From: a virus
Lineage: Duplodnaviria > Caudoviricetes
Length of the DNA: 64,000 bases
Virus record (IMG/VR): IMGVR_UViG_3300042397_003635
Direction: 5' to 3' (one strand)
Both the position numbers and the translations under genes were made by a program. The notes under the pieces are model-generated. The model saw only the letters and a list, made by a program, of their open reading frames with translations. It made no database searches and was not told the DNA's origin. Numbering within the stretch: the first letter of the stretch is position 1; every line of letters begins with the position of its first letter. This document shows positions 1-64,000 of this stretch, piece by piece.

Positions 1-453
1 ATAGGTAGAATCTGCTCCAGCTTTATGGATGTTAATACCAAAAATACCTTCTTGAATTTTGTTTTCATCGTATTCTAGATCTTTGTCTGCATCACGATAT
101 ACTTTTACAGGTTTTTGTTGCTTAAGAGCTTCATATTTACCTTGGTGTAAACCTAGTGTATGCGAACCTCTATATTGACCTTCAACAAGTCTAGCAACTC
201 CTGCTGCATTATGGTATTCCATAACACCCTTTTTACCTGGATCGGTTGTGGCCATCCAGCAATGAGATTTCCATTCGCCTCCTAGTTTATAGGATACTGT
301 AATGCAATCATCGAATGCATTTGTAACTTTTTGACCAGTTGCTGAATTTCTAACTCCAACAATATTAAGATCATAGTCCTTTGCACCTTCAAACCAAACA
401 TATCCCTTTGATTTTACTGCATTTTCAATCTGTTCTCTAGTGTAACAACTCAT
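1..453 (-). CDS. Hypothetical protein, partial (runs off window); possibly YkuD/L,D-transpeptidase-like cell-wall enzyme
   Basis: ATG at 453; open frame MSCYTREQIENAVKSKGY...FGINIHKAGADST to the window edge; absent from ORF track; GxNIH motif resembles YkuD-like proteins but the catalytic Cys would lie outside the window. Confidence 0.5.
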   Translation of the reverse strand, partial: MSCYTREQIENAVKSKGYVWFEGAKDYDLNIVGVRNSATGQKVTNAFDDCITVSYKLGGEWKSHCWMATTDPGKKGVMEYHNAAGVARLVEGQYRGSHTLGLHQGKYEALKQQKPVKVYRDADKDLEYDENKIQEGIFGINIHKAGADSTY

Positions 454-472
454 AATTTAAAAAATTTTTTAT

Positions 473-1714
473 TTAAAACCAATTTTTAGGATTGGCTTTC
501 TTTGCAGCCTTTTCTAATTCCCTAGCGGCTTTATTTGCTGCATCTTCTGCCGCTCTTGCTGCTTGTTCAGCAGCTCTTTTAGTTTCTTCAGCTGCACGTT
601 GAGCTTCTGCTGCAGCAACTCTAGCTGCTTCGTCTGCTACTCTTTTAGCTTCAGCCGCTTGTCTTTCAATTTCTCTAGCTGCCGCTGCTGCTTGCTCATC
701 AGCAATACGTTTAGCTTCAGCTGCTTGTTTTCTAGCTTCTTCGGCTGCAGCCTTTGCAATACGATCCGCTTCTTCCGCGGCTCTTTGTGCTTCAGCTGCG
801 GCAAGTTCTGCTGCTTTCTTAGCTTCCTCAGCCGCGATTTCAGCTTGTTTATGAGCCTCTTCTGCTGCTGCTTTTGCAATTTCATCTGCATTATTTGCAA
901 GATCAATTGCTGGATTTAAGTCTAAATCAACATTAATATCAGCATCCAAACCTACTAATAAGGCGGCTTCTCCACTAATACCAATTGAAACTTCTCCATC
1001 ATTATATGTTGCATGAGCTTCACCTTCAACTCCAACCTGAACTCCGATACTTGCACCAACTTCAGCGCTTGCATCCGCATTACCAATTGGAGTATCAATA
1101 CCAGCAGATCCGCCAGCTTCAACTCCTGCTCCAGCTCCAGCCATTGCGCCACCACCTACGTCAACTCCATGCTCTCCAACTGAGGCATGTCCTTCAACTC
1201 CAGCATGTGCTTCAGCATAAGCTCCAGCATGACCTTCAGCGTCTGCTCCAACTTTAACTTCTCCAAGTGGAGTGTCTAATCCAGCTTCAGCATGGGCTTC
1301 AGCGCTAGCTTCAACTTCTACTCTAGCATCAACGCTAGCTCCAGCTTCGACTACTGCATCTGTTCCATTCCAACCTGCTTGGGCATGAGCTTCAGCATTT
1401 GCTTCTGCGCTTGCATGAGCCTCTGCATGAGCATCTGTTTCAGCTTCAACACTTACTCCTCCACCTAGTTCTTGACTAGCATGAGCTTCAGCGTTTGTTT
1501 CTGCTGATACTTCGGCACTTACGTGAGCCTCAGCTCCAGCATATGCCATTCCACCATCAATACCAGCTTCAGCACTTGCGCTTGCTTCAGCGTGTGCATC
1601 GTATGAGGCATCAGCGCTTGCGCCAACTTCTTCATTACCAGTTTGTGTAGATACTGAATCAGAAATTTCTACTGAAACTTCTGCCTCTACCTTAACTTCT
1701 TGAGTGTTTTCCAT
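473..1714 (-). CDS. Ala/Gly/Glu-rich repeat protein (AEAHA repeats plus C-terminal AEEAxK coiled coil)
   Basis: 413-aa ORF, co-oriented with neighbours; function unknown. Confidence 0.75.
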   Translation of the reverse strand: MENTQEVKVEAEVSVEISDSVSTQTGNEEVGASADASYDAHAEASASAEAGIDGGMAYAGAEAHVSAEVSAETNAEAHASQELGGGVSVEAETDAHAEAHASAEANAEAHAQAGWNGTDAVVEAGASVDARVEVEASAEAHAEAGLDTPLGEVKVGADAEGHAGAYAEAHAGVEGHASVGEHGVDVGGGAMAGAGAGVEAGGSAGIDTPIGNADASAEVGASIGVQVGVEGEAHATYNDGEVSIGISGEAALLVGLDADINVDLDLNPAIDLANNADEIAKAAAEEAHKQAEIAAEEAKKAAELAAAEAQRAAEEADRIAKAAAEEARKQAAEAKRIADEQAAAAAREIERQAAEAKRVADEAARVAAAEAQRAAEETKRAAEQAARAAEDAANKAARELEKAAKKANPKNWF

Positions 1715-1722
1715 TTTTTATA

Positions 1723-2007
1723 TTATTTGTTTTTTAACTCTTGAATTGCATCTTCAACATACTTATCGCGTTGATCCTGTAAATACTTGATTCGTTCTAA
1801 CATATCTTCCTTATCTTCCTTTGCTGTTTGTTGAATATAAGTTTTTTGTTCTTCGTACAGCTTTTGCCAATATGCAACACGCTCTTCCATCATTACGCCC
1901 TGATACCAAATAACACCTACCATCAATATAATAGTAAAGGATTGTTCCTTTAGCTTTGAAAAGAATGTATCAGCAAATCCACTAACTGGACTCTGGTTTT
2001 CTGCCAT
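1723..2007 (-). CDS. Small single-TM coiled-coil protein, holin/lysis-accessory candidate
   Basis: TM segment FTIILMVGVIWY then coiled coil; near endolysin; start at MAENQ avoids overlap with upstream gene. Confidence 0.55.
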   Translation of the reverse strand: MAENQSPVSGFADTFFSKLKEQSFTIILMVGVIWYQGVMMEERVAYWQKLYEEQKTYIQQTAKEDKEDMLERIKYLQDQRDKYVEDAIQELKNK

Positions 2008-2014
2008 TAGATTT

Positions 2015-2398
2015 TTATCTTTTTCCTTCATGAACCACCTTTAATCCATGGTTTCGGTCAATATACATGTATTCACATGACACTAAACCAAATTGTTCAA
2101 AGTGATCTAAAACTTCATCTGCTGAAAATTCAGAACAAGAGTAAATATCAAATTGAAAAAATGCTGGGTCGGCTTTATCCCAAACGTGAATGGCTGCATG
2201 TGATGTAGCTAAGGTAACTGTACCAGTAATACCTTCATTGCCAGGTTCATCTACATAAATTGAAGTTGGACCGGCTACAACAACCATTCTTACTTTTTTA
2301 ACAAGATCAGTTAGCCACTGATTTAAAATATCTTCATCTTTTGGAGGGTTTTGGATATAGCCTCTTACCAAAAGATGAAGATGATTAGGAGTGAACAT
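2015..2398 (-). CDS. speD: S-adenosylmethionine decarboxylase proenzyme (pyruvoyl, class 1B-like)
   Basis: HLHLLVRG...GITGTVTLATSHAAIHVW...FQFDIYSC matches SpeD/SpeH; cleavage motif TSH rather than ESH. Confidence 0.8.
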   Translation of the reverse strand: MFTPNHLHLLVRGYIQNPPKDEDILNQWLTDLVKKVRMVVVAGPTSIYVDEPGNEGITGTVTLATSHAAIHVWDKADPAFFQFDIYSCSEFSADEVLDHFEQFGLVSCEYMYIDRNHGLKVVHEGKR

Positions 2399-2416
2399 TT
2401 TAAAATTCCTCGAAAA

Positions 2417-3253
2417 TTATTTTAATAGATTGTAATATTCGTTAAAGTGTTTAATACGATCATCAAGACCAATTGTACCACCATTAACTCTTTTAGTTAC
2501 AGCAGTAACGGTTGCAGTATCTGCACCTTTATCGCAAATTGACCAAAGTTTATTTGAATCAAAAAAGAATGCTGCAGAAGCTAAAGGATATTTAGTTGCA
2601 ACTAGGTCTGGATTAGCTACAGTATCTTCACCAATAAACTTAGCGAAATTTGTGTAGTTTGATTTTCCAGTTAATTGAATATAACCACGACCGCGGAATT
2701 TGAAACCATCTTTAGATGCTTCATTACCATTACCCATACGATCTGCATAAACTCTTGAAGCAATTTTCTCAGGATTACGAGCATAAGACTCATTTAGGTT
2801 ACCTGGGAAATATTTACCAAAGATTTTTTTAAGACCATCTGCTGAATAATTAACATTTTCGCTAACGGCTTTAAATCCGCCACTTTCATGACCACACTGT
2901 GCTAAGAAGTGAGCTAAACGCAAAGGAGTAGTAATATTAAATTTAGCAGCAGTATCAGGAATTTGCGCAAGAACTGCATCTGGTACATGACCTTTAAGCG
3001 CAGCTAATTTAAAAGAAGATGGTGGAATTGCGGCAGCAGGGGCTGCAGCTACAGGAGCAGCTGATTCGCTAATACCTAATTTTGCAAGTGTAGCAGGTCC
3101 AGCAATACCATCAGCAGTAAGACCGTTTGCGGTTTGCCATGCTTTTAATTTTGCTTCTGTACCAGGACCAAATGATCCATCTGCACCCGCACCTAATTTT
3201 TCTTGAAGTTTTTTAACTAAGTCTCCGGTAGAACCGATTTTAAGTACTGACAT
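2417..3253 (-). CDS. Endolysin: PG-binding domain 1 plus GH19 lysozyme/chitinase domain
   Basis: N-terminal LQEKLG..ADGSFGPGTEAKLKAWQ..NGL.ADGIAGP.T; C-terminal HFLAQCGHESGGF and FRGRGYIQLTGKSNY. Confidence 0.92.
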   Translation of the reverse strand: MSVLKIGSTGDLVKKLQEKLGAGADGSFGPGTEAKLKAWQTANGLTADGIAGPATLAKLGISESAAPVAAAPAAAIPPSSFKLAALKGHVPDAVLAQIPDTAAKFNITTPLRLAHFLAQCGHESGGFKAVSENVNYSADGLKKIFGKYFPGNLNESYARNPEKIASRVYADRMGNGNEASKDGFKFRGRGYIQLTGKSNYTNFAKFIGEDTVANPDLVATKYPLASAAFFFDSNKLWSICDKGADTATVTAVTKRVNGGTIGLDDRIKHFNEYYNLLK

Positions 3254-3264
3254 TTTGTTAAGTT

Positions 3265-3660
3265 TTATTTTTTAAAGAATAATTCAAAGATGATTCCAAT
3301 AAGTGCAGCGAAAATAATCCACATTGCTTTGTTAATACCGTCTTTCCACTTATTAACTTCATTAAGCACTTCAAACTTTTCGCGCATGCTTTTTTCATTA
3401 TCCTCTCTAAATTGAGTGTTTTTGTTTACTCTAACTACAACTCCTGTTTCAGGGTCAAGTAGGAGTTTTTTAATTTGACTAATGTCATCATGCAACTTTT
3501 CGTGAGATTCCTCAATTGCCTCAACCTTTTCTTGAATAATCTTTAGTTCACCATTGGGCATATGCTTACGGATATGGTCCAGTGCACCAAGGATTTCGTC
3601 CATCATTTGGCTAACCTCTTCGTTATTGCTTTTTCGACGTCTGATAGGCTGATCTGACAT
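3265..3660 (-). CDS. Coiled-coil protein with C-terminal TM helix, holin-like candidate
   Basis: C-terminal AMWIIFAALIGIIFELFF; immediately upstream of endolysin. Confidence 0.55.
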   Translation of the reverse strand: MSDQPIRRRKSNNEEVSQMMDEILGALDHIRKHMPNGELKIIQEKVEAIEESHEKLHDDISQIKKLLLDPETGVVVRVNKNTQFREDNEKSMREKFEVLNEVNKWKDGINKAMWIIFAALIGIIFELFFKK

Positions 3661-3681
3661 TTACCGTGTTCTAATTTTTTA

Positions 3682-3921
3682 TTAAGCTGTAGGTTCTTCT
3701 AGCATTTGAAGACCTTCTTCCCCTTGACCAGGTTCAACTGCAGGCTGTTCCATACTAGGTGCCATAGCTGGTTCAGCTTGAGGCATCATAGGCTCTTCCA
3801 TTGGTTGCTCTTGAGCAATTGGCATCTCTGGTTGCATCTCTGGTTGCATAGCTGGCATTGCATCAACTTGAGGTTGATCTTTTGCTACGAACTCATCGAA
3901 ACTCATGATACGATTATCCAT
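3682..3921 (-). CDS. Small acidic Pro/Met/Glu-rich protein with CTS-like N-terminus
   Basis: MDNRIMSFDEFV; TATAAATA 23 nt upstream. Confidence 0.65.
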   Translation of the reverse strand: MDNRIMSFDEFVAKDQPQVDAMPAMQPEMQPEMPIAQEQPMEEPMMPQAEPAMAPSMEQPAVEPGQGEEGLQMLEEPTA

Positions 3922-3969
3922 TGTTTTTCGGTTTTATTTTTGTTATTTATACGCCAGGAAAAAAGAAAA

Positions 3970-3987
3970 AGGGCCGAAAGGCCCTTT
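3970..3987 (-). terminator. Intrinsic terminator hairpin
   Basis: AGGGCC-GAAA-GGCCCT followed on the minus strand by a long T run. Confidence 0.75.
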
Positions 3988-4010
3988 AAAAAATGTTGAT
4001 TTGCGTAATA

Positions 4011-4394
4011 TTAGAATCCTTGTTCACGACGTAATTGAGCTTCGTCATGATCCATTTGAATTTTAGTCATTCTGTCCATTTCCTCATCACTAATAGATTT
4101 ATTAAATACAATCCTAGGGTACCAATATCTATCATCATCACTATCAAATTCATTATATGATTGATCTTTGTCAACTGAATATCCTTGAGATTCAACCCAT
4201 TGCATCATTTGCGAAAATTCTTCAGGATGAATATCGCCTCTAACCTGAATAGTAATTTTACCATGAGTAGAATACGTATCAGAGTAAGCTCTAACACCAA
4301 ATTGCTCACTAAAGTCCTTACCTAATTGTTCTTCTTGATATTCTCCATATGATTCGGTGATATATTGACCAAATGGCTTAATATGTTTTGACAT
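4011..4394 (-). CDS. Hypothetical protein with CTS-like N-terminus
   Basis: MSKHIKPFGQYITE; GATAAATA upstream. Confidence 0.7.
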   Translation of the reverse strand: MSKHIKPFGQYITESYGEYQEEQLGKDFSEQFGVRAYSDTYSTHGKITIQVRGDIHPEEFSQMMQWVESQGYSVDKDQSYNEFDSDDDRYWYPRIVFNKSISDEEMDRMTKIQMDHDEAQLRREQGF

Positions 4395-4459
4395 TATTTA
4401 AAAATAATTTTTATTATTTATCTGAAAAGAAAAAAGGAGAATCTTTCGATTCTCCTTTG

Positions 4460-4544
4460 CGGAGGCGGTAGGATTCGAACCTACGGTACCTTGCGGTACA
4501 ACAGTTTTCAAGACTGCCGCGATCGACCACTCTGCCACACCTCC
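4460..4544 (-). tRNA. trnS: tRNA-Ser(TGA)
   Basis: Cloverleaf GGAGGTG.., loop CTTGAAA, long variable arm, TTCGAAT T-loop. Confidence 0.95.
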
Positions 4545-4557
4545 AATTAAATATAAC

Positions 4558-4785
4558 TTACCTATTTACTATCATTTCATGCATTCGGTTAAGATCAGAG
4601 TTATCATATATTAGGATCTTTTCATCTCCAACTCGACCGACTGCCCTTAATCCGCAACCTTCACAAATAATTCCGTCTTGATAGTGTTCATCCATCAGAC
4701 TACCAAAAATTTGATCTGTGTCGATGTCTGGTGGAAACTCATCTCCCCACATTTCAGGGGCGCATTTGTCACAAAATTCTGCCAT
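4558..4785 (-). CDS. Small hypothetical protein with two CxxC motifs
   Basis: CDKC...CEGC. Confidence 0.6.
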   Translation of the reverse strand: MAEFCDKCAPEMWGDEFPPDIDTDQIFGSLMDEHYQDGIICEGCGLRAVGRVGDEKILIYDNSDLNRMHEMIVNR

Positions 4786-4889
4786 AGTTTAAAATTTACC
4801 CCATTGGGATTTATGTCTATTTTCTTCAGCTATCTTGAATCCAAGTAGAATCTCTTTAACAATAGCTTTAATTTTAGTTATTATATTTT

Positions 4890-5963
4890 TCATAATAGGT
4901 GTGGTTTGGCTTCTGTTTGACCAGCATTAGTTATTTGTACCCATTTTGGATGGAAAGTTGCAAGTGATTCTGCACCGGCATAGGATAGAGCAGATTTTAC
5001 TCCATCAATTAGGCCTTCTACAATAAATTTAACTCCACCTTTAAATGGAACAATAGTTGATTCGCCTTCAACATTACGTTGAGCTTGACCGTGAACGGTT
5101 TTAGTTTCTAATGAGGCTGCTCCTCTATACCGCTTATACAAACCAGTTGACTTTTCAACAATTTGACCTGGACTTTCTGAAGTTCCAGCTAGGAGAGAGC
5201 CTAACATTACTGTACTTGCGCCTAGTGCTAGGGCTTTTGCAATATCTCCACTAGTTTTAATTCCGCCATCTGCCATTACTGGAGTTTTTGCAACTGCAAC
5301 AATATCATTAACACAGGTTACGTTTGGAATTCCAAATCCAGTTTTAATTCGCGTTGTGCAAAGGGATCCTCCACCAATTCCAACCCGTAAACCATCTGCT
5401 CCCCATGATTCTAAATCTTGAGCTGCTTCTGCAGTTGCAATATTTCCTGCAATAATATCAACATGTTCGGGTAAATTTTCTTTACACCATTCAATCATGG
5501 CTTTTACATTTTTGTGATGCCCGTGTGCAACATCAATTAAGAGGATATTTGCACCAGCTTCCACTAGTGCTTTAGCTCTATCCATATCGCTTGCCATTAC
5601 TCCGATTGCTGCCATAATTGGAACCTGTTTAATTTCAGCGTGCCAATCATCATACATAATTCCCCAATCTTCGTATGGTCCACCAAATCCATCACCATAA
5701 ATTTTATGACTTAGTAGTTTAACCTGTTTAGCCTGCTCTTCAATTGGCATAAATCTGTGAATACAGCCGACTCCTCCTAAAAGAAACATTCTAAATGCCA
5801 TTTCCAATTCGCACACAGTGTCCATTGGCGACGCAACTAGAGGTCGCATTAAACCATAGCGGCGACTTACTAGAGTTTGTAAGTTAATGTTTTGACGACT
5901 TGAAACCTCTGAATAACCAGGTACAAGTTGAATATCGTCATATGTAAGGGCAATATTATTCAT
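4890..5963 (-). CDS. guaB: IMP dehydrogenase / GMP reductase family, CBS-less
   Basis: LTYDDI, ASPMDTV, IDVAHGH, IIAGNIAT, RVGIGGGSLCTTR (catalytic Cys), MADGGI, YRGAAS; likely start MNNIAL; IMPDH vs GMPR not separable by eye. Confidence 0.88.
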   Translation of the reverse strand: MNNIALTYDDIQLVPGYSEVSSRQNINLQTLVSRRYGLMRPLVASPMDTVCELEMAFRMFLLGGVGCIHRFMPIEEQAKQVKLLSHKIYGDGFGGPYEDWGIMYDDWHAEIKQVPIMAAIGVMASDMDRAKALVEAGANILLIDVAHGHHKNVKAMIEWCKENLPEHVDIIAGNIATAEAAQDLESWGADGLRVGIGGGSLCTTRIKTGFGIPNVTCVNDIVAVAKTPVMADGGIKTSGDIAKALALGASTVMLGSLLAGTSESPGQIVEKSTGLYKRYRGAASLETKTVHGQAQRNVEGESTIVPFKGGVKFIVEGLIDGVKSALSYAGAESLATFHPKWVQITNAGQTEAKPHLL

Positions 5964-6693
5964 TATCTGTAAATTTAATAAAGGTGATTTCATTTGTTTT
6001 AGGATCCCAGTCAAATGTTACTGGTTTATTAACATATTCGTAATATTCATTCAAGATTGATGCATTAAACCAGTGAGTATGTCCATCAAACTTGTAACCA
6101 AATCCTCCATGGATATGACCACACACATGAATTTTAGGTTTACGTTCAGCTGAGTCTATATGATTTCTCAATAGAGGACACCCTAAATTTGGTTCATTAT
6201 ATGGAGGCCCACTCGTATCTAAATGACCTTGAGCTGGACCATGTGTAACCAAAATATCAGTATCTGCTGGAATTGCTGCCCATTTAGCAGCTAACTCTTC
6301 TCCTTGACGAGGAAGATTAAATGCCCAGTGATGGAATTCTGGTTGCCATGGACTTCCATAGATTTTTGCAGTGTTTACATTTGGATCATGTGGATCCGCA
6401 TCTCCAACAATAAGCCAATCGTCTTGCAAATAATCAATCCACTTATAAGAGCGAACAATCTCCATTGATTTTTCTGGAAAATCTTCAAACATTCTGTCAT
6501 GATTTCCTGCAATAAACACCTTATGGTCGTATTGGTCTAACCCATCAAACCATTTACAAAAGCTCACAATGTCAACTGGATTTCTTCCAGAGTTCATGAT
6601 ATCTCCTGCATGGATTAATAGATCTCCACCTGGTAAATCATAAGTTACCGCATTGTGCTTTGTGTGCGTGTCGCTAATTAGTGTAATTCTCAT
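5956..6693 (-). CDS. Calcineurin-like metallophosphoesterase
   Basis: SDTH, HAGD, AGNHD, THGP, GHIH motifs. Confidence 0.9.
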   Translation of the reverse strand: MRITLISDTHTKHNAVTYDLPGGDLLIHAGDIMNSGRNPVDIVSFCKWFDGLDQYDHKVFIAGNHDRMFEDFPEKSMEIVRSYKWIDYLQDDWLIVGDADPHDPNVNTAKIYGSPWQPEFHHWAFNLPRQGEELAAKWAAIPADTDILVTHGPAQGHLDTSGPPYNEPNLGCPLLRNHIDSAERKPKIHVCGHIHGGFGYKFDGHTHWFNASILNEYYEYVNKPVTFDWDPKTNEITFIKFTDNE

Positions 6694-6787
6694 CGATTGA
6701 TTCTTTCTTATTTTTTACTTAATATTATTATACAAAAAAAGAGCAGTGTTTAGCTGCTCTTTCTTATATCTTCTATGTTTATTTAGG

Positions 6788-7345
6788 TTATCCCAATTCA
6801 TAAAATTTTTCAAGAGCTGCTTGTATTCTGTCCGAAATGGATGGATCAGCTTGTTCAGCAATATCTGCAAGAATTGCAATACCATTTACGACCTTTTCGT
6901 AACCTGGTAAATAGGTAACGTTTTTATCCTTTTTGTACATTCTTAATATATCAATTAGGGTATTTTCAATAAAACCTGCAATTGCTCCTGAATTAACGTT
7001 CATTGGGTCTTCTCCATCTGGAGAAATTATTTCAGCATATTGCCTAACTTCTTCTCCAATTTCTGCGATTTCTTCAGCATGAGATTTATTGTCATGGTAA
7101 ACATCTGCCTTTTTGGTTTTTGTAATAAGATCGATTGGAACTCTAACAATCTTTTTACTAGAATCTAGGAGTTCAATTTTTGCAAAATTTGCATCCATAT
7201 CAATAACTTGACCAGGTCCTCTGTAACTTGTTACATAGTCGCCAGGTTCGATTTCAGGATTTTCTTCATTTCTTTGAAACTCTGCATCTGGATCTTGCAT
7301 AAATCTATCAAGATCAAAGTCTTCGTATATCTTAATATATTTCAT
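6788..7345 (-). CDS. Hypothetical protein with CTS-like N-terminus
   Basis: MKYIKIYEDF; small SH3-like stretch (GDYVTSYRGPGQVID). Confidence 0.7.
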   Translation of the reverse strand: MKYIKIYEDFDLDRFMQDPDAEFQRNEENPEIEPGDYVTSYRGPGQVIDMDANFAKIELLDSSKKIVRVPIDLITKTKKADVYHDNKSHAEEIAEIGEEVRQYAEIISPDGEDPMNVNSGAIAGFIENTLIDILRMYKKDKNVTYLPGYEKVVNGIAILADIAEQADPSISDRIQAALEKFYELG

Positions 7346-7745
7346 CGTACTTAATAACTAATTCTCCAAAAACTTCAATTTTTCCAACCAATTTTTGGAA
7401 AGCAGTTTGGTCAATTTTAACAGAACTTCTAGTTAAATAGAGCTCCTCAACTAATTGATTATACTCTTTAACTGCTGAATCGCGATCTGCTTTAGTCCAG
7501 CCCTTCATCGCCTTTTTGTAATATGGTAATTTAACAACAAAGTGGTGGTGAGTTAGCATAGCATTTCCGCCTCTTTCCTTTGCGCCTTCTGCTATTTTAG
7601 TAGCGCCCATTAGTCGAGATTCGCTAAACTCTTTAAATTTTTGGTCCAATGCTTCAGTTGAGTTAACTTTAGGTTTTTCTTCAGCCTTAGCTTCAAGTTT
7701 AGCCTCATTAATAAATTCGCTAAACGTGTTAATTTGGTTCTTCAT
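7332..7745 (-). CDS. Hypothetical protein with CTS-like N-terminus
   Basis: MKNQINTFSEFINEA; GATAAATA just upstream. Confidence 0.7.
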   Translation of the reverse strand: MKNQINTFSEFINEAKLEAKAEEKPKVNSTEALDQKFKEFSESRLMGATKIAEGAKERGGNAMLTHHHFVVKLPYYKKAMKGWTKADRDSAVKEYNQLVEELYLTRSSVKIDQTAFQKLVGKIEVFGELVIKYDEIY

Positions 7746-7795
7746 GTAGTTATTTATCTAAAACAAAAAAGGACTGAATTACTTCAGTCCAATTG

Positions 7796-7877
7796 TACCC
7801 CCTAAGAGACTCGAACTCTTACACCTTTCGGCACTAGATCCTAAGTCTAGCGTGTCTACCAATTCCACCAAAGGGGC
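7796..7877 (-). tRNA. trnL: tRNA-Leu(TAG)
   Basis: Loop CTTAGGA, long variable arm, canonical T-arm. Confidence 0.95.
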
Positions 7878-7882
7878 AGGAA

Positions 7883-8140
7883 TTATTTCTTATATTTTAT
7901 AATTTTAATTTGAATACTATCTCCCACTCTAACTGCGTTTCTGGATGTGTAGATTCGACCACAATCTAATTTAACTCTCCATTCTGGATCAGTTTGTAGT
8001 GTGTGTTTTTCTCCAACTTGAAAATACTCGACTTCAGTTGCAACGCAAGTTTGTTCTGTTACTTCACCAATTACTTCGCTTCCGCAACTCGTAATTAAGC
8101 CTGTAAAAATTAAACCAATTATAAAATATATCTTTTTCAT
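7883..8140 (-). CDS. Small lipoprotein
   Basis: MKKIYFIIGLIFTGLITS-C lipobox; track start (8167) overlaps tRNA-Arg so moved to 8140. Confidence 0.65.
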   Translation of the reverse strand: MKKIYFIIGLIFTGLITSCGSEVIGEVTEQTCVATEVEYFQVGEKHTLQTDPEWRVKLDCGRIYTSRNAVRVGDSIQIKIIKYKK

Positions 8141-8152
8141 ATCTAAATTTTG

Positions 8153-8227
8153 TGGTAGTCCCGCCAAGAATCGAACTTGGATCCACTGCTTAGAAGGCAG
8201 TTGTTCTATCCGTTGAACTACAGGACC
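8153..8227 (-). tRNA. trnR: tRNA-Arg(TCT), CCA encoded
   Basis: Loop CTTCTAA, canonical cloverleaf. Confidence 0.95.
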
Positions 8228-8233
8228 ATGCGT

Positions 8234-8422
8234 TTATTGATTTTTATTTAAGTCTCTCCATAGCTTGTCGCTATACAAATTAACTAAAATAAACAGTGTC
8301 CACCATCTAACATCAATGATATCCAACATGCTCTTATCAAATGCTGCAATTGCAAGAACCACCATGAGTAGTAAGTTAATTACAACTTGCATCCAAATTA
8401 AAAATTTACTTGTCTTTTCCAT
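8234..8422 (-). CDS. Small two-TM membrane protein
   Basis: Two hydrophobic segments in 62 aa. Confidence 0.55.
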   Translation of the reverse strand: MEKTSKFLIWMQVVINLLLMVVLAIAAFDKSMLDIIDVRWWTLFILVNLYSDKLWRDLNKNQ

Positions 8423-8443
8423 AATTATATTATACCTAAAATT

Positions 8444-8520
8444 TGGTCGGGATGGCAGGATTCGAACCTACGGCCTCCTGCTCCCAAAGCAGGCGCGATA
8501 CCGGACTACGCTACATCCCG
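8444..8520 (-). tRNA. trnP: tRNA-Pro(TGG), CCA encoded
   Basis: CGGGATG acceptor, loop TTTGGGA. Confidence 0.95.
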
Positions 8521-8543
8521 AGTAGCTAAAACTATTTTACTAA

Positions 8544-8846
8544 TTAGCTATTAATTAGTGTATTCTCTTTTTGTGACTTTGAACCTGTCAATCCTAATTT
8601 TTTATCAAGTCTTGAATCAGTGTAGGATTTGCACTCTAATTCGACCCTTTTTATTTCTAATTCTAAATCGGTTCTCCATATCTGGAGATCTTGGTGGTAA
8701 TCTCGATTTGTTTGATCGAGACCTTGGTGCAGATTTTCAATCTGCTTTGCTTGTCTGTTAACCTTAAGCAAACCAATAACAACTACTACTGCAAATGCAA
8801 TAGCAACCATCGTTAGCATACCTAAAGCGAATGAAGTTAATTCCAT
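8544..8846 (-). CDS. N-terminal TM plus coiled-coil protein
   Basis: Hydrophobic N-terminus then heptads. Confidence 0.6.
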   Translation of the reverse strand: MELTSFALGMLTMVAIAFAVVVVIGLLKVNRQAKQIENLHQGLDQTNRDYHQDLQIWRTDLELEIKRVELECKSYTDSRLDKKLGLTGSKSQKENTLINS

Positions 8847-8907
8847 TGTTTTAAGATTATTTTGTGTCTTAGCTACAATGGTCTTATACTACAGAAAAAA
8901 GAATGGA

Positions 8908-9144
8908 TTAATCGAGATGAAAATAGATCTCAGCCAGTGGATAGAGTTTTTCACTGGGGCTTTTAACTGATACTTGCGGTCGATAAACTCTAGTGTTTGT
9001 TTTCCTGTGGTTTTTTGCCATCCAGATTGTTACAAACTCTTTTACAGTATCTTCTACCTCTTCACCTCTAGAATTTACCATAGTAAATCTCTTGCCGATA
9101 TAAGTATCGTCAATTGTAACAGGTGATTTTAGTAGTGTCGACAT
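8908..9144 (-). CDS. Hypothetical protein
   Basis: ORF co-oriented with neighbours. Confidence 0.55.
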   Translation of the reverse strand: MSTLLKSPVTIDDTYIGKRFTMVNSRGEEVEDTVKEFVTIWMAKNHRKTNTRVYRPQVSVKSPSEKLYPLAEIYFHLD

Positions 9145-9230
9145 GGTAGCAGTTGTTAATTTTAGTTATTTAACAAAGCCGCCACAAAAAGTTTTTAAAA
9201 AATGAAATATTTTGTGAAAATAACATTAAA

Positions 9231-9695
9231 TTAATCTTGAAGTCGCCCTGCTCCTTTGTACGCAGCCTTATATCGAGGTTCCATTAGCGAACTTACTTTA
9301 ACGCCTTCTGCCCTATTTGCTGCATGAACAAACATAGTTTCTCCGATATAAGTTCCGCAGTGCCAACCCGATGGAGATTGACTGCTTCTAAAAAATACGA
9401 GGTCTCCTATTTCAAGGCTGTCCCTTTTAATTCGGATAGTTTGATTCCATTGTTTATAACAGACTCCTTCTAGTTTAACTTCATAAACATCTTGATATAG
9501 TCTTTTATTAAACTGTGAACAGTCGATTCCATATTCAGTCGAACCACCGAGTTTATAAGGTTTACCAATCCAGTGAATAATAAAACTATTAAGCGTAGAG
9601 TCTTTAGTGAAAGGGGGAACCTCTATTAAATCCTGGCCAAACCCTAATGACGATAGTGCAGTAAGAAATACTCCTACCACTAACAATTTTTTCAT
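9231..9695 (-). CDS. Exported NlpC/P60 peptidoglycan endopeptidase
   Basis: Signal peptide; WIGKPYKLGG, GIDCS (catalytic Cys), HCGTY, FVHA. Confidence 0.9.
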   Translation of the reverse strand: MKKLLVVGVFLTALSSLGFGQDLIEVPPFTKDSTLNSFIIHWIGKPYKLGGSTEYGIDCSQFNKRLYQDVYEVKLEGVCYKQWNQTIRIKRDSLEIGDLVFFRSSQSPSGWHCGTYIGETMFVHAANRAEGVKVSSLMEPRYKAAYKGAGRLQD

Positions 9696-9712
9696 AATTT
9701 TAATTTTTAATG

Positions 9713-9946
9713 TTAATCTGGAAGATCCAGAGCAAGCGACCTCATAAAACCAGGGTCAGCTTTTATTTCACTAATTGCATCTAGCAACTCGGATTTAGGC
9801 ATGCCAAAAAGCGAGCATCGCTCCTTAATACAAGCCTCTTCTTTGGTGCCATAATTTTCCCAAACATCATAAAAATATCCTAATGCATGATCCCAACCAT
9901 AAACGATTGTAGTACCAGCTTCAGTTTTCTTGGTATATCTGCTCAT
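9713..9946 (-). CDS. Hypothetical protein
   Basis: Tightly packed ORF. Confidence 0.6.
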   Translation of the reverse strand: MSRYTKKTEAGTTIVYGWDHALGYFYDVWENYGTKEEACIKERCSLFGMPKSELLDAISEIKADPGFMRSLALDLPD

Positions 9947-10260
9947 TAGCCCTTTGGTTTAAGTATACTACTAAAAATTTGAGTAAGTCGATTCAGTCTC
10001 CACTCTCTCTTTTTTTCTTCGATTGTTTTAGGTTCTTCCCCTAAGTTTGAATAGACATTACTATTTGTACCATATTGATATCGAAATGCATCAAAATATA
10101 CTTGATGCAAATGAACCGGAATGGTATTAAAGTCTGCAATACATTCAATTGGTAAAGAGGTTCCGCTACCAGCAATAGAGATACTGCTTTTAATTGTAAC
10201 TTTACCTGAGCCTTTCGTGGTTAGGTGACCAGAATCTGTATTAATTGTTAGTGTGCTCAT
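9946..10260 (-). CDS. Hypothetical protein
   Basis: Stop/start overlap with neighbours. Confidence 0.6.
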   Translation of the reverse strand: MSTLTINTDSGHLTTKGSGKVTIKSSISIAGSGTSLPIECIADFNTIPVHLHQVYFDAFRYQYGTNSNVYSNLGEEPKTIEEKKREWRLNRLTQIFSSILKPKG

Positions 10261-10462
10261 ATGCTTTTGCTTCGTGAAAATAATATCCTGAACTTACTTT
10301 ACCACCTATATCCCAATTCATTTCTGCTTCCCAATGGTAAACTTTATTTTTCTTATTAATTGAAGTAATAGTAACAAAAGTCAACCCATATTCTTCTTTA
10401 TCATAATCGATTGCCTCTAGTTTATCTCCAACTTTAAATATTGGTTCTATATTATTGCTCAT
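10241..10462 (-). CDS. Hypothetical protein
   Basis: Tightly packed ORF. Confidence 0.6.
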   Translation of the reverse strand: MSNNIEPIFKVGDKLEAIDYDKEEYGLTFVTITSINKKNKVYHWEAEMNWDIGGKVSSGYYFHEAKAYEHTNN

Positions 10463-10730
10463 AATCTGATACTTTAAGACCCCATTGCATATCGACCCAG
10501 CTCATATCAATTTCAGCGAGCTTTCTGGTGCGATGCCTATTATTTTTAAGTAGAACTTCAACTCCCCATTCAATCCATTGGGAGCGCTGTTCCATTGTCA
10601 TAGTCCAATCCCAAAACCAATTGTCCTTGCGATCAACCACATCTTCATACTTAACATCATGACCTGCAATCTCAAACATTTTGTCGATAAGGATCTTGGC
10701 CATTTCTTCTGGACTCTTCTTCTTTGCCAT
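10452..10730 (-). CDS. Hypothetical protein
   Basis: Tightly packed ORF, Trp-rich. Confidence 0.6.
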   Translation of the reverse strand: MAKKKSPEEMAKILIDKMFEIAGHDVKYEDVVDRKDNWFWDWTMTMEQRSQWIEWGVEVLLKNNRHRTRKLAEIDMSWVDMQWGLKVSDYEQ

Positions 10731-10731
10731 T

Positions 10732-10995
10732 TTACAGTGATTGAATTTGTGCTAAAATTGTAGTCACTTCAGCTTCGCATAGGTGACCTAGTACATCGCT
10801 GGTTACTGGCGTATCATAGGTAATATGGCCGTCTTTACCAAATACTGCAAGTTCGTATAATCCATTTTTTCCTCCATACGAGAAAGGTGTCTTAACTACA
10901 CTTGCACCATAGCCATTGTCAAACTTGATCCTAGCTTGAACTCCACCCATTCCATTTGGGTGATCCATAAATACTAAATTTTCAAATGTTATCAT
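10732..10995 (-). CDS. Conserved phage hypothetical protein
   Basis: NGYGASVV...YGG..GLYELAV pattern familiar from phage small proteins. Confidence 0.65.
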   Translation of the reverse strand: MITFENLVFMDHPNGMGGVQARIKFDNGYGASVVKTPFSYGGKNGLYELAVFGKDGHITYDTPVTSDVLGHLCEAEVTTILAQIQSL

Positions 10996-10998
10996 TTC

Positions 10999-11238
10999 TT
11001 AAAAATTAAATGGTTCGCCATCTACCTTAACTGCAATAATATCCTTGTAGTTAGATAAACTTTGAATATACTTTTTAGGATTCTTAACCTTATCATAAGA
11101 TAGGGTTTTTCCATTATTGTAGGTAATTTCAACAACTGACCCGCCTGGAGTCAAGCTTAAATTATTTGTTCTAAATTGATCAGAGACATTTAGTGTTCTA
11201 CTTACTTGCATATATCGTTTTAAATTTGCTGGGTTCAT
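10999..11238 (-). CDS. Hypothetical protein
   Basis: Tightly packed ORF. Confidence 0.6.
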   Translation of the reverse strand: MNPANLKRYMQVSRTLNVSDQFRTNNLSLTPGGSVVEITYNNGKTLSYDKVKNPKKYIQSLSNYKDIIAVKVDGEPFNF

Positions 11239-11244
11239 ATTAAA

Positions 11245-11625
11245 CTATTGTCCGCAACCGCAATCTGCATCCTCTGATAGAGGACCTTCAATTGGTGGTT
11301 CACTTGGTTTATAAAATTGTTGATTACGCTCCCAAAGTTCGTCTCCAGTAATATCTGTTTGGCCTTCTTCATCAATGAATCGAATTGACCAATTGCCTTC
11401 GCCGTATCTTTGGTTAAGCTCATCAATTCTTTCAGGTCGGCCTTCAATCAAATCTCCCTTTGCAAAGAGATAGTTTGAACACACATGAGAATAGAGAACT
11501 TCTCCCTCTTCGGTCACAACTACAAATTGTGCATCCTCTGTTTGTCTAATACCTGGATAAATGTATAAATTCATATTCTTAAATTGAATGTAAGATTCCC
11601 CAAATGACGCCTGCTGCCCATGCAC
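11245..11625 (-). CDS. Hypothetical protein
   Basis: ORF; real start possibly MNLYIY. Confidence 0.6.
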   Translation of the reverse strand: MHGQQASFGESYIQFKNMNLYIYPGIRQTEDAQFVVVTEEGEVLYSHVCSNYLFAKGDLIEGRPERIDELNQRYGEGNWSIRFIDEEGQTDITGDELWERNQQFYKPSEPPIEGPLSEDADCGCGQ

Positions 11626-11686
11626 TCATGACCAATATAATCAAAACGTCTCTGCCTGTAATTTTATTTTTCATAGTAATATTATA

Positions 11687-11998
11687 CTAAAATTTTTCTG
11701 GCTTTTGCCAAGGTTTATTGTATTTTTCTTCCCAATATTTTCTATACTCTCGCACATTAATCATGTTAATTGTATATTGCCAATATTCAGTCTCATACCA
11801 AATAGTTACATGTAGCACTAAGCTAGATGGTGGAACATAATTCTCTTTAGCCCATTTGAATAACTGCTTAGTATTTCCCTTTTGTCTAATTTTTTTTGCA
11901 AACGTTGGAAAATCACAATCCCAAATAGTAGGATATGGGGTCAGTATACCTGAATACCCCAATCCCCTATATCCTATATTGTATGCTACTTGTTTCAT
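11687..11998 (-). CDS. Hypothetical protein
   Basis: Stop/start overlap with RNA ligase gene. Confidence 0.55.
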   Translation of the reverse strand: MKQVAYNIGYRGLGYSGILTPYPTIWDCDFPTFAKKIRQKGNTKQLFKWAKENYVPPSSLVLHVTIWYETEYWQYTINMINVREYRKYWEEKYNKPWQKPEKF

Positions 11999-13125
11999 TA
12001 GTGACTATCGCCAACTTCCCAATTTTCTGCATAGATTAAGTAATCTGGATTAATTACTTTTGCAACTTTGCTTCTATCTCCAGTATGGTGTTTTACAACA
12101 ACTCCTTCATGAGGTACTTTAGTTCCAAAGATAAAATTATCAAAGACATACATATCTTCAATTTCTTTATTCCAATCTCCTACATAAAGTACATCAACAT
12201 AAGGTAGGTCCATTTCAATTCCAACAAAATTAAAGGCCTCGTCAGTTGAACAGTATTTGCCATTGATTTCCAAGTCAAATCCTGCAAATTCAATTTCTTT
12301 TAGACCATAGTCATAATTCTTTTGAATACCTGCTCCATAGATTTCTCCATATAGAACAACGCCAATTCCAATACCATCTGGGAATCTTTCGGGATCCTTG
12401 ACAAACTTCCATAAAACCTGTTTAAGATTATACTTTGCCGCAATATCATACCAGACATTAGTGTCGTAGAAGCCCTGAGAGTCTGATCCTTTTTCTACAT
12501 TATGCGAACCTACTACGAATTCGTAATCGACCCACTTTGCACCAAAGAATTTCTTTACCTTATCGAATAGAGATAATTTGTTTTTCTTTACAATACCATA
12601 TCGAGCATTGGTTCCATGGATCTTACGAGTGATCTCAACCCAATCATCTTCAGTAAAAATTCCTGGTACATTCTTTGCATTTGGAAATTTGTAATAGATA
12701 TGGAAGTTTGGATTTTCTGAGTATCTGATCTTTTTACCAGAACTCAATTGAACTTGCTTAACCGGTGGTTCATATTTCCAAATATCCATTGCATACATCA
12801 TGTCCTTACCTTCATAGTAATTTTCCATGAATGGAACATGTTTAATTGGAATGATTAGACACTCTGAATATACTCCACGTAATTTTACAGTACGAACTCT
12901 ACCGCCTTTACGTAAATAATTTGTAACATTTAGGCTGTCAGACAACTCGACTGGAATTACTGCATCAGTTGTTGCAACTACTACAAGATCCCCATTCGAG
13001 TATTGTCCCTTTTGGATAATTGCTTGCCATCCACTGACTAATGCCAATTCAATAGCATCTGCTCCTGGAATAGGTACGATTTCACCAATACTTGCTACAA
13101 AGCAAACTGAATTATTATTTTCCAT
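11998..13125 (-). CDS. RNA ligase (Rnl2 / DRB0094-like family)
   Basis: N-terminal PIPGADAIELA..GWQ..KG domain; motif I KIHGTN; YGEIYG; PHEGVVV; AKVINPDY. Confidence 0.88.
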   Translation of the reverse strand: MENNNSVCFVASIGEIVPIPGADAIELALVSGWQAIIQKGQYSNGDLVVVATTDAVIPVELSDSLNVTNYLRKGGRVRTVKLRGVYSECLIIPIKHVPFMENYYEGKDMMYAMDIWKYEPPVKQVQLSSGKKIRYSENPNFHIYYKFPNAKNVPGIFTEDDWVEITRKIHGTNARYGIVKKNKLSLFDKVKKFFGAKWVDYEFVVGSHNVEKGSDSQGFYDTNVWYDIAAKYNLKQVLWKFVKDPERFPDGIGIGVVLYGEIYGAGIQKNYDYGLKEIEFAGFDLEINGKYCSTDEAFNFVGIEMDLPYVDVLYVGDWNKEIEDMYVFDNFIFGTKVPHEGVVVKHHTGDRSKVAKVINPDYLIYAENWEVGDSH

Positions 13126-13127
13126 TT

Positions 13128-13541
13128 TTATAATTTTATTTCAAAACGATTTTTCATTTGTTCTAACTTATCATCAGGCACACCATGTATATTTACACCA
13201 CCATGTCGATTTTCTACAATTAGGGAAGTAACTCGATAGTTCCACTGTTTAGCTAAATCAAAGTATGCCTCCATTTCCCACTCTTGTGTAAAGGTATTAG
13301 ATACAATAATTGTACTATTATGTCCAGTAGTATGGTTTAGGAGCATCGCCTGTTCAACACTATCTTTGCACCACCTATGAGCATCTTTAATTTTAGCTGG
13401 ATCAAATTTATAAACCCCATCCTCAATAAAATATTGATCTGCTTCAAAGTGAGCGCATCCACTTGCGTTTGCTCCTAATAGGTTTGCAGTTGTACTTTTA
13501 CCTGAACCTGGGATTCCTCTTACTAAAATTAAATTTTTCAT
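13128..13541 (-). CDS. AAA_33-type P-loop kinase (polynucleotide-kinase-like)
   Basis: LILVRGIPGSGKST, HFEAD, VSNTF, ENRH, HGVP; adjacent to RNA ligase. Confidence 0.85.
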   Translation of the reverse strand: MKNLILVRGIPGSGKSTTANLLGANASGCAHFEADQYFIEDGVYKFDPAKIKDAHRWCKDSVEQAMLLNHTTGHNSTIIVSNTFTQEWEMEAYFDLAKQWNYRVTSLIVENRHGGVNIHGVPDDKLEQMKNRFEIKL

Positions 13542-13542
13542 A

Positions 13543-14073
13543 TTAAGTTATATCTGGGTTTAAATATACTAATTCGCAATTATGTTTTACCCATTTAACT
13601 GGAAAGGTTAAGTGATTCGATGAAGCTGACATTTTTTCTAATTTACGTAGAGCCTCATTCAAAAAAACTTGAGTTGATCCTTTCCAGATACGTTGACAAA
13701 TTAATCCGCTTTTTACATCAAACTCTGCAAAGAAAAATGCTGAGTTTCGGGTTATTCTAATTAAATTACCATCGTGAATTCTATCTAATTGAAATCCTCC
13801 TCCCTCTTTACATGATAAGTATTCATATTGTTCCTTACCACATTGAGAATAAGCATCTGCTCCATGTTTAGTAGTATGACACTTATGACCAAGAATTTCA
13901 GCAATCATCCATTCTTTAATAAAACCTGGAGTTAACAAGTCTTGCTGAAAACCTAAATCTGTCTTAAGCTGATCTAGTGTTTCAATTAATAATTTAACTT
14001 TGTTTGGCTCAGATTCTATTATTTTAAGTAGATCGGTGGTTTTCATTTTCTGATTTAGCGTGATTGTATTCAT
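13543..14073 (-). CDS. Possible PD-(D/E)XK restriction-endonuclease-like protein
   Basis: KEWMIAEILGH...GADA...YEYLS; the ExK lysine is not present, so weak. Confidence 0.4.
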   Translation of the reverse strand: MNTITLNQKMKTTDLLKIIESEPNKVKLLIETLDQLKTDLGFQQDLLTPGFIKEWMIAEILGHKCHTTKHGADAYSQCGKEQYEYLSCKEGGGFQLDRIHDGNLIRITRNSAFFFAEFDVKSGLICQRIWKGSTQVFLNEALRKLEKMSASSNHLTFPVKWVKHNCELVYLNPDIT

Positions 14074-14257
14074 TAACTATGTGTGCAGCTAATGCAATAA
14101 CGAATGCAGTAACTAGCATTAATAGTGCAAGTCCTCCAATAAATGAGAGTATACTAGAGTTATTCATTAGGATAAAAGCCTCTTCAATTGTTGAGACTAC
14201 GCCAACGGTCACTAAAAAATATAGTATAACTAGACCGAGTGTTGATGCTATTTTCAT
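14024..14257 (-). CDS. Small two-TM membrane protein
   Basis: Two hydrophobic helices. Confidence 0.55.
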   Translation of the reverse strand: MKIASTLGLVILYFLVTVGVVSTIEEAFILMNNSSILSFIGGLALLMLVTAFVIALAAHIVNEYNHAKSENENHRST

Positions 14258-14276
14258 ATAAATTATTAAAAGTTAG

Positions 14277-14350
14277 TGGTCCATACAGGACTCGAACCTG
14301 TGACCTTCTCGTTATGAGCGAGCTGCTCTAACCAACTGAGCTAAAGGACC
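14277..14350 (-). tRNA. trnI: tRNA-Ile2(CAT) (lysidine type, probable)
   Basis: GGTCCTT acceptor, loop CTCATAA; body resembles bacterial ileX rather than Met tRNAs. Confidence 0.85.
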
Positions 14351-14351
14351 G

Positions 14352-14693
14352 TTAAATTGAATAATACTTTTGAAGATCTTCACGTATTATAACCAAACCA
14401 TCTGGCAAAAACCTAACAACGGCTTGATTTAATTTAGGAGAGTCTTCATTTTCAAAACGTCCATCCATTTCATAAAGAACATAGATAGTTTTTCCTTCAG
14501 CTATTGCGATTTCGCTTAAGTCATCTTTGCTAAGTGTAATGTCAATATCTCCCCACCAAATCTTGCCCTCATCTGTACATACATTAGAATTAAAAATTAC
14601 TAAATTACCAGGGTTATTTTCGCGATAACCGCTTTTGCTACCTGATACAATATGGCCAGGCCAGCCTAATACTTGATTTAATAGATTTTCCAT
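14352..14693 (-). CDS. Hypothetical protein
   Basis: 113-aa ORF. Confidence 0.65.
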   Translation of the reverse strand: MENLLNQVLGWPGHIVSGSKSGYRENNPGNLVIFNSNVCTDEGKIWWGDIDITLSKDDLSEIAIAEGKTIYVLYEMDGRFENEDSPKLNQAVVRFLPDGLVIIREDLQKYYSI

Positions 14694-14756
14694 TTCTGTA
14701 AATTTATAAAGATATTATACTAAAAAGAAGTGAGTTAGAGCCTCTCTGTTCGATTT

Positions 14757-15548
14757 TTAGTCTAAAGATTCGCCACAGCTAGGGCAAAACTTCCAACTAG
14801 ATTTTTTAATACGTGAGCCGCATCCACCACAGTAGTTACGTATTTCAGCAACTTCCAATGGTTTTTTGGAAAGGGGCAGTAGTTTTATAATTACAGTTTC
14901 ATTAACCCAATAATTATAAGTACCATTATCCTGAGAGAATTGTTGTTTTGACTTAGAGCCTTCTTCAACTCTTCCTGTTTCAAGAGAACCTGCAACTGGC
15001 ATTGAGATATTATTAACAGTGGTTCCACCATAACTAACACTACCGATACTATTTGAACTAGTATAAGTTATGTTTGATCCAAGCTGTCTAGTTCCAGTTG
15101 TTGTAAAAAAGGTATTTGGATTAATTGTAGTAGTATGTGAGCCATTCCAATTATTTGAATTAATTGTCATGGAATTACCATACCAGTAATTTCCTCTTAA
15201 GTTTTGTTCATAGTAGAATTCAACTTTAACTTCGCCATTTTTAGCAATTGCCTCCTTAGCGTCATCTGAATCTTCGACTTCATACGTTTCAAACTTAAAT
15301 TTTTTAGCAACATCAATATAGCGCTCAAGATAAATTCTTTGGCCAGGTCTAATAACTAGTCCAGCTTGAGAAATTGCTTTACCATTAATTGAAATTTTTG
15401 CTAATACTTTGCACTGGTGAGGATTAAAAATTTCCAGTTCAAATTGTTGTCCGTCTTTTAGGTAGACAGAGCTTTCGTATTGTTTAATACGATTCTTGTT
15501 GCTGGTGATATTCACCGAACACCGCTTTTGTTCTTGTAGTGTATACAT
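14757..15548 (-). CDS. Hypothetical protein with C-terminal zinc ribbon
   Basis: CGGCG...WKFCPSCG. Confidence 0.75.
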   Translation of the reverse strand: MYTLQEQKRCSVNITSNKNRIKQYESSVYLKDGQQFELEIFNPHQCKVLAKISINGKAISQAGLVIRPGQRIYLERYIDVAKKFKFETYEVEDSDDAKEAIAKNGEVKVEFYYEQNLRGNYWYGNSMTINSNNWNGSHTTTINPNTFFTTTGTRQLGSNITYTSSNSIGSVSYGGTTVNNISMPVAGSLETGRVEEGSKSKQQFSQDNGTYNYWVNETVIIKLLPLSKKPLEVAEIRNYCGGCGSRIKKSSWKFCPSCGESLD

Positions 15549-15656
15549 TTTAGATTTATATTTTTTGCTTACCTCTTTATGACCGTAAGATCATTCAAGG
15601 GCTATTAACCCGAGGCGAACAAGGAGAGGCTCTAATTCTCTCTTCTTCAGTATTAT

Positions 15657-15896
15657 TTACTTTTTATTCCTAAAAAGTTTTACTGTTCTGATTAGCTGTG
15701 CACAAGTTTCAACAACTGCAAGACATAACGAAATCTTAACTGCCCATTCAATTGACCAGTGTTGATTTTCAAGATGACCTAACGCAATTGAACAAAGCGT
15801 GAGCAAAGAAATTGGAACAATAAAATTTACCCCAACCATTACATAAAATATGATGTTTAGGAATGAGTGCAGTTTTGCTTTAGCAGTTTCTTTCAT
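15657..15896 (-). CDS. Small membrane protein
   Basis: Two hydrophobic segments. Confidence 0.5.
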   Translation of the reverse strand: MKETAKAKLHSFLNIIFYVMVGVNFIVPISLLTLCSIALGHLENQHWSIEWAVKISLCLAVVETCAQLIRTVKLFRNKK

Positions 15897-16044
15897 TAGA
15901 ATAAGATTTTAATTATAAGGGCAACAAGTGCAGCAAAGGCTCCAGTAATTAATACTATCGCCACTATTTCTTGATGACCTTCGACCTGTTTTTTACTACG
16001 ACCTTGATGTTCATTTGGATCCCAGTTTTCCATAGTGCTTTACT

Positions 16045-16572
16045 TTATTTAACTATGCGTCTAGCATAATCATTGACAAGAGGTCTTCCTGTATTATAAC
16101 AGCCAAGAGCAACTGGCCAACTATCATATCTTTTATACAAATACGCCAAAAGTTTCATTGAGATTTGAACATTTAGTTCAAGATTATTCAACAATTGCTT
16201 TTTTGTAACAGGTGCATCCCATATAAAATTTGCAGTTGGAACCTGTATCTGCATTGCGCCGTATGCGGCAGCCGATGATGTTAATTTAGGATTATATTTC
16301 CAATGAAATGGTCCTTTATAACCTGTTTCTTCTCGAGCAACTCCCATTGCAATGTGGAACGGAACACCGTATTCTTCAGAGTATTTCTCTAAATAATAAT
16401 AAAGAGCTAAACTTGGCGGTGACTTCTCATTGATTGTTCCGCTGCTTAGCTCTTTAGGTTTTTCGGTATTTAATAGTCTCCAAAGGAAACCGAATGCTAA
16501 AATTCCAGCCAATACAATGAGAGTTTTAAATGATTTTACTCCCATATTTTTAATATTAGTGGCCAGTAGCAT
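16045..16572 (-). CDS. Membrane-anchored lytic transglycosylase (SLT domain)
   Basis: N-terminal TM; YGVP..IAMGVAREETG, AYGAMQIQVPTA, ALGCYNTG. Confidence 0.88.
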   Translation of the reverse strand: MLLATNIKNMGVKSFKTLIVLAGILAFGFLWRLLNTEKPKELSSGTINEKSPPSLALYYYLEKYSEEYGVPFHIAMGVAREETGYKGPFHWKYNPKLTSSAAAYGAMQIQVPTANFIWDAPVTKKQLLNNLELNVQISMKLLAYLYKRYDSWPVALGCYNTGRPLVNDYARRIVK

Positions 16573-16885
16573 TTACATATGCCTTTTGTGCATATATGTT
16601 AAAAATAACACGTCCAATTGAATCTGAATAGATTGTATAAACCCCAGTCTTTCTATCAATAATTAGCAAATCTTCTTTTTCATTTACGGCAACTGACGTA
16701 TTTTTAAGAGTTTTTGCTTCTCTCCAAGCCTCTCCTTTGACTTTGTTTAGGGCTAGTTCGTAATAGTAACCAATACAAAATCCAGAGATTAGTGCACTAG
16801 CTAAAACTACAACTGTTCCAAGCCGCTTAAGTAAAGCTGATGCTTTTTCAATTAGTTGTTGGGCGAAGTTTTTTTGATTTTCCAT
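16556..16885 (-). CDS. Single-TM membrane protein
   Basis: GTVVVLASALISGFCIGYYY. Confidence 0.6.
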   Translation of the reverse strand: MENQKNFAQQLIEKASALLKRLGTVVVLASALISGFCIGYYYELALNKVKGEAWREAKTLKNTSVAVNEKEDLLIIDRKTGVYTIYSDSIGRVIFNIYAQKAYVNATGH

Positions 16886-17891
16886 TTTTTCTTTCTTTAG
16901 GTTTATCTGAATCTAATATACCTAAGTAATAGTCTTTTTGGTCTTTAAACAATTCTCTAGCCTCTGCTAATAAAACCGGATAAGACTTATCAATTTCTGG
17001 AAAATCTTTATCTAAATCACTTAGAATTCTGCCTAATACTGCTTGTCGAACTATTGCATAATTTAAGTTATGCTTTAGTCCCCAGATATGAAAAACATTA
17101 TCAAATTTTTCTTTAGCTTCTTCAATGGGCTCATTGTGAATCCACCCATACATATCTGCCGAAATGTGCATAACATCGACCTTTGGTCCAGGAATCCAGC
17201 TTGAATTTAAATATGTCTGTATATTAATGCCACGTTCCTTTGCTAAACTCGGCAATAAATATTGTTCAACAAAAATCATATCGCCGGCTCCAGGAAGAGT
17301 TTCCCATTTATGACTGTTTTCAATAATTGAATCAACATGATCCATCCATTCGTGTACAAATGGAGCAACCTTATTTAAATACAGAATTGCAGTGTTAGTT
17401 GCTTTATTGTCCCAATTAGTAATTGGACTTTCAATTTCAGCTAATTCATATATGCTAGGCCCACTAACATATTCAACGTCTGGATATTTAATTGGATCGA
17501 TTTCCTCATAATGAAATGTTAAAATCGGAGCGTCTATACTAAAGTTATATCTGGATTTGATGTATAGGTCTGTGTCCAATATGCAAAACTTATCAAAGTC
17601 TCGGGAAAGGTGCTTAGCTATCATCAGTTTCGGATATGCCCAAAATCTAGGGCTACCGTTCATTAATACTTGTTCATGATGAATTGTATCAACGAATGAA
17701 TATGCATTATGTAGGCCATAATGAAATACTTGAGATTCCCTTTCTGGACTAATGTATAATCCCATTGGGCCAAAGTTTTTTCTCCAGTATAGAGCAGATG
17801 CCAATTGGCAAAGTAATTCTACAGATTTAAACTTTCCTTCATCAACATCGCTTGAATAGAATGCATGTACTCCTAAAATTGGTTCACTCAT
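16848..17891 (-). CDS. Putative GT-A fold glycosyltransferase-like protein
   Basis: WAYPKL...FCILDTDLY (DxD), late FHIWG. Confidence 0.6.
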   Translation of the reverse strand: MSEPILGVHAFYSSDVDEGKFKSVELLCQLASALYWRKNFGPMGLYISPERESQVFHYGLHNAYSFVDTIHHEQVLMNGSPRFWAYPKLMIAKHLSRDFDKFCILDTDLYIKSRYNFSIDAPILTFHYEEIDPIKYPDVEYVSGPSIYELAEIESPITNWDNKATNTAILYLNKVAPFVHEWMDHVDSIIENSHKWETLPGAGDMIFVEQYLLPSLAKERGINIQTYLNSSWIPGPKVDVMHISADMYGWIHNEPIEEAKEKFDNVFHIWGLKHNLNYAIVRQAVLGRILSDLDKDFPEIDKSYPVLLAEARELFKDQKDYYLGILDSDKPKERKNGKSKKLRPTTN

Positions 17892-17895
17892 AGGA

Positions 17896-18168
17896 CTAAG
17901 CTAGTAGCTCATTAATTTTTTCAATAATATCAGCTTGCGCTTTTACGCCAACTGACTGGTATGCAGTTTCGCTATCCTTTAAATAGACTAATGCTGGAAT
18001 TGATCTAATTCCATGCAGAGCGGCTGTATCTGGATCTTCATCTGCATTTACTTTAGTAATTTCAACTAAAGAGTTTTCACTAAAATGTTCAGCAACCCTT
18101 TCCATAACTGGTCCAAACGTTCTGCACGGTCCACACCATGGTGCTGAAAAATAAATTACGTTAATCAT
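17896..18168 (-). CDS. trxA: Thioredoxin
   Basis: FSAPWCGPC, GIRSIPAL. Confidence 0.92.
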   Translation of the reverse strand: MINVIYFSAPWCGPCRTFGPVMERVAEHFSENSLVEITKVNADEDPDTAALHGIRSIPALVYLKDSETAYQSVGVKAQADIIEKINELLA

Positions 18169-18181
18169 TGTTTTCTTTATT

Positions 18182-18469
18182 TTATTTTACTCTTAAAACT
18201 TGTTTAGATTTTTCTTCTATCCATTCAAGCTTTCTATATTTAAAATCTTTCCACTCTTCAAAATCATCTAATATATCGATAACTTCGTGTGGAACTAGCA
18301 CAAATCCGTCTGGTGCAATACCTGCAAATTTATAATAGTTTGAATCCTTTAATTTTTCTTTGACTAGTGGATTATCAAATGGCTCGTCATATAAACCAGC
18401 TTCTTGATCTAATCTCATCATTTCAGCAAGTATTTTACCTTGCTCTTCTTTAGTAAGATCCTCTGACAT
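18182..18469 (-). CDS. Hypothetical protein
   Basis: 95-aa ORF. Confidence 0.6.
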   Translation of the reverse strand: MSEDLTKEEQGKILAEMMRLDQEAGLYDEPFDNPLVKEKLKDSNYYKFAGIAPDGFVLVPHEVIDILDDFEEWKDFKYRKLEWIEEKSKQVLRVK

Positions 18470-18486
18470 TTAGTTGAGGTTATTTT

Positions 18487-18575
18487 TGGTACCGACGGCC
18501 GGAGTCGAACCGGCACGGGCATTACGGCCCAAGAGATTTTAAGTCTCTCATGTCTACCTATTTCATCACGTCGGC
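18487..18575 (-). tRNA. trnL: tRNA-Leu(TAA), CCA encoded
   Basis: Loop CTTAAAA, long variable arm. Confidence 0.95.
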
Positions 18576-18656
18576 ATTTAACTAAGTTATTATACTAAGT
18601 TTATTAACTGGGTTATCAGTCGAAGATAAATATTTATAGAAATAACTCAATTATTA

Positions 18657-19568
18657 ATGGGAAATCACATTAAAAATTTTAAAGGTTGGAAGAACGTTTC
18701 AGAAGCTGGTTCTTGGGGAGAGTGGATGCAATCATTAGTTACTGGCGTAGGAGCAGAGACTCCAGAATTAGGAGCAGATGCAAAGGCTGCATTAACCGGC
18801 GTAAAGACATTAGCTGGTACTGTTGTAGATAAAATTGCAGATACACTAGGAATAGAAACTGACAAAAAGGAAGAACCAAAATCTTCTAAAGCTTTTAAAT
18901 CAAATAGCGGAAAAATTCCAGAAGAACACATTGCCGCATTAGAAGCAGCCATGGATAGACATGGAATTACAAATGAATTTGCAAGAAAGGCTATTCTTGG
19001 AGTAGTATCAAAGGAATCTCCAGATCTAAGACCTGAAGTTGACTATAGTAAAACTTCCAACTCTAGAATTAGAGAAGTATTTGGATCAAGAGTTTCAGAA
19101 TTATCAGATTCTCAACTTGATGCATTAAAAGCTAATCCAACTAAGTTTTGGGATAGAGTATATGGACCAACCGATCCAACTGGAAGAGGCTCAAAATATG
19201 GGAATTCTGAACCGGGCGATGGCGAAAGATATAGGGGTCGCGGATTTAATGGAATTACATTTAAAAGTAATTATATCAATCTTCAAAAAGTATACAATGA
19301 AATTGGTAAACTCGAAACTAATGATACAATCGATATAGTTGATAATCCAGAACAGTTGGAAGATCCAGCGATTGCAGCAGAATTTGCAATTCTTTATTAT
19401 ATCGATAGTTTTAAACGAGCAAATAAAAACCTAAATAACTTTAGTGATTTAGAATCTGCCGTAACTGATTATGTTAGATCAACTGCGGGTTGGGGTTCAG
19501 ATATTACAAGCGGAGTTAAGGCTCAGGGTTTTGCTAGAGCTCTAGACTATGCACAATCATTAGCATAA
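18657..19568 (+). CDS. GH19-like muramidase with CTS-like N-terminus (candidate virion-associated PG hydrolase)
   Basis: MGNHIKNFKGWKNVSE; ILGVVSKES, GNSEPGDGERYRGRGFNGITFKSNY; GATAAATA at 18625-18632. Confidence 0.8.
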   Translation: MGNHIKNFKGWKNVSEAGSWGEWMQSLVTGVGAETPELGADAKAALTGVKTLAGTVVDKIADTLGIETDKKEEPKSSKAFKSNSGKIPEEHIAALEAAMDRHGITNEFARKAILGVVSKESPDLRPEVDYSKTSNSRIREVFGSRVSELSDSQLDALKANPTKFWDRVYGPTDPTGRGSKYGNSEPGDGERYRGRGFNGITFKSNYINLQKVYNEIGKLETNDTIDIVDNPEQLEDPAIAAEFAILYYIDSFKRANKNLNNFSDLESAVTDYVRSTAGWGSDITSGVKAQGFARALDYAQSLA

Positions 19569-19569
19569 T

Positions 19570-19746
19570 ATGAAGATTAGAGATATTAAACCCCAAGATA
19601 AAGATATGGTCGACGGAATAGTCGATATTATAAAACAAGTAAGGGACAAAGATAATCGAGAAGAGATTGCAACCAATATGGTTAAGCAATTAAAGCGAGA
19701 AAAGATTATCTTAAACTACGAAGACTTTTTAAAAGCCTGTAAATAA
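19570..19746 (+). CDS. Small hypothetical protein (58 aa)
   Basis: MKIRDIKPQDKDMVDGIVDII...KACK; directly follows the GH19 gene; below ORF-track cutoff. Confidence 0.55.
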   Translation: MKIRDIKPQDKDMVDGIVDIIKQVRDKDNREEIATNMVKQLKREKIILNYEDFLKACK

Positions 19747-19747
19747 C

Positions 19748-19777
19748 AAAAGCCTCATTAAGCGGCTTTTTCTTTTT
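19748..19777. terminator. Bidirectional intrinsic terminator
   Basis: AAAAGCC-N9-GGCTTTT between the convergent + gene and tRNA-fMet. Confidence 0.65.
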
Positions 19778-19852
<75 letters not shown>

Positions 19853-19894
19853 CTATAATATTTTCAAGATGTGATTGTTGGAAAGTAAAAAAGA

Positions 19895-20750
19895 AAAACG
19901 CTGAGATTATACGTTTTAACGTTAGATCTTTACATAGGATTATTGTTTCCCTACTTATCCAGAGACTTTTGATCTCTACTCTAACAGTGCCGGTTTTTTA
20001 GGTGTACCACTCCTTGAGCTGCGGGTTTGAACTACTCTCCTCATATTATATCTACCAGAACCTGCCGATCCCGTTAACCCTTGCGAGGCTATAGATTTTT
20101 CTGAGAACTCGTATTGGACTTGCGATCCTTTACGGCAACTGACAACCAGTTACTAGGTAGGCACCTTTCGTTCGCAGCTGACGAGCGCTTAAGCTTTGTT
20201 TTAAAATGGATTTTAGTTATTCACCAAAAGAACTTTTTATTTCCAAAGTTTATTGACTCTGTGGATTGTGAAAGTAGTGGCTCGTCACTAGGCCAGCCCC
20301 GATTTTGTCAGGGTCGATACTTAACTACTCTCTGAGATATCCCTACCTCAATTTTTCCGGATTCCTCTTAACTGCAGTCTTGGTAGACTGATGATAAGGT
20401 TAATAACAGCACCACCTGTACATCAACTTGTCTTTCGACTTTAAGGCTCCCATTAAATTGGAGTTCGCAATCATGGAGTCGGATGATTCCACTCCTTGCA
20501 AATATCCTACGAGTTAATCTTATTGAGGTTCCCCTCTCAACTAAACGACCCACATCGCCTAGTCAGCATTCCAGTTCTCCTACAGTGTTACCCTCAGATA
20601 CTTAGGACTTCTGATATCCCGCTTGCCTACTCGAGTTCCTTGCGAAACCGCAGAGCTGATAAGTCATATAGCTCCACTTTATACCTGTTTCCAGGTTTAT
20701 TTGACGATCATAGGCGACCGTTTTGCAACCTAGCAAGCTAGGCTACATAT
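19895..20750 (-). ncRNA. Giant structured ncRNA, GOLLD-like (~850 nt)
   Basis: No credible ORF; elevated GC; many minus-strand hairpins with GNRA loops (e.g. ACCTG-GAAA-CAGGT 20683-20696); four GAGUAG motifs; boxA-like leader; size and tRNA-adjacent phage context match GOLLD; family not confirmed by covariance model. Confidence 0.7.
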
Positions 20751-21038
20751 ATCAATAAGATTCAAAGAACTTGTTTGTGTTACTTATTTATTATACCTAC
20801 TTTATTTGATTTTGGTTTAAATAAGTAAAAAAAAATTAAGGGTTTGAAAAGAGATCCGAAAAAATTTTCGCTAAAAGAGTGTTAAATGTTGATAGGTGCC
20901 ATTTTTGAATTTCTTAAATCTTGAATTTTAAATTCAGAGTCCCTGTCTTAACATCAATTGGATTGCTAGAATAAGTATGTAAATGACGTGCAGTCATATG
21001 CTACCGATTCCTCTTCACTCTTTTCTCTCCCCTATATT

Positions 21039-21467
21039 TTAAATTTTGGTTTTTGCATTGTGAGCTTCTAGCTCCTCTTGCAACATCTCGATTTGAGACT
21101 CCAATTTTTCAATCAATTGATCTTTTTCAACGATTGAGATTTGTGAAGTGTACTTCACTGGAGAATCCATTCGATATGATTGGTGCATTCCTTCTTTGCA
21201 GTCTAAACCTTTCAATTTAGAAACCAAAGATTTTAGTTCAGCTAATCTAAAGATTTTATCATAAACCTTTGCATTAGCTTTGTGAATAGCTGTTTTTAAT
21301 GCAACTAATTCATCAACCGATGTCATTGCTTTTTCCAACGCTTCCTTTGCATCATAAGGACGTGTAGTTCCTTCTTGAATAGAGTTGTACGCTGAAACAT
21401 GCGAAATGTACTCATTAGTTTTTGAAACTAATTTGTTTTTCTGTTTAAGTGCTTTTGTGATATTCAT
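21039..21467 (-). CDS. DIP1984-like all-helical protein
   Basis: MNITKALKQKNKL...LKTAIHKAN...RLAELK...L...NAKT pattern. Confidence 0.6.
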   Translation of the reverse strand: MNITKALKQKNKLVSKTNEYISHVSAYNSIQEGTTRPYDAKEALEKAMTSVDELVALKTAIHKANAKVYDKIFRLAELKSLVSKLKGLDCKEGMHQSYRMDSPVKYTSQISIVEKDQLIEKLESQIEMLQEELEAHNAKTKI

Positions 21468-21522
21468 GTTTTATTGTATTACTTAGTTAATAATAGTTTT
21501 TAATATACCTAAAAAATTTTTG

Positions 21523-21594
21523 AGCGGATGGAGAGAATCGAACTCTCATCTCCAGTTTGGAAGACTGGAGTAATGGCCATTATACGACATCCGC
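21523..21594 (-). tRNA. trnG: tRNA-Gly(TCC)
   Basis: Loop CTTCCAA, U73. Confidence 0.95.
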
Positions 21595-21709
21595 AAATTG
21601 CTGTCTTTCCAAGCTGTCAACCAGTGCACGTTCCAAACCCTTGTTTGGATGACTGCTTCTATTACTAGAATGCTTTATTTGCAAGTCGTCGTTGTGTTGG
21701 ATTTCTGCG

Positions 21710-21815
21710 TAGTCATAATTGGATTCGAACCAATTACAGGCTTTACCATAAAGAGTGCCATTAGCAGTTAATCTCAACCTTGGGGAGGTGCCCTTCAACC
21801 AATGAATTTATGACT
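21710..21815 (-). ncRNA. tRNA-like RNA (106 nt) with the anticodon arm replaced by an extended hairpin
   Basis: Perfect acceptor AGTCATA/TATGACT plus A73, T-arm ATTGG-TTCGAAT-CCAAT, D-like arm TTCA-TTGGT-TGAA; about 55 nt central region with no 7-nt anticodon loop. Confidence 0.6.
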
Positions 21816-21820
21816 ATTTG

Positions 21821-21894
21821 CGGTCCGTACGGGACTCGAACCCGTGATCTCCTACGTGACAGGCAGGCGTCCACTCCAACTGGACCGACAGACC
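21821..21894 (-). tRNA. trnD: tRNA-Asp(GTC)
   Basis: Loop CTGTCAC, G73. Confidence 0.95.
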
Positions 21895-21997
21895 ATTTAG
21901 ATATTTCAGAAGAGGTTACTAAACTTCAGCTCTTCAAAGCTTCTCAGCTTACAGCGTTCCGTCAATTGTTTACGCTGCTAACTTATTCGGTAAAGCG

Positions 21998-22069
21998 TAG
22001 CCCGTACGAGAATCGAACTCGTCTCTCACCCGTGAAAGGGGCGTGTCCTAACCGATAGACTAACGGGCC
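21998..22069 (-). tRNA. trnE: tRNA-Glu(TTC)
   Basis: Loop CTTTCAC. Confidence 0.95.
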
Positions 22070-22074
22070 AAGGA

Positions 22075-22260
22075 CAAATCTTGCATGCTCACCATGCTTG
22101 TGGATTTGATTGAACATAGTTTACTGTTCACCTGTTTTGAGTGCACCAAAGAGCAGGGTCCATCACATAATACCTTGGGTCATGTATACTTCATTGGGTA
22201 GCTACTCCCACGAAGCCAAGGTCTCTTTCAACGGTGCTAATCCGTCTTATGTAAGATTTG
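22075..22260 (-). ncRNA. Candidate structured RNA (~186 nt) between tRNA-Ala and tRNA-Glu
   Basis: Ends pair (CAAATCTT/AAGATTTG); internal ACCTTGG/CCAAGGT, TGGG-AGTAGCTA-CCCA, TGAACA/TGTTCA and GCATG/CATGC helices. Confidence 0.55.
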
Positions 22261-22263
22261 TAG

Positions 22264-22337
22264 TGGAGATGACAGGAATCGAACCTGCGACCCTCTGCGT
22301 GCAAGGCAGATGCTCTAGCCAACTGAGCTACATCCCC
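22264..22337 (-). tRNA. trnA: tRNA-Ala(TGC)
   Basis: G3-U70, loop CTTGCAC. Confidence 0.95.
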
Positions 22338-22382
22338 GTTTACTGTAATTATTATACTATAAACAAGCTAATAATTGCATTG

Positions 22383-22455
22383 AGCCTCCTGTCGGAATCG
22401 AACCAACGACCTACTGATTACAAATCAGTTGCTCTACCAGCTGAGCTAAGGAGGC
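22383..22455 (-). tRNA. trnT: tRNA-Thr(TGT)
   Basis: Loop TTTGTAA. Confidence 0.95.
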
Positions 22456-22574
22456 AAATAGATGAAGTATGACGTCTACTTAATTTACAGCAACCTTCTG
22501 ATAAATTAAGGGTTCTCTTCATCATTGTGGACATAGACTCATCGTCTACTCTTGGGCTTCCACTAGCCCCTTTG

Positions 22575-22645
22575 TTGTCCCGCAAGGATTCGAACCTCGA
22601 TTATCTGGACCAAAACCAGATGTGCTGCCGTTACACCACAGGACA
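22575..22645 (-). tRNA. trnQ: tRNA-Gln(TTG)
   Basis: U1-A72, loop TTTTGGT. Confidence 0.95.
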
Positions 22646-22648
22646 GTA

Positions 22649-22671
22649 TACTTTCCAATACGTCAAAGACC
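22649..22671 (-). promoter_or_regulatory. boxA-like antitermination/leader element
   Basis: GGTCTTTGACGTATTGGAAAGTA, near copy of 25085-25108. Confidence 0.5.
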
Positions 22672-22677
22672 AATTTG

Positions 22678-22759
22678 TGCCTGCAGATGGACTCGAACCA
22701 CCGAACCCGTAAGGGAGCTGATTTACAGTCAGCCGCAATTGCCGCTATGCGATACAGGC
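22678..22759 (-). tRNA. trnY: tRNA-Tyr(GTA)
   Basis: Loop CTGTAAA, long variable arm. Confidence 0.95.
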
Positions 22760-22765
22760 ATTATT

Positions 22766-23437
22766 CTATTTTCTAGGCTTTTTAGAAATTACCTCATCGA
22801 TAATTCCATATGCCTTTGCTTCTTCAGCACTAAGCCAAAAGTCTCTAGTTGCATCTGCTTTAACTTGTTCTGGATCTTTATCACAATATCCACCAAGTAA
22901 AACAAATAGCTCGTCATTTACTTTTTGCCACTCTTTCCAATCAATTTCAGCATCTTGGATATTTCCACTGAAACCTCCTGAAGATTGATGCAACATTGTA
23001 GTTGAGTGTTTTAGTGAGCTCCGCTTTCCTTTTGTGCCAGCTCCTAACAACACTGATCCCATTGATGCAGCCATTCCAGTATTAACTGTTCTGATATCAC
23101 AGTTAATATAATCCATTACATCAACCATTGATAAGCCGCTCTTAACACTTCCACCTGGACTATCAATATGCATAGTAATATCTAATCCATCAACTGAATC
23201 CAAAAACATTAGCTGAGCTTGCACAATAGTCGACATATGATCGTTGACTGGACCTGCTACCCAAATTAGTCTTTCCATCATTAATCTGGAAAAAATATCC
23301 ATTTGAGTTGCACGTAATTCGCGCTCTTCTAAAATATAAGGAGTCATTGACGACTCAATCTGCTTTTGATGGTAGTGCATATTCAATGAAGAAATGCCAT
23401 GCTTACTCATCGCGTATTTTTCAAATTCGTTTCTCAT
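22766..23437 (-). CDS. clpP: ATP-dependent Clp protease proteolytic subunit
   Basis: DIFSRL..ERLIW, IDSPGGSV, AASMGS (Ser), TMLHQ (His), RDFWLSAEEAKAYGIID. Confidence 0.95.
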   Translation of the reverse strand: MRNEFEKYAMSKHGISSLNMHYHQKQIESSMTPYILEERELRATQMDIFSRLMMERLIWVAGPVNDHMSTIVQAQLMFLDSVDGLDITMHIDSPGGSVKSGLSMVDVMDYINCDIRTVNTGMAASMGSVLLGAGTKGKRSSLKHSTTMLHQSSGGFSGNIQDAEIDWKEWQKVNDELFVLLGGYCDKDPEQVKADATRDFWLSAEEAKAYGIIDEVISKKPRK

Positions 23438-23468
23438 ACAATTATTATACTAATTTAGTTATACTATG

Positions 23469-23543
23469 TGCTTTCTACAGGGTTCGAACCTGTGACCTCC
23501 TCGGTGTAAACGAGGCGCTCTGAACCAGCTGAGCTAAGAAAGC
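23469..23543 (-). tRNA. trnV: tRNA-Val(TAC)
   Basis: Loop TTTACAC. Confidence 0.95.
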
Positions 23544-23632
23544 ATATATACGTCTTTCCGTATTGTCATCAATTTTGATGGGCTCATCTGACAGTCTTTA
23601 AACTAACCAGCACTTGAGATTGAAACTCCTTG

Positions 23633-23706
23633 TGATCCCGAATGGACTCGAACCATTGACTCCCTCATTAAAAGTGAGGTGCTCTAACCAACTGAGCTAC
23701 GAGATC
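23633..23706 (-). tRNA. trnK: tRNA-Lys(TTT)
   Basis: Loop CTTTTAA. Confidence 0.95.
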
Positions 23707-23711
23707 ATTTG

Positions 23712-23786
23712 TTGCGGGACTGGGACTCGAACCCAGAACTTCAGCTTATGAGACTGACGAGATAGCCACTTTCTACGCATCCCGCA
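23712..23786 (-). tRNA. trnM: tRNA-Met(CAT), probable elongator
   Basis: Loop CTCATAA; U1-A72 paired; lacks initiator GGG/CCC; slightly irregular D arm. Confidence 0.8.
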
Positions 23787-23790
23787 ATAT

Positions 23791-23865
23791 TGGCGTCCCA
23801 GGAAGGATTCGAACCTACGACCTAGCGGTTAACAGCCGCTTGCTCTACCACTGAGCTACTGAGAC
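23791..23865 (-). tRNA. trnN: tRNA-Asn(GTT), CCA encoded
   Basis: Loop CTGTTAA, G73. Confidence 0.95.
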
Positions 23866-23868
23866 TTT

Positions 23869-23942
23869 TGGCACGCCTGAAAGGATTCGAACCTCTAACA
23901 GCGGTTTTGGAGACCGACATGATACCATTTCACCACAGACGT
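23869..23942 (-). tRNA. trnW: tRNA-Trp(CCA), CCA encoded
   Basis: Loop CTCCAAA, G73. Confidence 0.95.
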
Positions 23943-23950
23943 GTATGTTG

Positions 23951-24020
23951 AGTACAAGGTTGGAATCGAACCAACACCAATAGTTTTGCAGACCATCCGA
24001 CCACCACGATCATCCTGTAC
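23951..24020 (-). tRNA. trnC: tRNA-Cys(GCA)
   Basis: Loop CTGCAAA, U73; A rather than U at position 8. Confidence 0.85.
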
Positions 24021-24027
24021 TTATATG

Positions 24028-24099
24028 TAGTCAATAAAGGACTCGAACCCTTACCTCTTGATCCGTAGTCAAGTGTTCTATCCATTGAACTAATCGACT
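24028..24099 (-). tRNA. trnR: tRNA-Arg(ACG)
   Basis: Loop CTACGGA. Confidence 0.95.
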
Positions 24100-24196
24100 A
24101 AAACTATGTGTCTCTCCACATCTGTCATACTTCCCTTGTATTCTGTTCTGGCGAATAGCCGTTCCTAACGGTAAAGCAGTATCAAAAACCAGTATG

Positions 24197-24270
24197 TCGA
24201 ACTGGATGGACTCGAACCATCGACCACTCGCGTATCAGGCGAGTGCTCTAACCAACTGAGCTACAGTTCG
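24197..24270 (-). tRNA. trnI: tRNA-Ile(GAT)
   Basis: Loop CTGATAC. Confidence 0.95.
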
Positions 24271-24317
24271 ATTGAATTAGAGCAAATATAAAACAAATAT
24301 TTGACACTAAAAAATTT

Positions 24318-24746
24318 TTAATCAACTTTTTTCCAATCTTTTTCTTCTCCTAATCTGATAGGAACAAAGAGGGCGAATCCATTATCATCTTCAAAATGAT
24401 TGCAGGTATCAATATAAGTGTTACCGAACTTATATCTCCAATATTCAAATTCCTGCTTCTCAGCATTCCATTTAGCTGTTGTGGCATTACGAGTGTCGCC
24501 AATATAAACTTGACCATGGATCAGGTCGAGTTTTGGAATCGCTCCTCTTTGTATAAGTTTTGGAACATAAAAGTTTTTATATTCTTCGGGCTCTGCTCTA
24601 GGAATAGTTGGAACTTCATGTGGCTCCTTAAATGGAGTAGTTTCAGTTTCCCAATATTCCCTAATACGCTTAGCCCTTTCTGCTCTTTCATGCTCAAGTT
24701 GCTTTTGTATCTTGAGTTTCATAAACTCTTTGTCTATATTTTCCAT
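24318..24746 (-). CDS. Hypothetical protein embedded in tRNA cluster
   Basis: 142-aa ORF with phage-like codon use. Confidence 0.7.
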   Translation of the reverse strand: MENIDKEFMKLKIQKQLEHERAERAKRIREYWETETTPFKEPHEVPTIPRAEPEEYKNFYVPKLIQRGAIPKLDLIHGQVYIGDTRNATTAKWNAEKQEFEYWRYKFGNTYIDTCNHFEDDNGFALFVPIRLGEEKDWKKVD

Positions 24747-24769
24747 AATAACAATTTACTAATTTTAAG

Positions 24770-24854
24770 CGGAAGCTGAAGGATTCGAACCTTCGGGACC
24801 GTTAAGTCCACAGCTTTAGCAAAGCTGCACAATAGACCACTCTGACAAACTTCC
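24770..24854 (-). tRNA. trnS: tRNA-Ser(GCT)
   Basis: Loop TTGCTAA, long variable arm, G73. Confidence 0.95.
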
Positions 24855-24855
24855 T

Positions 24856-24932
24856 TGGGGTAATTAATGGGATTCGAACCCATACTAGCAGAACCACAAT
24901 CTGACGTGCTAACCATTAACACTATAACTACC
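24856..24932 (-). tRNA. trnH: tRNA-His(GTG), G-1 and CCA encoded
   Basis: G-1:C73, loop TTGTGGT. Confidence 0.95.
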
Positions 24933-25008
24933 ATAAAACCCCACTTCACCAGCTTAACGGACTGGCTGCCATATGGGAGTGGGGGTACCCCGTTAATTCG
25001 GGACTCCG

Positions 25009-25081
25009 TGGACAGGGGCGGGATCGAACCGCCGACACCAGGATTTTCAGTCCTGTGCTCTACCTACTGAGCTACCTGTCC
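25009..25081 (-). tRNA. trnF: tRNA-Phe(GAA)
   Basis: Loop CTGAAAA. Confidence 0.95.
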
Positions 25082-25084
25082 AAA

Positions 25085-25108
25085 TACTTTCCAACATGTC
25101 AAAGAACC
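25085..25108 (-). promoter_or_regulatory. boxA-like element at the head of the tRNA cluster
   Basis: GGTTCTTTGACATGTTGGAAAGTA, resembling rRNA-operon boxA (B. subtilis GTTCTTTGAAAA). Confidence 0.55.
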
Positions 25109-25120
25109 TATTCTATAAAA

Positions 25121-25150
25121 ATAAAAAACCCGAACTTTTTGGGTTCGGGC
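25121..25150 (-). terminator. Intrinsic (attenuator) terminator upstream of the tRNA cluster
   Basis: GCCCGAAC-CCAAAAA-GTTCGGGT-TTTTTAT. Confidence 0.85.
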
Positions 25151-25186
25151 TCAGTGTTTCTATAGCTACTAACTTTATAATACCTA

Positions 25187-25285
25187 TCAACTCCTGAACC
25201 CTGTTGCACGATCATTGCCTGTCCACTTCGCATACGCTACTTGGCTAAAGCAATTCTCGGTAATATGGTTCATTTGTGTTTGCAT
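25187..25285 (-). CDS. Leader peptide (32 aa) of a putative transcription attenuator
   Basis: MQTQMNHITENCFSQVAYAKWTGNDRATGFRS*; codons 29-31 (GGGTTCAGG) complement the 5' arm of the terminator (CCCGAACCC); TATAAATA 22 nt upstream. Confidence 0.75.
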   Translation of the reverse strand: MQTQMNHITENCFSQVAYAKWTGNDRATGFRS

Positions 25286-25306
25286 CACTTTTGTTATTTG
25301 TATAGT

Positions 25307-25314
25307 TATTTATA
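25307..25314 (-). promoter_or_regulatory. T4-late-like promoter TATAAATA driving the leader/tRNA unit
   Basis: Exact T4 gp55 late consensus; same (G/T)ATAAATA motif recurs upstream of about 10 genes in the window. Confidence 0.55.
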
Positions 25315-25460
25315 TTAGCTAATATACAAAAAGTTTTTGACAATTAGCACTTTTATTTAAAAAATTTAAAAATTAACCTTCAGGGGCTTCACCTGCCTTC
25401 TAGTATACTTAGAACCTCCAATCTAATGGTCAGTTCAGAGCTTTTGACTTTGGTTAATTT

Positions 25461-25913
25461 TTATGCTGTGTGTTCAATCATTACCCTTACACAAGTTTGA
25501 GGTTGGGCTTCGTTCATTAAGAAGTTATTAATATACCCCATAATATTGGCACTTCCAATTGGATTTGCTGAGTGAGTATAGACCAGTGGAAATGGAAAAG
25601 GCTTTCCGCGTTTTACATCTCTCGCCAAGTCGATCCACTTTGGATTCTCATTATAAAACTGGTCAACTAACCATTTAGCACAGTCATATCCAGTTTTCTC
25701 ATTAATGTGAGTATAATCTAAAATATAATTAGGGCTTACATTATTGAAGTACTCACTCATGGCAGAATCCCCTAAGTCATGGTCAAGAGAAATTACTTCA
25801 ATATTTGCTAAACCTGTTTCCTTAACTAGGCTTACAAATTCTTCATAATTTCTAACTACAACCCAGTCAGTTCCAACTGGAGTTCGGACATCGTCTAAAT
25901 AAATTCTAATCAT
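25461..25913 (-). CDS. Cyclic-phosphate-processing receiver domain protein (RNA repair associated)
   Basis: IYLDDVRTP, ISLDHDLG, TGYDCAKWL, HSANPIG..NI. Confidence 0.8.
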   Translation of the reverse strand: MIRIYLDDVRTPVGTDWVVVRNYEEFVSLVKETGLANIEVISLDHDLGDSAMSEYFNNVSPNYILDYTHINEKTGYDCAKWLVDQFYNENPKWIDLARDVKRGKPFPFPLVYTHSANPIGSANIMGYINNFLMNEAQPQTCVRVMIEHTA

Positions 25914-26191
25914 ATCTTTTTATTTTCTCTTAATTGCTGACGCAATTCATCAATTTCTTTTATACTAAACCAAGTTCGACTTTCCCAAATATCAATTAAC
26001 AATTTAGCCAATTCATTTTCGGTATAGGTTGAACTAGCGAATAAATTATTTGGCGAGACCGGGCCATTTGCTTGAGCATAGCCATCTTCAATTGCAAAGT
26101 CGGCTAACTCTTCTTTTTCTCTGTTTGAACATTCGCTCCAATACTCTGATGGATCGATATCTAATTCGGCTTCTGTGTAAAATTCTGGCAT
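25910..26191 (-). CDS. Hypothetical protein
   Basis: Overlapping stop/start chain. Confidence 0.6.
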   Translation of the reverse strand: MPEFYTEAELDIDPSEYWSECSNREKEELADFAIEDGYAQANGPVSPNNLFASSTYTENELAKLLIDIWESRTWFSIKEIDELRQQLRENKKI

Positions 26192-26192
26192 T

Positions 26193-26420
26193 TTATTTTC
26201 TATTTAAGATTTCAACTTTAAGTAGGTCATCTGAGTCTTTGGAAACTTTAAATGTTACTTCCCTAGCACCCTTTGCCCAAAATAGCAATTCTAACATTTC
26301 AGATATTTCGTCTGGATATTGTTCACGTAAAACTGCACCAGCTCGGAATGGATCATTTTCGATCTTGTCTTTAAACTCGTCCATTGTTTCTTTAAATAAC
26401 TTTAGGTTTAACTTTGCCAT
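26193..26420 (-). CDS. Hypothetical protein
   Basis: Tightly packed ORF. Confidence 0.6.
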   Translation of the reverse strand: MAKLNLKLFKETMDEFKDKIENDPFRAGAVLREQYPDEISEMLELLFWAKGAREVTFKVSKDSDDLLKVEILNRK

Positions 26421-26437
26421 TTGATATTAATATACCC

Positions 26438-26665
26438 TTAGTGAGGCCATTTTTGCTGAGGACATGCGCTTGGACCCTTAGGTGAAAATATTTTCTTACT
26501 TAGTGGACAGCCGCATGCTCCGCAATAGTGAATATTTAATTGATTAACCTTTGCTTCAGGACAGGCTTGACAAATTGCAAGTCTTTCGTCAGCAGTTTCT
26601 TTTTGTTCTGGAGTTGGATTAAACGACCTAAACCAGGCAATTGACACTTCCTTTAAATCTATCAT
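26438..26665 (-). CDS. Small Cys-rich (Zn/Fe-S binding) protein
   Basis: CQAC...CGACGCPL..K...CP..KW. Confidence 0.65.
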   Translation of the reverse strand: MIDLKEVSIAWFRSFNPTPEQKETADERLAICQACPEAKVNQLNIHYCGACGCPLSKKIFSPKGPSACPQQKWPH

Positions 26666-26710
26666 GACGATTGATTATTTTAGCTATTATACTATGAAAT
26701 AGAAATTGGA

Positions 26711-29005
26711 TTACTGGCGAAATCCAGTTCTGACTAGATAAAAATTAGTAGTTGAGCCAGATACAAGAGCATCGACGGTTAGCACCTGTAAACCAGGATA
26801 GGTTGAAGTTAAGTTAGTAGTTCCATTATTAATAGGAGTCCAATCGCTAGCTTTAAATATTCTGTAAGCTGGAGTTGAGTTTGGCCAAGCTGAAAGATTA
26901 GAATTTGCTTTAGAATAAACTAGAAAAATATCCGTTATTGATAGAGTTGAATTTCCATTCGCATCCATTCTATAATAATCCTTTGAATTAAATGATTGAC
27001 TTAAAACTTTTTGAGTAAATGATTGAGCATCAGTTGAGGTTGGATTATCTACAGTAATAGAACCAATAACTATTCTAAAATCATTTTTATTTGCACTCAA
27101 TTGGGTCGAAAAAGAATACGCTCCACTTGAATTAGTTGTACTTGAACTAAGTAGATTATAATTTGAATCGGATTTTGGTTTTGAATAAAGCTGAATTGAA
27201 ATATTTGCGATACCAACTCCTTCAGAATTATACACATTTCCAGTTTGTGTAAATGGAGCAACTATAATCATTCCAGCGCTTGAAAAGGTAAATCCACAAG
27301 TTCCATTTTGTAATTGAGCTCTATACAAAACTCCATCAGTTTGATTTGAATATGAATTAGTAGCAGAGGTATTTGTAATATCTGACCAAGTTACTCCATC
27401 ATTAATTGAACGCTGCCATTTAACAATAGTTCCAGTGTAACCGCTTAGAGTTAAGGTACCTGAGTTAGTTGAAGTTGCATGCACAGCAGATGAAACTGAT
27501 CCTCCAACTGGTGGAGTTCCTGAAGTTACAGTAATTGTTTTTGCAGTAGACAGTACCGCGCCTCCGCAGTTTGGCGTTTGTACTTCAACTCGATAATAAT
27601 AAGTTCCAGCTGTAGTAAGTGTTTGATTTAAACTGGCAGTAGTATTTGAAATGTCAGTCCAGTTAACATTATCTGTGGATCTCTGCCATTTATTAATATT
27701 TCCTTGTTGACCGGAAAGGGTAAGTTCAGCCTGTCCACCTGAACAAATTGAATTGTTTGCTGCAAATATTGTTCCTGCATTAGTTGGCTTAACCGATAAA
27801 AAAACACTTGAAGTTGCAAGGCCAGTACATGAAGTTGGACTAGTTGAATTTATAATTGCTCTATAATAAGTGGTTTTAGTTAAGTTAGTTACGGTTATAC
27901 TAGAGGAAGTACTTGTTATAGTTGTTCCAGCTGTAAAGAAGTTATCAAATGAAGATTCCCATCTAACTATACTTCCTGTGTAATTGTTTAAGGTTAAGGT
28001 TGTACTGTTTGAGCCAGAACATACATTAAGATTTCCACCTGATATCCAACCACTTGATGCTCCACTGATTTCAATATTTCTAGTTGAGATAGTTACGCTT
28101 GAAGTTATATCTCCTGGCATATCTCCGTATTCACAAATATAACCCGGTAAGCTTGTATTTGGTAAGTCATTCCATGATCCGCTATTTGCCGAATAAAATT
28201 GTGCATAGTGTTCGCCTCCAGCATTGTTCGGTTCTCCTCCTGCCCATTTGGCATATTGTCCAGTTACTGCAGTTGATGAATTTGAAAATTGAGTTCCTTT
28301 TTCTGGCCCAGTTACCCAGTGCCATTTTTGTTCTACTGCAGCTTGTGAAGCAAATGCAGTTGTACCTTTTGCTGTATTAACTTCACTGACTTCATCGGAT
28401 CCACCAAACCAACCGTCTGATGACATTAACTTCCAAATAAAATTGTTCTCAGCCTCTGACATCATTGTTGCAAGATAACCAGCTCTACCAAAATACGATC
28501 GATTGGAGGCAGAAGTTTTAGCCGCTGTCCATGAACCGCTTGATGAAACGTATTCATAGAAGTGCTCAGTTAGAGGATTATAAAATACTGTACCTGCAAC
28601 AAATGTTACACGTCTTTGGAGAGCATAACAGGTTGCAGTAGTGGATTTAAACTCTACTCCTCTTAAAACGGTTTGCCAATCAGCTGCGCTCGCTGTACCA
28701 TTAAATACTAAAATTCCAGTTGTTGTGTTAAACGCTGAAACACTTACACCTGATGGAAGAGTTGCAGTTGATCTTAATTGATCTCCACTTGCACCACTTG
28801 TATAGGCTTGAGATATCTGAACCCTAAATCCAGTAATTGTTCCATTTGCAGTTACCGCTACGTTTGGATCAACCTTTGTCCAAGTATTATAACTAACAGA
28901 TAGAGTCGAAGAGCTTCCTCCCAAACTAACAGATGTTGCTTGGGCATTTACCAAAGTTGGTGCTAACCAAATAATACTTAGTAATATGAGAGCTCTTTTA
29001 AACAT
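26711..29005 (-). CDS. Exported adhesin-like protein: C-type lectin domain, Ig-like repeats, dockerin-like module
   Basis: SPI then Q; HFYEYV..WT.AK...YLAT..EAEN..WFGG..W.GGEPNN.GGEHY..WND..YICEY; three L.LSG..G.I.KWQ.S repeats; DANGNSTLSITD. Confidence 0.8.
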   Translation of the reverse strand: MFKRALILLSIIWLAPTLVNAQATSVSLGGSSSTLSVSYNTWTKVDPNVAVTANGTITGFRVQISQAYTSGASGDQLRSTATLPSGVSVSAFNTTTGILVFNGTASAADWQTVLRGVEFKSTTATCYALQRRVTFVAGTVFYNPLTEHFYEYVSSSGSWTAAKTSASNRSYFGRAGYLATMMSEAENNFIWKLMSSDGWFGGSDEVSEVNTAKGTTAFASQAAVEQKWHWVTGPEKGTQFSNSSTAVTGQYAKWAGGEPNNAGGEHYAQFYSANSGSWNDLPNTSLPGYICEYGDMPGDITSSVTISTRNIEISGASSGWISGGNLNVCSGSNSTTLTLNNYTGSIVRWESSFDNFFTAGTTITSTSSSITVTNLTKTTYYRAIINSTSPTSCTGLATSSVFLSVKPTNAGTIFAANNSICSGGQAELTLSGQQGNINKWQRSTDNVNWTDISNTTASLNQTLTTAGTYYYRVEVQTPNCGGAVLSTAKTITVTSGTPPVGGSVSSAVHATSTNSGTLTLSGYTGTIVKWQRSINDGVTWSDITNTSATNSYSNQTDGVLYRAQLQNGTCGFTFSSAGMIIVAPFTQTGNVYNSEGVGIANISIQLYSKPKSDSNYNLLSSSTTNSSGAYSFSTQLSANKNDFRIVIGSITVDNPTSTDAQSFTQKVLSQSFNSKDYYRMDANGNSTLSITDIFLVYSKANSNLSAWPNSTPAYRIFKASDWTPINNGTTNLTSTYPGLQVLTVDALVSGSTTNFYLVRTGFRQ

Positions 29006-29007
29006 AA

Positions 29008-29454
29008 TTACATTTTGCTAACTGCGTCTAATAAACTTTTCTTTATAGCGCTAGCGAAAGTTGTTTTTTCAAATGGAAGGTTCTCATCCTTTAATTCAAT
29101 TAAGGTAGATTTAACTGTTGTTTTAGCAGTACCTTCTCCAATATATTCTTTACCATCTTTGGTAACTTTAACTTTAATAATAGTTTCCTTTTTAATTGCA
29201 GTAAAGGGTCCAATTGCAATTCCTGTAGTTGGAGCTTCAATTGAAAATACGTCTACTGTAATTGGCGAACCGTCATTACAAATTGTAAATTTTTCTGAAA
29301 CGATTTCTTCGGCTAATTGTTTAATACCGAAAATTACTCTTTCCTTTTTCATATCAGGCGCATCTGCACTTGCTACAACACTTGTTACTTTATAACAAGG
29401 TTCAGTAAATGAAAGTAGAGTAAGCGTTGATAAAACTAATAATACCTTCTTCAT
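29008..29454 (-). CDS. Exported hypothetical protein
   Basis: Signal peptide MKKVLLVLSTLTLLSF; in operon with CsgG-like gene. Confidence 0.65.
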   Translation of the reverse strand: MKKVLLVLSTLTLLSFTEPCYKVTSVVASADAPDMKKERVIFGIKQLAEEIVSEKFTICNDGSPITVDVFSIEAPTTGIAIGPFTAIKKETIIKVKVTKDGKEYIGEGTAKTTVKSTLIELKDENLPFEKTTFASAIKKSLLDAVSKM

Positions 29455-29468
29455 TTGTTTTTATTTTT

Positions 29469-31166
29469 TTAAAGCATAACCTTACCACCAGTTAAGACCT
29501 GATAGTTAAGCATATTTTTATTCATTTCATAAGTTCCCGAGAAACTTATATTAAATTTAAATTTCTTTGTGATTGAATAATCCCATGAACTAAATGGAAC
29601 TACTAATAAACCTGAACTCCACCATTGGCCTTCATAGAATTGAGTAAATGGAGAATAGACTCCAAGTACTAAAAGGGTACCTGTTATTTTTTTACCTGCG
29701 TTAAACATGTAAAATCCACCTCCAACTGCTGATAAGTTCTGAAACCCAGTTTCTCCAATTTTACCTGCAGTAAAGTTTAAACCGCCCATTAGGGAAAGCT
29801 TAGTAAATCTCTTTGATCCAAGTAAAGTCGTAGTATTAAAGAAGTCCCTTGCTGGATTTACCATTGACGAGTTTGCTGCAATAATTGTAGTTTTACTCTT
29901 AGGTAAAGTCCAAGCTCCATAAAAGGTAATATTTGAATTATTAATTTGAGTAGTAAAGTTTCCTAAAAATCCTCTAGCAAAAGTATTTTTAGTATTAGAC
30001 TTAGTCATACTCATTGTAAATTTAAACTGATCCTTTTCTCCCTCTTCTGCGCTTCGTACTGCAACAATATCTCCTGTTCCAATTAAGGCTCCAGTTCTTG
30101 CTCGGTTTTTATCTCCATTCTTTGAGCTACCTCCGCTTGAACTGTTACCTCCACTGCTACCTCCGCTTGAAGTTGCTTCAGCTGCATTTGATACTGAGTT
30201 AGTTGTTCCACCATTACCTCCGCTTGAATTAGATTGAGTTAATCCACCAGACTCTGTGGTGTTTCCTGTACCTCCGGCTGATCCCGAACCTGTGCCATTA
30301 GTGTTACCATTAGATCCAGTTCCAGTTGTACCAGATGATCCCGTATTACCTACAGGTGGCTGAGACGACGAACCTCCTCCTTGAGTTGACCCACCTGAAC
30401 CTGAACCGTTTCCTCCCGAGCCTGAAGCAGGGTTTCCACCTGTTTGGCCAGATCCTGAACCTGATCCAGTGTTTCCGCTTCCAGTATTTCCACTAGAACC
30501 TGTTGTATTTCCTCCGTTATTAGTAGATGATCCATTTCCTTGATTATTTCCTGAGCCTACTGATCCCGACGAGCTTTGATTGCTGCCTTGACCTGACCCA
30601 CTAGATTGACTACCCCCATTAGAACTAGAGGAGCCATTATTATTGCTGCTATTACTGCCGCCGCTATTCCCATTTCCGCCATTACGATTGTTATTATTTT
30701 TCTTTTCACCACTGCCTCCGTTACCGGTACCGTCTCCACTTGATCCATTATTTACAGTGTTTCCAAGATTACCTCCAACCGTACTTGATGCGCCAGCTAT
30801 GTTTGATGCAAGACTTGACGCCATCATTGATACTGACGTAATATTAGTCAGGGTTGAAATAATATTATTTGTAACAATTAAATTTGTTGATTGAACTGCT
30901 TGTGTTGTTGCTTGATCACAAGGTTTTCCAGCATTTGCGCCAGATGTTTGATTTAACCAAGCTAAAAATGCTCCATTACTAAAATCGGTATTAGTAAATG
31001 TTCCAACTTGTCCATAATATGTAACAGCAATAGCTGCTCCACTTAATGGAACTGAAACAAATTTAATATTTTTTGTACATGGATCTACATATTGATAAAT
31101 GTAGCTTTGCGCTTTTACTAAGGAAGTAGAAGCAAATAAAAATACCAGTAAGATTAGGTTTTTCAT
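29469..31166 (-). CDS. Exported protein with long Gly/Ser/Asn low-complexity linker and probable C-terminal beta-barrel
   Basis: SPI then Q; over 200 aa G/S/N-rich; C-terminal alternating aromatic/hydrophobic strands. Confidence 0.7.
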   Translation of the reverse strand: MKNLILLVFLFASTSLVKAQSYIYQYVDPCTKNIKFVSVPLSGAAIAVTYYGQVGTFTNTDFSNGAFLAWLNQTSGANAGKPCDQATTQAVQSTNLIVTNNIISTLTNITSVSMMASSLASNIAGASSTVGGNLGNTVNNGSSGDGTGNGGSGEKKNNNNRNGGNGNSGGSNSSNNNGSSSSNGGSQSSGSGQGSNQSSSGSVGSGNNQGNGSSTNNGGNTTGSSGNTGSGNTGSGSGSGQTGGNPASGSGGNGSGSGGSTQGGGSSSQPPVGNTGSSGTTGTGSNGNTNGTGSGSAGGTGNTTESGGLTQSNSSGGNGGTTNSVSNAAEATSSGGSSGGNSSSGGSSKNGDKNRARTGALIGTGDIVAVRSAEEGEKDQFKFTMSMTKSNTKNTFARGFLGNFTTQINNSNITFYGAWTLPKSKTTIIAANSSMVNPARDFFNTTTLLGSKRFTKLSLMGGLNFTAGKIGETGFQNLSAVGGGFYMFNAGKKITGTLLVLGVYSPFTQFYEGQWWSSGLLVVPFSSWDYSITKKFKFNISFSGTYEMNKNMLNYQVLTGGKVML

Positions 31167-31876
31167 CGTCTAAAAACTCCCTTTTTGATCAACTTGCTTA
31201 CAACTCGTGAAGCAGCAGTCTCAAGGGATTTCTTAGTAGATATACCGATCGTTGATTGATTAAATTTAACTTCATCAACTCCGTCCAATAGACTTGCTTT
31301 CTTAACGGTGATGGCTTCTCCAAGACCTGAGCCAGTAATTATTTCACCGGTTTCAGCATCAACAAATCTTACTTGAAGGCCGATTGTGGTTTTTTGTTTA
31401 ACCTCTGCACCAGATACTTGAATTTCTTCATCTTCTGAAATTGCAAAGTCATAAACTTCGATATACACAAAATATTTAGCAAGGATAACATTTCCTTTTA
31501 CCTGAATAGTATTTGCTGAGATTCCCTTATCTGATGCTTTTTGTTGAGCAATCATTTTTTGTTTAATCTCTTCTCTGTCCTCTGTGAATTTAAATCTATC
31601 GGTTGATTCTAAAAATTCAAGAACAATATTGGCAACACCAAGACCCACACGATTGTCCTTTAATTCAGGGTACATTGCATAGAGTTCTTCGTTAATACCA
31701 ATTTTTAATACCTGTATAGGAATTACAATAGTATCATCGTAATTTGCAACAAGGTTTATTGACTGTTTCTTTTCAAAATCAGCCTGATAGGTTTCAGTTT
31801 TAGTTGAACCAATGGTTTGAGCTTGAGCACCCACCGCCAATAGCAGCATGATGCAAATTACGATTAACTTTTTCAT
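31163..31876 (-). CDS. CsgG/HfaB-family outer-membrane secretion/assembly protein
   Basis: SPI then Q; FLESTDRFKFTEDREEI, YIEVYDF, IGLQVRFVDAETGEII.GSG.GEA. Confidence 0.75.
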   Translation of the reverse strand: MKKLIVICIMLLLAVGAQAQTIGSTKTETYQADFEKKQSINLVANYDDTIVIPIQVLKIGINEELYAMYPELKDNRVGLGVANIVLEFLESTDRFKFTEDREEIKQKMIAQQKASDKGISANTIQVKGNVILAKYFVYIEVYDFAISEDEEIQVSGAEVKQKTTIGLQVRFVDAETGEIITGSGLGEAITVKKASLLDGVDEVKFNQSTIGISTKKSLETAASRVVSKLIKKGVFRR

Positions 31877-31991
31877 ATTCCAAATTTATAGGCAATAAAT
31901 CCAATACCACCGAACCATGCCGCTGCTATTAAAATTATTTTCCAGTTTTCTTCAAAAAAGGAGTAAACCTTTTTCATAGGACTCAATTTTT

Positions 31992-32381
31992 TTATTCAGC
32001 AGTATTAGATAAAGACTGACCGTCTTCTTCGTCAACTTTCTGAATTAACATTTTGTCGCGATCTTCTGAATTAAACCAGTAGTCAACAACTTTATTTAGG
32101 TTACCAACGAATGCACCTAAAAGAATTAATAACATTTCTTTCCAGTCTTCTCCGATAGTAGCACCCATAAATACGCCAGCATTAATTCCTACAATAATTA
32201 AAGTGAATAACCCTAATACAATTGCAGTAATTCTCCATCTGTTTGCTTGCATTTGCTGTAACATGTAATAGAATCTGTTCTTATCATCTACTTTTACATA
32301 TTCTTCTTTTCCGAAGCCTAATGCATTTTTAACCGTTTCTTTAATAGACATTTTAGTGTTCTTTATTTTTTTAATTACCAA
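31992..32381 (-). CDS. Two-TM membrane protein
   Basis: Two hydrophobic helices then VVDYWFNSED. Confidence 0.65.
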   Translation of the reverse strand: MVIKKIKNTKMSIKETVKNALGFGKEEYVKVDDKNRFYYMLQQMQANRWRITAIVLGLFTLIIVGINAGVFMGATIGEDWKEMLLILLGAFVGNLNKVVDYWFNSEDRDKMLIQKVDEEDGQSLSNTAE

Positions 32382-32698
32382 GACTCTTCTTCTTTCTTAG
32401 GTTCAGCCTTAGGTTTTGCAGGTTCTGCTGCAGGTTTTTCAATAACACGCTCTTTAATAATTGTGTTAGTTCCACCAGATTGTTTTTGTTGGTTAGTGTT
32501 ATTGTTTTCAAGGTTGATTACAACTGGAGCAGGGGCTGGGGCAGCTTGTTCAGTTTTAGTCTCTTCCTTGTCGCTTCCACCACCGAAAAGAGTAGTAGTC
32601 AAATAGGTTCCACCTGCTAATACTGCAGTTGAAAGAGTTCCTATGATGGTCTTTTTAAGACCTGACCAAGTGCCTTCGTTTTGTGTTTCTTCAGACAT
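32375..32698 (-). CDS. Single-TM protein with Pro/Asn-rich tail
   Basis: TIIGTLSTAVLAGGTYL hydrophobic segment. Confidence 0.65.
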   Translation of the reverse strand: MSEETQNEGTWSGLKKTIIGTLSTAVLAGGTYLTTTLFGGGSDKEETKTEQAAPAPAPVVINLENNNTNQQKQSGGTNTIIKERVIEKPAAEPAKPKAEPKKEEESW

Positions 32699-32724
32699 TG
32701 TGAGTTTGTTTTTTTATTATTTAA

Positions 32725-34659
32725 TTACTTTGAAACTATTTCTTTTGCGGATGCAATTTTCTTACCTGCGGTTAGGATCGCATAGTAAATTCCACCTTGA
32801 ACATGACTTAAGTCTGTACTATAAGTATAGGTTCCAGCTGGCATAAATTGATTTACTAGGGTTTTAATTGGCTGACCTAATTGATCTCTAAATGTAAGAT
32901 TAACCATTGCATCTTCTAAAACGTTAAAGGTTACTGCAACATGACCTTGAGTTGGGTTTGGTGCAAGTTTAACTGTCATTAAATTATTTTCAATAGTTCC
33001 TACTCCCCATCCTGGATTAACAATTAAGACTTGAATAATTCCGTCAGTCGGGGTAATGTTTAAATCTTTATGAGTTGTATTAACTCCAGCATATTTTCTA
33101 GTCACATAAAGCGGGCTTTTATTCCATTGATCTTTTGGAACAAGCGCTAGGAATTGAAGATTAAACGCAGTTTGTCCATCTGCAATTGGGTGAGTTGTTG
33201 TAAAATCTGCACCGCCCCATTCGATAGTTCCATCTTGTGGGTTTACAAAAGACAACCAGTGTGAAATATTTTCAGTAGCTGCGATTGATTTGAATTCAAG
33301 TAATTGTGGATCGTATTTTAAAGCTAATTGAAGAGATCCTACTTGAACATTGCTAGATAAAACTTTAACTGGAACATTAAGAAGATTACCTGCTTCAACT
33401 GTAATTTCTGGCATGTTTACTTCAATTGTTTCTAAAGTGGCTGCATTATCATATTGAGTTGTTGCATCAATAATATGGTTTGGTGCATTGTTTGGATTAA
33501 CAATTTGAATAGGAACCATACGCGCCATGTGGAAACCAGTGCCGTTTGCATCTCCTTTACCTAATACATAGAATGTTACAGAATCGGGTTGACCCGCAAC
33601 AATATCAAATGTAATATCGGTTACACCTGGAATTGATGCAGTATAATTGGTAGTTGAACCATTGATTGTTGCATATTGAGAAGCAGTAAAGAATTTAACA
33701 TCCATTGTATTATTTGGCCATGCCGAGAATCTTCCAGCTAATCTACCATAGATACCATAAGCATCTGTAATTGAGATAGTATTATCTGAGTTTACATCAG
33801 CTGCATAGTAATCAAATCCAGTTGGAGTTGCTTGTCCTAATACATATTGGTTTACTTTAGCAGCATCTGCTGTTGAAATTGTATTACCTACAGTAAGGGT
33901 ATCACCTTTAACATAGAGGCGTGCATTGAAATAAGTTGTATCGACAACTACATCATTAAATGCAAATGCTCCAGATACGGCAGTCGTATCCATTTTGATA
34001 GTTGTCCAAGTACCACCAGTTTTTGGTCTTTGTTGTAATTGAACAATAATGTTTTTAGAACCAGAACCTGTTACGTTAGTGAATGTACCATGGTAATTAA
34101 GAGATGGGCGTAAGAAGATACCACCGTAATTGTGTTGGCTTAGTGTACCATCAGTACCATCTTGTTTTGCTAACAATTGAGGGAAAGAGTTACCAGTAGT
34201 TGGTGACCAAGTTAAGTTTGAAATTGCAGTTAGGGCTTGGAATGTAGTATTCGCAGCATGTGTAAATGTAATTTCAAAAGTTTCGCCTTCAGCTAGCGTC
34301 CATGTACTACTTGAACCAGTATAAACTAAGGTAATTGTAATAAACCCGTTTACTGAATCAGTTTGATATGAAAGAACTTCATTTGATGCAGATGTAACAG
34401 CCGCCACAGTTGCACCAGTAAACGCAGTCTTATCATAGAATACTCTAAATTGAAGACCTGTTACTAGAGTCGAAGTGTTATTTTTATAAGTAATTCTTGC
34501 TTTAGTTTGACCAAGCAAAGACGATCCAACTGTATAGTTGGTGTCAATAATTACCCAAGCTCCTGAAGATGGGGCTGGGGGACCCGTTTGGGCATAAGTT
34601 TCTGTGGTAGCCGCAAAACATAATACAGCACACAAAATGGTTAATAACCAGTTTTTCAT
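32725..34659 (-). CDS. T9SS cargo protein with cohesin-like and dockerin-like modules
   Basis: SPI then Q; VTGLQFRVFYD and VGSLQLALKYDPQLLEF cohesin-like; DVNSDNTISITD dockerin-like; C-terminal APNP...G.Y...GIYYAIL...K.IVSK type A sorting domain. Confidence 0.82.
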   Translation of the reverse strand: MKNWLLTILCAVLCFAATTETYAQTGPPAPSSGAWVIIDTNYTVGSSLLGQTKARITYKNNTSTLVTGLQFRVFYDKTAFTGATVAAVTSASNEVLSYQTDSVNGFITITLVYTGSSSTWTLAEGETFEITFTHAANTTFQALTAISNLTWSPTTGNSFPQLLAKQDGTDGTLSQHNYGGIFLRPSLNYHGTFTNVTGSGSKNIIVQLQQRPKTGGTWTTIKMDTTAVSGAFAFNDVVVDTTYFNARLYVKGDTLTVGNTISTADAAKVNQYVLGQATPTGFDYYAADVNSDNTISITDAYGIYGRLAGRFSAWPNNTMDVKFFTASQYATINGSTTNYTASIPGVTDITFDIVAGQPDSVTFYVLGKGDANGTGFHMARMVPIQIVNPNNAPNHIIDATTQYDNAATLETIEVNMPEITVEAGNLLNVPVKVLSSNVQVGSLQLALKYDPQLLEFKSIAATENISHWLSFVNPQDGTIEWGGADFTTTHPIADGQTAFNLQFLALVPKDQWNKSPLYVTRKYAGVNTTHKDLNITPTDGIIQVLIVNPGWGVGTIENNLMTVKLAPNPTQGHVAVTFNVLEDAMVNLTFRDQLGQPIKTLVNQFMPAGTYTYSTDLSHVQGGIYYAILTAGKKIASAKEIVSK

Positions 34660-34721
34660 TTTAAATCTAGACCTTTTCTTATTATTTATCTAAATCAATA
34701 TTTTTAAAGGTCACCTGAAAC

Positions 34722-34750
34722 AAAAAAAGAGGAACAATTTGTTCCTCTTT
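34722..34750 (-). terminator. Intrinsic terminator
   Basis: AAAAGAGGAACA-ATT-TGTTCCTCTTTT palindrome with A/T tracts. Confidence 0.75.
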
Positions 34751-34773
34751 TGGCCGGAGTTAATGTCTCCCGA

Positions 34774-34941
34774 TTACTTAGTTGCAGTAGTGTCTACGGT
34801 TGCAGTCGAGTCTGCTGCTACTACAGTTGAGTCTACTTGTGTAGAGTCAGCCGCAGGAGCGTCAGCGGTCGTTGCACCATTTCCACATGCAGTAAATCCT
34901 ACTGCAGCAACTAGAATCATTACGATTGCGTACTTTTTCAT
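34774..34941 (-). CDS. Small lipoprotein (55 aa) with D-S/T-T motifs
   Basis: MKKYAIVMILVAAVGFTA-CGNG...DSTQVDSTVVAADSTATVDTTATK; missing from track (only the antisense ORF listed). Confidence 0.8.
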   Translation of the reverse strand: MKKYAIVMILVAAVGFTACGNGATTADAPAADSTQVDSTVVAADSTATVDTTATK

Positions 34942-35000
34942 AGCTATGGTTTTTGGTTTTGTTTTGTAAAGATATTATACCCAATTTGGGCACTTTGGTT

Positions 35001-35615
35001 TTAAATTCCAGACTCTTCAAATGCTTGCCTCATTCTTGCAGAGAGTTGATCATATCTCATGTTAAATTTTGGCGAACAGGCATTAAGAACAGTCTTATTT
35101 GAATATGGTGTGTTACCAGGTTTACACCATTTTCTAGAAGTAAGCATCCAATTATAGAAGAGAACATAAGCGTTTGCACTCTTAGTATACTTTTCAATAT
35201 TAATAGGCAAATTGAAGTCCCTTATTAATTGAACACTACGTTTTTCGTTATCTAGTTCAAGATCTCTAGATAGGGCCATCCATTTTTCAATATTACGTTT
35301 AGTTGCACCATTTAACCACTCTTCAATATGACCCATTGCATAGCCAGATTCTTTCCAAATAGGAATCTTTTCATTCCATTGGGTAAAGTGTCCAAATTCG
35401 TGTACTAAAACTTCAACTGATACTGGATTTAACATGGCAACCACAAGTTTTCGATTTTGGTCATCGAAATAACCTGAACACTTCATACCCTGACCAAGTC
35501 TTAGGTATCTAACGTTTCTCAGTTCGACTTTGATTCCAGTATTTTTACATTCAGACTTTACGTGCTTAATGAATGCTTTAATACGTGGATGTTCTAGTCG
35601 ACTGGCGGTTGTCAT
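35001..35615 (-). CDS. Putative Zn metalloprotease-like protein
   Basis: VLVHEFGH (HExxH), downstream ELDNE. Confidence 0.55.
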   Translation of the reverse strand: MTTASRLEHPRIKAFIKHVKSECKNTGIKVELRNVRYLRLGQGMKCSGYFDDQNRKLVVAMLNPVSVEVLVHEFGHFTQWNEKIPIWKESGYAMGHIEEWLNGATKRNIEKWMALSRDLELDNEKRSVQLIRDFNLPINIEKYTKSANAYVLFYNWMLTSRKWCKPGNTPYSNKTVLNACSPKFNMRYDQLSARMRQAFEESGI

Positions 35616-35621
35616 ATAAAA

Positions 35622-36356
35622 TTATTTATTTGGCTTCCATACGAGGCCGATTTGAAAGACCCCATCGTATGGTTTAACCTCTGGTTTTACCCAAGTTTGA
35701 TAAGTTTGGTGATTAACGTCACCGCCAAGTGAAAATGATAGGCTTTTTGATAGTGGGTGCTCTACTAAAACAATAACCCTGCTTACCATGTTATTACTTG
35801 CACTAGCACCGGTGTTAGAAAATAAAGGCGGCTGCACAAGGGCAGTAACTGTTAACTTAGTTAATGTACCCAAAACCAGCTTAGTTCTGGTCGAACTTCT
35901 TATGGTCCAGGTTCGGTTTCCTTCTATTAGCTGAAGCTGCTCGGTTGTTACTGCTTGTGAAACTTCCAGTTTTTTGCCAGGCAGATCAATTACAGTAACC
36001 TTATAACCAGCCCCTCCGGTCACCCTGAAATCCACCTTTCTGGTATATGAATGTTCCCCTTCGCTAAATAATATAAGTGACTGGACCTTATCCAGAGTCT
36101 TCCAGCCATATACCGAGGCTGTAATATCCCGTCTTTGTAGAACCATTACCTCATTAATTGAAGCATATTGAACCTGTCCAGAAAGGGTTGCAATTCCACC
36201 AAGCTTTCCAGTGTCCTTTGACTTGTATTCTCCCTTTGCGCCAATTAAATAGCCAGCTCGATTACCAACATTGAGCATGCCATTTATGGAATAGGCTTGT
36301 GTTTGAGCCTTTACCAAACTTGGTAAAAAGCATAATATAAAAATTAGTTTCTTCAT
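35622..36356 (-). CDS. Exported outer-membrane beta-barrel-like protein
   Basis: SPI then Q; alternating strands; ends FQIGLVW. Confidence 0.65.
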   Translation of the reverse strand: MKKLIFILCFLPSLVKAQTQAYSINGMLNVGNRAGYLIGAKGEYKSKDTGKLGGIATLSGQVQYASINEVMVLQRRDITASVYGWKTLDKVQSLILFSEGEHSYTRKVDFRVTGGAGYKVTVIDLPGKKLEVSQAVTTEQLQLIEGNRTWTIRSSTRTKLVLGTLTKLTVTALVQPPLFSNTGASASNNMVSRVIVLVEHPLSKSLSFSLGGDVNHQTYQTWVKPEVKPYDGVFQIGLVWKPNK

Positions 36357-37321
36357 TGTGGAATTAAGGTTTGGGCAACTGATACAGATTTAGTCATTGC
36401 AAAAATTGTTTTAGCAATTGGTTTTGCACAGCTAACAGTTTTTATTTTTTCATGAAAATTTGAGGGAATTGACGTACTAATAACTAGAGAATCTAGAAAT
36501 TGGCCGTTTTCACCGCTTAGTCTTTCATAAGCTGGGCCAGATAAAACGCCGTGCGTACAAATAGCATGGACCCGTAATGCTCCAGCTTCCTTTAGTAGCT
36601 TTGCTGCTAGCAAAAGAGTTCCACCAGTATCGACCATATCATCAATTAAGATTACACATCGACCTTTAACGTCTCCAATAAGATCCATTCGCTCAATTGA
36701 ATTTGGCTTGTCTCTTAATTTAGATAGCATTGAAAAAGTCGCTGTTTCATGGGTCTTAACAAAGTGTTGATAAAAACGGTTGGCTCGCTTTACTCCACCT
36801 GCATCAGGGGAACATACTGTCCAATCACAAGTTGGATCCAATTCTTTTACATAATCAGTAAATGCAACCCATCCAGGAATGTGTTCAACTGGCATATCAA
36901 AGAAACCTTGAATTTGTTCTGAATGTAGATCAAATAAGATGGCTTTGTCTGCTCCAGCATTTTTAATAAGATCAGCTATTGCTTTTCCACCAATTGAACC
37001 GCGATGTCCCTCTCTACGATCTTGTCTTGAATATGCAAGGTACGGTAGAATAACAATAATTTCAGATGCGGATGCACGTTTAGCTGCATCAATTGAAAGT
37101 ACTAATTTAATTATTGCATCTGAACTTGTTAGGGTTGTAACAAGAAAAACAGATTTATCTCTAATTGATTCTAAGAATTGAGGACTAAACTCTCCATCAG
37201 AGAATTTATCAATTTTAAATTTACCTACTCTAATATCAGAATCAGTTAATTCTGAAAGGTGCTCGCAAATTTCATTTGCAATTGGACGGCCGTCGATTGA
37301 GAAAATCTTGTATTGTTTCAT
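36353..37321 (-). CDS. prs: Ribose-phosphate pyrophosphokinase
   Basis: FSDGE, PYLAYSRQDR, DLHSEQIQGFF, CSPDAGG, LIDDMVDTGGT, THGVLSG; start MKQYKI. Confidence 0.93.
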   Translation of the reverse strand: MKQYKIFSIDGRPIANEICEHLSELTDSDIRVGKFKIDKFSDGEFSPQFLESIRDKSVFLVTTLTSSDAIIKLVLSIDAAKRASASEIIVILPYLAYSRQDRREGHRGSIGGKAIADLIKNAGADKAILFDLHSEQIQGFFDMPVEHIPGWVAFTDYVKELDPTCDWTVCSPDAGGVKRANRFYQHFVKTHETATFSMLSKLRDKPNSIERMDLIGDVKGRCVILIDDMVDTGGTLLLAAKLLKEAGALRVHAICTHGVLSGPAYERLSGENGQFLDSLVISTSIPSNFHEKIKTVSCAKPIAKTIFAMTKSVSVAQTLIPQ

Positions 37322-37322
37322 T

Positions 37323-37628
37323 TTAGTTTTGTTCTTTAACAAAGGTTCCGTTAACCATTTTACCTGTACGCTTGGCAATAACATCATAAGATCCGTTAAT
37401 GCACTCTTCAATTGTATAACCCTTTAATTTGGCTAGGTTTGTAAGTACCACGACGCAATCGCCAATTGCATCTTTAAATTCAGCTTCATCCTGTTTTAAG
37501 AGTGATTGAGCAAGCTCTCCCATCTCTTCGCATAATTTAATGTACTGTGTTTTAGGATCGCCTTTAGCGTAGATTCCTTTGTTTTCTGCCCAATCTCTAA
37601 TGGATTGGAATTCATTTGTTAATTGCAT
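37323..37628 (-). CDS. mazG: MazG-like nucleotide pyrophosphohydrolase
   Basis: KLCEEMGEL...DAIGD. Confidence 0.85.
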   Translation of the reverse strand: MQLTNEFQSIRDWAENKGIYAKGDPKTQYIKLCEEMGELAQSLLKQDEAEFKDAIGDCVVVLTNLAKLKGYTIEECINGSYDVIAKRTGKMVNGTFVKEQN

Positions 37629-38353
37629 TATGATACGTATTTAGAAAAATTAATTGCTGCTTGTTTGGCCTCATTATTTGTTTCAATAACCTTTGGCCCT
37701 CTTTGTTTAAATGGTATTACATGGGAAATTCCATCTTCAATAATCCACTTTCTATCTAAATCATCGGCTGCTGAGTCTAAACTTTTTTGATAAGCAATTG
37801 AAAATTTAGTCCACTCTTCTTCAGTATAATCAGATTCAACTGGTTTATATTTTTCATCAAATAGTCTATCGCCCTTTTTAAATGCAGCCTTTGCTCTATG
37901 TGACCAACCGATCCATGCATTATCAGTTAGGGAATATCCTGCACTTGGAAAGTCATCACATATAACAACGGATCTTTCAAGCATCCAATAGCAATCATCT
38001 AGTGTTCCAACTAATTTTTTACTAATTGGAGTAACCACTGCATCGGGTAAAGACCAATCGTCATAGGTATTTTGTGAAGCATCTTTAACTTGATAATTGC
38101 CAACCTTAACTCCACACGTTGATTCAAAAATCTTAATTAGTTTTTGATCCTTTCGGAAACCTTTTACTGTGTCTCTCTTTTTTAGTCTGCTCACAAAGTA
38201 GAGACCTAAAAATTTAAAGTGTACATTATTTAAGATATCTCCGCCTGATCGGTAATATGGAGATTCCTTTGAGATTGAAAAATAAAGTTTGCCTACATAG
38301 AAACTTCTTTTCTTAATTCTGAATAGATCGCAAAACCATTGTCCAAATTTCAT
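37628..38353 (-). CDS. Hypothetical protein
   Basis: 241-aa ORF, stop/start overlap. Confidence 0.7.
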   Translation of the reverse strand: MKFGQWFCDLFRIKKRSFYVGKLYFSISKESPYYRSGGDILNNVHFKFLGLYFVSRLKKRDTVKGFRKDQKLIKIFESTCGVKVGNYQVKDASQNTYDDWSLPDAVVTPISKKLVGTLDDCYWMLERSVVICDDFPSAGYSLTDNAWIGWSHRAKAAFKKGDRLFDEKYKPVESDYTEEEWTKFSIAYQKSLDSAADDLDRKWIIEDGISHVIPFKQRGPKVIETNNEAKQAAINFSKYVS

Positions 38354-38408
38354 ATAAGTATAATTAGTATGTTAAGCTATTATACTAAAAAAATAAAATT
38401 AGATTAAC

Positions 38409-38666
38409 TTAATCTTGAGGAATTTCTAATACCCACTTAGAGTCTCCGAAATTATATGAACCGGAGTTTGGTTCGGCTATAATTGACTCGCCTTTTTCTG
38501 GGGTAAGTTTAAGCCTTCTGCTAACACCATCCATTGTAATGTCAGCAGAAGGAATAATATTATAAGGGTTTGTATTGTTGGGAGATGAGTCTAGATATCC
38601 ATCATGATTTACATGATCGGCCTGCTTTAATTTAGCCCACTCATCATATGATAATACCTTTGGCAT
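38409..38666 (-). CDS. Hypothetical protein with CTS-like N-terminus
   Basis: MPKVLSYDEW. Confidence 0.65.
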   Translation of the reverse strand: MPKVLSYDEWAKLKQADHVNHDGYLDSSPNNTNPYNIIPSADITMDGVSRRLKLTPEKGESIIAEPNSGSYNFGDSKWVLEIPQD

Positions 38667-38669
38667 AGA

Positions 38670-39575
38670 TTAACGACGACCGTATCTATTTAACATGCTC
38701 CAGTTTTTAGGTCCACCATTAACCGTGCAAATCTTAATAGATTTGTGGCCGCTAGATTCTGCACAAACTGAAAGTTCTCTGCTTGTAATTCCACACTGAT
38801 CTGCAATGTCAAATGCAACATGAGCAAGTTCGTCTGGATAATTAAATCCTAATTCAACTATAACATCGTCATTTGTTAAAGTAATCTTTGCACCTTTACC
38901 GCTTGCTCTAAATTCATCGCAGAATTTTTCGAATTTTACGTCTAGCCCTAAATCATTTTCAAATTCAATATTTTCTTCAACTGATTTAGATTTTGAATCT
39001 CCGCTAAAGAATGGTTCAACATCCTGTTTTTCATTCTTTTTAGGGTTTTCTTTAGGATTAGTAAAGTGATCCTTTGGATATGTTGTAACGTTTAAAACAA
39101 ATTTCTTGTTTTTAAAATCTACTTCGTAAGATTTTGAAATTTTGGATCCATCTTCTTGTTCTTCCCATCCACCAACTGAAGCGCCTTTGGGCTTTTCTCC
39201 ATTTAGTGTATCAAGACCAACTCCACCTTTAGAATATTGAAGTGGCTTGTATTCAGATAATTTTTCAATTGCCTCAGCATCAGACTTAGCTTTAACTAAC
39301 ATCCAATCCTGATCAAAGTCTCCATAACTAGGAACCCAACCATACCAAGTAAAGTAGTAATCTTGTTCTTCAGCTTGAGGCTCGTCAGCTTTAACTTCTT
39401 CCTTAGGCTCATCTTCCATTTTAGGCTCTTCTGCTGCAGGTTCTGCTTCTGGAGTAGGAACTTCTGGTGTAGCAGGTTCTGTTTCTGGTGCAGGAGCAGG
39501 AGGAGTTGGAACCGCTGGAGTTTCGTTTTCTTCTTCGTTTACTGTAAATTTATCGAAGTTTGTTACAATTGACAT
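38670..39575 (-). CDS. Acidic Pro/Glu-rich protein with CTS-like N-terminus
   Basis: MSIVTNFDKFTVNEE; GATAAATA at 39598-39605. Confidence 0.75.
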   Translation of the reverse strand: MSIVTNFDKFTVNEEENETPAVPTPPAPAPETEPATPEVPTPEAEPAAEEPKMEDEPKEEVKADEPQAEEQDYYFTWYGWVPSYGDFDQDWMLVKAKSDAEAIEKLSEYKPLQYSKGGVGLDTLNGEKPKGASVGGWEEQEDGSKISKSYEVDFKNKKFVLNVTTYPKDHFTNPKENPKKNEKQDVEPFFSGDSKSKSVEENIEFENDLGLDVKFEKFCDEFRASGKGAKITLTNDDVIVELGFNYPDELAHVAFDIADQCGITSRELSVCAESSGHKSIKICTVNGGPKNWSMLNRYGRR

Positions 39576-39596
39576 AATTTTAGATCTTTTTCAGAA

Positions 39597-40004
39597 TTAT
39601 TTATCTTCCGCTGTTATATCATAATGGAATCCATTACGTACCTTATCTGAAATAGGGATAGGGCTTCCATCCTCGTCAATTCTAACAAATGTAATATGAG
39701 TAGACAGAACAATATCTTCTTCGTGAGTGTAGACATTAAATGATCTTGCCTCCATATAAAGAGTAATGCTAGTATTTCCGACTTTAGTTATGGCACCATA
39801 GATTTTAAGTAGACTGCCTTCCTTTGCCGGCTTTTTAAAAATACACTCGTCAATTTTAACAGTAACCATTCTGCGATTATGTGCATATTCCATTGCATAA
39901 CCAGCGGCAGCTGCATCAATCCAAGCTAGGAGCTTACCTCCAAATAAGTTACCATGAAATCCTAGATCAGATTTCTTGATAGGGTGTTGATTCAAAAACT
40001 TCAC
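39597..40004 (-). CDS. Acyl-CoA thioesterase (HotDog, YciA-like)
   Basis: GNLFGGKLLAWID..A, VTVKID..IFKKP, VGNTS, FVRIDEDG. Confidence 0.85.
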   Translation of the reverse strand: MKFLNQHPIKKSDLGFHGNLFGGKLLAWIDAAAAGYAMEYAHNRRMVTVKIDECIFKKPAKEGSLLKIYGAITKVGNTSITLYMEARSFNVYTHEEDIVLSTHITFVRIDEDGSPIPISDKVRNGFHYDITAEDK

Positions 40005-40191
40005 GTTTGTATATTGTTTTAAATTTTACCGGAAGATTTTTATAAAGATCCTCCTTTAACTTTTGAAATGCCACATCTAAAATATCAATACTAGAATTTT
40101 CTACCATTTCTTCAGTTAATCTAACTTGAACTTGAACAGTATCATCGGGAGTTGCGCCCCGTTTTCTAATTAGTATTTCGTAATCGTGCAT
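39967..40191 (-). CDS. Hypothetical protein
   Basis: Overlaps neighbours in operon. Confidence 0.55.
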   Translation of the reverse strand: MHDYEILIRKRGATPDDTVQVQVRLTEEMVENSSIDILDVAFQKLKEDLYKNLPVKFKTIYKREVFESTPYQEI

Positions 40192-41543
40192 TATTTAGTT
40201 TTTAGATTCTTCTTTAATTCTGCAAGATCAGTTCTGTACATATCGATTGGTGCAGTTTTCTTTACTGTTACCAATTCTGCAGATTTCTCTTTAACTTCAT
40301 TTACTAACTGTTCGTATTTCTCTTTGGTTAAAGTTTGAATTTGCATGCTCAACAAATAGTCAAAGCTAGAATTAATGCGGTCAAATTTTAGTTCTTCTAA
40401 TTCGGTAACAATTTCTTGTTTTGGACGATTACCTAATTTAAGTTTACCATCAATAATCATCTTAATAAATCTAGCTCTATTTGAAAGATACACTAAATCC
40501 TTTTCTAAACTATCGATTAAGTAGGCTTTACGTTTATCATAATAGGTTAACCGGAATTTTACAAAGTATTCTACTAATTCAGGTAAAGCTGTAAATATTT
40601 TAAGCTTACCTCTTTCATCTAGACAAGTTAAGTTTTCGCTTTCTGTTTCGACTAATTTAAGAGTAGATTCTAATCTATCCTTTGCAATTAATTCTGAAAG
40701 TTTTGCTCGTTGAAACTTAAGAGTATACGAAATTCCATTTGAACAATTATCTTCGTATGAAAAGATAATTCCTTTTTCTTGCAGAGAATTTAAATGGTTC
40801 TCATATTTTTGAAATGTCATTGATGGAGGCAATTCTGTAATTTCAACAGTTGTAGTATTAACTACTCGAGCAACCCCTTTAAATTGATATTGGTTATCTC
40901 CAATTCTAGAGATTGGCCCATTGAAATCCTTAAACCATGGTAAAAGTTCTCCGATTTTTTTACCATCTAAGACTTTGGTACAAGCGTCGATTAATTGAAC
41001 CGGATTCCGGTTTAAGATATTTGTTGCAAATCCTACAGCAATACCCGAACTTCCATTTAGGAGAACTGTTGGAATAATTGGTAGGAAATATTTAGGTTCG
41101 ATTTCATTACCCTCTTCGATTTGAGAAGTTAAGAGCTCAAAATCTTTATAGAGTAGTCTGAAATTTGGAGTTAGCTTAGTTGAAATATAACGAGGGGCTC
41201 CAGCTTCTGGAGAACGTAGCGATCCAAACTGACCGACCTCATCTAATAGAGGAAGCGAGTTCTTAAATGATTGAGCCATTCCAATAATAGCTCCATTAAG
41301 GGATCCATCTCCATGATGATAGTGAGCATCTGCTGCAATTCTACCACCCAATTGAAATATCTTTAGAGGTTTATCATTAGAACCTTTCCAAACTTTATCT
41401 GCAATAAAAATAATTTTACGCTGAGTTGGTTTAAATCCATCTATTACAGAAGGAATTGCCCGATTCTCAAGAGTATACATACCATACATTGCATAGTCTT
41501 GATCTAAATATTCGGTTACTGTTTTATTATTTACTTTTATCAT
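40191..41543 (-). CDS. gp52: Type IIA topoisomerase, GyrA/ParC-like subunit (T4 gp52-like)
   Basis: RAIPSVIDGFKPTQRK, YHHGDGSL, AGAPRY (catalytic Tyr), LLNGSSGIAVGFAT; no C-terminal pinwheel. Confidence 0.93.
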   Translation of the reverse strand: MIKVNNKTVTEYLDQDYAMYGMYTLENRAIPSVIDGFKPTQRKIIFIADKVWKGSNDKPLKIFQLGGRIAADAHYHHGDGSLNGAIIGMAQSFKNSLPLLDEVGQFGSLRSPEAGAPRYISTKLTPNFRLLYKDFELLTSQIEEGNEIEPKYFLPIIPTVLLNGSSGIAVGFATNILNRNPVQLIDACTKVLDGKKIGELLPWFKDFNGPISRIGDNQYQFKGVARVVNTTTVEITELPPSMTFQKYENHLNSLQEKGIIFSYEDNCSNGISYTLKFQRAKLSELIAKDRLESTLKLVETESENLTCLDERGKLKIFTALPELVEYFVKFRLTYYDKRKAYLIDSLEKDLVYLSNRARFIKMIIDGKLKLGNRPKQEIVTELEELKFDRINSSFDYLLSMQIQTLTKEKYEQLVNEVKEKSAELVTVKKTAPIDMYRTDLAELKKNLKTK

Positions 41544-42666
41544 AGCTTAGTATTAATTTACCAACATAGAATACAATTGAACCCAAAATTACGCCTATTG
41601 CTAAATTATGTGTAACCACCGAAACTATAATTGTAGAAACGGTTGTTGTAAAATATAAAGGATTCTTATTAGTTAAACTGCGCCAATCTCCAGTTTCATA
41701 TACAACAATTAGCATAACTCCAATTAGGCCAGCTAACGGTAACTGTTCTATATAGTTACCAAACACTAGAATTATTGAAATTAGCCCAACTGCGGCAACT
41801 ATTCCAGATAGTCTGTGCTTTGCGCCAGCTCCAACATTAAGATTAGTTTGACCGACTAATACGCAACCGCCCATTGCTCCAAACAGGCCGCTTATAATAT
41901 TGCCTAGACCTTGGGCAAATGTTTCTTTGGCTTTGCTGCCAGTTTCATTTAACTTATAAGATACTGAATCGACTGTCAATAGAGATTCAGTTAGACCTGA
42001 TATTGCCATACCAAAAGAATAGGGCAACACAGTTAAGATTGAAGCTATTGTTATTTCGGGTAGGTTAAAACTTGGCAAGCTTGCCGTAACTGGCGAAAGA
42101 TCACCAACTGTTGATAGCCCAAGTGGTATGCCAATAATACAGCCAGCTGCGATAGCAATAAGGGCTGGTGGAAAACTGAATTTCTTAGCTGACCACCACA
42201 TTACTCCTGAACAGACTGCAACTGTTACTAACGTTAAACTTAGTGTTGCTGTACTGGGCAAGCCAACTGACAAATACCTGAATTGACTAGTAAGAATCAT
42301 AATAGCTAGTGCAACCAAAAACCCTGAAATTGCGGATGGCGGAATTTTGCCAAATATTTTCCAAGCAGATGTTGACCAAATTATAAGTTGAATAAGTCCT
42401 GCTACAATAACTCCAAGGAAAAGCAGATCCATTCCAGATTTTGCAACAAGACCTGCCATAATTACAGCAGTTGCACCAGTTGCACCAGAAATAAGACCAG
42501 GTCGACCACCAAAAATTGCAGTAGATAACGCCATAAATACAGCAGCCCATAATCCAACTTGAGGAGCTGCTCCAGCCAATAGCGCAAACGAAATTGCTTC
42601 AGGCACAAGTGCAACGGCAATAGTTAGACCCGATAAAATTTCGGTTCGTGTTTGAGATAATTGCAT
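41527..42666 (-). CDS. sulP: SulP/SLC26-family anion transporter (no STAS domain)
   Basis: EILSGLTIAVALVPEAISF, GGRPGLISGATGA, ESLLT, AQGLGNIISGLFG.MGGC. Confidence 0.88.
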   Translation of the reverse strand: MQLSQTRTEILSGLTIAVALVPEAISFALLAGAAPQVGLWAAVFMALSTAIFGGRPGLISGATGATAVIMAGLVAKSGMDLLFLGVIVAGLIQLIIWSTSAWKIFGKIPPSAISGFLVALAIMILTSQFRYLSVGLPSTATLSLTLVTVAVCSGVMWWSAKKFSFPPALIAIAAGCIIGIPLGLSTVGDLSPVTASLPSFNLPEITIASILTVLPYSFGMAISGLTESLLTVDSVSYKLNETGSKAKETFAQGLGNIISGLFGAMGGCVLVGQTNLNVGAGAKHRLSGIVAAVGLISIILVFGNYIEQLPLAGLIGVMLIVVYETGDWRSLTNKNPLYFTTTVSTIIVSVVTHNLAIGVILGSIVFYVGKLILSYDKSK

Positions 42667-44501
42667 TAAAATGAAAGTTTAAGTAGTTTCTCTTTTCTTG
42701 GTGCAGAGTCGTTACCAAACCAATCTTCAAGAGACTGCTTGCTCTGCTTATCATTTGTTAACTGAACTAGATTTGGATTATGAATAATCTCACGATACTC
42801 ATCATCTTCTAGAGCGGCAAGACCTTTTTTGTATTCAACATTCCAGCCAGTCATTTTAGTTTTAGCCTCCCATTTTAAGTAATCTTCTGCAGTATAGAAT
42901 GGAACAATATCCTTTCCTTTTTTTGCAACAACTAACGGAGTCATAACTTTAAAAATCTTTCCTTCGTTAACTAATTCTGGCCAATACTTATTAAAAAAGT
43001 TAATTAGCAATGCAGCAATAGAATCTCCATCTGGATCTGCATCAGTATAGATTAAGATTTTATTATATCGCATGTCCTTAGGATCTTCGCCAAGTTTAAT
43101 TCCTAGCGATGCCATTAATTGAACGACTTCGTCATTTTTAATAACATCACTGTTTTTCATTTCGCTTACATTAAGGAATTTACCTTTAAGAGGAAATGCG
43201 CCAAAAACTTGAGGATCTCTAAACTTACGAACAGCCGAAAGTGCAGACATACCTTCAAATATTCCAAGCGAACATTTATTGCGGTCTTTACCTTTAGCAT
43301 CAATTAATTTAAGAACTTTAGTTGTGGCTAAAGATTTATTTAGTTTACGTAATTCAGCACGCTCTTCAGCTTGTTTCTTTTGTTGAATCCAATCCAATAA
43401 AGACTCAACTACTTCTGATGTAAAAACCGCCTTTGCAAATTTTTCAGAAACTGTGTGAGCCGTTCCAAATTCTTTGGGTTCGGTAATTAGCTTCTCTTTA
43501 GTTTGTGAAGAGAACGCTGGATTAATTACTGTACAGTTAATGAATAAGAAAACATGATTACGGATTTCCGAAGGTTTAACTTCAACCTTATGCTTCTTTT
43601 TAATTAAGACTCTTAAGTCTTCAATTACCTGATTTAGGATATAGTTCTCATGGGTTCCACCATCTTTAGTTTCAATTGAGTTAACAAAAGAAATAGATTG
43701 ATACCCATCTTTTGAATGACCTACTGCAAATTCCCAATGCTCGCTCTTTTCCCAAATAGGATTTTGAACATAGAGCTCAACATATTCTTTAAAGTTTTTA
43801 AATCTAAATTTCTCTCCATTAAATTCTAACTTAAGACCAGGATTTGCTGCTGCAATATCAATAACACGTTTACGCATCATTTTAATATGAGCTTCATCAA
43901 GAGCCTGCATTTCAAATCGGCTAAGGTCTGGTTCATATGAAATTTCGGTAAAACCTTGATTTGACGCAGATGTTTTAGCATCGCCTTTAACTGACATGTT
44001 TTTAGTAAAGAGCTGAACATATCTCTTTTTACCATCAGCCGTTTCAATCTTAAACTTATTAGAAAAGATATTTACTAGTGATGCACCAACACCATTGGTT
44101 CCAGCAACAGTTCTGCCTTCTTCATCATTAAAATTTGAACCGGCTCTAAGATTAGAGAAGATTAATTCGGGAATCCAAACTTTATGTTCTGGATGCTGAA
44201 GAACTGGAATACCTCCATTGTCCCAAACTGAAATAGAGTTGTCTTTAACTACAACTTTAATTTGGTTAATTTTGCCTGAGCGTTTATGCTCATCGACTGA
44301 GTTTGAAATAATCTCATCGAATAACTTTAGAAAGCCGGGATTGTAAGTCAATTCCTCTTTCTCATACATACCATCTTTTAAGATCCATTCCTGACTTGTA
44401 TGTGGTTTAGTTGAACCAATATACATGCCAGGTCTTTTTAGGACGTGCTCGATCTCATCAAGCAGCTGGTATTTCTTACTAATTTCTTTTGTTGATGCCA
44501 T
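42666..44501 (-). CDS. gp39: Type IIA topoisomerase, GyrB/ParE-like subunit (T4 gp39+gp60-like)
   Basis: HVLKRPGMYIG, FDEIISNSVDE, GTNGVGA, EGMSA, PLKGKFLNV, DADPDG. Confidence 0.93.
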   Translation of the reverse strand: MASTKEISKKYQLLDEIEHVLKRPGMYIGSTKPHTSQEWILKDGMYEKEELTYNPGFLKLFDEIISNSVDEHKRSGKINQIKVVVKDNSISVWDNGGIPVLQHPEHKVWIPELIFSNLRAGSNFNDEEGRTVAGTNGVGASLVNIFSNKFKIETADGKKRYVQLFTKNMSVKGDAKTSASNQGFTEISYEPDLSRFEMQALDEAHIKMMRKRVIDIAAANPGLKLEFNGEKFRFKNFKEYVELYVQNPIWEKSEHWEFAVGHSKDGYQSISFVNSIETKDGGTHENYILNQVIEDLRVLIKKKHKVEVKPSEIRNHVFLFINCTVINPAFSSQTKEKLITEPKEFGTAHTVSEKFAKAVFTSEVVESLLDWIQQKKQAEERAELRKLNKSLATTKVLKLIDAKGKDRNKCSLGIFEGMSALSAVRKFRDPQVFGAFPLKGKFLNVSEMKNSDVIKNDEVVQLMASLGIKLGEDPKDMRYNKILIYTDADPDGDSIAALLINFFNKYWPELVNEGKIFKVMTPLVVAKKGKDIVPFYTAEDYLKWEAKTKMTGWNVEYKKGLAALEDDEYREIIHNPNLVQLTNDKQSKQSLEDWFGNDSAPRKEKLLKLSF

Positions 44502-44697
44502 CTATTAGACGTAATTTAAATTAATATACCCAATTGATTTGGGTTTGGGCTAAGCAATTAGCCAGGCAATGAGTTTACCCCAAATAAAGCCACCGATAAG
44601 TAGGACGATTATCCAAGTAATAAGGAAGGTCCAGTTGTATTTTTTCCATTTCATGGAATATTATACTGGAACAATCTCTGAGAGTTTTAGTCAAAAA

Positions 44698-44720
44698 AAT
44701 AGGGAGTCTGGGCTCCCTAT
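44698..44720 (-). terminator. Intrinsic terminator
   Basis: AATAGGGAG-TCTGG-GCTCCCTATT with A tract on + strand. Confidence 0.65.
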
Positions 44721-44740
44721 TTAAATTATAATAGATTAGG

Positions 44741-45949
44741 TTAAAATCCCTTTACTGGAAATCTGGTCCAGCCATTAGACCAACTAGGCTTTGCAAGCGC
44801 ATCCATTTCTGATTTAGTATATGATTTTTCTACAGTACCTTGGCTTAGGGCTTTGGCTTTAACTGAGTCAGAAGTCATAATTGAAGTTGCCTTACTAATA
44901 AAATTTAAAGAAGGATCAAATGCCTGAACTTCATTATTTAAAAATATGCTTGTTCCATTTTTGTAGTGTTGAACTGTTTCAGTTGATTCCATACTAAAAC
45001 TACCTTTTTGATAACCCAATACTTTAGAGTTAGTCATTGTAAATTGAGTGGCTCTTCTAAATCTTAAACCTAGATTATGATTGGCTAGTGATCCAGCATC
45101 AAATGGCCCAATTAAAATTACATTATCTAACTTTGGATGGGTAGTTGGAATTGCAGCAGAACCTGTTCCATCATTATCGCACTCAACTCCATTTCCAGCA
45201 TCGCCATTATCTACAAATTGTGGATCTCTTTTTGATGCTGAATATGAAATAGTACCTCTATATCCAAAATCGAAATCGAAATCATCGTCAGCTGTTGCAA
45301 ATGCATATAGGTTTTTTGCATTAACAGTTCCGCCGAAAAATTCAAAGGCATCGTCATTTGCATAGACCGTTTGAATATTCTCAAGGATTGTTCCACTACC
45401 AACTCCACCTAAGGTTAAGGCATTAATTTCTGAATTTGGCATTGCTGCAATACCAGCATATTCAATTCTTACATATTTTAAAATTCCAGAATTATCATAA
45501 TCATCAGATCCACCGAATGGTCTACCAATACCGCCTTCAATTGTTGGTTCAGATGTTCTATTTGTGGTGGCTTTACCTAATATTACAATACCACCCCAAT
45601 CGCCTGGAGAACGTTGACCAATTGGTTGACCGGATGTAAATACAATTGGTTTGGTTGAAGTACCCTCAGCAATAATTTTTCCGCCTCTTTCAATACAAAG
45701 AGCTCCCTTTTCAATAAGATCGCTTTTTATAATTGTGCCAGGTTGAATAATTAATTTAGCGCCATTTACTACATAAACATATCCTTTAAGAATCCATTCT
45801 CTATCTGAAGTAAGAGTTACGGTTTGAGTTATGTTTCCTGTAATAGTATTGGTAGATGGAACTCCAATTGGATCGTCTGCTCCGCCTAAATCTTTTTCGC
45901 AGCTCATTAAGGTTAGAGCAGAAATTAAAGTTAATAAAATCTTTTTCAT
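44741..45949 (-). CDS. Lipoprotein with parallel beta-helix repeats, partner of TonB-dependent receptor
   Basis: LTLMS-C lipobox; GDWGGIVILG, DNSGILKYVRIEYAG, NALTLGGVG, DDAFEFFGG, DDDFDFD. Confidence 0.8.
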   Translation of the reverse strand: MKKILLTLISALTLMSCEKDLGGADDPIGVPSTNTITGNITQTVTLTSDREWILKGYVYVVNGAKLIIQPGTIIKSDLIEKGALCIERGGKIIAEGTSTKPIVFTSGQPIGQRSPGDWGGIVILGKATTNRTSEPTIEGGIGRPFGGSDDYDNSGILKYVRIEYAGIAAMPNSEINALTLGGVGSGTILENIQTVYANDDAFEFFGGTVNAKNLYAFATADDDFDFDFGYRGTISYSASKRDPQFVDNGDAGNGVECDNDGTGSAAIPTTHPKLDNVILIGPFDAGSLANHNLGLRFRRATQFTMTNSKVLGYQKGSFSMESTETVQHYKNGTSIFLNNEVQAFDPSLNFISKATSIMTSDSVKAKALSQGTVEKSYTKSEMDALAKPSWSNGWTRFPVKGF

Positions 45950-45955
45950 AGTTTT

Positions 45956-48442
45956 TTAAATTTTTAAAGTTAGTGAAATTGAAATATTTTTTTCATTTTT
46001 AATATTGATTAGATCGGCCGATCTATTATGTTGAAAAAACCTAGAGTCTTGTGATAAAATGTCTGCTATTGATAGTTTTATTTCGCCACTCTTTATTTTT
46101 TTAATAAGAACTAAATCTAAAATATCTCTAGCATTTTCATAAATATCTGGATAACCTTGAAAACCTACGGCTGAAATTCTTTCGCCAATTCGATTATATG
46201 TAATTGATCCAGATAAGGTACCTTTATTGATAGTTGCACCAGCATTAATAATATATGGAGACTGTCCTTGTAAAGGTCGAGTTTGACCTCTTTCGGTTAC
46301 AGTTGAAATTATTCCAGAAACATTTGAATATAGAGTTAACCACTCTGTAACCTTTTTTCTGGCATCTACTTCTATACCAGCTACAATTGCTGAGGCTGGA
46401 TTTGAATATGTCATTAAGAGATTTGATGGAACTGACCCAGCATCAACCACCAATTCAATCGGCTTATTAAAGTGTTTTGCAAATACTCCAACCGAAATAT
46501 TCTCTCCATTTTTTGGATAGCGTTCAAACTTAAAATCAATATTACTAACCTTTGTTCTTTCTAAATTTGGATTGCCTATTATTTGAGCACCTCTTATAAA
46601 ATCATAATAAGCAAAATTAGCAATCTCTCTAAATTCTGGTCGAGCTAAGGTTTGACTTGCAGCAAATCTAATTTTATTTTTATCAGTAAGCGAATAGGTT
46701 ATATTTAAAGATGGTAGTATGTCTAAATAGTTTCTATTAATTACTAACGCGGCTCCTCCAAAATCTGCAGTATTAACTGAAAATTGATTGTATTCTGTTC
46801 TAATACCTGCATTGATTTTTAAATTATTAAAAGTTGAATCGAACATTACATAACCTCCAACTAAATCAAATGCAGCTGAATATTTGTCAGTATTATTTGT
46901 AATCTCATTTAATAAATCGGCGGCTTCATATCTAAAGGTTCGGGCTTTAAAGTGTCTTAACTTTGTTAAGTATGATCCACCAAATTTTAATTGTTTAACT
47001 GAATAATTAGCTGAAGCATTTATTGAATTTTCGTTCATTACACTCCAAAATCTATAAGTATCTCGCCATACAGTTGAAAAATTATCAGAGGTTCCCAATG
47101 ATTTAGCTAATGGCTGAACTCGATAATCTGGTTGATCTCTCAACATTAAGTTATATCCAAGATTAAAATCAAACCTATCTTTCTTAAGATCTATTTGTGA
47201 ATTTAAAATAGATTTAATTATATGGTTAGAGACTTCAGACGAAATATTCTGCATATTGTCATAGTTTTCACCAAACCTTTTTAAATAATTAGATTCAATA
47301 TTTCTATTAAAAATATTCTTAAATCCAATTCGGGTTTTTCCAAGATACGTTAGATTAAGAAGGCCGTTTATTGATTTAGTATTTGTAAAAGAAAGATCTC
47401 TATAATCGTATGCAAATTCAGTTGAAGAAAAATATTCTTTTCTGGTAATAGTTGAAGTTGAATTGGATTCTCTATAGTTAGAGCTTAATATAATATTAAG
47501 TTTCTTTTTAGTATAACCTCCAGCCAAATTAAAGGTTGAATTTGGAAGAGCTGTTGTAAAATTAGCAGATGGATTTGCAATAAGAGTAGTAAAATATTTT
47601 CTATCTGAAATATCGCTTAGTCTAAATTTATAAATGGATGGAAAATTGGTTGGAAAATCTACTTTGGCAATTTGACCAACTTCCTTAAATGTAGTAAGCG
47701 TTCCAATTCCAAATGAAGCTCCACCAGAAATAAAATTATCACCAGCTTCCTTTGTTGTTATTTGAACTAATCCACCTGAAAAATCTCCTGGTAAATTGGC
47801 AGCCGCTGATTTAATAATAATTAGATTGTCAATAAGTGCAGTTGGAATAATATCAAACGAAAATGAACGACGATCGGGTTCAGTTGAAGGTAGTGGAGTC
47901 TTGTTTAGCTGAACAGAATTATATCGGTCAGCCAAGCCTCTAACTAAAACAAACTTGTCATTTTGTATAGTTACGCCACTTACTCGCTTAAGTGCATCGC
48001 TTACGGTTCTGTCTGGAGTCTTTTTAATTGTTTCAGAAGAAATACCATCTGCAACTGGCGTACTGTTTTTTACAATATTAATAACAGAAGCGGCTGATTC
48101 CTTTTTAGCAATACCCCTTACCTCGACTGCGCCAAGCGTTTGGGTTATTTCTTCTAATTCAAAATCTATTTGGGTTGGGCCTTTAATAGAAACTTCTTTA
48201 GTTAAAGGCGTATGTCCAATATAGGATGCCTTAGCTAAATAGGATGACTCAGATAAAAAGAGTTCATAATATCCGGTCGTTGATGTAATAGCTGCGTCAG
48301 TTTTACCGGTTGTAGAATTTGTAAACTGAACTACGACTCCAATTAGAGTATCGCTTTTAGATTTAACAAAGCCACTGACTTTGGTTTGGGAATAGGCTAG
48401 GGTTGGTAGTATTACCAAGGCTAGCAGGAATAATCTTAACAA
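45956..48442 (-). CDS. TonB-dependent receptor
   Basis: SPI then Q; N-terminal carboxypeptidase-regulatory-like domain; plug ALKRVSGVT...VRGLADRYN...LPGDFSGGLV; barrel with RPEFRE, NP.LE, C-terminal strand. Confidence 0.88.
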   Translation of the reverse strand: MLRLFLLALVILPTLAYSQTKVSGFVKSKSDTLIGVVVQFTNSTTGKTDAAITSTTGYYELFLSESSYLAKASYIGHTPLTKEVSIKGPTQIDFELEEITQTLGAVEVRGIAKKESAASVINIVKNSTPVADGISSETIKKTPDRTVSDALKRVSGVTIQNDKFVLVRGLADRYNSVQLNKTPLPSTEPDRRSFSFDIIPTALIDNLIIIKSAAANLPGDFSGGLVQITTKEAGDNFISGGASFGIGTLTTFKEVGQIAKVDFPTNFPSIYKFRLSDISDRKYFTTLIANPSANFTTALPNSTFNLAGGYTKKKLNIILSSNYRESNSTSTITRKEYFSSTEFAYDYRDLSFTNTKSINGLLNLTYLGKTRIGFKNIFNRNIESNYLKRFGENYDNMQNISSEVSNHIIKSILNSQIDLKKDRFDFNLGYNLMLRDQPDYRVQPLAKSLGTSDNFSTVWRDTYRFWSVMNENSINASANYSVKQLKFGGSYLTKLRHFKARTFRYEAADLLNEITNNTDKYSAAFDLVGGYVMFDSTFNNLKINAGIRTEYNQFSVNTADFGGAALVINRNYLDILPSLNITYSLTDKNKIRFAASQTLARPEFREIANFAYYDFIRGAQIIGNPNLERTKVSNIDFKFERYPKNGENISVGVFAKHFNKPIELVVDAGSVPSNLLMTYSNPASAIVAGIEVDARKKVTEWLTLYSNVSGIISTVTERGQTRPLQGQSPYIINAGATINKGTLSGSITYNRIGERISAVGFQGYPDIYENARDILDLVLIKKIKSGEIKLSIADILSQDSRFFQHNRSADLINIKNEKNISISLTLKI

Positions 48443-48542
48443 ATGATGTCAATAGATTTTTTTCAATATTATCTATTGAGAGCTGTCTATCAAGATCAGT
48501 AAATTTAGATTAACAAATTATTATCAAATTGGAATATTAGTG

Positions 48543-48794
48543 TTAATCTTCCTCGAAATGTTCTAGGCTAAATGAGATGGGTTCCAGTTCAGAATAAGAT
48601 TTATTCTTATCGATTGCTGAAACTGTTGAATAGGCAGCCCAACTTCCAGTTACAGTCCAGTGTAGAGTAGACTCGTCAGAGTGGGTCTTCCATTTTTTAA
48701 CATGTCCGCCATCAGCCAACTGAGTCAGGACTGTTTCAATAACTCGTTCAGAAGTTGAGTTATAGGTTGTGATATAAAATTCTATAATTTGCAT
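48543..48794 (-). CDS. Hypothetical protein
   Basis: 83-aa ORF with GATAAATA upstream. Confidence 0.55.
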   Translation of the reverse strand: MQIIEFYITTYNSTSERVIETVLTQLADGGHVKKWKTHSDESTLHWTVTGSWAAYSTVSAIDKNKSYSELEPISFSLEHFEED

Positions 48795-48809
48795 AACTGA
48801 AAATATTTA

Positions 48810-49175
48810 TCAATTACTGTGGAGGCCTTTTAGGATAAGGCGTGCACAACTTGGATTAGTTGCAAGTGGGACATTGTGTACATCACAGATTCGCATTAGC
48901 ATCTGTACATCGGGTTCATGTGGATGGGCATCAAGTGGATCCCTAAAAAATATAACTGCCCCGATTTCTTTTTCTGCAACTTTAGTTGCAATTTGAGCAT
49001 CTCCACCCATAGGACCAGACAGGACCCGAGTTACCTTGAGTCCTGCCTGTTCTACGAATTTTCCGGTAGTGCCGGTTGAGATAAGATTAATTCCATCTAA
49101 TGCTTCACGGTTTTCCATTAGGAATGCAACCATTTCTGCTTTTTTGCCATCGTGTGCAATTAGTGCAATTTGCAT
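48810..49175 (-). CDS. mgsA: Methylglyoxal synthase
   Basis: IALIAHDGKK, STGTTG, SGPMGGDAQI, FFRDPL..HPHEPDV, CDVHNVPLATN; start MQIAL (track starts at 49208). Confidence 0.93.
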   Translation of the reverse strand: MQIALIAHDGKKAEMVAFLMENREALDGINLISTGTTGKFVEQAGLKVTRVLSGPMGGDAQIATKVAEKEIGAVIFFRDPLDAHPHEPDVQMLMRICDVHNVPLATNPSCARLILKGLHSN

Positions 49176-49180
49176 GTTGT

Positions 49181-49384
49181 TTAGTTCTGTTTTTCTGTTA
49201 CTAACCATGTGTTTATTACTGCGCCAAACATGTCTCGATTACTCTTGGCATGTTGGAATCTTTGACTTGCTCTAACTGCGCATTTTTCGCGCTGCTCGAC
49301 TACAAGTTTCTCAGCTTCAGCAACTGTTAAATATCCTGCCTTTTTTGCAAGACTATCCATCAGTTCTCTTAACTTTCTTTTCAC
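49181..49384 (-). CDS. Hypothetical protein
   Basis: Short ORF in operon. Confidence 0.5.
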   Translation of the reverse strand: MKRKLRELMDSLAKKAGYLTVAEAEKLVVEQREKCAVRASQRFQHAKSNRDMFGAVINTWLVTEKQN

Positions 49385-49721
49385 GTGCTTTCTTTATATT
49401 TTTGAGATGATTAACTACTCTCTGTAGTTTATCAGCATCCTTTGGGTTTAGTATTACCTCGTCAAAAGCCCCAAAGCGGCTCTTACGACCAAACGCATAG
49501 GCTAATCCATACCATAAGCGTTTCCAAAAACTTCGATGGTTTGTTAGGTGAATATGCATAAACGCTAGTTGATCATCTATTTGTTTATCATACTCCCACA
49601 TAAATAGTATTTGATGGTCAGTCGAGTGACACTCACAAATTAAAACTTCTTGGTTTTCCATATATTTTATACTAAGGTTATTAAATAGGGTCTCCGGATT
49701 TCCACTGATGTCCACAGTCAC
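49353..49721 (-). CDS. Hypothetical protein
   Basis: LICECHSTDH, FWKRLW; real start probably MENQ. Confidence 0.6.
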   Translation of the reverse strand: MTVDISGNPETLFNNLSIKYMENQEVLICECHSTDHQILFMWEYDKQIDDQLAFMHIHLTNHRSFWKRLWYGLAYAFGRKSRFGAFDEVILNPKDADKLQRVVNHLKNIKKAREKKVKRTDG

Positions 49722-49810
49722 TGCAATAGGTGCTAGATCTTAAATCATAGTTGCTACCGCAATTAGTGCACTTATGCCAGATTTCATGGTTAAAGATTCT
49801 TTGTATTAAC

Positions 49811-50350
49811 TTAATCACGTTTTATTTCAATTTTATGTTTTTCACCATTTGCCATTGAATAAACTGCATGACTTGGATGGATTTGATATTCCTTACCTTT
49901 AAATTGATCCGCATATTTTTTACCCATACCTTTTTTAATATAGGCGACTGTCATATGAGGATGATAGTCTGGAAAGTCTGATGTAAAAGGAAACTGCTTT
50001 AACTTAGTATTAAGTTCTGATAATTGATCGCCTTTAATATCAAACTTTAAGACATCATACTTATCATTCTCAAATAGAGATGGGTTATGTGCCTTAACTG
50101 TTGTGTAAGTAGGCTCGCTAACAATTGGTTCAACCTTATCTAAGCCAACATTATTATGTAGACCATAAAGTAGTGTTACATGAGGTTCATCCTCTAACCC
50201 AAATGTTTGATCTTCTGGATCCACATACACATCATCGCGATCGATTTGACCATGCAATTCTGACATTTGCGGAAAATCTAGATAAAGCATTGCACATGAA
50301 AAATCATAAGCTGCTTTCTTTTCATTAATAAAATCTTTAATTGTTTTCAT
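49811..50350 (-). CDS. 2H phosphoesterase, T4 gp57B/Acb1-like, with CTS-like N-terminus
   Basis: PHVTLLYG and PHMTVAY (two HxT motifs); MKTIKDFINE. Confidence 0.8.
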   Translation of the reverse strand: MKTIKDFINEKKAAYDFSCAMLYLDFPQMSELHGQIDRDDVYVDPEDQTFGLEDEPHVTLLYGLHNNVGLDKVEPIVSEPTYTTVKAHNPSLFENDKYDVLKFDIKGDQLSELNTKLKQFPFTSDFPDYHPHMTVAYIKKGMGKKYADQFKGKEYQIHPSHAVYSMANGEKHKIEIKRD

Positions 50351-50364
50351 TTTATATTTTAATT

Positions 50365-50865
50365 TTAACAGAATTCAGTTGAGCTTGAAACTCTTAGTCC
50401 ATCAATTTCACGATCAGCATAGGCTTTCCAATTATTTCCTAAGTAGTGTTCCTTATCTCTCATGTATGCTTCGTCAGCGACTAATCCATCAGGTTGACCC
50501 CATTCCATAGCCATTTGAATAAACTCATCAGCTTCAAATTCTGTTCCATACTCATCAACTACTCTACCACTCTTAATAAACTTAAGTAGAGTTTCTTTAT
50601 TGGTGTAATATCTTTCACCATTAAAATTCCAGCAGAATTTCCAACCACTTGACCTTTTACCTAAGTGAATTAGAGTTTGATCACAGAACTCGTCCCATGG
50701 AGATTCGTGTTCCCATACATAATCAGAATCATGAGTAGGAATTGTAGAAAATCTACGTTCAATATTTGAAGGTGTCATCTCTAATTCCTGAATACGCTTA
50801 GCTAATCTAGCTTTACGCTCTTCCATTTCTTGTTCAGTTGGAATTCTGTAATAGTTAGTTCCCAT
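50365..50865 (-). CDS. Conserved phage hypothetical protein
   Basis: MGTNYY...IHLGKRSSGWKF...VDEYG pattern. Confidence 0.7.
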   Translation of the reverse strand: MGTNYYRIPTEQEMEERKARLAKRIQELEMTPSNIERRFSTIPTHDSDYVWEHESPWDEFCDQTLIHLGKRSSGWKFCWNFNGERYYTNKETLLKFIKSGRVVDEYGTEFEADEFIQMAMEWGQPDGLVADEAYMRDKEHYLGNNWKAYADREIDGLRVSSSTEFC

Positions 50866-51451
50866 TTCCTAAAAATTTTAAAATTGATTCTTTGACCCCA
50901 CTTTGTTTTATTCCTTCTCTTGATTTTGGAGTTAAGACAAAATTAGAGAGACCCCAATCTCTATCCATATCTCCCCAATCTGGATCTGTGTATGGCGCTC
51001 CCATATTTAAATCGTCGACTGCAACCCAATGTGTTATTTCTGGATGATCGATTAAGTATTGCTTGATTTCAATTGCGCGAGTCTGTTCTAAATCCCATTT
51101 AGGCGCCCAAACAAATGTACCTGCATTATACCAATTACACTCAGCCAGATTTGGAGTATATGCAATTGGTTTTTTAATAATACCTTTTGCCTCATAGTAT
51201 TCTCCCATCTCTTCTACATTTGCCCAACGTTTCCAATCTGAACTAACTACAATTTCTGCTCCAGTTTCTTGCAAAATTTCATTTAAGACTGCGACTGCTT
51301 TCTTATTGAAATTATCAAAACGTGCATCAACAGATAATGACAAAACAGATTGGCTCAGTTTTCGGCCAGCCTTTTGTTGCTTCTTAAATCTACCGCCCCA
51401 TTCAGTTGCTAAGCAAATTACTCCATCATGATCTAAAAATATTACTTTCAT
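50855..51451 (-). CDS. HAD phosphatase (HAD_SAK_2, RNA-repair-like)
   Basis: VIFLDHDGV, IVVSSDW, WVAVDD. Confidence 0.85.
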   Translation of the reverse strand: MKVIFLDHDGVICLATEWGGRFKKQQKAGRKLSQSVLSLSVDARFDNFNKKAVAVLNEILQETGAEIVVSSDWKRWANVEEMGEYYEAKGIIKKPIAYTPNLAECNWYNAGTFVWAPKWDLEQTRAIEIKQYLIDHPEITHWVAVDDLNMGAPYTDPDWGDMDRDWGLSNFVLTPKSREGIKQSGVKESILKFLGNGN

Positions 51452-51459
51452 AGTTTGTA

Positions 51460-52038
51460 TTAATAATATAAATCTACTAATGATTGGTTTAAGATTGCAA
51501 TAGCCTTATCTGCAAGATCATCCGTTAGACCAGTTGGGTGCTGAGTTTTAATAAAATGTTCACGTTGTCCATATAACATATCCGAATCATCGTCTAAAAT
51601 AATATAGTTCTTAACTATGGCTTTATCAATATGCTCGATTTGTTTCTCTTCGCTCCAATTAATTCTTTGAAAATCTCCATGATTATCTAACCACCAGTCA
51701 ATTTCACAACCTCTTGGCATTCGGTATCCATCAAATTCTTCATATGGTTTTTTACACCAAAGATGAGGTGTTACTCCAATAACTTCTCCAACAATACCAA
51801 CTTGATCAAATAGCCTTTGTAAAGATTCGACAGTTTCGCCGCTTCTCCAACTTGAACTAACTACAATTTTAGCATCAGTTTCCTTTATAATTCGGTTTAG
51901 TCTCTCAATTGCACGGGGATCAAATTCATAGAATGGATATTGTGCATTAACTGAATCCATTTCAACCACATCTCTACGATAGACATACCAATCCTGTGAA
52001 TTTAAAACTCCATCTATATCTAAAAATATTACTTTCAT
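51460..52038 (-). CDS. HAD phosphatase (HAD_SAK_2), tandem paralogue
   Basis: VIFLDIDGVLN, IVVSSSWR, RGCEI, YIILDDD. Confidence 0.88.
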   Translation of the reverse strand: MKVIFLDIDGVLNSQDWYVYRRDVVEMDSVNAQYPFYEFDPRAIERLNRIIKETDAKIVVSSSWRSGETVESLQRLFDQVGIVGEVIGVTPHLWCKKPYEEFDGYRMPRGCEIDWWLDNHGDFQRINWSEEKQIEHIDKAIVKNYIILDDDSDMLYGQREHFIKTQHPTGLTDDLADKAIAILNQSLVDLYY

Positions 52039-52286
52039 TTTGTATCTAATTTAGTAGAAATCCATACTAAGCTTTTCCAAATAAGGGAAATAACCATAGC
52101 TGCCCAAAACAGTGGCCACATAAAACTAATAGTTGCATAGGCTTCAGCATTTGAGTCATAATCATCATAGTAGTCTGGATGCGGCGGATCATAGTTATTA
52201 AGATCTAAGCCATTTTTAAATTTGTGCATTACATATAGGGATATAAAATATCCAACTACGTAAATTAAGAATATTAGATTTATCAT
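52035..52286 (-). CDS. Small two-TM membrane protein
   Basis: Two hydrophobic helices. Confidence 0.6.
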   Translation of the reverse strand: MINLIFLIYVVGYFISLYVMHKFKNGLDLNNYDPPHPDYYDDYDSNAEAYATISFMWPLFWAAMVISLIWKSLVWISTKLDTK

Positions 52287-52299
52287 AAATTTATTTTAA

Positions 52300-52503
52300 T
52301 TACCAACTATCAATATCGGTTAGGTCTAATTCAACCTTTGCTAAATGACTAAAGACACTAAGTTCCATACCAATTCCGTTTGGTGTGTATTTCCAAGTAA
52401 GTAGCCCAACCTGACCATATAGAGCCTTAATATGCTCAATCCATTCCTCATACTTTGCCTGTTCTTTATCGTTTAATTCTATTTCAATTTTGTGATTTGC
52501 CAT
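52300..52503 (-). CDS. Hypothetical protein
   Basis: Tightly packed ORF. Confidence 0.6.
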   Translation of the reverse strand: MANHKIEIELNDKEQAKYEEWIEHIKALYGQVGLLTWKYTPNGIGMELSVFSHLAKVELDLTDIDSW

Positions 52504-52504
52504 C

Positions 52505-52804
52505 TTATCTGTTGGTTAAAAGGTATTCTGAGTTTTTGGTTTTAAATCTAACAAATTTTAAGTAACCTTCTTCATCCCTTTCCTCTTCTAAGATTTCAGT
52601 TACGACAGTTGTCAACCAATAGTCTTGATTAGAATAACTGCGAGCAGTAACAGATCCTACTAGGAGTGAACACCCGACTACCGGTTTATGATCGACTACT
52701 TCTTTAAATGTCTTGTCTTCATTCCAAGCAATAGCATCGACCCTTGCTCCTTGCTCCATAAATTCTTCTCGACCGTCTGGATGTATTTTAATTAGAGTTG
52801 GCAT
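52505..52804 (-). CDS. Hypothetical protein
   Basis: YWLTTVVTEILEE...FKTKNSEY. Confidence 0.6.
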   Translation of the reverse strand: MPTLIKIHPDGREEFMEQGARVDAIAWNEDKTFKEVVDHKPVVGCSLLVGSVTARSYSNQDYWLTTVVTEILEEERDEEGYLKFVRFKTKNSEYLLTNR

Positions 52805-52805
52805 C

Positions 52806-53006
52806 TTAGTTACATTTACACTGGGATCCAGTTAAGTTATCAATTTCGCAATCAGCTAGGTAAAGAGCTCCAGCGATTTTAGTCATTTGCTCTGCAGTTA
52901 AGGTATAAGTTGGCTGATCAAATCCAATTGTCATTGCGCCAGCTTCGTCAAAACTTTCCATAATGGCACGAGCTTCATTAATTGCCTTTTGTGTCGGTGT
53001 TTCCAT
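52806..53006 (-). CDS. Hypothetical protein
   Basis: Tightly packed ORF. Confidence 0.55.
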   Translation of the reverse strand: METPTQKAINEARAIMESFDEAGAMTIGFDQPTYTLTAEQMTKIAGALYLADCEIDNLTGSQCKCN

Positions 53007-53139
53007 CTTCTTCTATTACTAAATAATTAATACCAGATTCTGTCTTTTTAACAGTACCTGATTGAATAAGGTTATTAACTAGGTGTGGATCAATTTGAGC
53101 AAGCCAATTAATAGTCTGCTCCATGTATACTACTTTCAT
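52978..53139 (-). CDS. Small hypothetical protein
   Basis: Start moved to MKVVY to avoid overlap with 53147-53353. Confidence 0.45.
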   Translation of the reverse strand: MKVVYMEQTINWLAQIDPHLVNNLIQSGTVKKTESGINYLVIEEDGNTDTKGN

Positions 53140-53146
53140 AGTACTA

Positions 53147-53353
53147 TTATACTTTAATCTTGACAGATTTGGTAAAAATGTTATTGCGGATTTTGTGGTG
53201 TAGAACCCACAGTTTAGAATTGTGCTCACTTATAATTAGATCTTGATATCGATCTAATAGCTTTTCACAAACTTTAAGATGGGCTTTGGTAGTTGCCGAC
53301 TCGACTATCTTGTCAATCCATTGTGCTATTGCAATATAGTCGAGTTGCTTCAT
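53147..53353 (-). CDS. Hypothetical protein
   Basis: 68-aa ORF. Confidence 0.55.
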   Translation of the reverse strand: MKQLDYIAIAQWIDKIVESATTKAHLKVCEKLLDRYQDLIISEHNSKLWVLHHKIRNNIFTKSVKIKV

Positions 53354-53520
53354 GCTAGTTTTGAATTATACAGTACTTAACAAATAGTGCAATAAAACGA
53401 AGTGCAATACTTATACTTAATAGAGTAAAGACAAAATTCCAAATGCTTGAAAATGCAAAATTTGAAAGTGATTTAATTTTTGATCGCATAGTATAGAGAT
53501 TTATTCTATATTTTACTCTA

Positions 53521-54285
53521 TTATGCAATAGGGTTTCCGTCAGAGTGACGTTTACGATAGGCTTCCTTGCCTAAGTCAATTAGTTTTTCAATATGGCCTG
53601 AATTTCTTAAAGCTTTAAACGTTAGGTTCTCAACTGAGAACTCTCCCCGTTCACTCAGACCATCCTTACGAGCTTTCATGATTTTCTCTTTAAGCCAATC
53701 AACCCTTGAAATTAGAGGCTCCTGAATTAACCCGAAATCGCTTGTATCAATTTCCTTAGCTAACATTTCAATCTCAGTTTGTAGAGCTTCAACTCTGCGA
53801 CTAACGTCCTTAGGATCAATTGAAGGTGGGGTAAAGCGAGGAATTGTAATCCATTCGTCCTTTAGGAGAGAATAGAGTCCACTGGCAATATGCGGTTCGC
53901 TAATATCTTGTGCATAGAGTTCAACATCATGATCTAAGATCCTAACTGGATGACGCTGATTCCACATAAATCTCTGACCGTCTAGAGCTTTTTTAACTAG
54001 AGCTGTATCTTCATTGATCTTTGTAAAATCAAAAAGTACATGCACATCAAAATCAGAGTATTTGGTCCAGTTATAATTGGCAAGAGATCCAGTTAAGTGG
54101 ATATCTTCAATTGGAATCTCAACCTTAAGGGCTTCATAAAAATCCTGAGCAATTACAAGTAGTCTGTTACGTAGAGTTGGATGTATTTTCGGTGCAGAGT
54201 TTACATCAGCGATACCCCAAACTCTTGGATTAAGTTTAGGTTGATAAAATGGTTCTAGGTCTTCAAATAGTTTAATGTATCGCAT
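53521..54285 (-). CDS. Pol-beta-superfamily nucleotidyltransferase with CTS-like N-terminus
   Basis: LTGSLANYNW..YSDFDVH (GS...DxD), VELYAQD; MRYIKLFEDL. Confidence 0.82.
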   Translation of the reverse strand: MRYIKLFEDLEPFYQPKLNPRVWGIADVNSAPKIHPTLRNRLLVIAQDFYEALKVEIPIEDIHLTGSLANYNWTKYSDFDVHVLFDFTKINEDTALVKKALDGQRFMWNQRHPVRILDHDVELYAQDISEPHIASGLYSLLKDEWITIPRFTPPSIDPKDVSRRVEALQTEIEMLAKEIDTSDFGLIQEPLISRVDWLKEKIMKARKDGLSERGEFSVENLTFKALRNSGHIEKLIDLGKEAYRKRHSDGNPIA

Positions 54286-54292
54286 GCGTAAA

Positions 54293-55642
54293 TTAATACA
54301 TTATTAAATTTTCTTTTGCAATTGCAACTGAGTTCATTTCTAATATTCCCCATTGACCATCTCCAATTGCAGTATAGAATATTACAAATGGCATACCTGT
54401 TTTTATTCCTTGCTGATCGGTTCCATATCCATATCTGTTTAGATATCTACTGTTTTCGGTTGAACACGTAACAGTATTGCCTTCATCAGATGGAGCAAAT
54501 ACTTTTCCTGATGGAACATTAAATGAAATCGAATAGGTTCTTTCTTTACCATATGAATTTTGAAGAGTATCAGCTTCACCCATTTCAATTGTTGCAGTAA
54601 GATTAGCAACTTCATCTGAACTCAATAATTCACCGCCTAAATATTCTTTAGCCCATGCTTGTAGTGCGCCTATTTCAATTTTTTGGAAATCAGATTTTCC
54701 ATTTTTATCTGGTCTAAATGGAGTAATTGCGCTAGATTCAATTTTATGGTTGCTAGCATCTCCAAAAAAGAATTCCAATAGATTATCAGTTAAGACTGAA
54801 TAGGTTTTAGACGTTTCGCCGCTTGATCCAACTTGACCTGGAGTTTCTGTTCCTGGCGTAGTAGTTCCTGGAGTAACAACACCTGGAGTTTTTACATCGT
54901 ATGGAGTAGCACTAGTTGTTATTTTAACATAACGACCGCCTCTAGGCAAGCCAACCTTAAATGAGGTTGTAATTTTACCTGAAATAAATGTAACCAAATC
55001 TGGAGTAAGTTTACCGGTTGCAGTTAAGGCCTTAACTATTTCTTCCTTCATTTTAATTGCGCGATTCTCTGCAAGAAATTCATTGCTTGGTTTAGCACCA
55101 CCATAATTATGGTCTAGTTTAGTATAACCAGCTGGAATATCTAGAGTTGCATTTGCAATATCGGCTGCTCCTTCAATTGCAATTGATTTGAAATTGTTTT
55201 TTGCTTGTGTTGCATCTAACCTAAAATATTCAACTAGGTTTGTAATAAAACCATCAAATAAAACTTTAGCGGTTTGAGCAACTGTCCAGTTTGGTGTAAT
55301 AATATTATCTGGGTAAGGAAAATCTGTTCCTTTAAAATCAACCGATGGGGTAACAGTCGGTGGTGCAACTTGTGGTTGAGTTGTTACAGCTGGTGTTGAT
55401 TTAGGAGGGGTAACACTGGACCATTTAGATCCACGTTTAGCAGCTGAGCCGAATGATATACCAAGTGCTCCTTCTTTTCCGGATTTTTCAGCAATTCCAA
55501 TTATACGTTGACCGCTTCCAGCCAAGCCTAATTTTGGGAATTTGCCACTTAGTTTTCCTCGCCAATCAATAAAAAGACTTGCATCTTGTTCAAAAATTCT
55601 ATTTTCGCTTAACCAATTTTGGTATCTTAAAATATTTGCCAT
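54293..55642 (-). CDS. CTS-like N-terminus plus degenerate OmpA-C-like domain
   Basis: MANILRYQNWLSE; DFPY...SIAIEGAAD...NEFLAENRA...YVKI. Confidence 0.65.
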   Translation of the reverse strand: MANILRYQNWLSENRIFEQDASLFIDWRGKLSGKFPKLGLAGSGQRIIGIAEKSGKEGALGISFGSAAKRGSKWSSVTPPKSTPAVTTQPQVAPPTVTPSVDFKGTDFPYPDNIITPNWTVAQTAKVLFDGFITNLVEYFRLDATQAKNNFKSIAIEGAADIANATLDIPAGYTKLDHNYGGAKPSNEFLAENRAIKMKEEIVKALTATGKLTPDLVTFISGKITTSFKVGLPRGGRYVKITTSATPYDVKTPGVVTPGTTTPGTETPGQVGSSGETSKTYSVLTDNLLEFFFGDASNHKIESSAITPFRPDKNGKSDFQKIEIGALQAWAKEYLGGELLSSDEVANLTATIEMGEADTLQNSYGKERTYSISFNVPSGKVFAPSDEGNTVTCSTENSRYLNRYGYGTDQQGIKTGMPFVIFYTAIGDGQWGILEMNSVAIAKENLIMY

Positions 55643-55669
55643 TAATAATTATGGTTTGTTTGTAGTTAT

Positions 55670-56155
55670 TTATCTTACAGGTTCAGGTCCTGTTGAGTAG
55701 AGGATAACACATACACTCCAGTCCTTGGTTTCAATTCGGCTATAACCAAATCTAACTTCAGTAAATTGACTGACTCCTCTAGTCATAATATCCCAATGTT
55801 TATCACTAAGTTTAAAATAGTAGATTGCAGATTTGGTTGAAGCTGGAATACCTGTATAGTTAGGATCCCCAGCCCAGCACACTTCATAGATTCCTAGGCC
55901 TGCATCTCCAAACTTTTCTGCACGTTTCATTGGAGTCCTGGTTTGAGGACGATCCTCTTCATAGTGGCCAGCCTTTTTACCAGAAATTAGATAGTTTGCA
56001 TGAAGTGCAGCAGCTGAATCTAGTTTAGAGGTTCTGGTTACCTTTGTAGATGGAGCAATTAGACCTCTAACGAGGGTATAAACTGAATCCCTTTGAACCT
56101 GTGCAGTTGCAGCAGAACCAGTTGCAATAAGAATTAAGATTATCAGCTTCTTCAT
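55670..56155 (-). CDS. Exported CAP/SCP-domain protein
   Basis: SPI then Q; LDSAAALHANYL...GHYE...RAEK..IYEV...SDKHWDIM. Confidence 0.7.
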   Translation of the reverse strand: MKKLIILILIATGSAATAQVQRDSVYTLVRGLIAPSTKVTRTSKLDSAAALHANYLISGKKAGHYEEDRPQTRTPMKRAEKFGDAGLGIYEVCWAGDPNYTGIPASTKSAIYYFKLSDKHWDIMTRGVSQFTEVRFGYSRIETKDWSVCVILYSTGPEPVR

Positions 56156-56248
56156 ATAGTTAATATACAAAAGAATACGTTATTTGATTTAGTATATTAA
56201 AAAATAATAATTGGTATATTAATTATAGTAACAATAGTATAGAGATTT

Positions 56249-56812
56249 ATGAAAAGGTTAATTATTTCTTCTGTATTTGCACTATTATCAACTGGTGCAT
56301 ATACTCAATCTGGAACTCCGATAAGCGTTACGGAAGATAAAGAGTTATCTAAATATGTATTCAATCATATTAATAACTATCGATCAACTCTACCTGAAAA
56401 ACCTTTTATTTGGACAGAATTCTGGTATAGCTCAGCCAAGAGGTGGAATAATGAAGTTTCAAAAAATGGTAATTGGGGCCACAATCGAGGAAAGGAGTGG
56501 GAAGACTTTAGAGGACAGGAAATGATTGTAGCTGTTCCAATTTTATCTGAAGCAGAAGATAATTACCAATATATTGCAGAGACTGCCCTAACCAAATGGT
56601 TACAATCTAAATATCATGTTAGTGGAATTGTTGCACCAAGACAAGAAAAGGTTGGCGATACTGCAACTGTTCAGTTTGGAGATGCTCAAGTTACTGGAGT
56701 ATTGTTATGTAGGTACGGAGCTATCTCTGTAAATATAATAAAATACCCTAACTACAAAATCGCATATATCGTTTTCCAGTTAGGGTATTATGGGAACAGT
56801 AGTGGTCTTTAG
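56249..56812 (+). CDS. Exported CAP/SCP-domain protein
   Basis: SPI then Q; VFNHINNYR...WGHN..QEMI...KWLQSKYH. Confidence 0.65.
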   Translation: MKRLIISSVFALLSTGAYTQSGTPISVTEDKELSKYVFNHINNYRSTLPEKPFIWTEFWYSSAKRWNNEVSKNGNWGHNRGKEWEDFRGQEMIVAVPILSEAEDNYQYIAETALTKWLQSKYHVSGIVAPRQEKVGDTATVQFGDAQVTGVLLCRYGAISVNIIKYPNYKIAYIVFQLGYYGNSSGL

Positions 56813-58005
56813 GAGTTTTTTCCTTGAGGATTTGTAATTGCTGTCCAGGCGCTTAGAGTTCTAGTTGAGTCCAATCCAGTAGTTTGCTTAGGTTTTGATA
56901 AAATAGTGTCTAACTCAGTTTTAGTGAAAAGCTCAGCAGGTTTGCCTACTTTTTCAACGGTTACTGTAAGTTTAGCATACTGTGCATCATCTCCACCATT
57001 TTGAATAACTGCTTTAGTTGTTGTAGGAACGCCTAATCCTTTTAATTTTGATACAATTGCGTCAGCTCTACCAAATGCTAATGTTGCATTTCCAGATTCG
57101 CCCGCAGTCTTTGGAAAATACTGAGTACCTGCTGGATGGTTTGCTGGATAACCGCTTTTTCCATCTGCTGCTTTACGATCACCGGATGCACTAGCCTCAA
57201 CTTGAATTGTTTTAATTTTAGTACTTTTATCGGCCAATAGTGCTTGTAATTCAGCAATTGCTGAATCTAATTCTTTAGTATTAGATAAGGTAGTTTTTCC
57301 AGTTTCAAACATTGTACCAGGTAATGCCTTAACAATAGTTTTTCCAGTTGCTGGAACTTCCCAAGTGGTAGTCGTTGCAACTTCTTTAGACACAGCTGAC
57401 GTTGTAGCCTTAGTTCCATACAATTTAAATTTAAATCCTGTTACAGGTTTTTCCCAGGTTAGAGTACCTTCTGGACTTACTTCTAAGATTACTCCACCTC
57501 CGGGTAAACCACCCTTTTGATATTTTATTCGATACGCAATTTCAGATAAAGATTTATTATTGCAATATAGTGCAATATTCTCATATTTTGAAGCTTGATC
57601 AGGATTTCCTGGATCGCTTATTAACTCATTTGTGAAAACTCCAGTTGTAAGAACTTCGGTAGGCTTTTCTGGGTGGGGCATTAGTTTAATATCTCCACTT
57701 TTATTAATCCATGTAGCTGGAGTTAAATCAGTAATAGTTTGTTTAATACCAATAAACAAATTAGTTAAAATTGCAGCAGCGTGTTCAGGGGTGACTGAGA
57801 AAACTATGCCGTTTCTTATTAAAATCGATTTAATTTTTTCATAATTTAAATTGTCTTCTCCTCCAAAATATTGCCGTAATCCTTCGTACATGCCGTCTGA
57901 GTCAAAGGCCTGCGTGATGTAACTCATTTCTATATCTCCATGAGGACCAAATTCATTGATTGCTTGAGACTGCAACCAAGATTCAAATAGTTTAATTGTT
58001 GCCAT
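56809..58005 (-). CDS. CTS-like N-terminus plus degenerate OmpA-C-like domain
   Basis: MATIKLFESW...INE; MFETGKTTL...IQVEASAS...GNATLAFGRADAIVSKL. Confidence 0.68.
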   Translation of the reverse strand: MATIKLFESWLQSQAINEFGPHGDIEMSYITQAFDSDGMYEGLRQYFGGEDNLNYEKIKSILIRNGIVFSVTPEHAAAILTNLFIGIKQTITDLTPATWINKSGDIKLMPHPEKPTEVLTTGVFTNELISDPGNPDQASKYENIALYCNNKSLSEIAYRIKYQKGGLPGGGVILEVSPEGTLTWEKPVTGFKFKLYGTKATTSAVSKEVATTTTWEVPATGKTIVKALPGTMFETGKTTLSNTKELDSAIAELQALLADKSTKIKTIQVEASASGDRKAADGKSGYPANHPAGTQYFPKTAGESGNATLAFGRADAIVSKLKGLGVPTTTKAVIQNGGDDAQYAKLTVTVEKVGKPAELFTKTELDTILSKPKQTTGLDSTRTLSAWTAITNPQGKNS

Positions 58006-58079
58006 TTTAAAATTGTTAAATTTATTTGTAGTTATTTATCTTGTACTAAAAGCTATGATTTAGTTAATTGATCTTAGCC

Positions 58080-59048
58080 TTAACTTCCATGGCCTAACGC
58101 CTTGGCTAGTGCTGCTTTATTGGCTGCACTGACGCCGACCGCACCCTTCGGTAACATCCGTACTGGCTGTTTTACTGCAGTTGCATCTTGAGCCGATCGA
58201 CTAAAGTCTGTGTTATGAATTGGCATTTTTAAATATGAACCAAAGTTAGAACCAGTATTAGATGAATAAAAAGAATTAAAGGTTGCAGCTGTTTGTTTGA
58301 CCGTATTGTGTATAACCTGTGCTGATTGATTTACGGCAGCATCTGTTGCAAAAACAGTTACTAGGCCTTTACCGCCTGCCTTTGTAATAAGCTCAGCAAG
58401 CTCTCCACTCAGTGGCTGTGACCCTGCTCCAGATGGATTTAATCTAGCTAATAGTTCTAAAAAGGTTTTAATATAACCGGGTAGAGTTTGAGTTATAAAT
58501 CTCCTAAGCCAACCAAGGACATCAGTTATTCCAAGTCTTCCACTTAACCATGAAATAACTTGACCAAATCTTGATTGAGATAGAGTTGTTATAACATTTC
58601 CGATAACCCTAAGCGCACTGTTTTTGAGTGCAATAATACCATCACCCACACTACGAGCAGCCAAGCGAGCCGCGGCAATTGTAGTTGGTGAGGCTCCACC
58701 CCTAAGAGCAGTAAAAATTTGATTGAGTCCAGTCTTAAGCGTGGTTACTATATTAAGCGGATCAAATATTGCAACAAATTGAATAAGTCCACTGAGCGAA
58801 AGTTTAATAATATCATTGAGTTGAGTCTTTGCATTTTTAAAACTAGCCTCAACAAAATAGGAAAGCATGTTAATAACATCAATTACCATACCCGAACCTG
58901 GAACAACCACATCGGCAACTGCTGCTGAAATATCACCAATTGCATGTAGAACCGTTGAAAGATCAAGATCAAATTCAAAGATTGGCACGGCTCCCGGACT
59001 AAGTTGACCGGTTGCACACCACTCTTCATATAGCATAAGGTGTTTCAT
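58080..59048 (-). CDS. CTS-like N-terminus, amphipathic/hydrophobic helical protein
   Basis: MKHLMLYEEW; IGDISAAVADVVVPGSGMVIDVINMLSYFVEA resembles pre-toxin TG-like helices. Confidence 0.7.
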   Translation of the reverse strand: MKHLMLYEEWCATGQLSPGAVPIFEFDLDLSTVLHAIGDISAAVADVVVPGSGMVIDVINMLSYFVEASFKNAKTQLNDIIKLSLSGLIQFVAIFDPLNIVTTLKTGLNQIFTALRGGASPTTIAAARLAARSVGDGIIALKNSALRVIGNVITTLSQSRFGQVISWLSGRLGITDVLGWLRRFITQTLPGYIKTFLELLARLNPSGAGSQPLSGELAELITKAGGKGLVTVFATDAAVNQSAQVIHNTVKQTAATFNSFYSSNTGSNFGSYLKMPIHNTDFSRSAQDATAVKQPVRMLPKGAVGVSAANKAALAKALGHGS

Positions 59049-59383
59049 CGGGTTAATTCGCTAATTGATTTAAGAATATCATTAATTGTTTGGATTTTAC
59101 CGCTCTTTACTCTTGCCTTAAGTTCCTTTTCTAATTGAGCAAATGAGGCTCCACTCTTATCGGCTTTGCGAATTGCATCAATGCCTTCATCAACAAGATT
59201 AAGAAGGTCCGCTTCTTCAAGTTTTTGTTTGCCACCAACCCGCTTTGCGATATTTAAGAAAATTTGACGTAGACCAGCAAAACCAATTATAGCAAGTGCA
59301 ATTGCTGCTTGAAGAGTTATTTCATAACCTTCATTAATTTGGCTAGTCTCCCTCCAGCTATTAAAGTTATTTACGTGTTTCAT
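59045..59383 (-). CDS. CTS-like N-terminus, single TM helix
   Basis: MKHVNNFNSW...INE; AAIALAIIGFAGL. Confidence 0.7.
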   Translation of the reverse strand: MKHVNNFNSWRETSQINEGYEITLQAAIALAIIGFAGLRQIFLNIAKRVGGKQKLEEADLLNLVDEGIDAIRKADKSGASFAQLEKELKARVKSGKIQTINDILKSISELTR

Positions 59384-59399
59384 ATACTTTATTTATTTC

Positions 59400-60272
59400 C
59401 TAGAAGCCGGTGCCGATTGAAAAAAGAATAGGGTTACTCTTTTTAAAACCTTGACTGTTTTTTTCAATTGTACTATTAAATCTTAAACCGCTATTTAAGA
59501 TAAAGTTTTTTCCTATTTTCCAATCTGCCTGTATACCATAATAGGCATCCAAATTAAAATCTGCTAGGTAACTAATATTAAGAGTACCATCACTAAATGA
59601 CCTGTGAATATCACTAACTAAAATAATTTGTGGTGAAAGGGTCACCCGTTTCTTTTTAATTGGATAAGAATAGACAATCATGGCACGGGTTGTCAGCTGT
59701 CTAGATGGTGGCATTATCGGATAGATGTTAGCGACCCAATTACCCAGCGAATCAACTGTGTATTCGCCTTGCCATGGGCCTTCCCACTCGCCCCAAAATG
59801 TTTGGCTTGCAGTTAAGTTATAGCCAATTGTGCCAAATCTATGGGTCTTAATCATATCAATAAATGATACATTAATATTTTTCTGAAAATCAAAATCAAA
59901 CGAACCAACTACCTGTAGAGTTGTGCTACGCCAATCGCTCTTTCGGGTAAGGCCATAACCTATGCCATAATATTTCCAGCCTGGATTAATTGATAGGATT
60001 CCAGCATGATTCCACTCCCCACTAGTCGAAGCCCTGTTAAGGGTTAAGTTAAGTGTAGTTGATACCTTACGACCCACAACACCAAGCGAAAGATCTGAAG
60101 TATTTAGGACGTCCTTTGAAAAATCAATATAGGCTTGAGTTGTTCCCAATCCCAACCATTGAGAGTTAAATTCAAATAGTTCTTGTGGTGTCAGCTTTAG
60201 GGTATCGGCTGGGGTTTGTGCGGTTGCGGCTAGGCCAGTCACCAATAGTAGTATGGTTAATAAAGTTTTCAT
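59400..60272 (-). CDS. Exported outer-membrane beta-barrel-like protein
   Basis: SPI then Q; alternating strands, terminal FSIGTGF. Confidence 0.7.
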   Translation of the reverse strand: MKTLLTILLLVTGLAATAQTPADTLKLTPQELFEFNSQWLGLGTTQAYIDFSKDVLNTSDLSLGVVGRKVSTTLNLTLNRASTSGEWNHAGILSINPGWKYYGIGYGLTRKSDWRSTTLQVVGSFDFDFQKNINVSFIDMIKTHRFGTIGYNLTASQTFWGEWEGPWQGEYTVDSLGNWVANIYPIMPPSRQLTTRAMIVYSYPIKKKRVTLSPQIILVSDIHRSFSDGTLNISYLADFNLDAYYGIQADWKIGKNFILNSGLRFNSTIEKNSQGFKKSNPILFSIGTGF

Positions 60273-60278
60273 AATAGT

Positions 60279-60716
60279 TTATAATCTTGAACCTAATTCA
60301 TTAAATGCGCCAGTTGCAATAGCTCGGCCATCTGCAACTGCTTGTGACCAACGATCCTTAACCAAGAATCCATTTGACAAATAGTTGTCTAGATAATTAT
60401 GGATTGGACAGCCTCGACCAGTTTGTTCCTGCCACCAACTATCTAATTCGATAAAGGCTTCTTCTGGTCCAGCAATAGCAACTGTTTGTGCAATTGGCTG
60501 GGTCCTCGATCTAAATACTTTAACAACAAGTACAACCAATCCAAGCTCAACCAACTTTTCTTTAAACTCTGCTTCATCGACTAGGCCACTTAGGAGTTTA
60601 CCATGCAGATCAATGCGTTTAGTTGTAATACCACCTTCACCAAGACCTAGATCTTGAAGCCTTTGCCAAGTAGCAAAGGAAAATGATTCGGATATAGTAT
60701 GGCGATTAATCAACAC
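60279..60716 (-). CDS. Hypothetical protein
   Basis: RLQDLGL motif shared with 60706-61380. Confidence 0.65.
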   Translation of the reverse strand: MLINRHTISESFSFATWQRLQDLGLGEGGITTKRIDLHGKLLSGLVDEAEFKEKLVELGLVVLVVKVFRSRTQPIAQTVAIAGPEEAFIELDSWWQEQTGRGCPIHNYLDNYLSNGFLVKDRWSQAVADGRAIATGAFNELGSRL

Positions 60717-61380
60717 GGCGCTCGCTAAATAATTGGTCTATCTTTTGTACAACTTTCCAAGGATCGCTTGAGTCAATTGACTCTTCCCTTACTGGATCCT
60801 TGCTTGAGTGCCACAAGATTCGTAGAGTACCAGGCTCTGCACCATAGTCGCTAACTGTAAAGTTATAGTAGTTAGGATATTTCTTTTGGTGACGAGCTCC
60901 CATTCGCGAAAGATAAGTCGACTCTGCTTCCCAACGTACCAATTCAATATTAAGAGAGCCGTCCGCTGATTTGCTCCACTTCCAGCGTCTGCGTTGAATA
61001 AGATCCTCAACCGCATTTAGGGCTGAGTCAGCAAGACCCAAGTCCTCTAGTCGGCGCTTGTCAATATGTTGCTTTTGAATCTGATCCCACTGTTCGGGGT
61101 CAAAGCCCTCATTTTTCTTTAATTGACGTTTAACCTCTTCACGAACCTTTTCCATTTTTTTGGCATAGGCTGGATTATCTCCACGATTAAAGACAATTTG
61201 CTGGTTTAGGGAACCAGTAATTTTACGCATATCACCCTTACGGCTAGAGATAAGCCACTTTGCTAGGGCCTTGATTCCAAGATCGCGGAATCGGCCATTG
61301 GCATCGGGTGCATCTGAGTCTTTCCACTCTGGGCGCCTTGCCTCATTAATCCAAGCTGTGAATGTTTTAATTGAAGACAT
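60706..61380 (-). CDS. Hypothetical protein with CTS-like N-terminus
   Basis: MSSIKTFTAWINEA; internal RLEDLGL. Confidence 0.72.
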   Translation of the reverse strand: MSSIKTFTAWINEARRPEWKDSDAPDANGRFRDLGIKALAKWLISSRKGDMRKITGSLNQQIVFNRGDNPAYAKKMEKVREEVKRQLKKNEGFDPEQWDQIQKQHIDKRRLEDLGLADSALNAVEDLIQRRRWKWSKSADGSLNIELVRWEAESTYLSRMGARHQKKYPNYYNFTVSDYGAEPGTLRILWHSSKDPVREESIDSSDPWKVVQKIDQLFSERRVD

Positions 61381-61387
61381 ATTCTAT

Positions 61388-61780
61388 TTAGATTTTTGTA
61401 AATTTAACACCAACTCCTAGGGTAGTATGGTCAACTGATTTACCATTAGCAAGATCAGGTAAGATTTTGGTTAGATCGTCATACTCTACCGTATATGGAT
61501 CAACGCCGCCCTGTACAGTACGACCAATTTGCATGCCGCCGTCTCCTAATTTCTTAAGCCAATTAAAATTAATTGCATATTGGTTATTAAGAGCAACTCC
61601 AATTATTTTGTAATTAAATACTTTGCCAGCACCGTTCTTAACTGCAATTGCATTGCCGCCTTTGTCCGCTGCCTTTGAAATAGTAGCCTTTACTGGATTT
61701 GCCCAGCTAATTGACCCTGGTCCAGGTACAGCTACATCAGCATCTTCCCGTAACCAACCTTCAAACAATTTTACCCACAT
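61388..61780 (-). CDS. Hypothetical protein with CTS-like N-terminus
   Basis: MWVKLFEGWLRE; GATAAATA at 61804-61811. Confidence 0.7.
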   Translation of the reverse strand: MWVKLFEGWLREDADVAVPGPGSISWANPVKATISKAADKGGNAIAVKNGAGKVFNYKIIGVALNNQYAINFNWLKKLGDGGMQIGRTVQGGVDPYTVEYDDLTKILPDLANGKSVDHTTLGVGVKFTKI

Positions 61781-61846
61781 AATAGAATTAGTCTATTTCT
61801 TATTATTTATCCCCCAAATAAATAGCTATAACAAGACCATTATACT

Positions 61847-62476
61847 ATGAATCATAACTATTACTATATCCTCTTAGGAAAAAAGGCAGGTGGACCGGGT
61901 ACCCAACCCACATCTAACTGTTCGGACTCTCTACAATTTAGATACTATTCAATTAATACTCCAGCTGGCCAAAGTGGCGATTGGTATTATGGTATATCGG
62001 ATCCAGATCCTGCGCTTGCCTGGTCAGGTCTGGTCTTTGGCGGAATCGTTGAGGTATGGGCTTCAACTCAAGTCCTAGAGGTCGGTACAAAACTCTATAC
62101 GGACCAAGCCCAAACCCAAGAAATAAGGGCAGTAGATGACGGTGCGCAATTCAGGATAGAGGCAAATCTCTTTACCTATAAGGTTGGGCTTGGTATTATG
62201 GCGATTACCCAAATGGCTGAACCCCCTGATATTCAAATCAGGATGAGCGGACCGGAGCCTGGTTCCTGTGCCCTAAGCGGACCCTATACCCAAACCGTAT
62301 GGGTTGCCAGGGACCTGTGGCAGCAAGTTGACCGGGTATGGCTAGACCCTGCCCTAACCCAGCCCTATGTAGGCGGTGATAACTGGTACTATGCTGATGA
62401 TACTACTATTCCAGCAGCCGGTACAACCTTACAGATTAATAACTGCGGTTGGGTTATTGGCTTCTATGCTTGCTAG
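61847..62476 (+). CDS. Hypothetical protein with an internal duplication
   Basis: Two V......V...LYTD/WLD...TQ repeats; divergent from upstream block. Confidence 0.6.
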   Translation: MNHNYYYILLGKKAGGPGTQPTSNCSDSLQFRYYSINTPAGQSGDWYYGISDPDPALAWSGLVFGGIVEVWASTQVLEVGTKLYTDQAQTQEIRAVDDGAQFRIEANLFTYKVGLGIMAITQMAEPPDIQIRMSGPEPGSCALSGPYTQTVWVARDLWQQVDRVWLDPALTQPYVGGDNWYYADDTTIPAAGTTLQINNCGWVIGFYAC

Positions 62477-62652
62477 TTCTAGGCTTTTTTCCGCCTCTAA
62501 ACTTCGAGGGGCGGCTCTTTACCTATAATATGGGTACTGGTATCTAGACTACTCTTATTTCTATAGATACTATCTCTACTTATATTAATAATAGAAAGAA
62601 CAAGCCTAACCCTATACCAGCCAGTCTAGACTCTTCTCTATATTATACCTAT

Positions 62653-62807
62653 CTCTATATAGACCAGACCCTACCAGACCGGGACTACGGAGTACTCTAT
62701 ATAGACCAGACCCCAGCCAGCCAGTATACCTATAACCGGGACTACGGAGTGCCGCCTGCCAGCCGACCCAAAGGAGTCCACTTGGTCCAGCTTAAGGACT
62801 ACGGAGT
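62653..62807. repeat. Cluster of direct repeats (19-mer x2, 12-16-mer x3)
   Basis: CTCTATATAGACCAGACCC at 62653 and 62695; ACCGGGACTACGGAGT at 62678 and 62735; GGACTACGGAGT at 62796. Confidence 0.85.
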
Positions 62808-62937
62808 GGTGCGTCTCTTCGTCGGGGCCCGCTACGGAAATCCTCGGGGTCGGGCGACCGCAGGAGAATCGGACATTAGGTAGAAGCTTGTAGACACCGG
62901 GCGCCAGGCTGTCTACTAGTCTGGTATAAATAACCTT

Positions 62938-63573
62938 ATGAAGAAGCAAGACATACCCCAGCCAGACTCTATACCTACTGGCAGTCTGGTATCGCGAAAG
63001 ATCGCAGCCCAGAGACTAGGTGTAACCTTAAGAACACTAGACCGCTATATAGAGCAGGGTAAGCTAAGTCCCTATAAGAACAGGGTTAATGGTAGACTCT
63101 ATATAGACTCAGACCAGATACTCTATCTACTAGGGAGTAGGGTACCCCAAGACCGGTTGGTTATAATATATTGTAGAACGGCCCCCATTCCGGACTCTGG
63201 AGCCTCGGGAATCTCCAGCGCGACTCGTCTCAAGGAGCAGGTAGACAGGGTACAGGGCTATTGTACGGCTAGGGGAATCCGGGTCGATGAGGTAATCCAA
63301 GAGGTACGTCGCGCGAATAGACTAGATGATAATGCACCGGGCTTGAATAAGATTATGGATTTAGTTGTACGCAAGAAGGTCAGTACCCTGATAATAGAGA
63401 CCCCAGACAGGCTTGCTCGTTTTCTTGCTTGGGATATACTCGAACGTGTCCTTATCTATCATGGTGTAGATGTACATATAATCCAGCCCAAGGTCGGGCG
63501 GCAGGAATTCGTCGACGAAATAAAGGAAGAATTAGTAGATATAATAGCTAGCGCCAAGGAGCTCGGCATATAA
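62938..63573 (+). CDS. IS607-family TnpA-like serine recombinase (MerR HTH plus resolvase), probably catalytically degenerate
   Basis: AAQRLGVTLRTLDRY HTH; EQV..V..YC; DRLARF; catalytic YARVS reads YCRTA; no tnpB downstream. Confidence 0.78.
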   Translation: MKKQDIPQPDSIPTGSLVSRKIAAQRLGVTLRTLDRYIEQGKLSPYKNRVNGRLYIDSDQILYLLGSRVPQDRLVIIYCRTAPIPDSGASGISSATRLKEQVDRVQGYCTARGIRVDEVIQEVRRANRLDDNAPGLNKIMDLVVRKKVSTLIIETPDRLARFLAWDILERVLIYHGVDVHIIQPKVGRQEFVDEIKEELVDIIASAKELGI

Positions 63574-63929
63574 TTAAAAACTTTAATATAGAGCAGAGTA
63601 GTATAGACCATTAGTCCACCTCCCCTAGAGAGAGGTAGGTCGGAGTATACTCTCCTGGATCTCTATGCGGGGTCCAGCCCTGGTCGGAGTTCTTGTCCTT
63701 ATACCTATAGCTAATATACCACTTTTCCATGACACTGGACAATTTTTTTAAATAAAGTTATTAACAATTTCCCGGGCCTCTATTAGGCGGACATTTCTCC
63801 AGGGGCCGGGGATCCCCACGGAGCGGGGTGCGTAAAAATACCTATGCCCCGTCGGCATGGCCCAGGGGTTTGGGCCTATTTCTATTATACCTATTTCTAA
63901 TAAATAATTGCAAATAACCCGGTCTAGAT

Positions 63930-64000
63930 ATGGCAGCAAAGAAAGGCGCTACCGCTGGAACCCCCTTCCGAGTAAAGGTAAAGAAGGTTGGCAAAGCGAA
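63930..64000 (+). CDS. Possible basic protein, partial (runs off window)
   Basis: MAAKKGATAGTPFRVKVKKVGKA..; AATAAATA about 25 nt upstream. Confidence 0.35.
   Translation, partial: MAAKKGATAGTPFRVKVKKVGKA

What the first reader, a model, noticed from the sequence alone, without database searches (positions are those of the whole stretch)
26711..36356. Phage-encoded host-surface assembly cassette: CsgG-like pore, T9SS cohesin/dockerin scaffold and lectin adhesin
Seen: ten co-oriented exported or membrane genes, the main run starting at a GATAAATA (34683-90). They include a T9SS-sorted protein with two cohesin-like domains and a dockerin-like loop (32725); a lectin/Ig-repeat protein without a T9SS tail but with a clearly paralogous ~170-aa module (DYY..D.N....SITD...SAWPN) (26711); a CsgG/HfaB-like protein; a G/S/N-rich putative barrel protein; two inner-membrane proteins; a small lipoprotein; and another barrel. 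Established: T9SS CTDs direct surface secretion in Bacteroidota; cohesin-dockerin pairs assemble cellulosomes; CsgG exports curli. Inference: the infected cell is decorated with a phage-built adhesin complex (aggregation, particle attachment, receptor masking or grazer evasion) using the host T9SS plus its own channel.
Basis: partly seen in the sequence, partly recalled or inferred. Interest (0 to 1): 0.85.

Follow-up and report, generated by a model that had tools for sequence, protein, structure and literature searches.

The report
Phage-encoded lectin display operon using T9SS
A large group of big Flavobacterium-infecting phages carries a conserved late operon that appears to hang swappable sugar-binding proteins on the infected cell's surface through a cohesin-dockerin plug-and-socket and the host's type IX secretion system; nobody has studied it, and a cultured phage-host pair exists to test it.

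Summary

**Unit.** The conserved unit is seven genes, A-G (26711-34659, minus strand). The HExxH protein and the DUF481 barrel (35001-36356) lie behind a terminator and occur only in close relatives.

**Display half, supported.**
- G is a Sec/T9SS protein. Across its family, Por_Secre_tail hits 22/22 members and Cohesin 20/22.
- A is a C-type lectin with EPN/WND motifs. Its C-terminal dockerin-like module is paralogous to one inside G (hhalign 99.9%).
- Lectin heads are swapped between phages, while the module is constant.
- In the cultured Flavobacterium phage immuto, G is split into dockerin and cohesin+CTD proteins.
- Docking of A's module on G's cohesin got only weak support (score 0.36, best control 0.00).

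**Pore half, not shown.**
- D has a confident CsgG fold (Z 13.5), and B is its paralogue.
- D's hairpins are short and charged, and this copy has no lipobox.
- C's barrel is unproven.

**New here.**
- GATAAATA is a positional, late-type promoter element: 8 of 8 coding-strand copies precede ORF starts.
- The endolysin abuts the cassette in 17 of 26 informative lineages.

The scan had already noted this cassette in at least 12 other genomes, with no follow-up. I found no published description.

The parts
34683..34690 (-). GATAAATA promoter-like element, 23 nt upstream of G's start codon
   Evidence: Sequence read. All 8 coding-strand GATAAATA copies in the window lie 5-27 nt before an ORF start, and 6 lie at 20-27 nt. 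It resembles the T4 late promoter TATAAATA (established knowledge). Upstream of G it is conserved only in the nearest relative, L009.
34725..34751 (-). Intrinsic terminator that closes the upstream unit, so G opens a new transcription unit
   Evidence: 12-pair stem plus T-run, the best terminator in the 11.7-kb scan. Sequence read.
32725..34659 (-). G: secreted scaffold/anchor protein. Order of parts: signal peptide, N-domain, transthyretin-like domain plus dockerin-like module, cohesin, T9SS type A C-terminal domain.
   Evidence: Pfam single-sequence scan. Family tally: Por_Secre_tail 22/22, Cohesin 20/22, Dockerin_1 13/22. Family profile vs PDB: dockerin 4uyp_B E=1.6e-4. At least 2372 relatives, the top 120 of which carry precomputed PF00963, PF18962 or both.
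33004..33459 (-). G cohesin domain (aa 401-552)
   Evidence: Profile A10 matches cellulosomal cohesins over their full length (2vn5_A E=2.5e-4, 1g1k_A, 6kg8_A and others).
33460..34125 (-). G middle module (aa 179-400): transthyretin-like beta-sandwich plus dockerin-like Ca-loop/helix pair (canonical loop D288-x-N-x-D-x6-D299)
   Evidence: Invariant columns of A2/A12. Paralogous to A's C-terminal module at 99.9%.
32728..33003 (-). G T9SS type A C-terminal sorting domain (aa 553-644), with PNP, GxY and C-terminal K-rich motifs
   Evidence: Weak profile matches to solved CTDs 8glk_D and 8glj_D.
32375..32698 (-). F: single-pass inner-membrane protein with a Pro/Lys/Glu-rich periplasmic tail and an invariant C-terminal Trp (EEESW). 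It always sits between G and D.
   Evidence: Alignment A5. Gene order in 32 lineages.
31992..32351 (-). E: two-TM membrane protein with a nearly invariant second helix and acidic tail. The probable true start is the ATG at 32351. It is present in about half the lineages.
   Evidence: Sequences. Order table. The nearest Atlas clusters are all viral and unnamed.
31163..31876 (-). D: secreted CsgG-fold protein, the most conserved gene of the cassette
   Evidence: 275 viral relatives. Model pLDDT 85, pTM 0.78. CsgG 6lqh_A Z=13.5, rmsd 2.8 A over 177 residues. Foldseek E=1.2e-7. Family Pfam tally: CsgG 22/45, LpoB 10/45. Profile vs E. coli CsgG E=1.3e-4.
29469..31166 (-). C: secreted protein with three parts. 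A conserved N-domain holds an invariant Cys pair (30831-31166). A hypervariable G/S/N/T-rich linker follows. The orphan conserved C-terminal domain (29472-30113) often ends in GGKxxF.
   Evidence: Alignment A3. No Pfam or PDB match for either domain. Beta-amphipathic signal z=1.4. Atlas leads only. At least 1139 relatives, all unnamed.
29008..29454 (-). B: small secreted paralogue of D (CsgG/LpoB-like core without D's insertion), with two conserved Cys
   Evidence: hhalign A1 vs A4: 95%, E=3.9e-8. Alignment A4. A bacterial tandem B-like/D-like pair exists in L095.
26711..29005 (-). A: secreted lectin-adhesin. Order of parts: signal peptide, C-type lectin domain with EPN/WND motifs (about 28130-28480), Ig-like repeats, transthyretin-like plus dockerin-like module (26714-27274). 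It has no T9SS CTD.
   Evidence: Family tally: Lectin_C 19/27, Laminin_G_3 5, plus PA14, GEVED and Ig_7. Module paralogy. Docking on G's cohesin got weak support.
34774..34941 (-). 55-aa lipoprotein ORF (lipobox VGFTAC) in the upstream unit. Not part of the conserved cassette.
   Evidence: Sequence read. An RNA-library contig covers it.
35001..36356 (-). H (HExxH protein with no export signal, 35001-35615) and I (DUF481 outer-membrane barrel, 35622-36356). Lineage-specific neighbours, not part of the conserved cassette.
   Evidence: Pfam scan. Both occur only in the 8 closest loci.
2417..3253 (-). Endolysin (PG_binding_1 + GH19). It lies about 23 kb from the cassette here, but adjoins the cassette in most related lineages.
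   Evidence: Pfam scan. Within 1.5 kb of the cassette in 44/85 loci and 17/26 informative lineages.

Best explanation
**What it is.** This is a conserved, probably late-transcribed envelope operon. It belongs to a clade of large myophages of Flavobacterium and related Bacteroidota, ranging from the 160-kb Immutovirus to this phage of at least 262 kb. All of its products enter the host envelope.

**Shown**
- G is a Sec-exported protein with a cohesin domain and a T9SS type A sorting domain.
- A is a Sec-exported C-type lectin. Its C-terminal dockerin-like module is a paralogue of a module inside G.
- The glycan-binding head of A is exchanged between phages, while the module stays constant.
- D and B are a pair of CsgG-fold paralogues.
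- The order G-F-D-C-B is fixed across 32 lineages.

**Inferred mechanism**
- The host T9SS carries G to the cell surface and anchors it there.
- Dockerin-tagged proteins (A here; two separate proteins in phage immuto) plug into the cohesin in a Ca-dependent way. The infected cell then displays phage-chosen lectins.
- F, E, D, C and B form an accompanying envelope complex. It is more likely an outer-membrane-proximal ring (D/B) with an outer-membrane partner (C) and inner-membrane partners (F, E) than a curli-type pore.

**Inferred role**
- The unit starts at a late-type promoter, and the endolysin adjoins it in two thirds of lineages. It therefore probably acts at the end of infection.
- The lectins would bind host-type surface glycans. 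They could do so in cis, masking receptors on the dying cell and its debris so that progeny are not wasted.
- They could also do so in trans, gluing the infected cell to neighbouring hosts.
For: **Phage context and host**
- Context genes.
- 275 viral relatives of D.
- Isolated relative on Flavobacterium sp. LMO8.

**Synteny**
- A-G recur in about 80/85 loci, with a fixed G-F-D-C-B order in 32 lineages.
- A lineage only 38% identical in D keeps the F-E-D-C core.

**Domains**
- Por_Secre_tail 22/22 and Cohesin 20/22.
- Full-length cohesin matches in the PDB.
- Dockerin match 4uyp_B, E=1.6e-4.
- Lectin_C 19/27, with alternative Laminin_G_3 and PA14 heads.
- A/G module paralogy, E=6.7e-32.

**Export**
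- Signal peptides followed by [ASG]-Q in 21/22 G, 25/27 A, 22/23 C and 11/12 D. This fits the Bacteroidota Q-rule (established knowledge).

**Fission and fusion**
- Immuto gp014 (N-domain plus dockerin), gp015 (cohesin plus CTD) and gp013 (lectin plus dockerin) each have their own signal peptide.

**Docking: verdict weak support**
- Median score 0.36 (runs 0.36, 0.45, 0.30); best of 3 controls 0.00.
- The runs agree in at least 79% of contacts, and the partner's pLDDT is at least 90.
- The mark was reached by 58/80 solved complexes and 2/110 mismatched pairs. At 0.60 or under it was reached by only 7 of those 80 and by both mismatches that passed.

**Timing**
- Terminator, then GATAAATA, before G. 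8/8 coding-strand GATAAATA copies precede ORF starts.
- Endolysin within 1.5 kb in 17/26 informative lineages, in three configurations.

**Expression**
- RNA-library contigs from 4 studies cover every cassette gene.
Against: - No experiment bears on any of this.
- The docking score is weak, and it may reflect the model's memory of solved cohesin-dockerin complexes.
- A has no known signal for crossing the outer membrane, so surface display of A is an inference.
- In this copy the CTD, dockerin and lectin hits are each just below curated cut-offs.
- The first Ca-loop of the dockerin is degenerate.
- RNA-library contigs cannot exclude carried-over DNA, and they give no timing.
- GATAAATA upstream of G is conserved only in the nearest relative.
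- In phage immuto the cassette lies among replication and nucleotide-metabolism genes, 5.7 kb from its endolysin.
- The biological role (masking versus clumping) is not constrained by any data here.
- The functions of C, E and F are unknown.
Confidence: 0.5

Rival explanations
1. Lysis module. The core F-E-D-C-B is the membrane part of the phage's lysis machinery for a Bacteroidota envelope. E would be a holin or holin regulator. F would be an inner-membrane periplasm-spanning component. D/B and C would be outer-membrane components that breach the outer membrane after the endolysin acts, as a spanin equivalent. The cohesin/lectin proteins would be passengers or accessories.
For: - The endolysin adjoins the cassette in 17/26 informative lineages, on either side.
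- The unit has a late-type promoter.
- Genes that flank the endolysin in this window (tm102, with an N-terminal TM helix and coiled coil, and the Ala/Glu-rich p413) lie inside the cassette, between F and D, in about ten loci.
- E has two TM helices and a charged tail, with a faint sub-threshold holin lead in the Atlas (0.78).
- No recognisable spanin genes were seen.
- D-fold relatives (LptE, PelC, PqiC, TolB N-domain) belong to trans-envelope machines.
Against: - G is always directly coupled to F-D-C-B, and A is almost always present. A pure lysis module does not explain this.
- Dependence on a host secretion system is odd for lysis.
- E is missing in about half the lineages. It is far more conserved than holins usually are, and its tail is acidic, not basic.
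- F lacks the coiled coil of i-spanins.
- D is much larger than o-spanins, and here it has no lipid anchor.
- Nine lineages, including this one and immuto, have no adjacent endolysin.
Confidence: 0.2
2. D forms a CsgG-type oligomeric outer-membrane pore, the phage's own channel. The pore exports the CTD-less lectin A, or the unfolded G/S/N-rich part of C, to the surface, where it joins the T9SS-anchored scaffold.
For: - CsgG is clearly the best structural match for D: Z=13.5 over 177 residues, against Z of about 8-10 over about 130 residues for the generic lipoproteins.
- The profile also matches E. coli CsgG by sequence.
- A lacks any outer-membrane export signal, so some route is needed.
- C's long low-complexity region is the kind of unfolded chain that a CsgG channel passes.
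- Some orthologues of D keep a lipobox.
Against: - D's hairpin 1 is 20 residues with 7 charged, including a conserved SEDEE run. CsgG's TM1 region is 26 residues with 5 charged. The hairpin-2 equivalent is short, polar and modelled with lower confidence.
- The best TM-scores are to the soluble pre-pore form of CsgG.
- This phage's D has an SPase-I site and no lipidated Cys.
- Relatives of D are periplasmic modules fused to caspases or kinases.
- A is a large folded multi-domain protein, which CsgG's narrow constriction could not pass (established knowledge of CsgG).
- No CsgE, CsgF or curlin-like genes are present.
Confidence: 0.12
3. Nutrient capture. The displayed lectins act like Bacteroidota surface glycan-binding proteins. 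They would concentrate polysaccharide at the infected cell's surface and feed uptake systems, including the phage's own TonB-dependent receptor, to fuel late replication.
For: - The same window encodes a TonB-dependent receptor (45956-48442) and a SulP permease.
- It also encodes several nucleotide-metabolism genes.
- The heads are carbohydrate-binding modules (C-type lectin, ConA-like, PA14).
Against: - The TonB-dependent receptor is not linked to the cassette in the related loci examined.
- No glycoside hydrolases or SusD-like genes accompany the cassette.
- Late timing and endolysin linkage leave little time for a nutritional benefit.
Confidence: 0.08
4. The large proteins A and G are virion parts (fibres or decoration proteins), and the apparent export signals are irrelevant.
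For: - Late-type promoter.
- Swappable binding heads on a constant attachment module resemble receptor-binding proteins.
- One G orthologue gave a weak phage_tail_N hit.
Against: - Near-universal cleavable signal peptides obeying the Q-rule.
- A T9SS CTD in 22/22 G orthologues.
- No PHROG structural family matches.
- In phage immuto the cassette lies outside the structural region.
- Tailed-phage virions assemble in the cytoplasm (established knowledge).
Confidence: 0.03

Closest known systems
Cellulosome-type cohesin-dockerin assemblies (anchoring scaffoldin, adaptor scaffoldin, dockerin-tagged subunits), including non-cellulosomal cohesin/dockerin modules
   Same: - It has a cohesin domain with full-length profile matches to cellulosomal cohesins.
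- It has dockerin-like Ca-loop/helix repeats; the best PDB hit is the ScaB adaptor dockerin.
- One anchor carries interchangeable dockerin-tagged modules. In phage immuto this is a three-protein anchor and cargo layout.
   Different: - It is encoded by a lytic phage, not a bacterium.
- The cargo are lectins, not enzymes.
- The anchor is a T9SS C-terminal domain, not an SLH domain or sortase signal.
- The dockerin is embedded between a transthyretin-like domain and a further beta-rich segment, and its first Ca-loop is degenerate.
- Binding is only predicted, and weakly.
T9SS type A cargo proteins of Bacteroidota (Por_Secre_tail / TIGR04183)
   Same: - G has a Sec signal peptide plus a C-terminal domain of about 90 aa with PNP and GxY motifs. 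Pfam recognises this domain in 22/22 orthologues.
- The host genus is Flavobacterium.
   Different: - It is phage-encoded.
- This copy is sub-threshold in both libraries (25.5 vs 27 bits; 16.7 vs 23 bits).
- Secretion has not been tested.
CsgG curli secretion channel and the wider CsgG/LpoB/PelC/LptE-like lipoprotein fold
   Same: - CsgG is D's best fold match (Z=13.5, rmsd 2.8 A over 177 residues; Foldseek E=1.2e-7).
- Homology is detectable by profile.
- D has a small paralogous partner (B), and distant relatives are lipoproteins.
   Different: - There are no curli subunit genes and no CsgE or CsgF genes.
- The hairpins are shorter and charged.
- This copy has no lipid anchor.
- Oligomeric state and pore formation were not tested.
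Phage-encoded surface modifiers and receptor maskers (such as T5 Llp and Cor-type lipoproteins; TraT-like surface exclusion)
   Same: - Phage genes put proteins into the host outer envelope during infection.
- The proposed benefit is protection of progeny and exclusion of competitors.
- TraT appears among the weaker fold matches of D (Z=7.1).
   Different: - Those are single small lipoproteins that block one protein receptor. This is a cassette of seven or more genes with a modular lectin display system.
- It is probably late, not early.
- The masking function is purely inferred.

Membership tests
T9SS type A cargo (Por_Secre_tail PF18962 / TIGR04183) | C-terminal sorting domain recognised by the family HMM | tested here: met
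   The window copy is just below cut-off (PF18962 25.5 vs 27; TIGR04183 16.7 vs 23). Even so, 22/22 orthologues match at E<=0.01, best 1.1e-11. PF18962 is precomputed on all 120 top relatives.
T9SS type A cargo (Por_Secre_tail PF18962 / TIGR04183) | N-terminal Sec signal peptide, and a host that possesses a T9SS | tested here: met
   A signal peptide with A-Q cleavage context occurs in 21/22 members. The isolated relative infects Flavobacterium sp. LMO8. That Flavobacterium has a T9SS is established knowledge.
T9SS type A cargo (Por_Secre_tail PF18962 / TIGR04183) | T9SS-dependent secretion and surface attachment | not testable with these tools
   This needs expression in wild-type versus T9SS-mutant Flavobacterium.
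Cohesin (PF00963) | Domain recognised above the curated cut-off, with full-length similarity to solved cohesins | tested here: met
   39.6 bits against a cut-off of 24.1. 20/22 orthologues match. Profile A10 covers 2vn5_A residues 6-149 at E=2.5e-4, plus more than 9 other cohesins. This holds only for the C-terminal domain. The N-terminal domain fails.
Dockerin (PF00404) | Two tandem Ca-binding loop-helix (F-hand) repeats recognised by the HMM | tested here: inconclusive
   - G scores 19.7 against a cut-off of 22.9.
- 13/22 G orthologues and 3/27 A orthologues hit.
- The G profile hits ScaB dockerin 4uyp_B at E=1.6e-4.
- The second loop is canonical (DxNxDx6D) and invariant. The first loop is one residue longer and degenerate.
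Dockerin (PF00404) | Ca-dependent binding to a cognate cohesin | tested here: inconclusive
   Complex prediction gave weak support. The score was 0.36 and the best control 0.00. Contacts agreed in at least 79%, and the partner's pLDDT was at least 90. This is not a measurement.
C-type lectin domain (PF00059) | Domain recognised by the HMM, with the Ca/sugar-binding EPN and WND motifs | tested here: met
   The window copy scores 18.9 against a cut-off of 22.6. 19/27 orthologues match, best 1e-17. GGEPNN...WNDLPN is present in the window protein and in the family consensus. Sugar binding was not tested.
CsgG curli channel (PF03783) | CsgG fold and detectable homology | tested here: met
   The window copy scores 18.2 against a cut-off of 20.8. 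In the deep family, 22/45 match, best 1.9e-17. The profile hits E. coli CsgG at E=1.3e-4. The model (pLDDT 85) matches 6lqh_A at Z=13.5.
CsgG curli channel (PF03783) | N-terminal lipidated cysteine (outer-membrane lipoprotein) | tested here: not met
   The window's D ends its signal peptide with AQA|Q and has no lipobox. 3/12 close orthologues and most distant relatives do have one.
CsgG curli channel (PF03783) | Two amphipathic hairpins long enough to build the 36-strand transmembrane barrel | tested here: inconclusive
   Hairpin 1 is 20 residues with 7 charged, against 26 residues with 5 charged in CsgG. The hairpin-2 equivalent is short and polar, with pLDDT 66-72. This leans against a pore. 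No oligomer model could be run.
CsgG curli channel (PF03783) | Companion genes csgE/csgF and curlin-repeat substrates | tested here: not met
   No such families were found in any cassette protein.
Two-component spanin / holin lysis cassette | Small membrane proteins encoded beside the endolysin: a holin with 2-3 TM helices, an i-spanin with an N-terminal TM helix plus coiled coil, and a small o-spanin lipoprotein | tested here: inconclusive
   Endolysin adjacency holds in 17/26 lineages. However, F lacks a coiled coil, D and B are not small lipoproteins, E is absent in about half the lineages, and no family HMM matches.

The most novel reading that the evidence does not exclude
**Piggy-back secretion.** Dockerin-tagged phage proteins that have a Sec signal but no T9SS sorting domain are A here, and gp013 and gp014 in phage immuto.
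- They would bind the cohesin of the CTD-bearing carrier in the periplasm.
- They would then be carried, folded, through the host T9SS translocon.
- One sorting domain would thus export a whole interchangeable set of lectins.
- The conserved F-(E)-D-C-B complex would chaperone or gate this assembly at the envelope, timed with the endolysin.

This would be a portable, phage-owned surface-display platform and a new mode of T9SS use.
Probability: 0.15. Interest if true: 0.88.

Novelty: new variant of a known kind. Interest (0 to 1): 0.72.

Why it matters
**For phage biology.** If right, lytic phages of an ecologically dominant bacterial group do more than reprogram metabolism. They would rebuild the surface of the dying cell with their own modular adhesin system, borrowing a host secretion machine. 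Flavobacteria and their relatives recycle algal and freshwater organic matter, so this would be new phage biology for that group.

**Scale.** The family is large, with thousands of unnamed homologues in freshwater and marine metagenomes. It is strongly conserved, and its lectin heads diversify the way receptor-binding proteins do. This suggests an arms-race function such as receptor masking, cell clumping or control of release.

**Open questions it makes testable.**
- How CTD-less proteins reach the Bacteroidota surface.
- What replaces spanins in phages of this phylum.

**Tractability.** Phage vB_FspM_immuto and its host Flavobacterium sp. LMO8 are in culture, so the questions can be tested directly.

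**Tools.** Orthogonal cohesin-dockerin pairs with a T9SS tag would be useful for surface display in Bacteroidota.

Tried and rejected
- **Whole genome:** none is held for this window.
- **Megablast of 20 kb against GenBank phages:** no match.
- **PHROGs and NCBIfam on single proteins:** essentially uninformative.
- **First D model, from 12 near-identical sequences:** too poor to use (pLDDT 56). It was replaced by the deep-alignment model.
- **D-family profile from close relatives against PDB sequences:** nothing.
- **Exact TATAAATA enrichment test:** negative (4 seen, 8.7 expected). This test was too narrow, and the positional GATAAATA analysis superseded it.
- **RTATTTAT late motif** suggested by other notes: not upstream of any ORF in this window.
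- **G's N-terminal domain as a second cohesin:** not supported.
- **C's domains:** no Pfam or PDB relatives. The beta-barrel amphipathicity signal is only z=1.4. The Atlas gives weak OMP leads only.
- **Genome-contig scan with the deep D alignment:** With the close alignment, the 5 'bacterial' hits were phage contigs binned into Bacteroidota MAGs. No cellular copy of the cassette was found.
- **Context of bacterial D-like genes:** contigs were mostly too short. One showed D-like, a 124-aa gene and DUF3187. One showed a tandem B-like/D-like pair.
- **The 151-aa ORF at 1-453** that travels with the endolysin: no Pfam hit.
- **tm131 and tm102 as the general holin/spanin of the clade:** not conserved beside the endolysin elsewhere.
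- **Literature searches:** no description of such a phage cassette.
- **Virion-part reading:** rejected because of the signal peptides and the CTD.

Full report
**1. What is there**

The region is a run of minus-strand genes. I label them:
- A, 26711-29005, 764 aa
- B, 29008-29454, 148 aa
- C, 29469-31166, 565 aa
- D, 31163-31876, 237 aa
- E, 31992-32351/32381
- F, 32375-32698, 107 aa
- G, 32725-34659, 644 aa
- a 55-codon lipoprotein ORF, 34774-34941
- H, 35001-35615
- I, 35622-36356

The surroundings are those of a large phage:
- T4-type topoisomerase II subunits, the anti-Thoeris protein Tad6, a PRPP synthetase and, unusually, a TonB-dependent receptor.
- An RNA ligase, ClpP, an IMPDH/GMP reductase-family enzyme and a GH19 endolysin.

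No whole genome is held. A protein identical to G lies on a 262,644-bp contig.

**2. Extent and conservation**

- D has 275 relatives in IMG/VR at 65-100% identity.
- tblastn over 85 fetched loci finds A-G in about 80 of them. H and I appear only in the 8 closest loci.
- A strong terminator (34725-34751) separates the H/I/lipoprotein unit from G.
- After collapsing to 32 lineages, the order G-F-D-C-B never changes. A moves around, and E is present in about half.
- A lineage only 38% identical in D still has F-like, E, D and C in a row.
- The five hits in 'bacterial' genome assemblies are phage contigs binned into Flavobacterium, Sediminibacterium and other Bacteroidota MAGs. No cellular copy of the cassette was found.
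- An isolated relative exists: Flavobacterium phage vB_FspM_immuto (160 kb, host Flavobacterium sp. LMO8). Its homologous genes are gp013-gp019, annotated only as hypothetical, 'cohesin domain-containing' and 'lectin C-type domain-containing' proteins.

**3. The display half (G and A)**

Family-level tests are clear:

| Test | Result |
|---|---|
| Por_Secre_tail in G orthologues | 22/22 |
| Cohesin in G orthologues | 20/22 |
| Dockerin_1 in G orthologues | 13/22 |
| G cohesin profile vs solved cohesins | full-length matches |
| G profile vs ScaB adaptor dockerin | E=1.6e-4 |
| Lectin_C in A orthologues | 19/27 |
| A's C-terminal ~180 aa vs G residues 179-400 | hhalign 99.9%, E=6.7e-32 |

*Lectin heads.* The EPN/WND sugar-binding motifs are present in the window's A and in the A-family consensus. 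Other A orthologues carry ConA-like (Laminin_G_3), PA14, GEVED or Ig_7 heads instead. The design is therefore variable glycan-binding heads on a constant dockerin-like module.

*G's N-terminal domain.* It is not demonstrably a cohesin.

*Signal peptides.* Nearly all A, C, D and G orthologues have signal peptides followed by [ASG]-Q. This fits the Bacteroidota Q-rule for signal peptidase I substrates (established knowledge) and argues for real export in that host.

*Natural fission.* In phage immuto and many other lineages G is split. gp014 carries the N-domain plus dockerin module. gp015 is a minimal cohesin+CTD protein. gp013 is the lectin plus dockerin. Each has its own signal peptide. Such fusion and fission is classic evidence for functional coupling, and it fits an anchor with plug-in cargo.

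*Docking test.* The direct test used G's cohesin plus A's module, with Ca. The verdict was weak support.
- Median score 0.36 (runs 0.36, 0.45, 0.30); best of three controls 0.00.
- The runs agreed in at least 79% of contacts, and the partner's pLDDT was at least 90.
- The mark was reached by 58 of 80 solved complexes and 2 of 110 mismatched pairs. At 0.60 or under it was reached by only 7 of those 80 and by both mismatches that passed.
- My own alignments and a ligand were used, so the calibration holds only roughly. A pass may reflect memory of solved cohesin-dockerin complexes.

**4. The CsgG-like half (D, B, C, E, F)**

*D has the CsgG fold.*
- A first model of D was poor.
- An exhaustive profile search found 280 clusters at 50% identity. 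They include bacterial lipoproteins and fusions of the D-like domain to caspase-like peptidases or to Ser/Thr kinases.
- With this deeper alignment the model reached pLDDT 85 and pTM 0.78.
- CsgG is clearly the best match. VIA gives Z=13.5 and rmsd 2.8 A over 177 residues. Cj1090c, PelC and LptE score Z of about 8-10 over about 130 residues. Foldseek gives E=1.2e-7.
- Pfam CsgG hits 22/45 members, and the profile finds E. coli CsgG at E=1.3e-4.

*Pore formation is a separate matter.*
- The two hairpins that build CsgG's barrel are shorter and densely charged in D, with a conserved SEDEE run.
- The second hairpin is modelled with lower confidence.
- The best TM-scores are to the soluble pre-pore form of CsgG.
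- This phage's D has no lipobox.
- There are no csgE, csgF or curlin genes.

*The other core proteins.*
- B is a shorter paralogue of D (95%, E=3.9e-8). A tandem B-like/D-like pair also exists in a bacterial contig.
- C has a conserved N-domain with an invariant Cys pair, a linker of about 45-350 residues of G/S/N/T-rich low complexity, and a conserved 215-residue C-domain that often ends in GGKxxF.
- Neither C domain has Pfam or PDB relatives.
- The beta-amphipathic signal in C's C-domain is weak (z=1.4), so 'barrel' remains a guess.
- F is a single-pass protein with a Pro/Lys/Glu-rich tail and an invariant C-terminal Trp.
- E has two TM helices and is almost invariant where present.

**5. 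Timing and the lysis link (new here)**

*Promoter.*
- Exact TATAAATA is not enriched.
- All 8 GATAAATA copies on the coding strand lie 5-27 nt before an ORF start. Six lie at 20-27 nt, including G's at 23 nt.
- This positional element resembles the T4 late promoter (established knowledge).

*Endolysin linkage.* I followed leads in earlier scan notes.
- The orthologue of the window's endolysin lies within 1.5 kb of the cassette in 44/85 loci.
- That is 17 of 26 informative lineages, in three configurations: 12 downstream on the same strand, 2 upstream on the same strand, and 3 upstream on the opposite strand.
- In this window the endolysin is about 23 kb away (2417-3253).
- Two genes that flank the endolysin here are a TM/coiled-coil protein (1723-2031) and an Ala/Glu-rich 413-aa protein (473-1714). 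In about ten other loci they lie inside the cassette, between F and D.

*Expression.* RNA-library contigs from four independent freshwater or marine studies cover pieces of every cassette gene, some with 0-2 differences. This is consistent with transcription but does not prove it.

**6. Reading**

*Best supported.* This is a late, endolysin-linked envelope operon. Its G and A proteins form a T9SS-anchored cohesin-dockerin display of swappable lectins. F-(E)-D-C-B forms an accompanying envelope complex built on a CsgG-fold pair.

*Likely role.* The heads diversify like receptor-binding proteins and the timing is late. I therefore infer that the lectins bind host-type surface glycans. This would mask receptors on the dying cell and its debris, or glue the cell to neighbours. 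That step is inference only.

*Open questions.*
- How A crosses the outer membrane.
- What C, E and F do.

*Rivals, in order.*
- A lysis or outer-membrane-disruption role for the core.
- Nutrient capture.
- Virion parts.

**7. Novelty**

Literature searches found no description of a phage cohesin/dockerin/T9SS cassette. Only the domain labels in the immuto GenBank record exist. This scan's first readers had already noted the same cassette in at least 12 other phage genomes, with no follow-up. The parts belong to known families, but their combination in a lytic phage is new. I therefore class it as a new variant of a known kind, of high interest because it is widespread and testable in culture.

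Noticed in passing
window 45956-48442 (-) and 41527-42666 (-): The phage encodes a full TonB-dependent receptor (CarboxypepD_reg, Plug and barrel). It also encodes a SulP-family permease wedged between the two T4-type topoisomerase II subunit genes. Both are unusual transport genes for a phage.
   Followed up: partly
window, coding (-) strand: 61811, 58040, 55674, 48811, 39605, 34690, 7758, 4422: All eight GATAAATA copies on the coding strand lie 5-27 nt upstream of an ORF start. This is a positional, T4-late-like promoter element. Several of the downstream genes begin with the amphipathic N-terminal motif that other notes call capsid-targeting-like.
   Followed up: partly
window 1723-2031 (-) and 473-1714 (-); L016-L023, L032, L061 between F and D: A TM/coiled-coil protein and an Ala/Glu-rich, TolA-domain-II-like 413-aa protein sit beside the endolysin here. 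In about ten related loci they lie inside the cassette. Cassette genes and endolysin-neighbourhood genes therefore intermix.
   Followed up: partly
window 2015-2398 (-); L025 5859-6254: An S-adenosylmethionine decarboxylase-like gene sits directly next to the endolysin in this phage and in L025-type relatives.
   Followed up: no
window 1-453 (-), open at the window edge: A 151-aa ORF without any Pfam match recurs in 21 related loci, next to the endolysin or right after the cassette.
   Followed up: partly
window 37628-38353 (-), 36353-37411 (-), 25461-25913 (-): A Tad6 anti-Thoeris homologue, a PRPP synthetase and a cyclic-phosphate-processing receiver domain (cREC_REC) protein flank the cassette.
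   Followed up: no
window 35001-35615 (-) and L025 7112-7567 (-): Small HExxH proteins lie next to the cassette in two lineages. Here H carries HEFGH and has no signal peptide. In L025 an unrelated-looking HESKH protein has a signal peptide and lies on the opposite strand. They may be peptidases associated with the module.
   Followed up: no
proteins P0096, P0109, P0131 and P0099, P0103, P0106: In bacteria the D-like CsgG/LpoB-type domain occurs at the C-terminus of Ser/Thr kinases, after a TM helix and a Pro-rich linker. It also occurs at the N-terminus of caspase-like lipoproteins. It may therefore be a general periplasmic sensor or docking module.
   Followed up: no
upstream of G in L033, L036, L038, L050, L054, L062, L066, L071: An ATATTTAT[AT] motif lies 25-45 nt upstream of G in these divergent relatives, in place of GATAAATA. 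Other scan notes report the same motif before virion genes in their genomes.
   Followed up: partly
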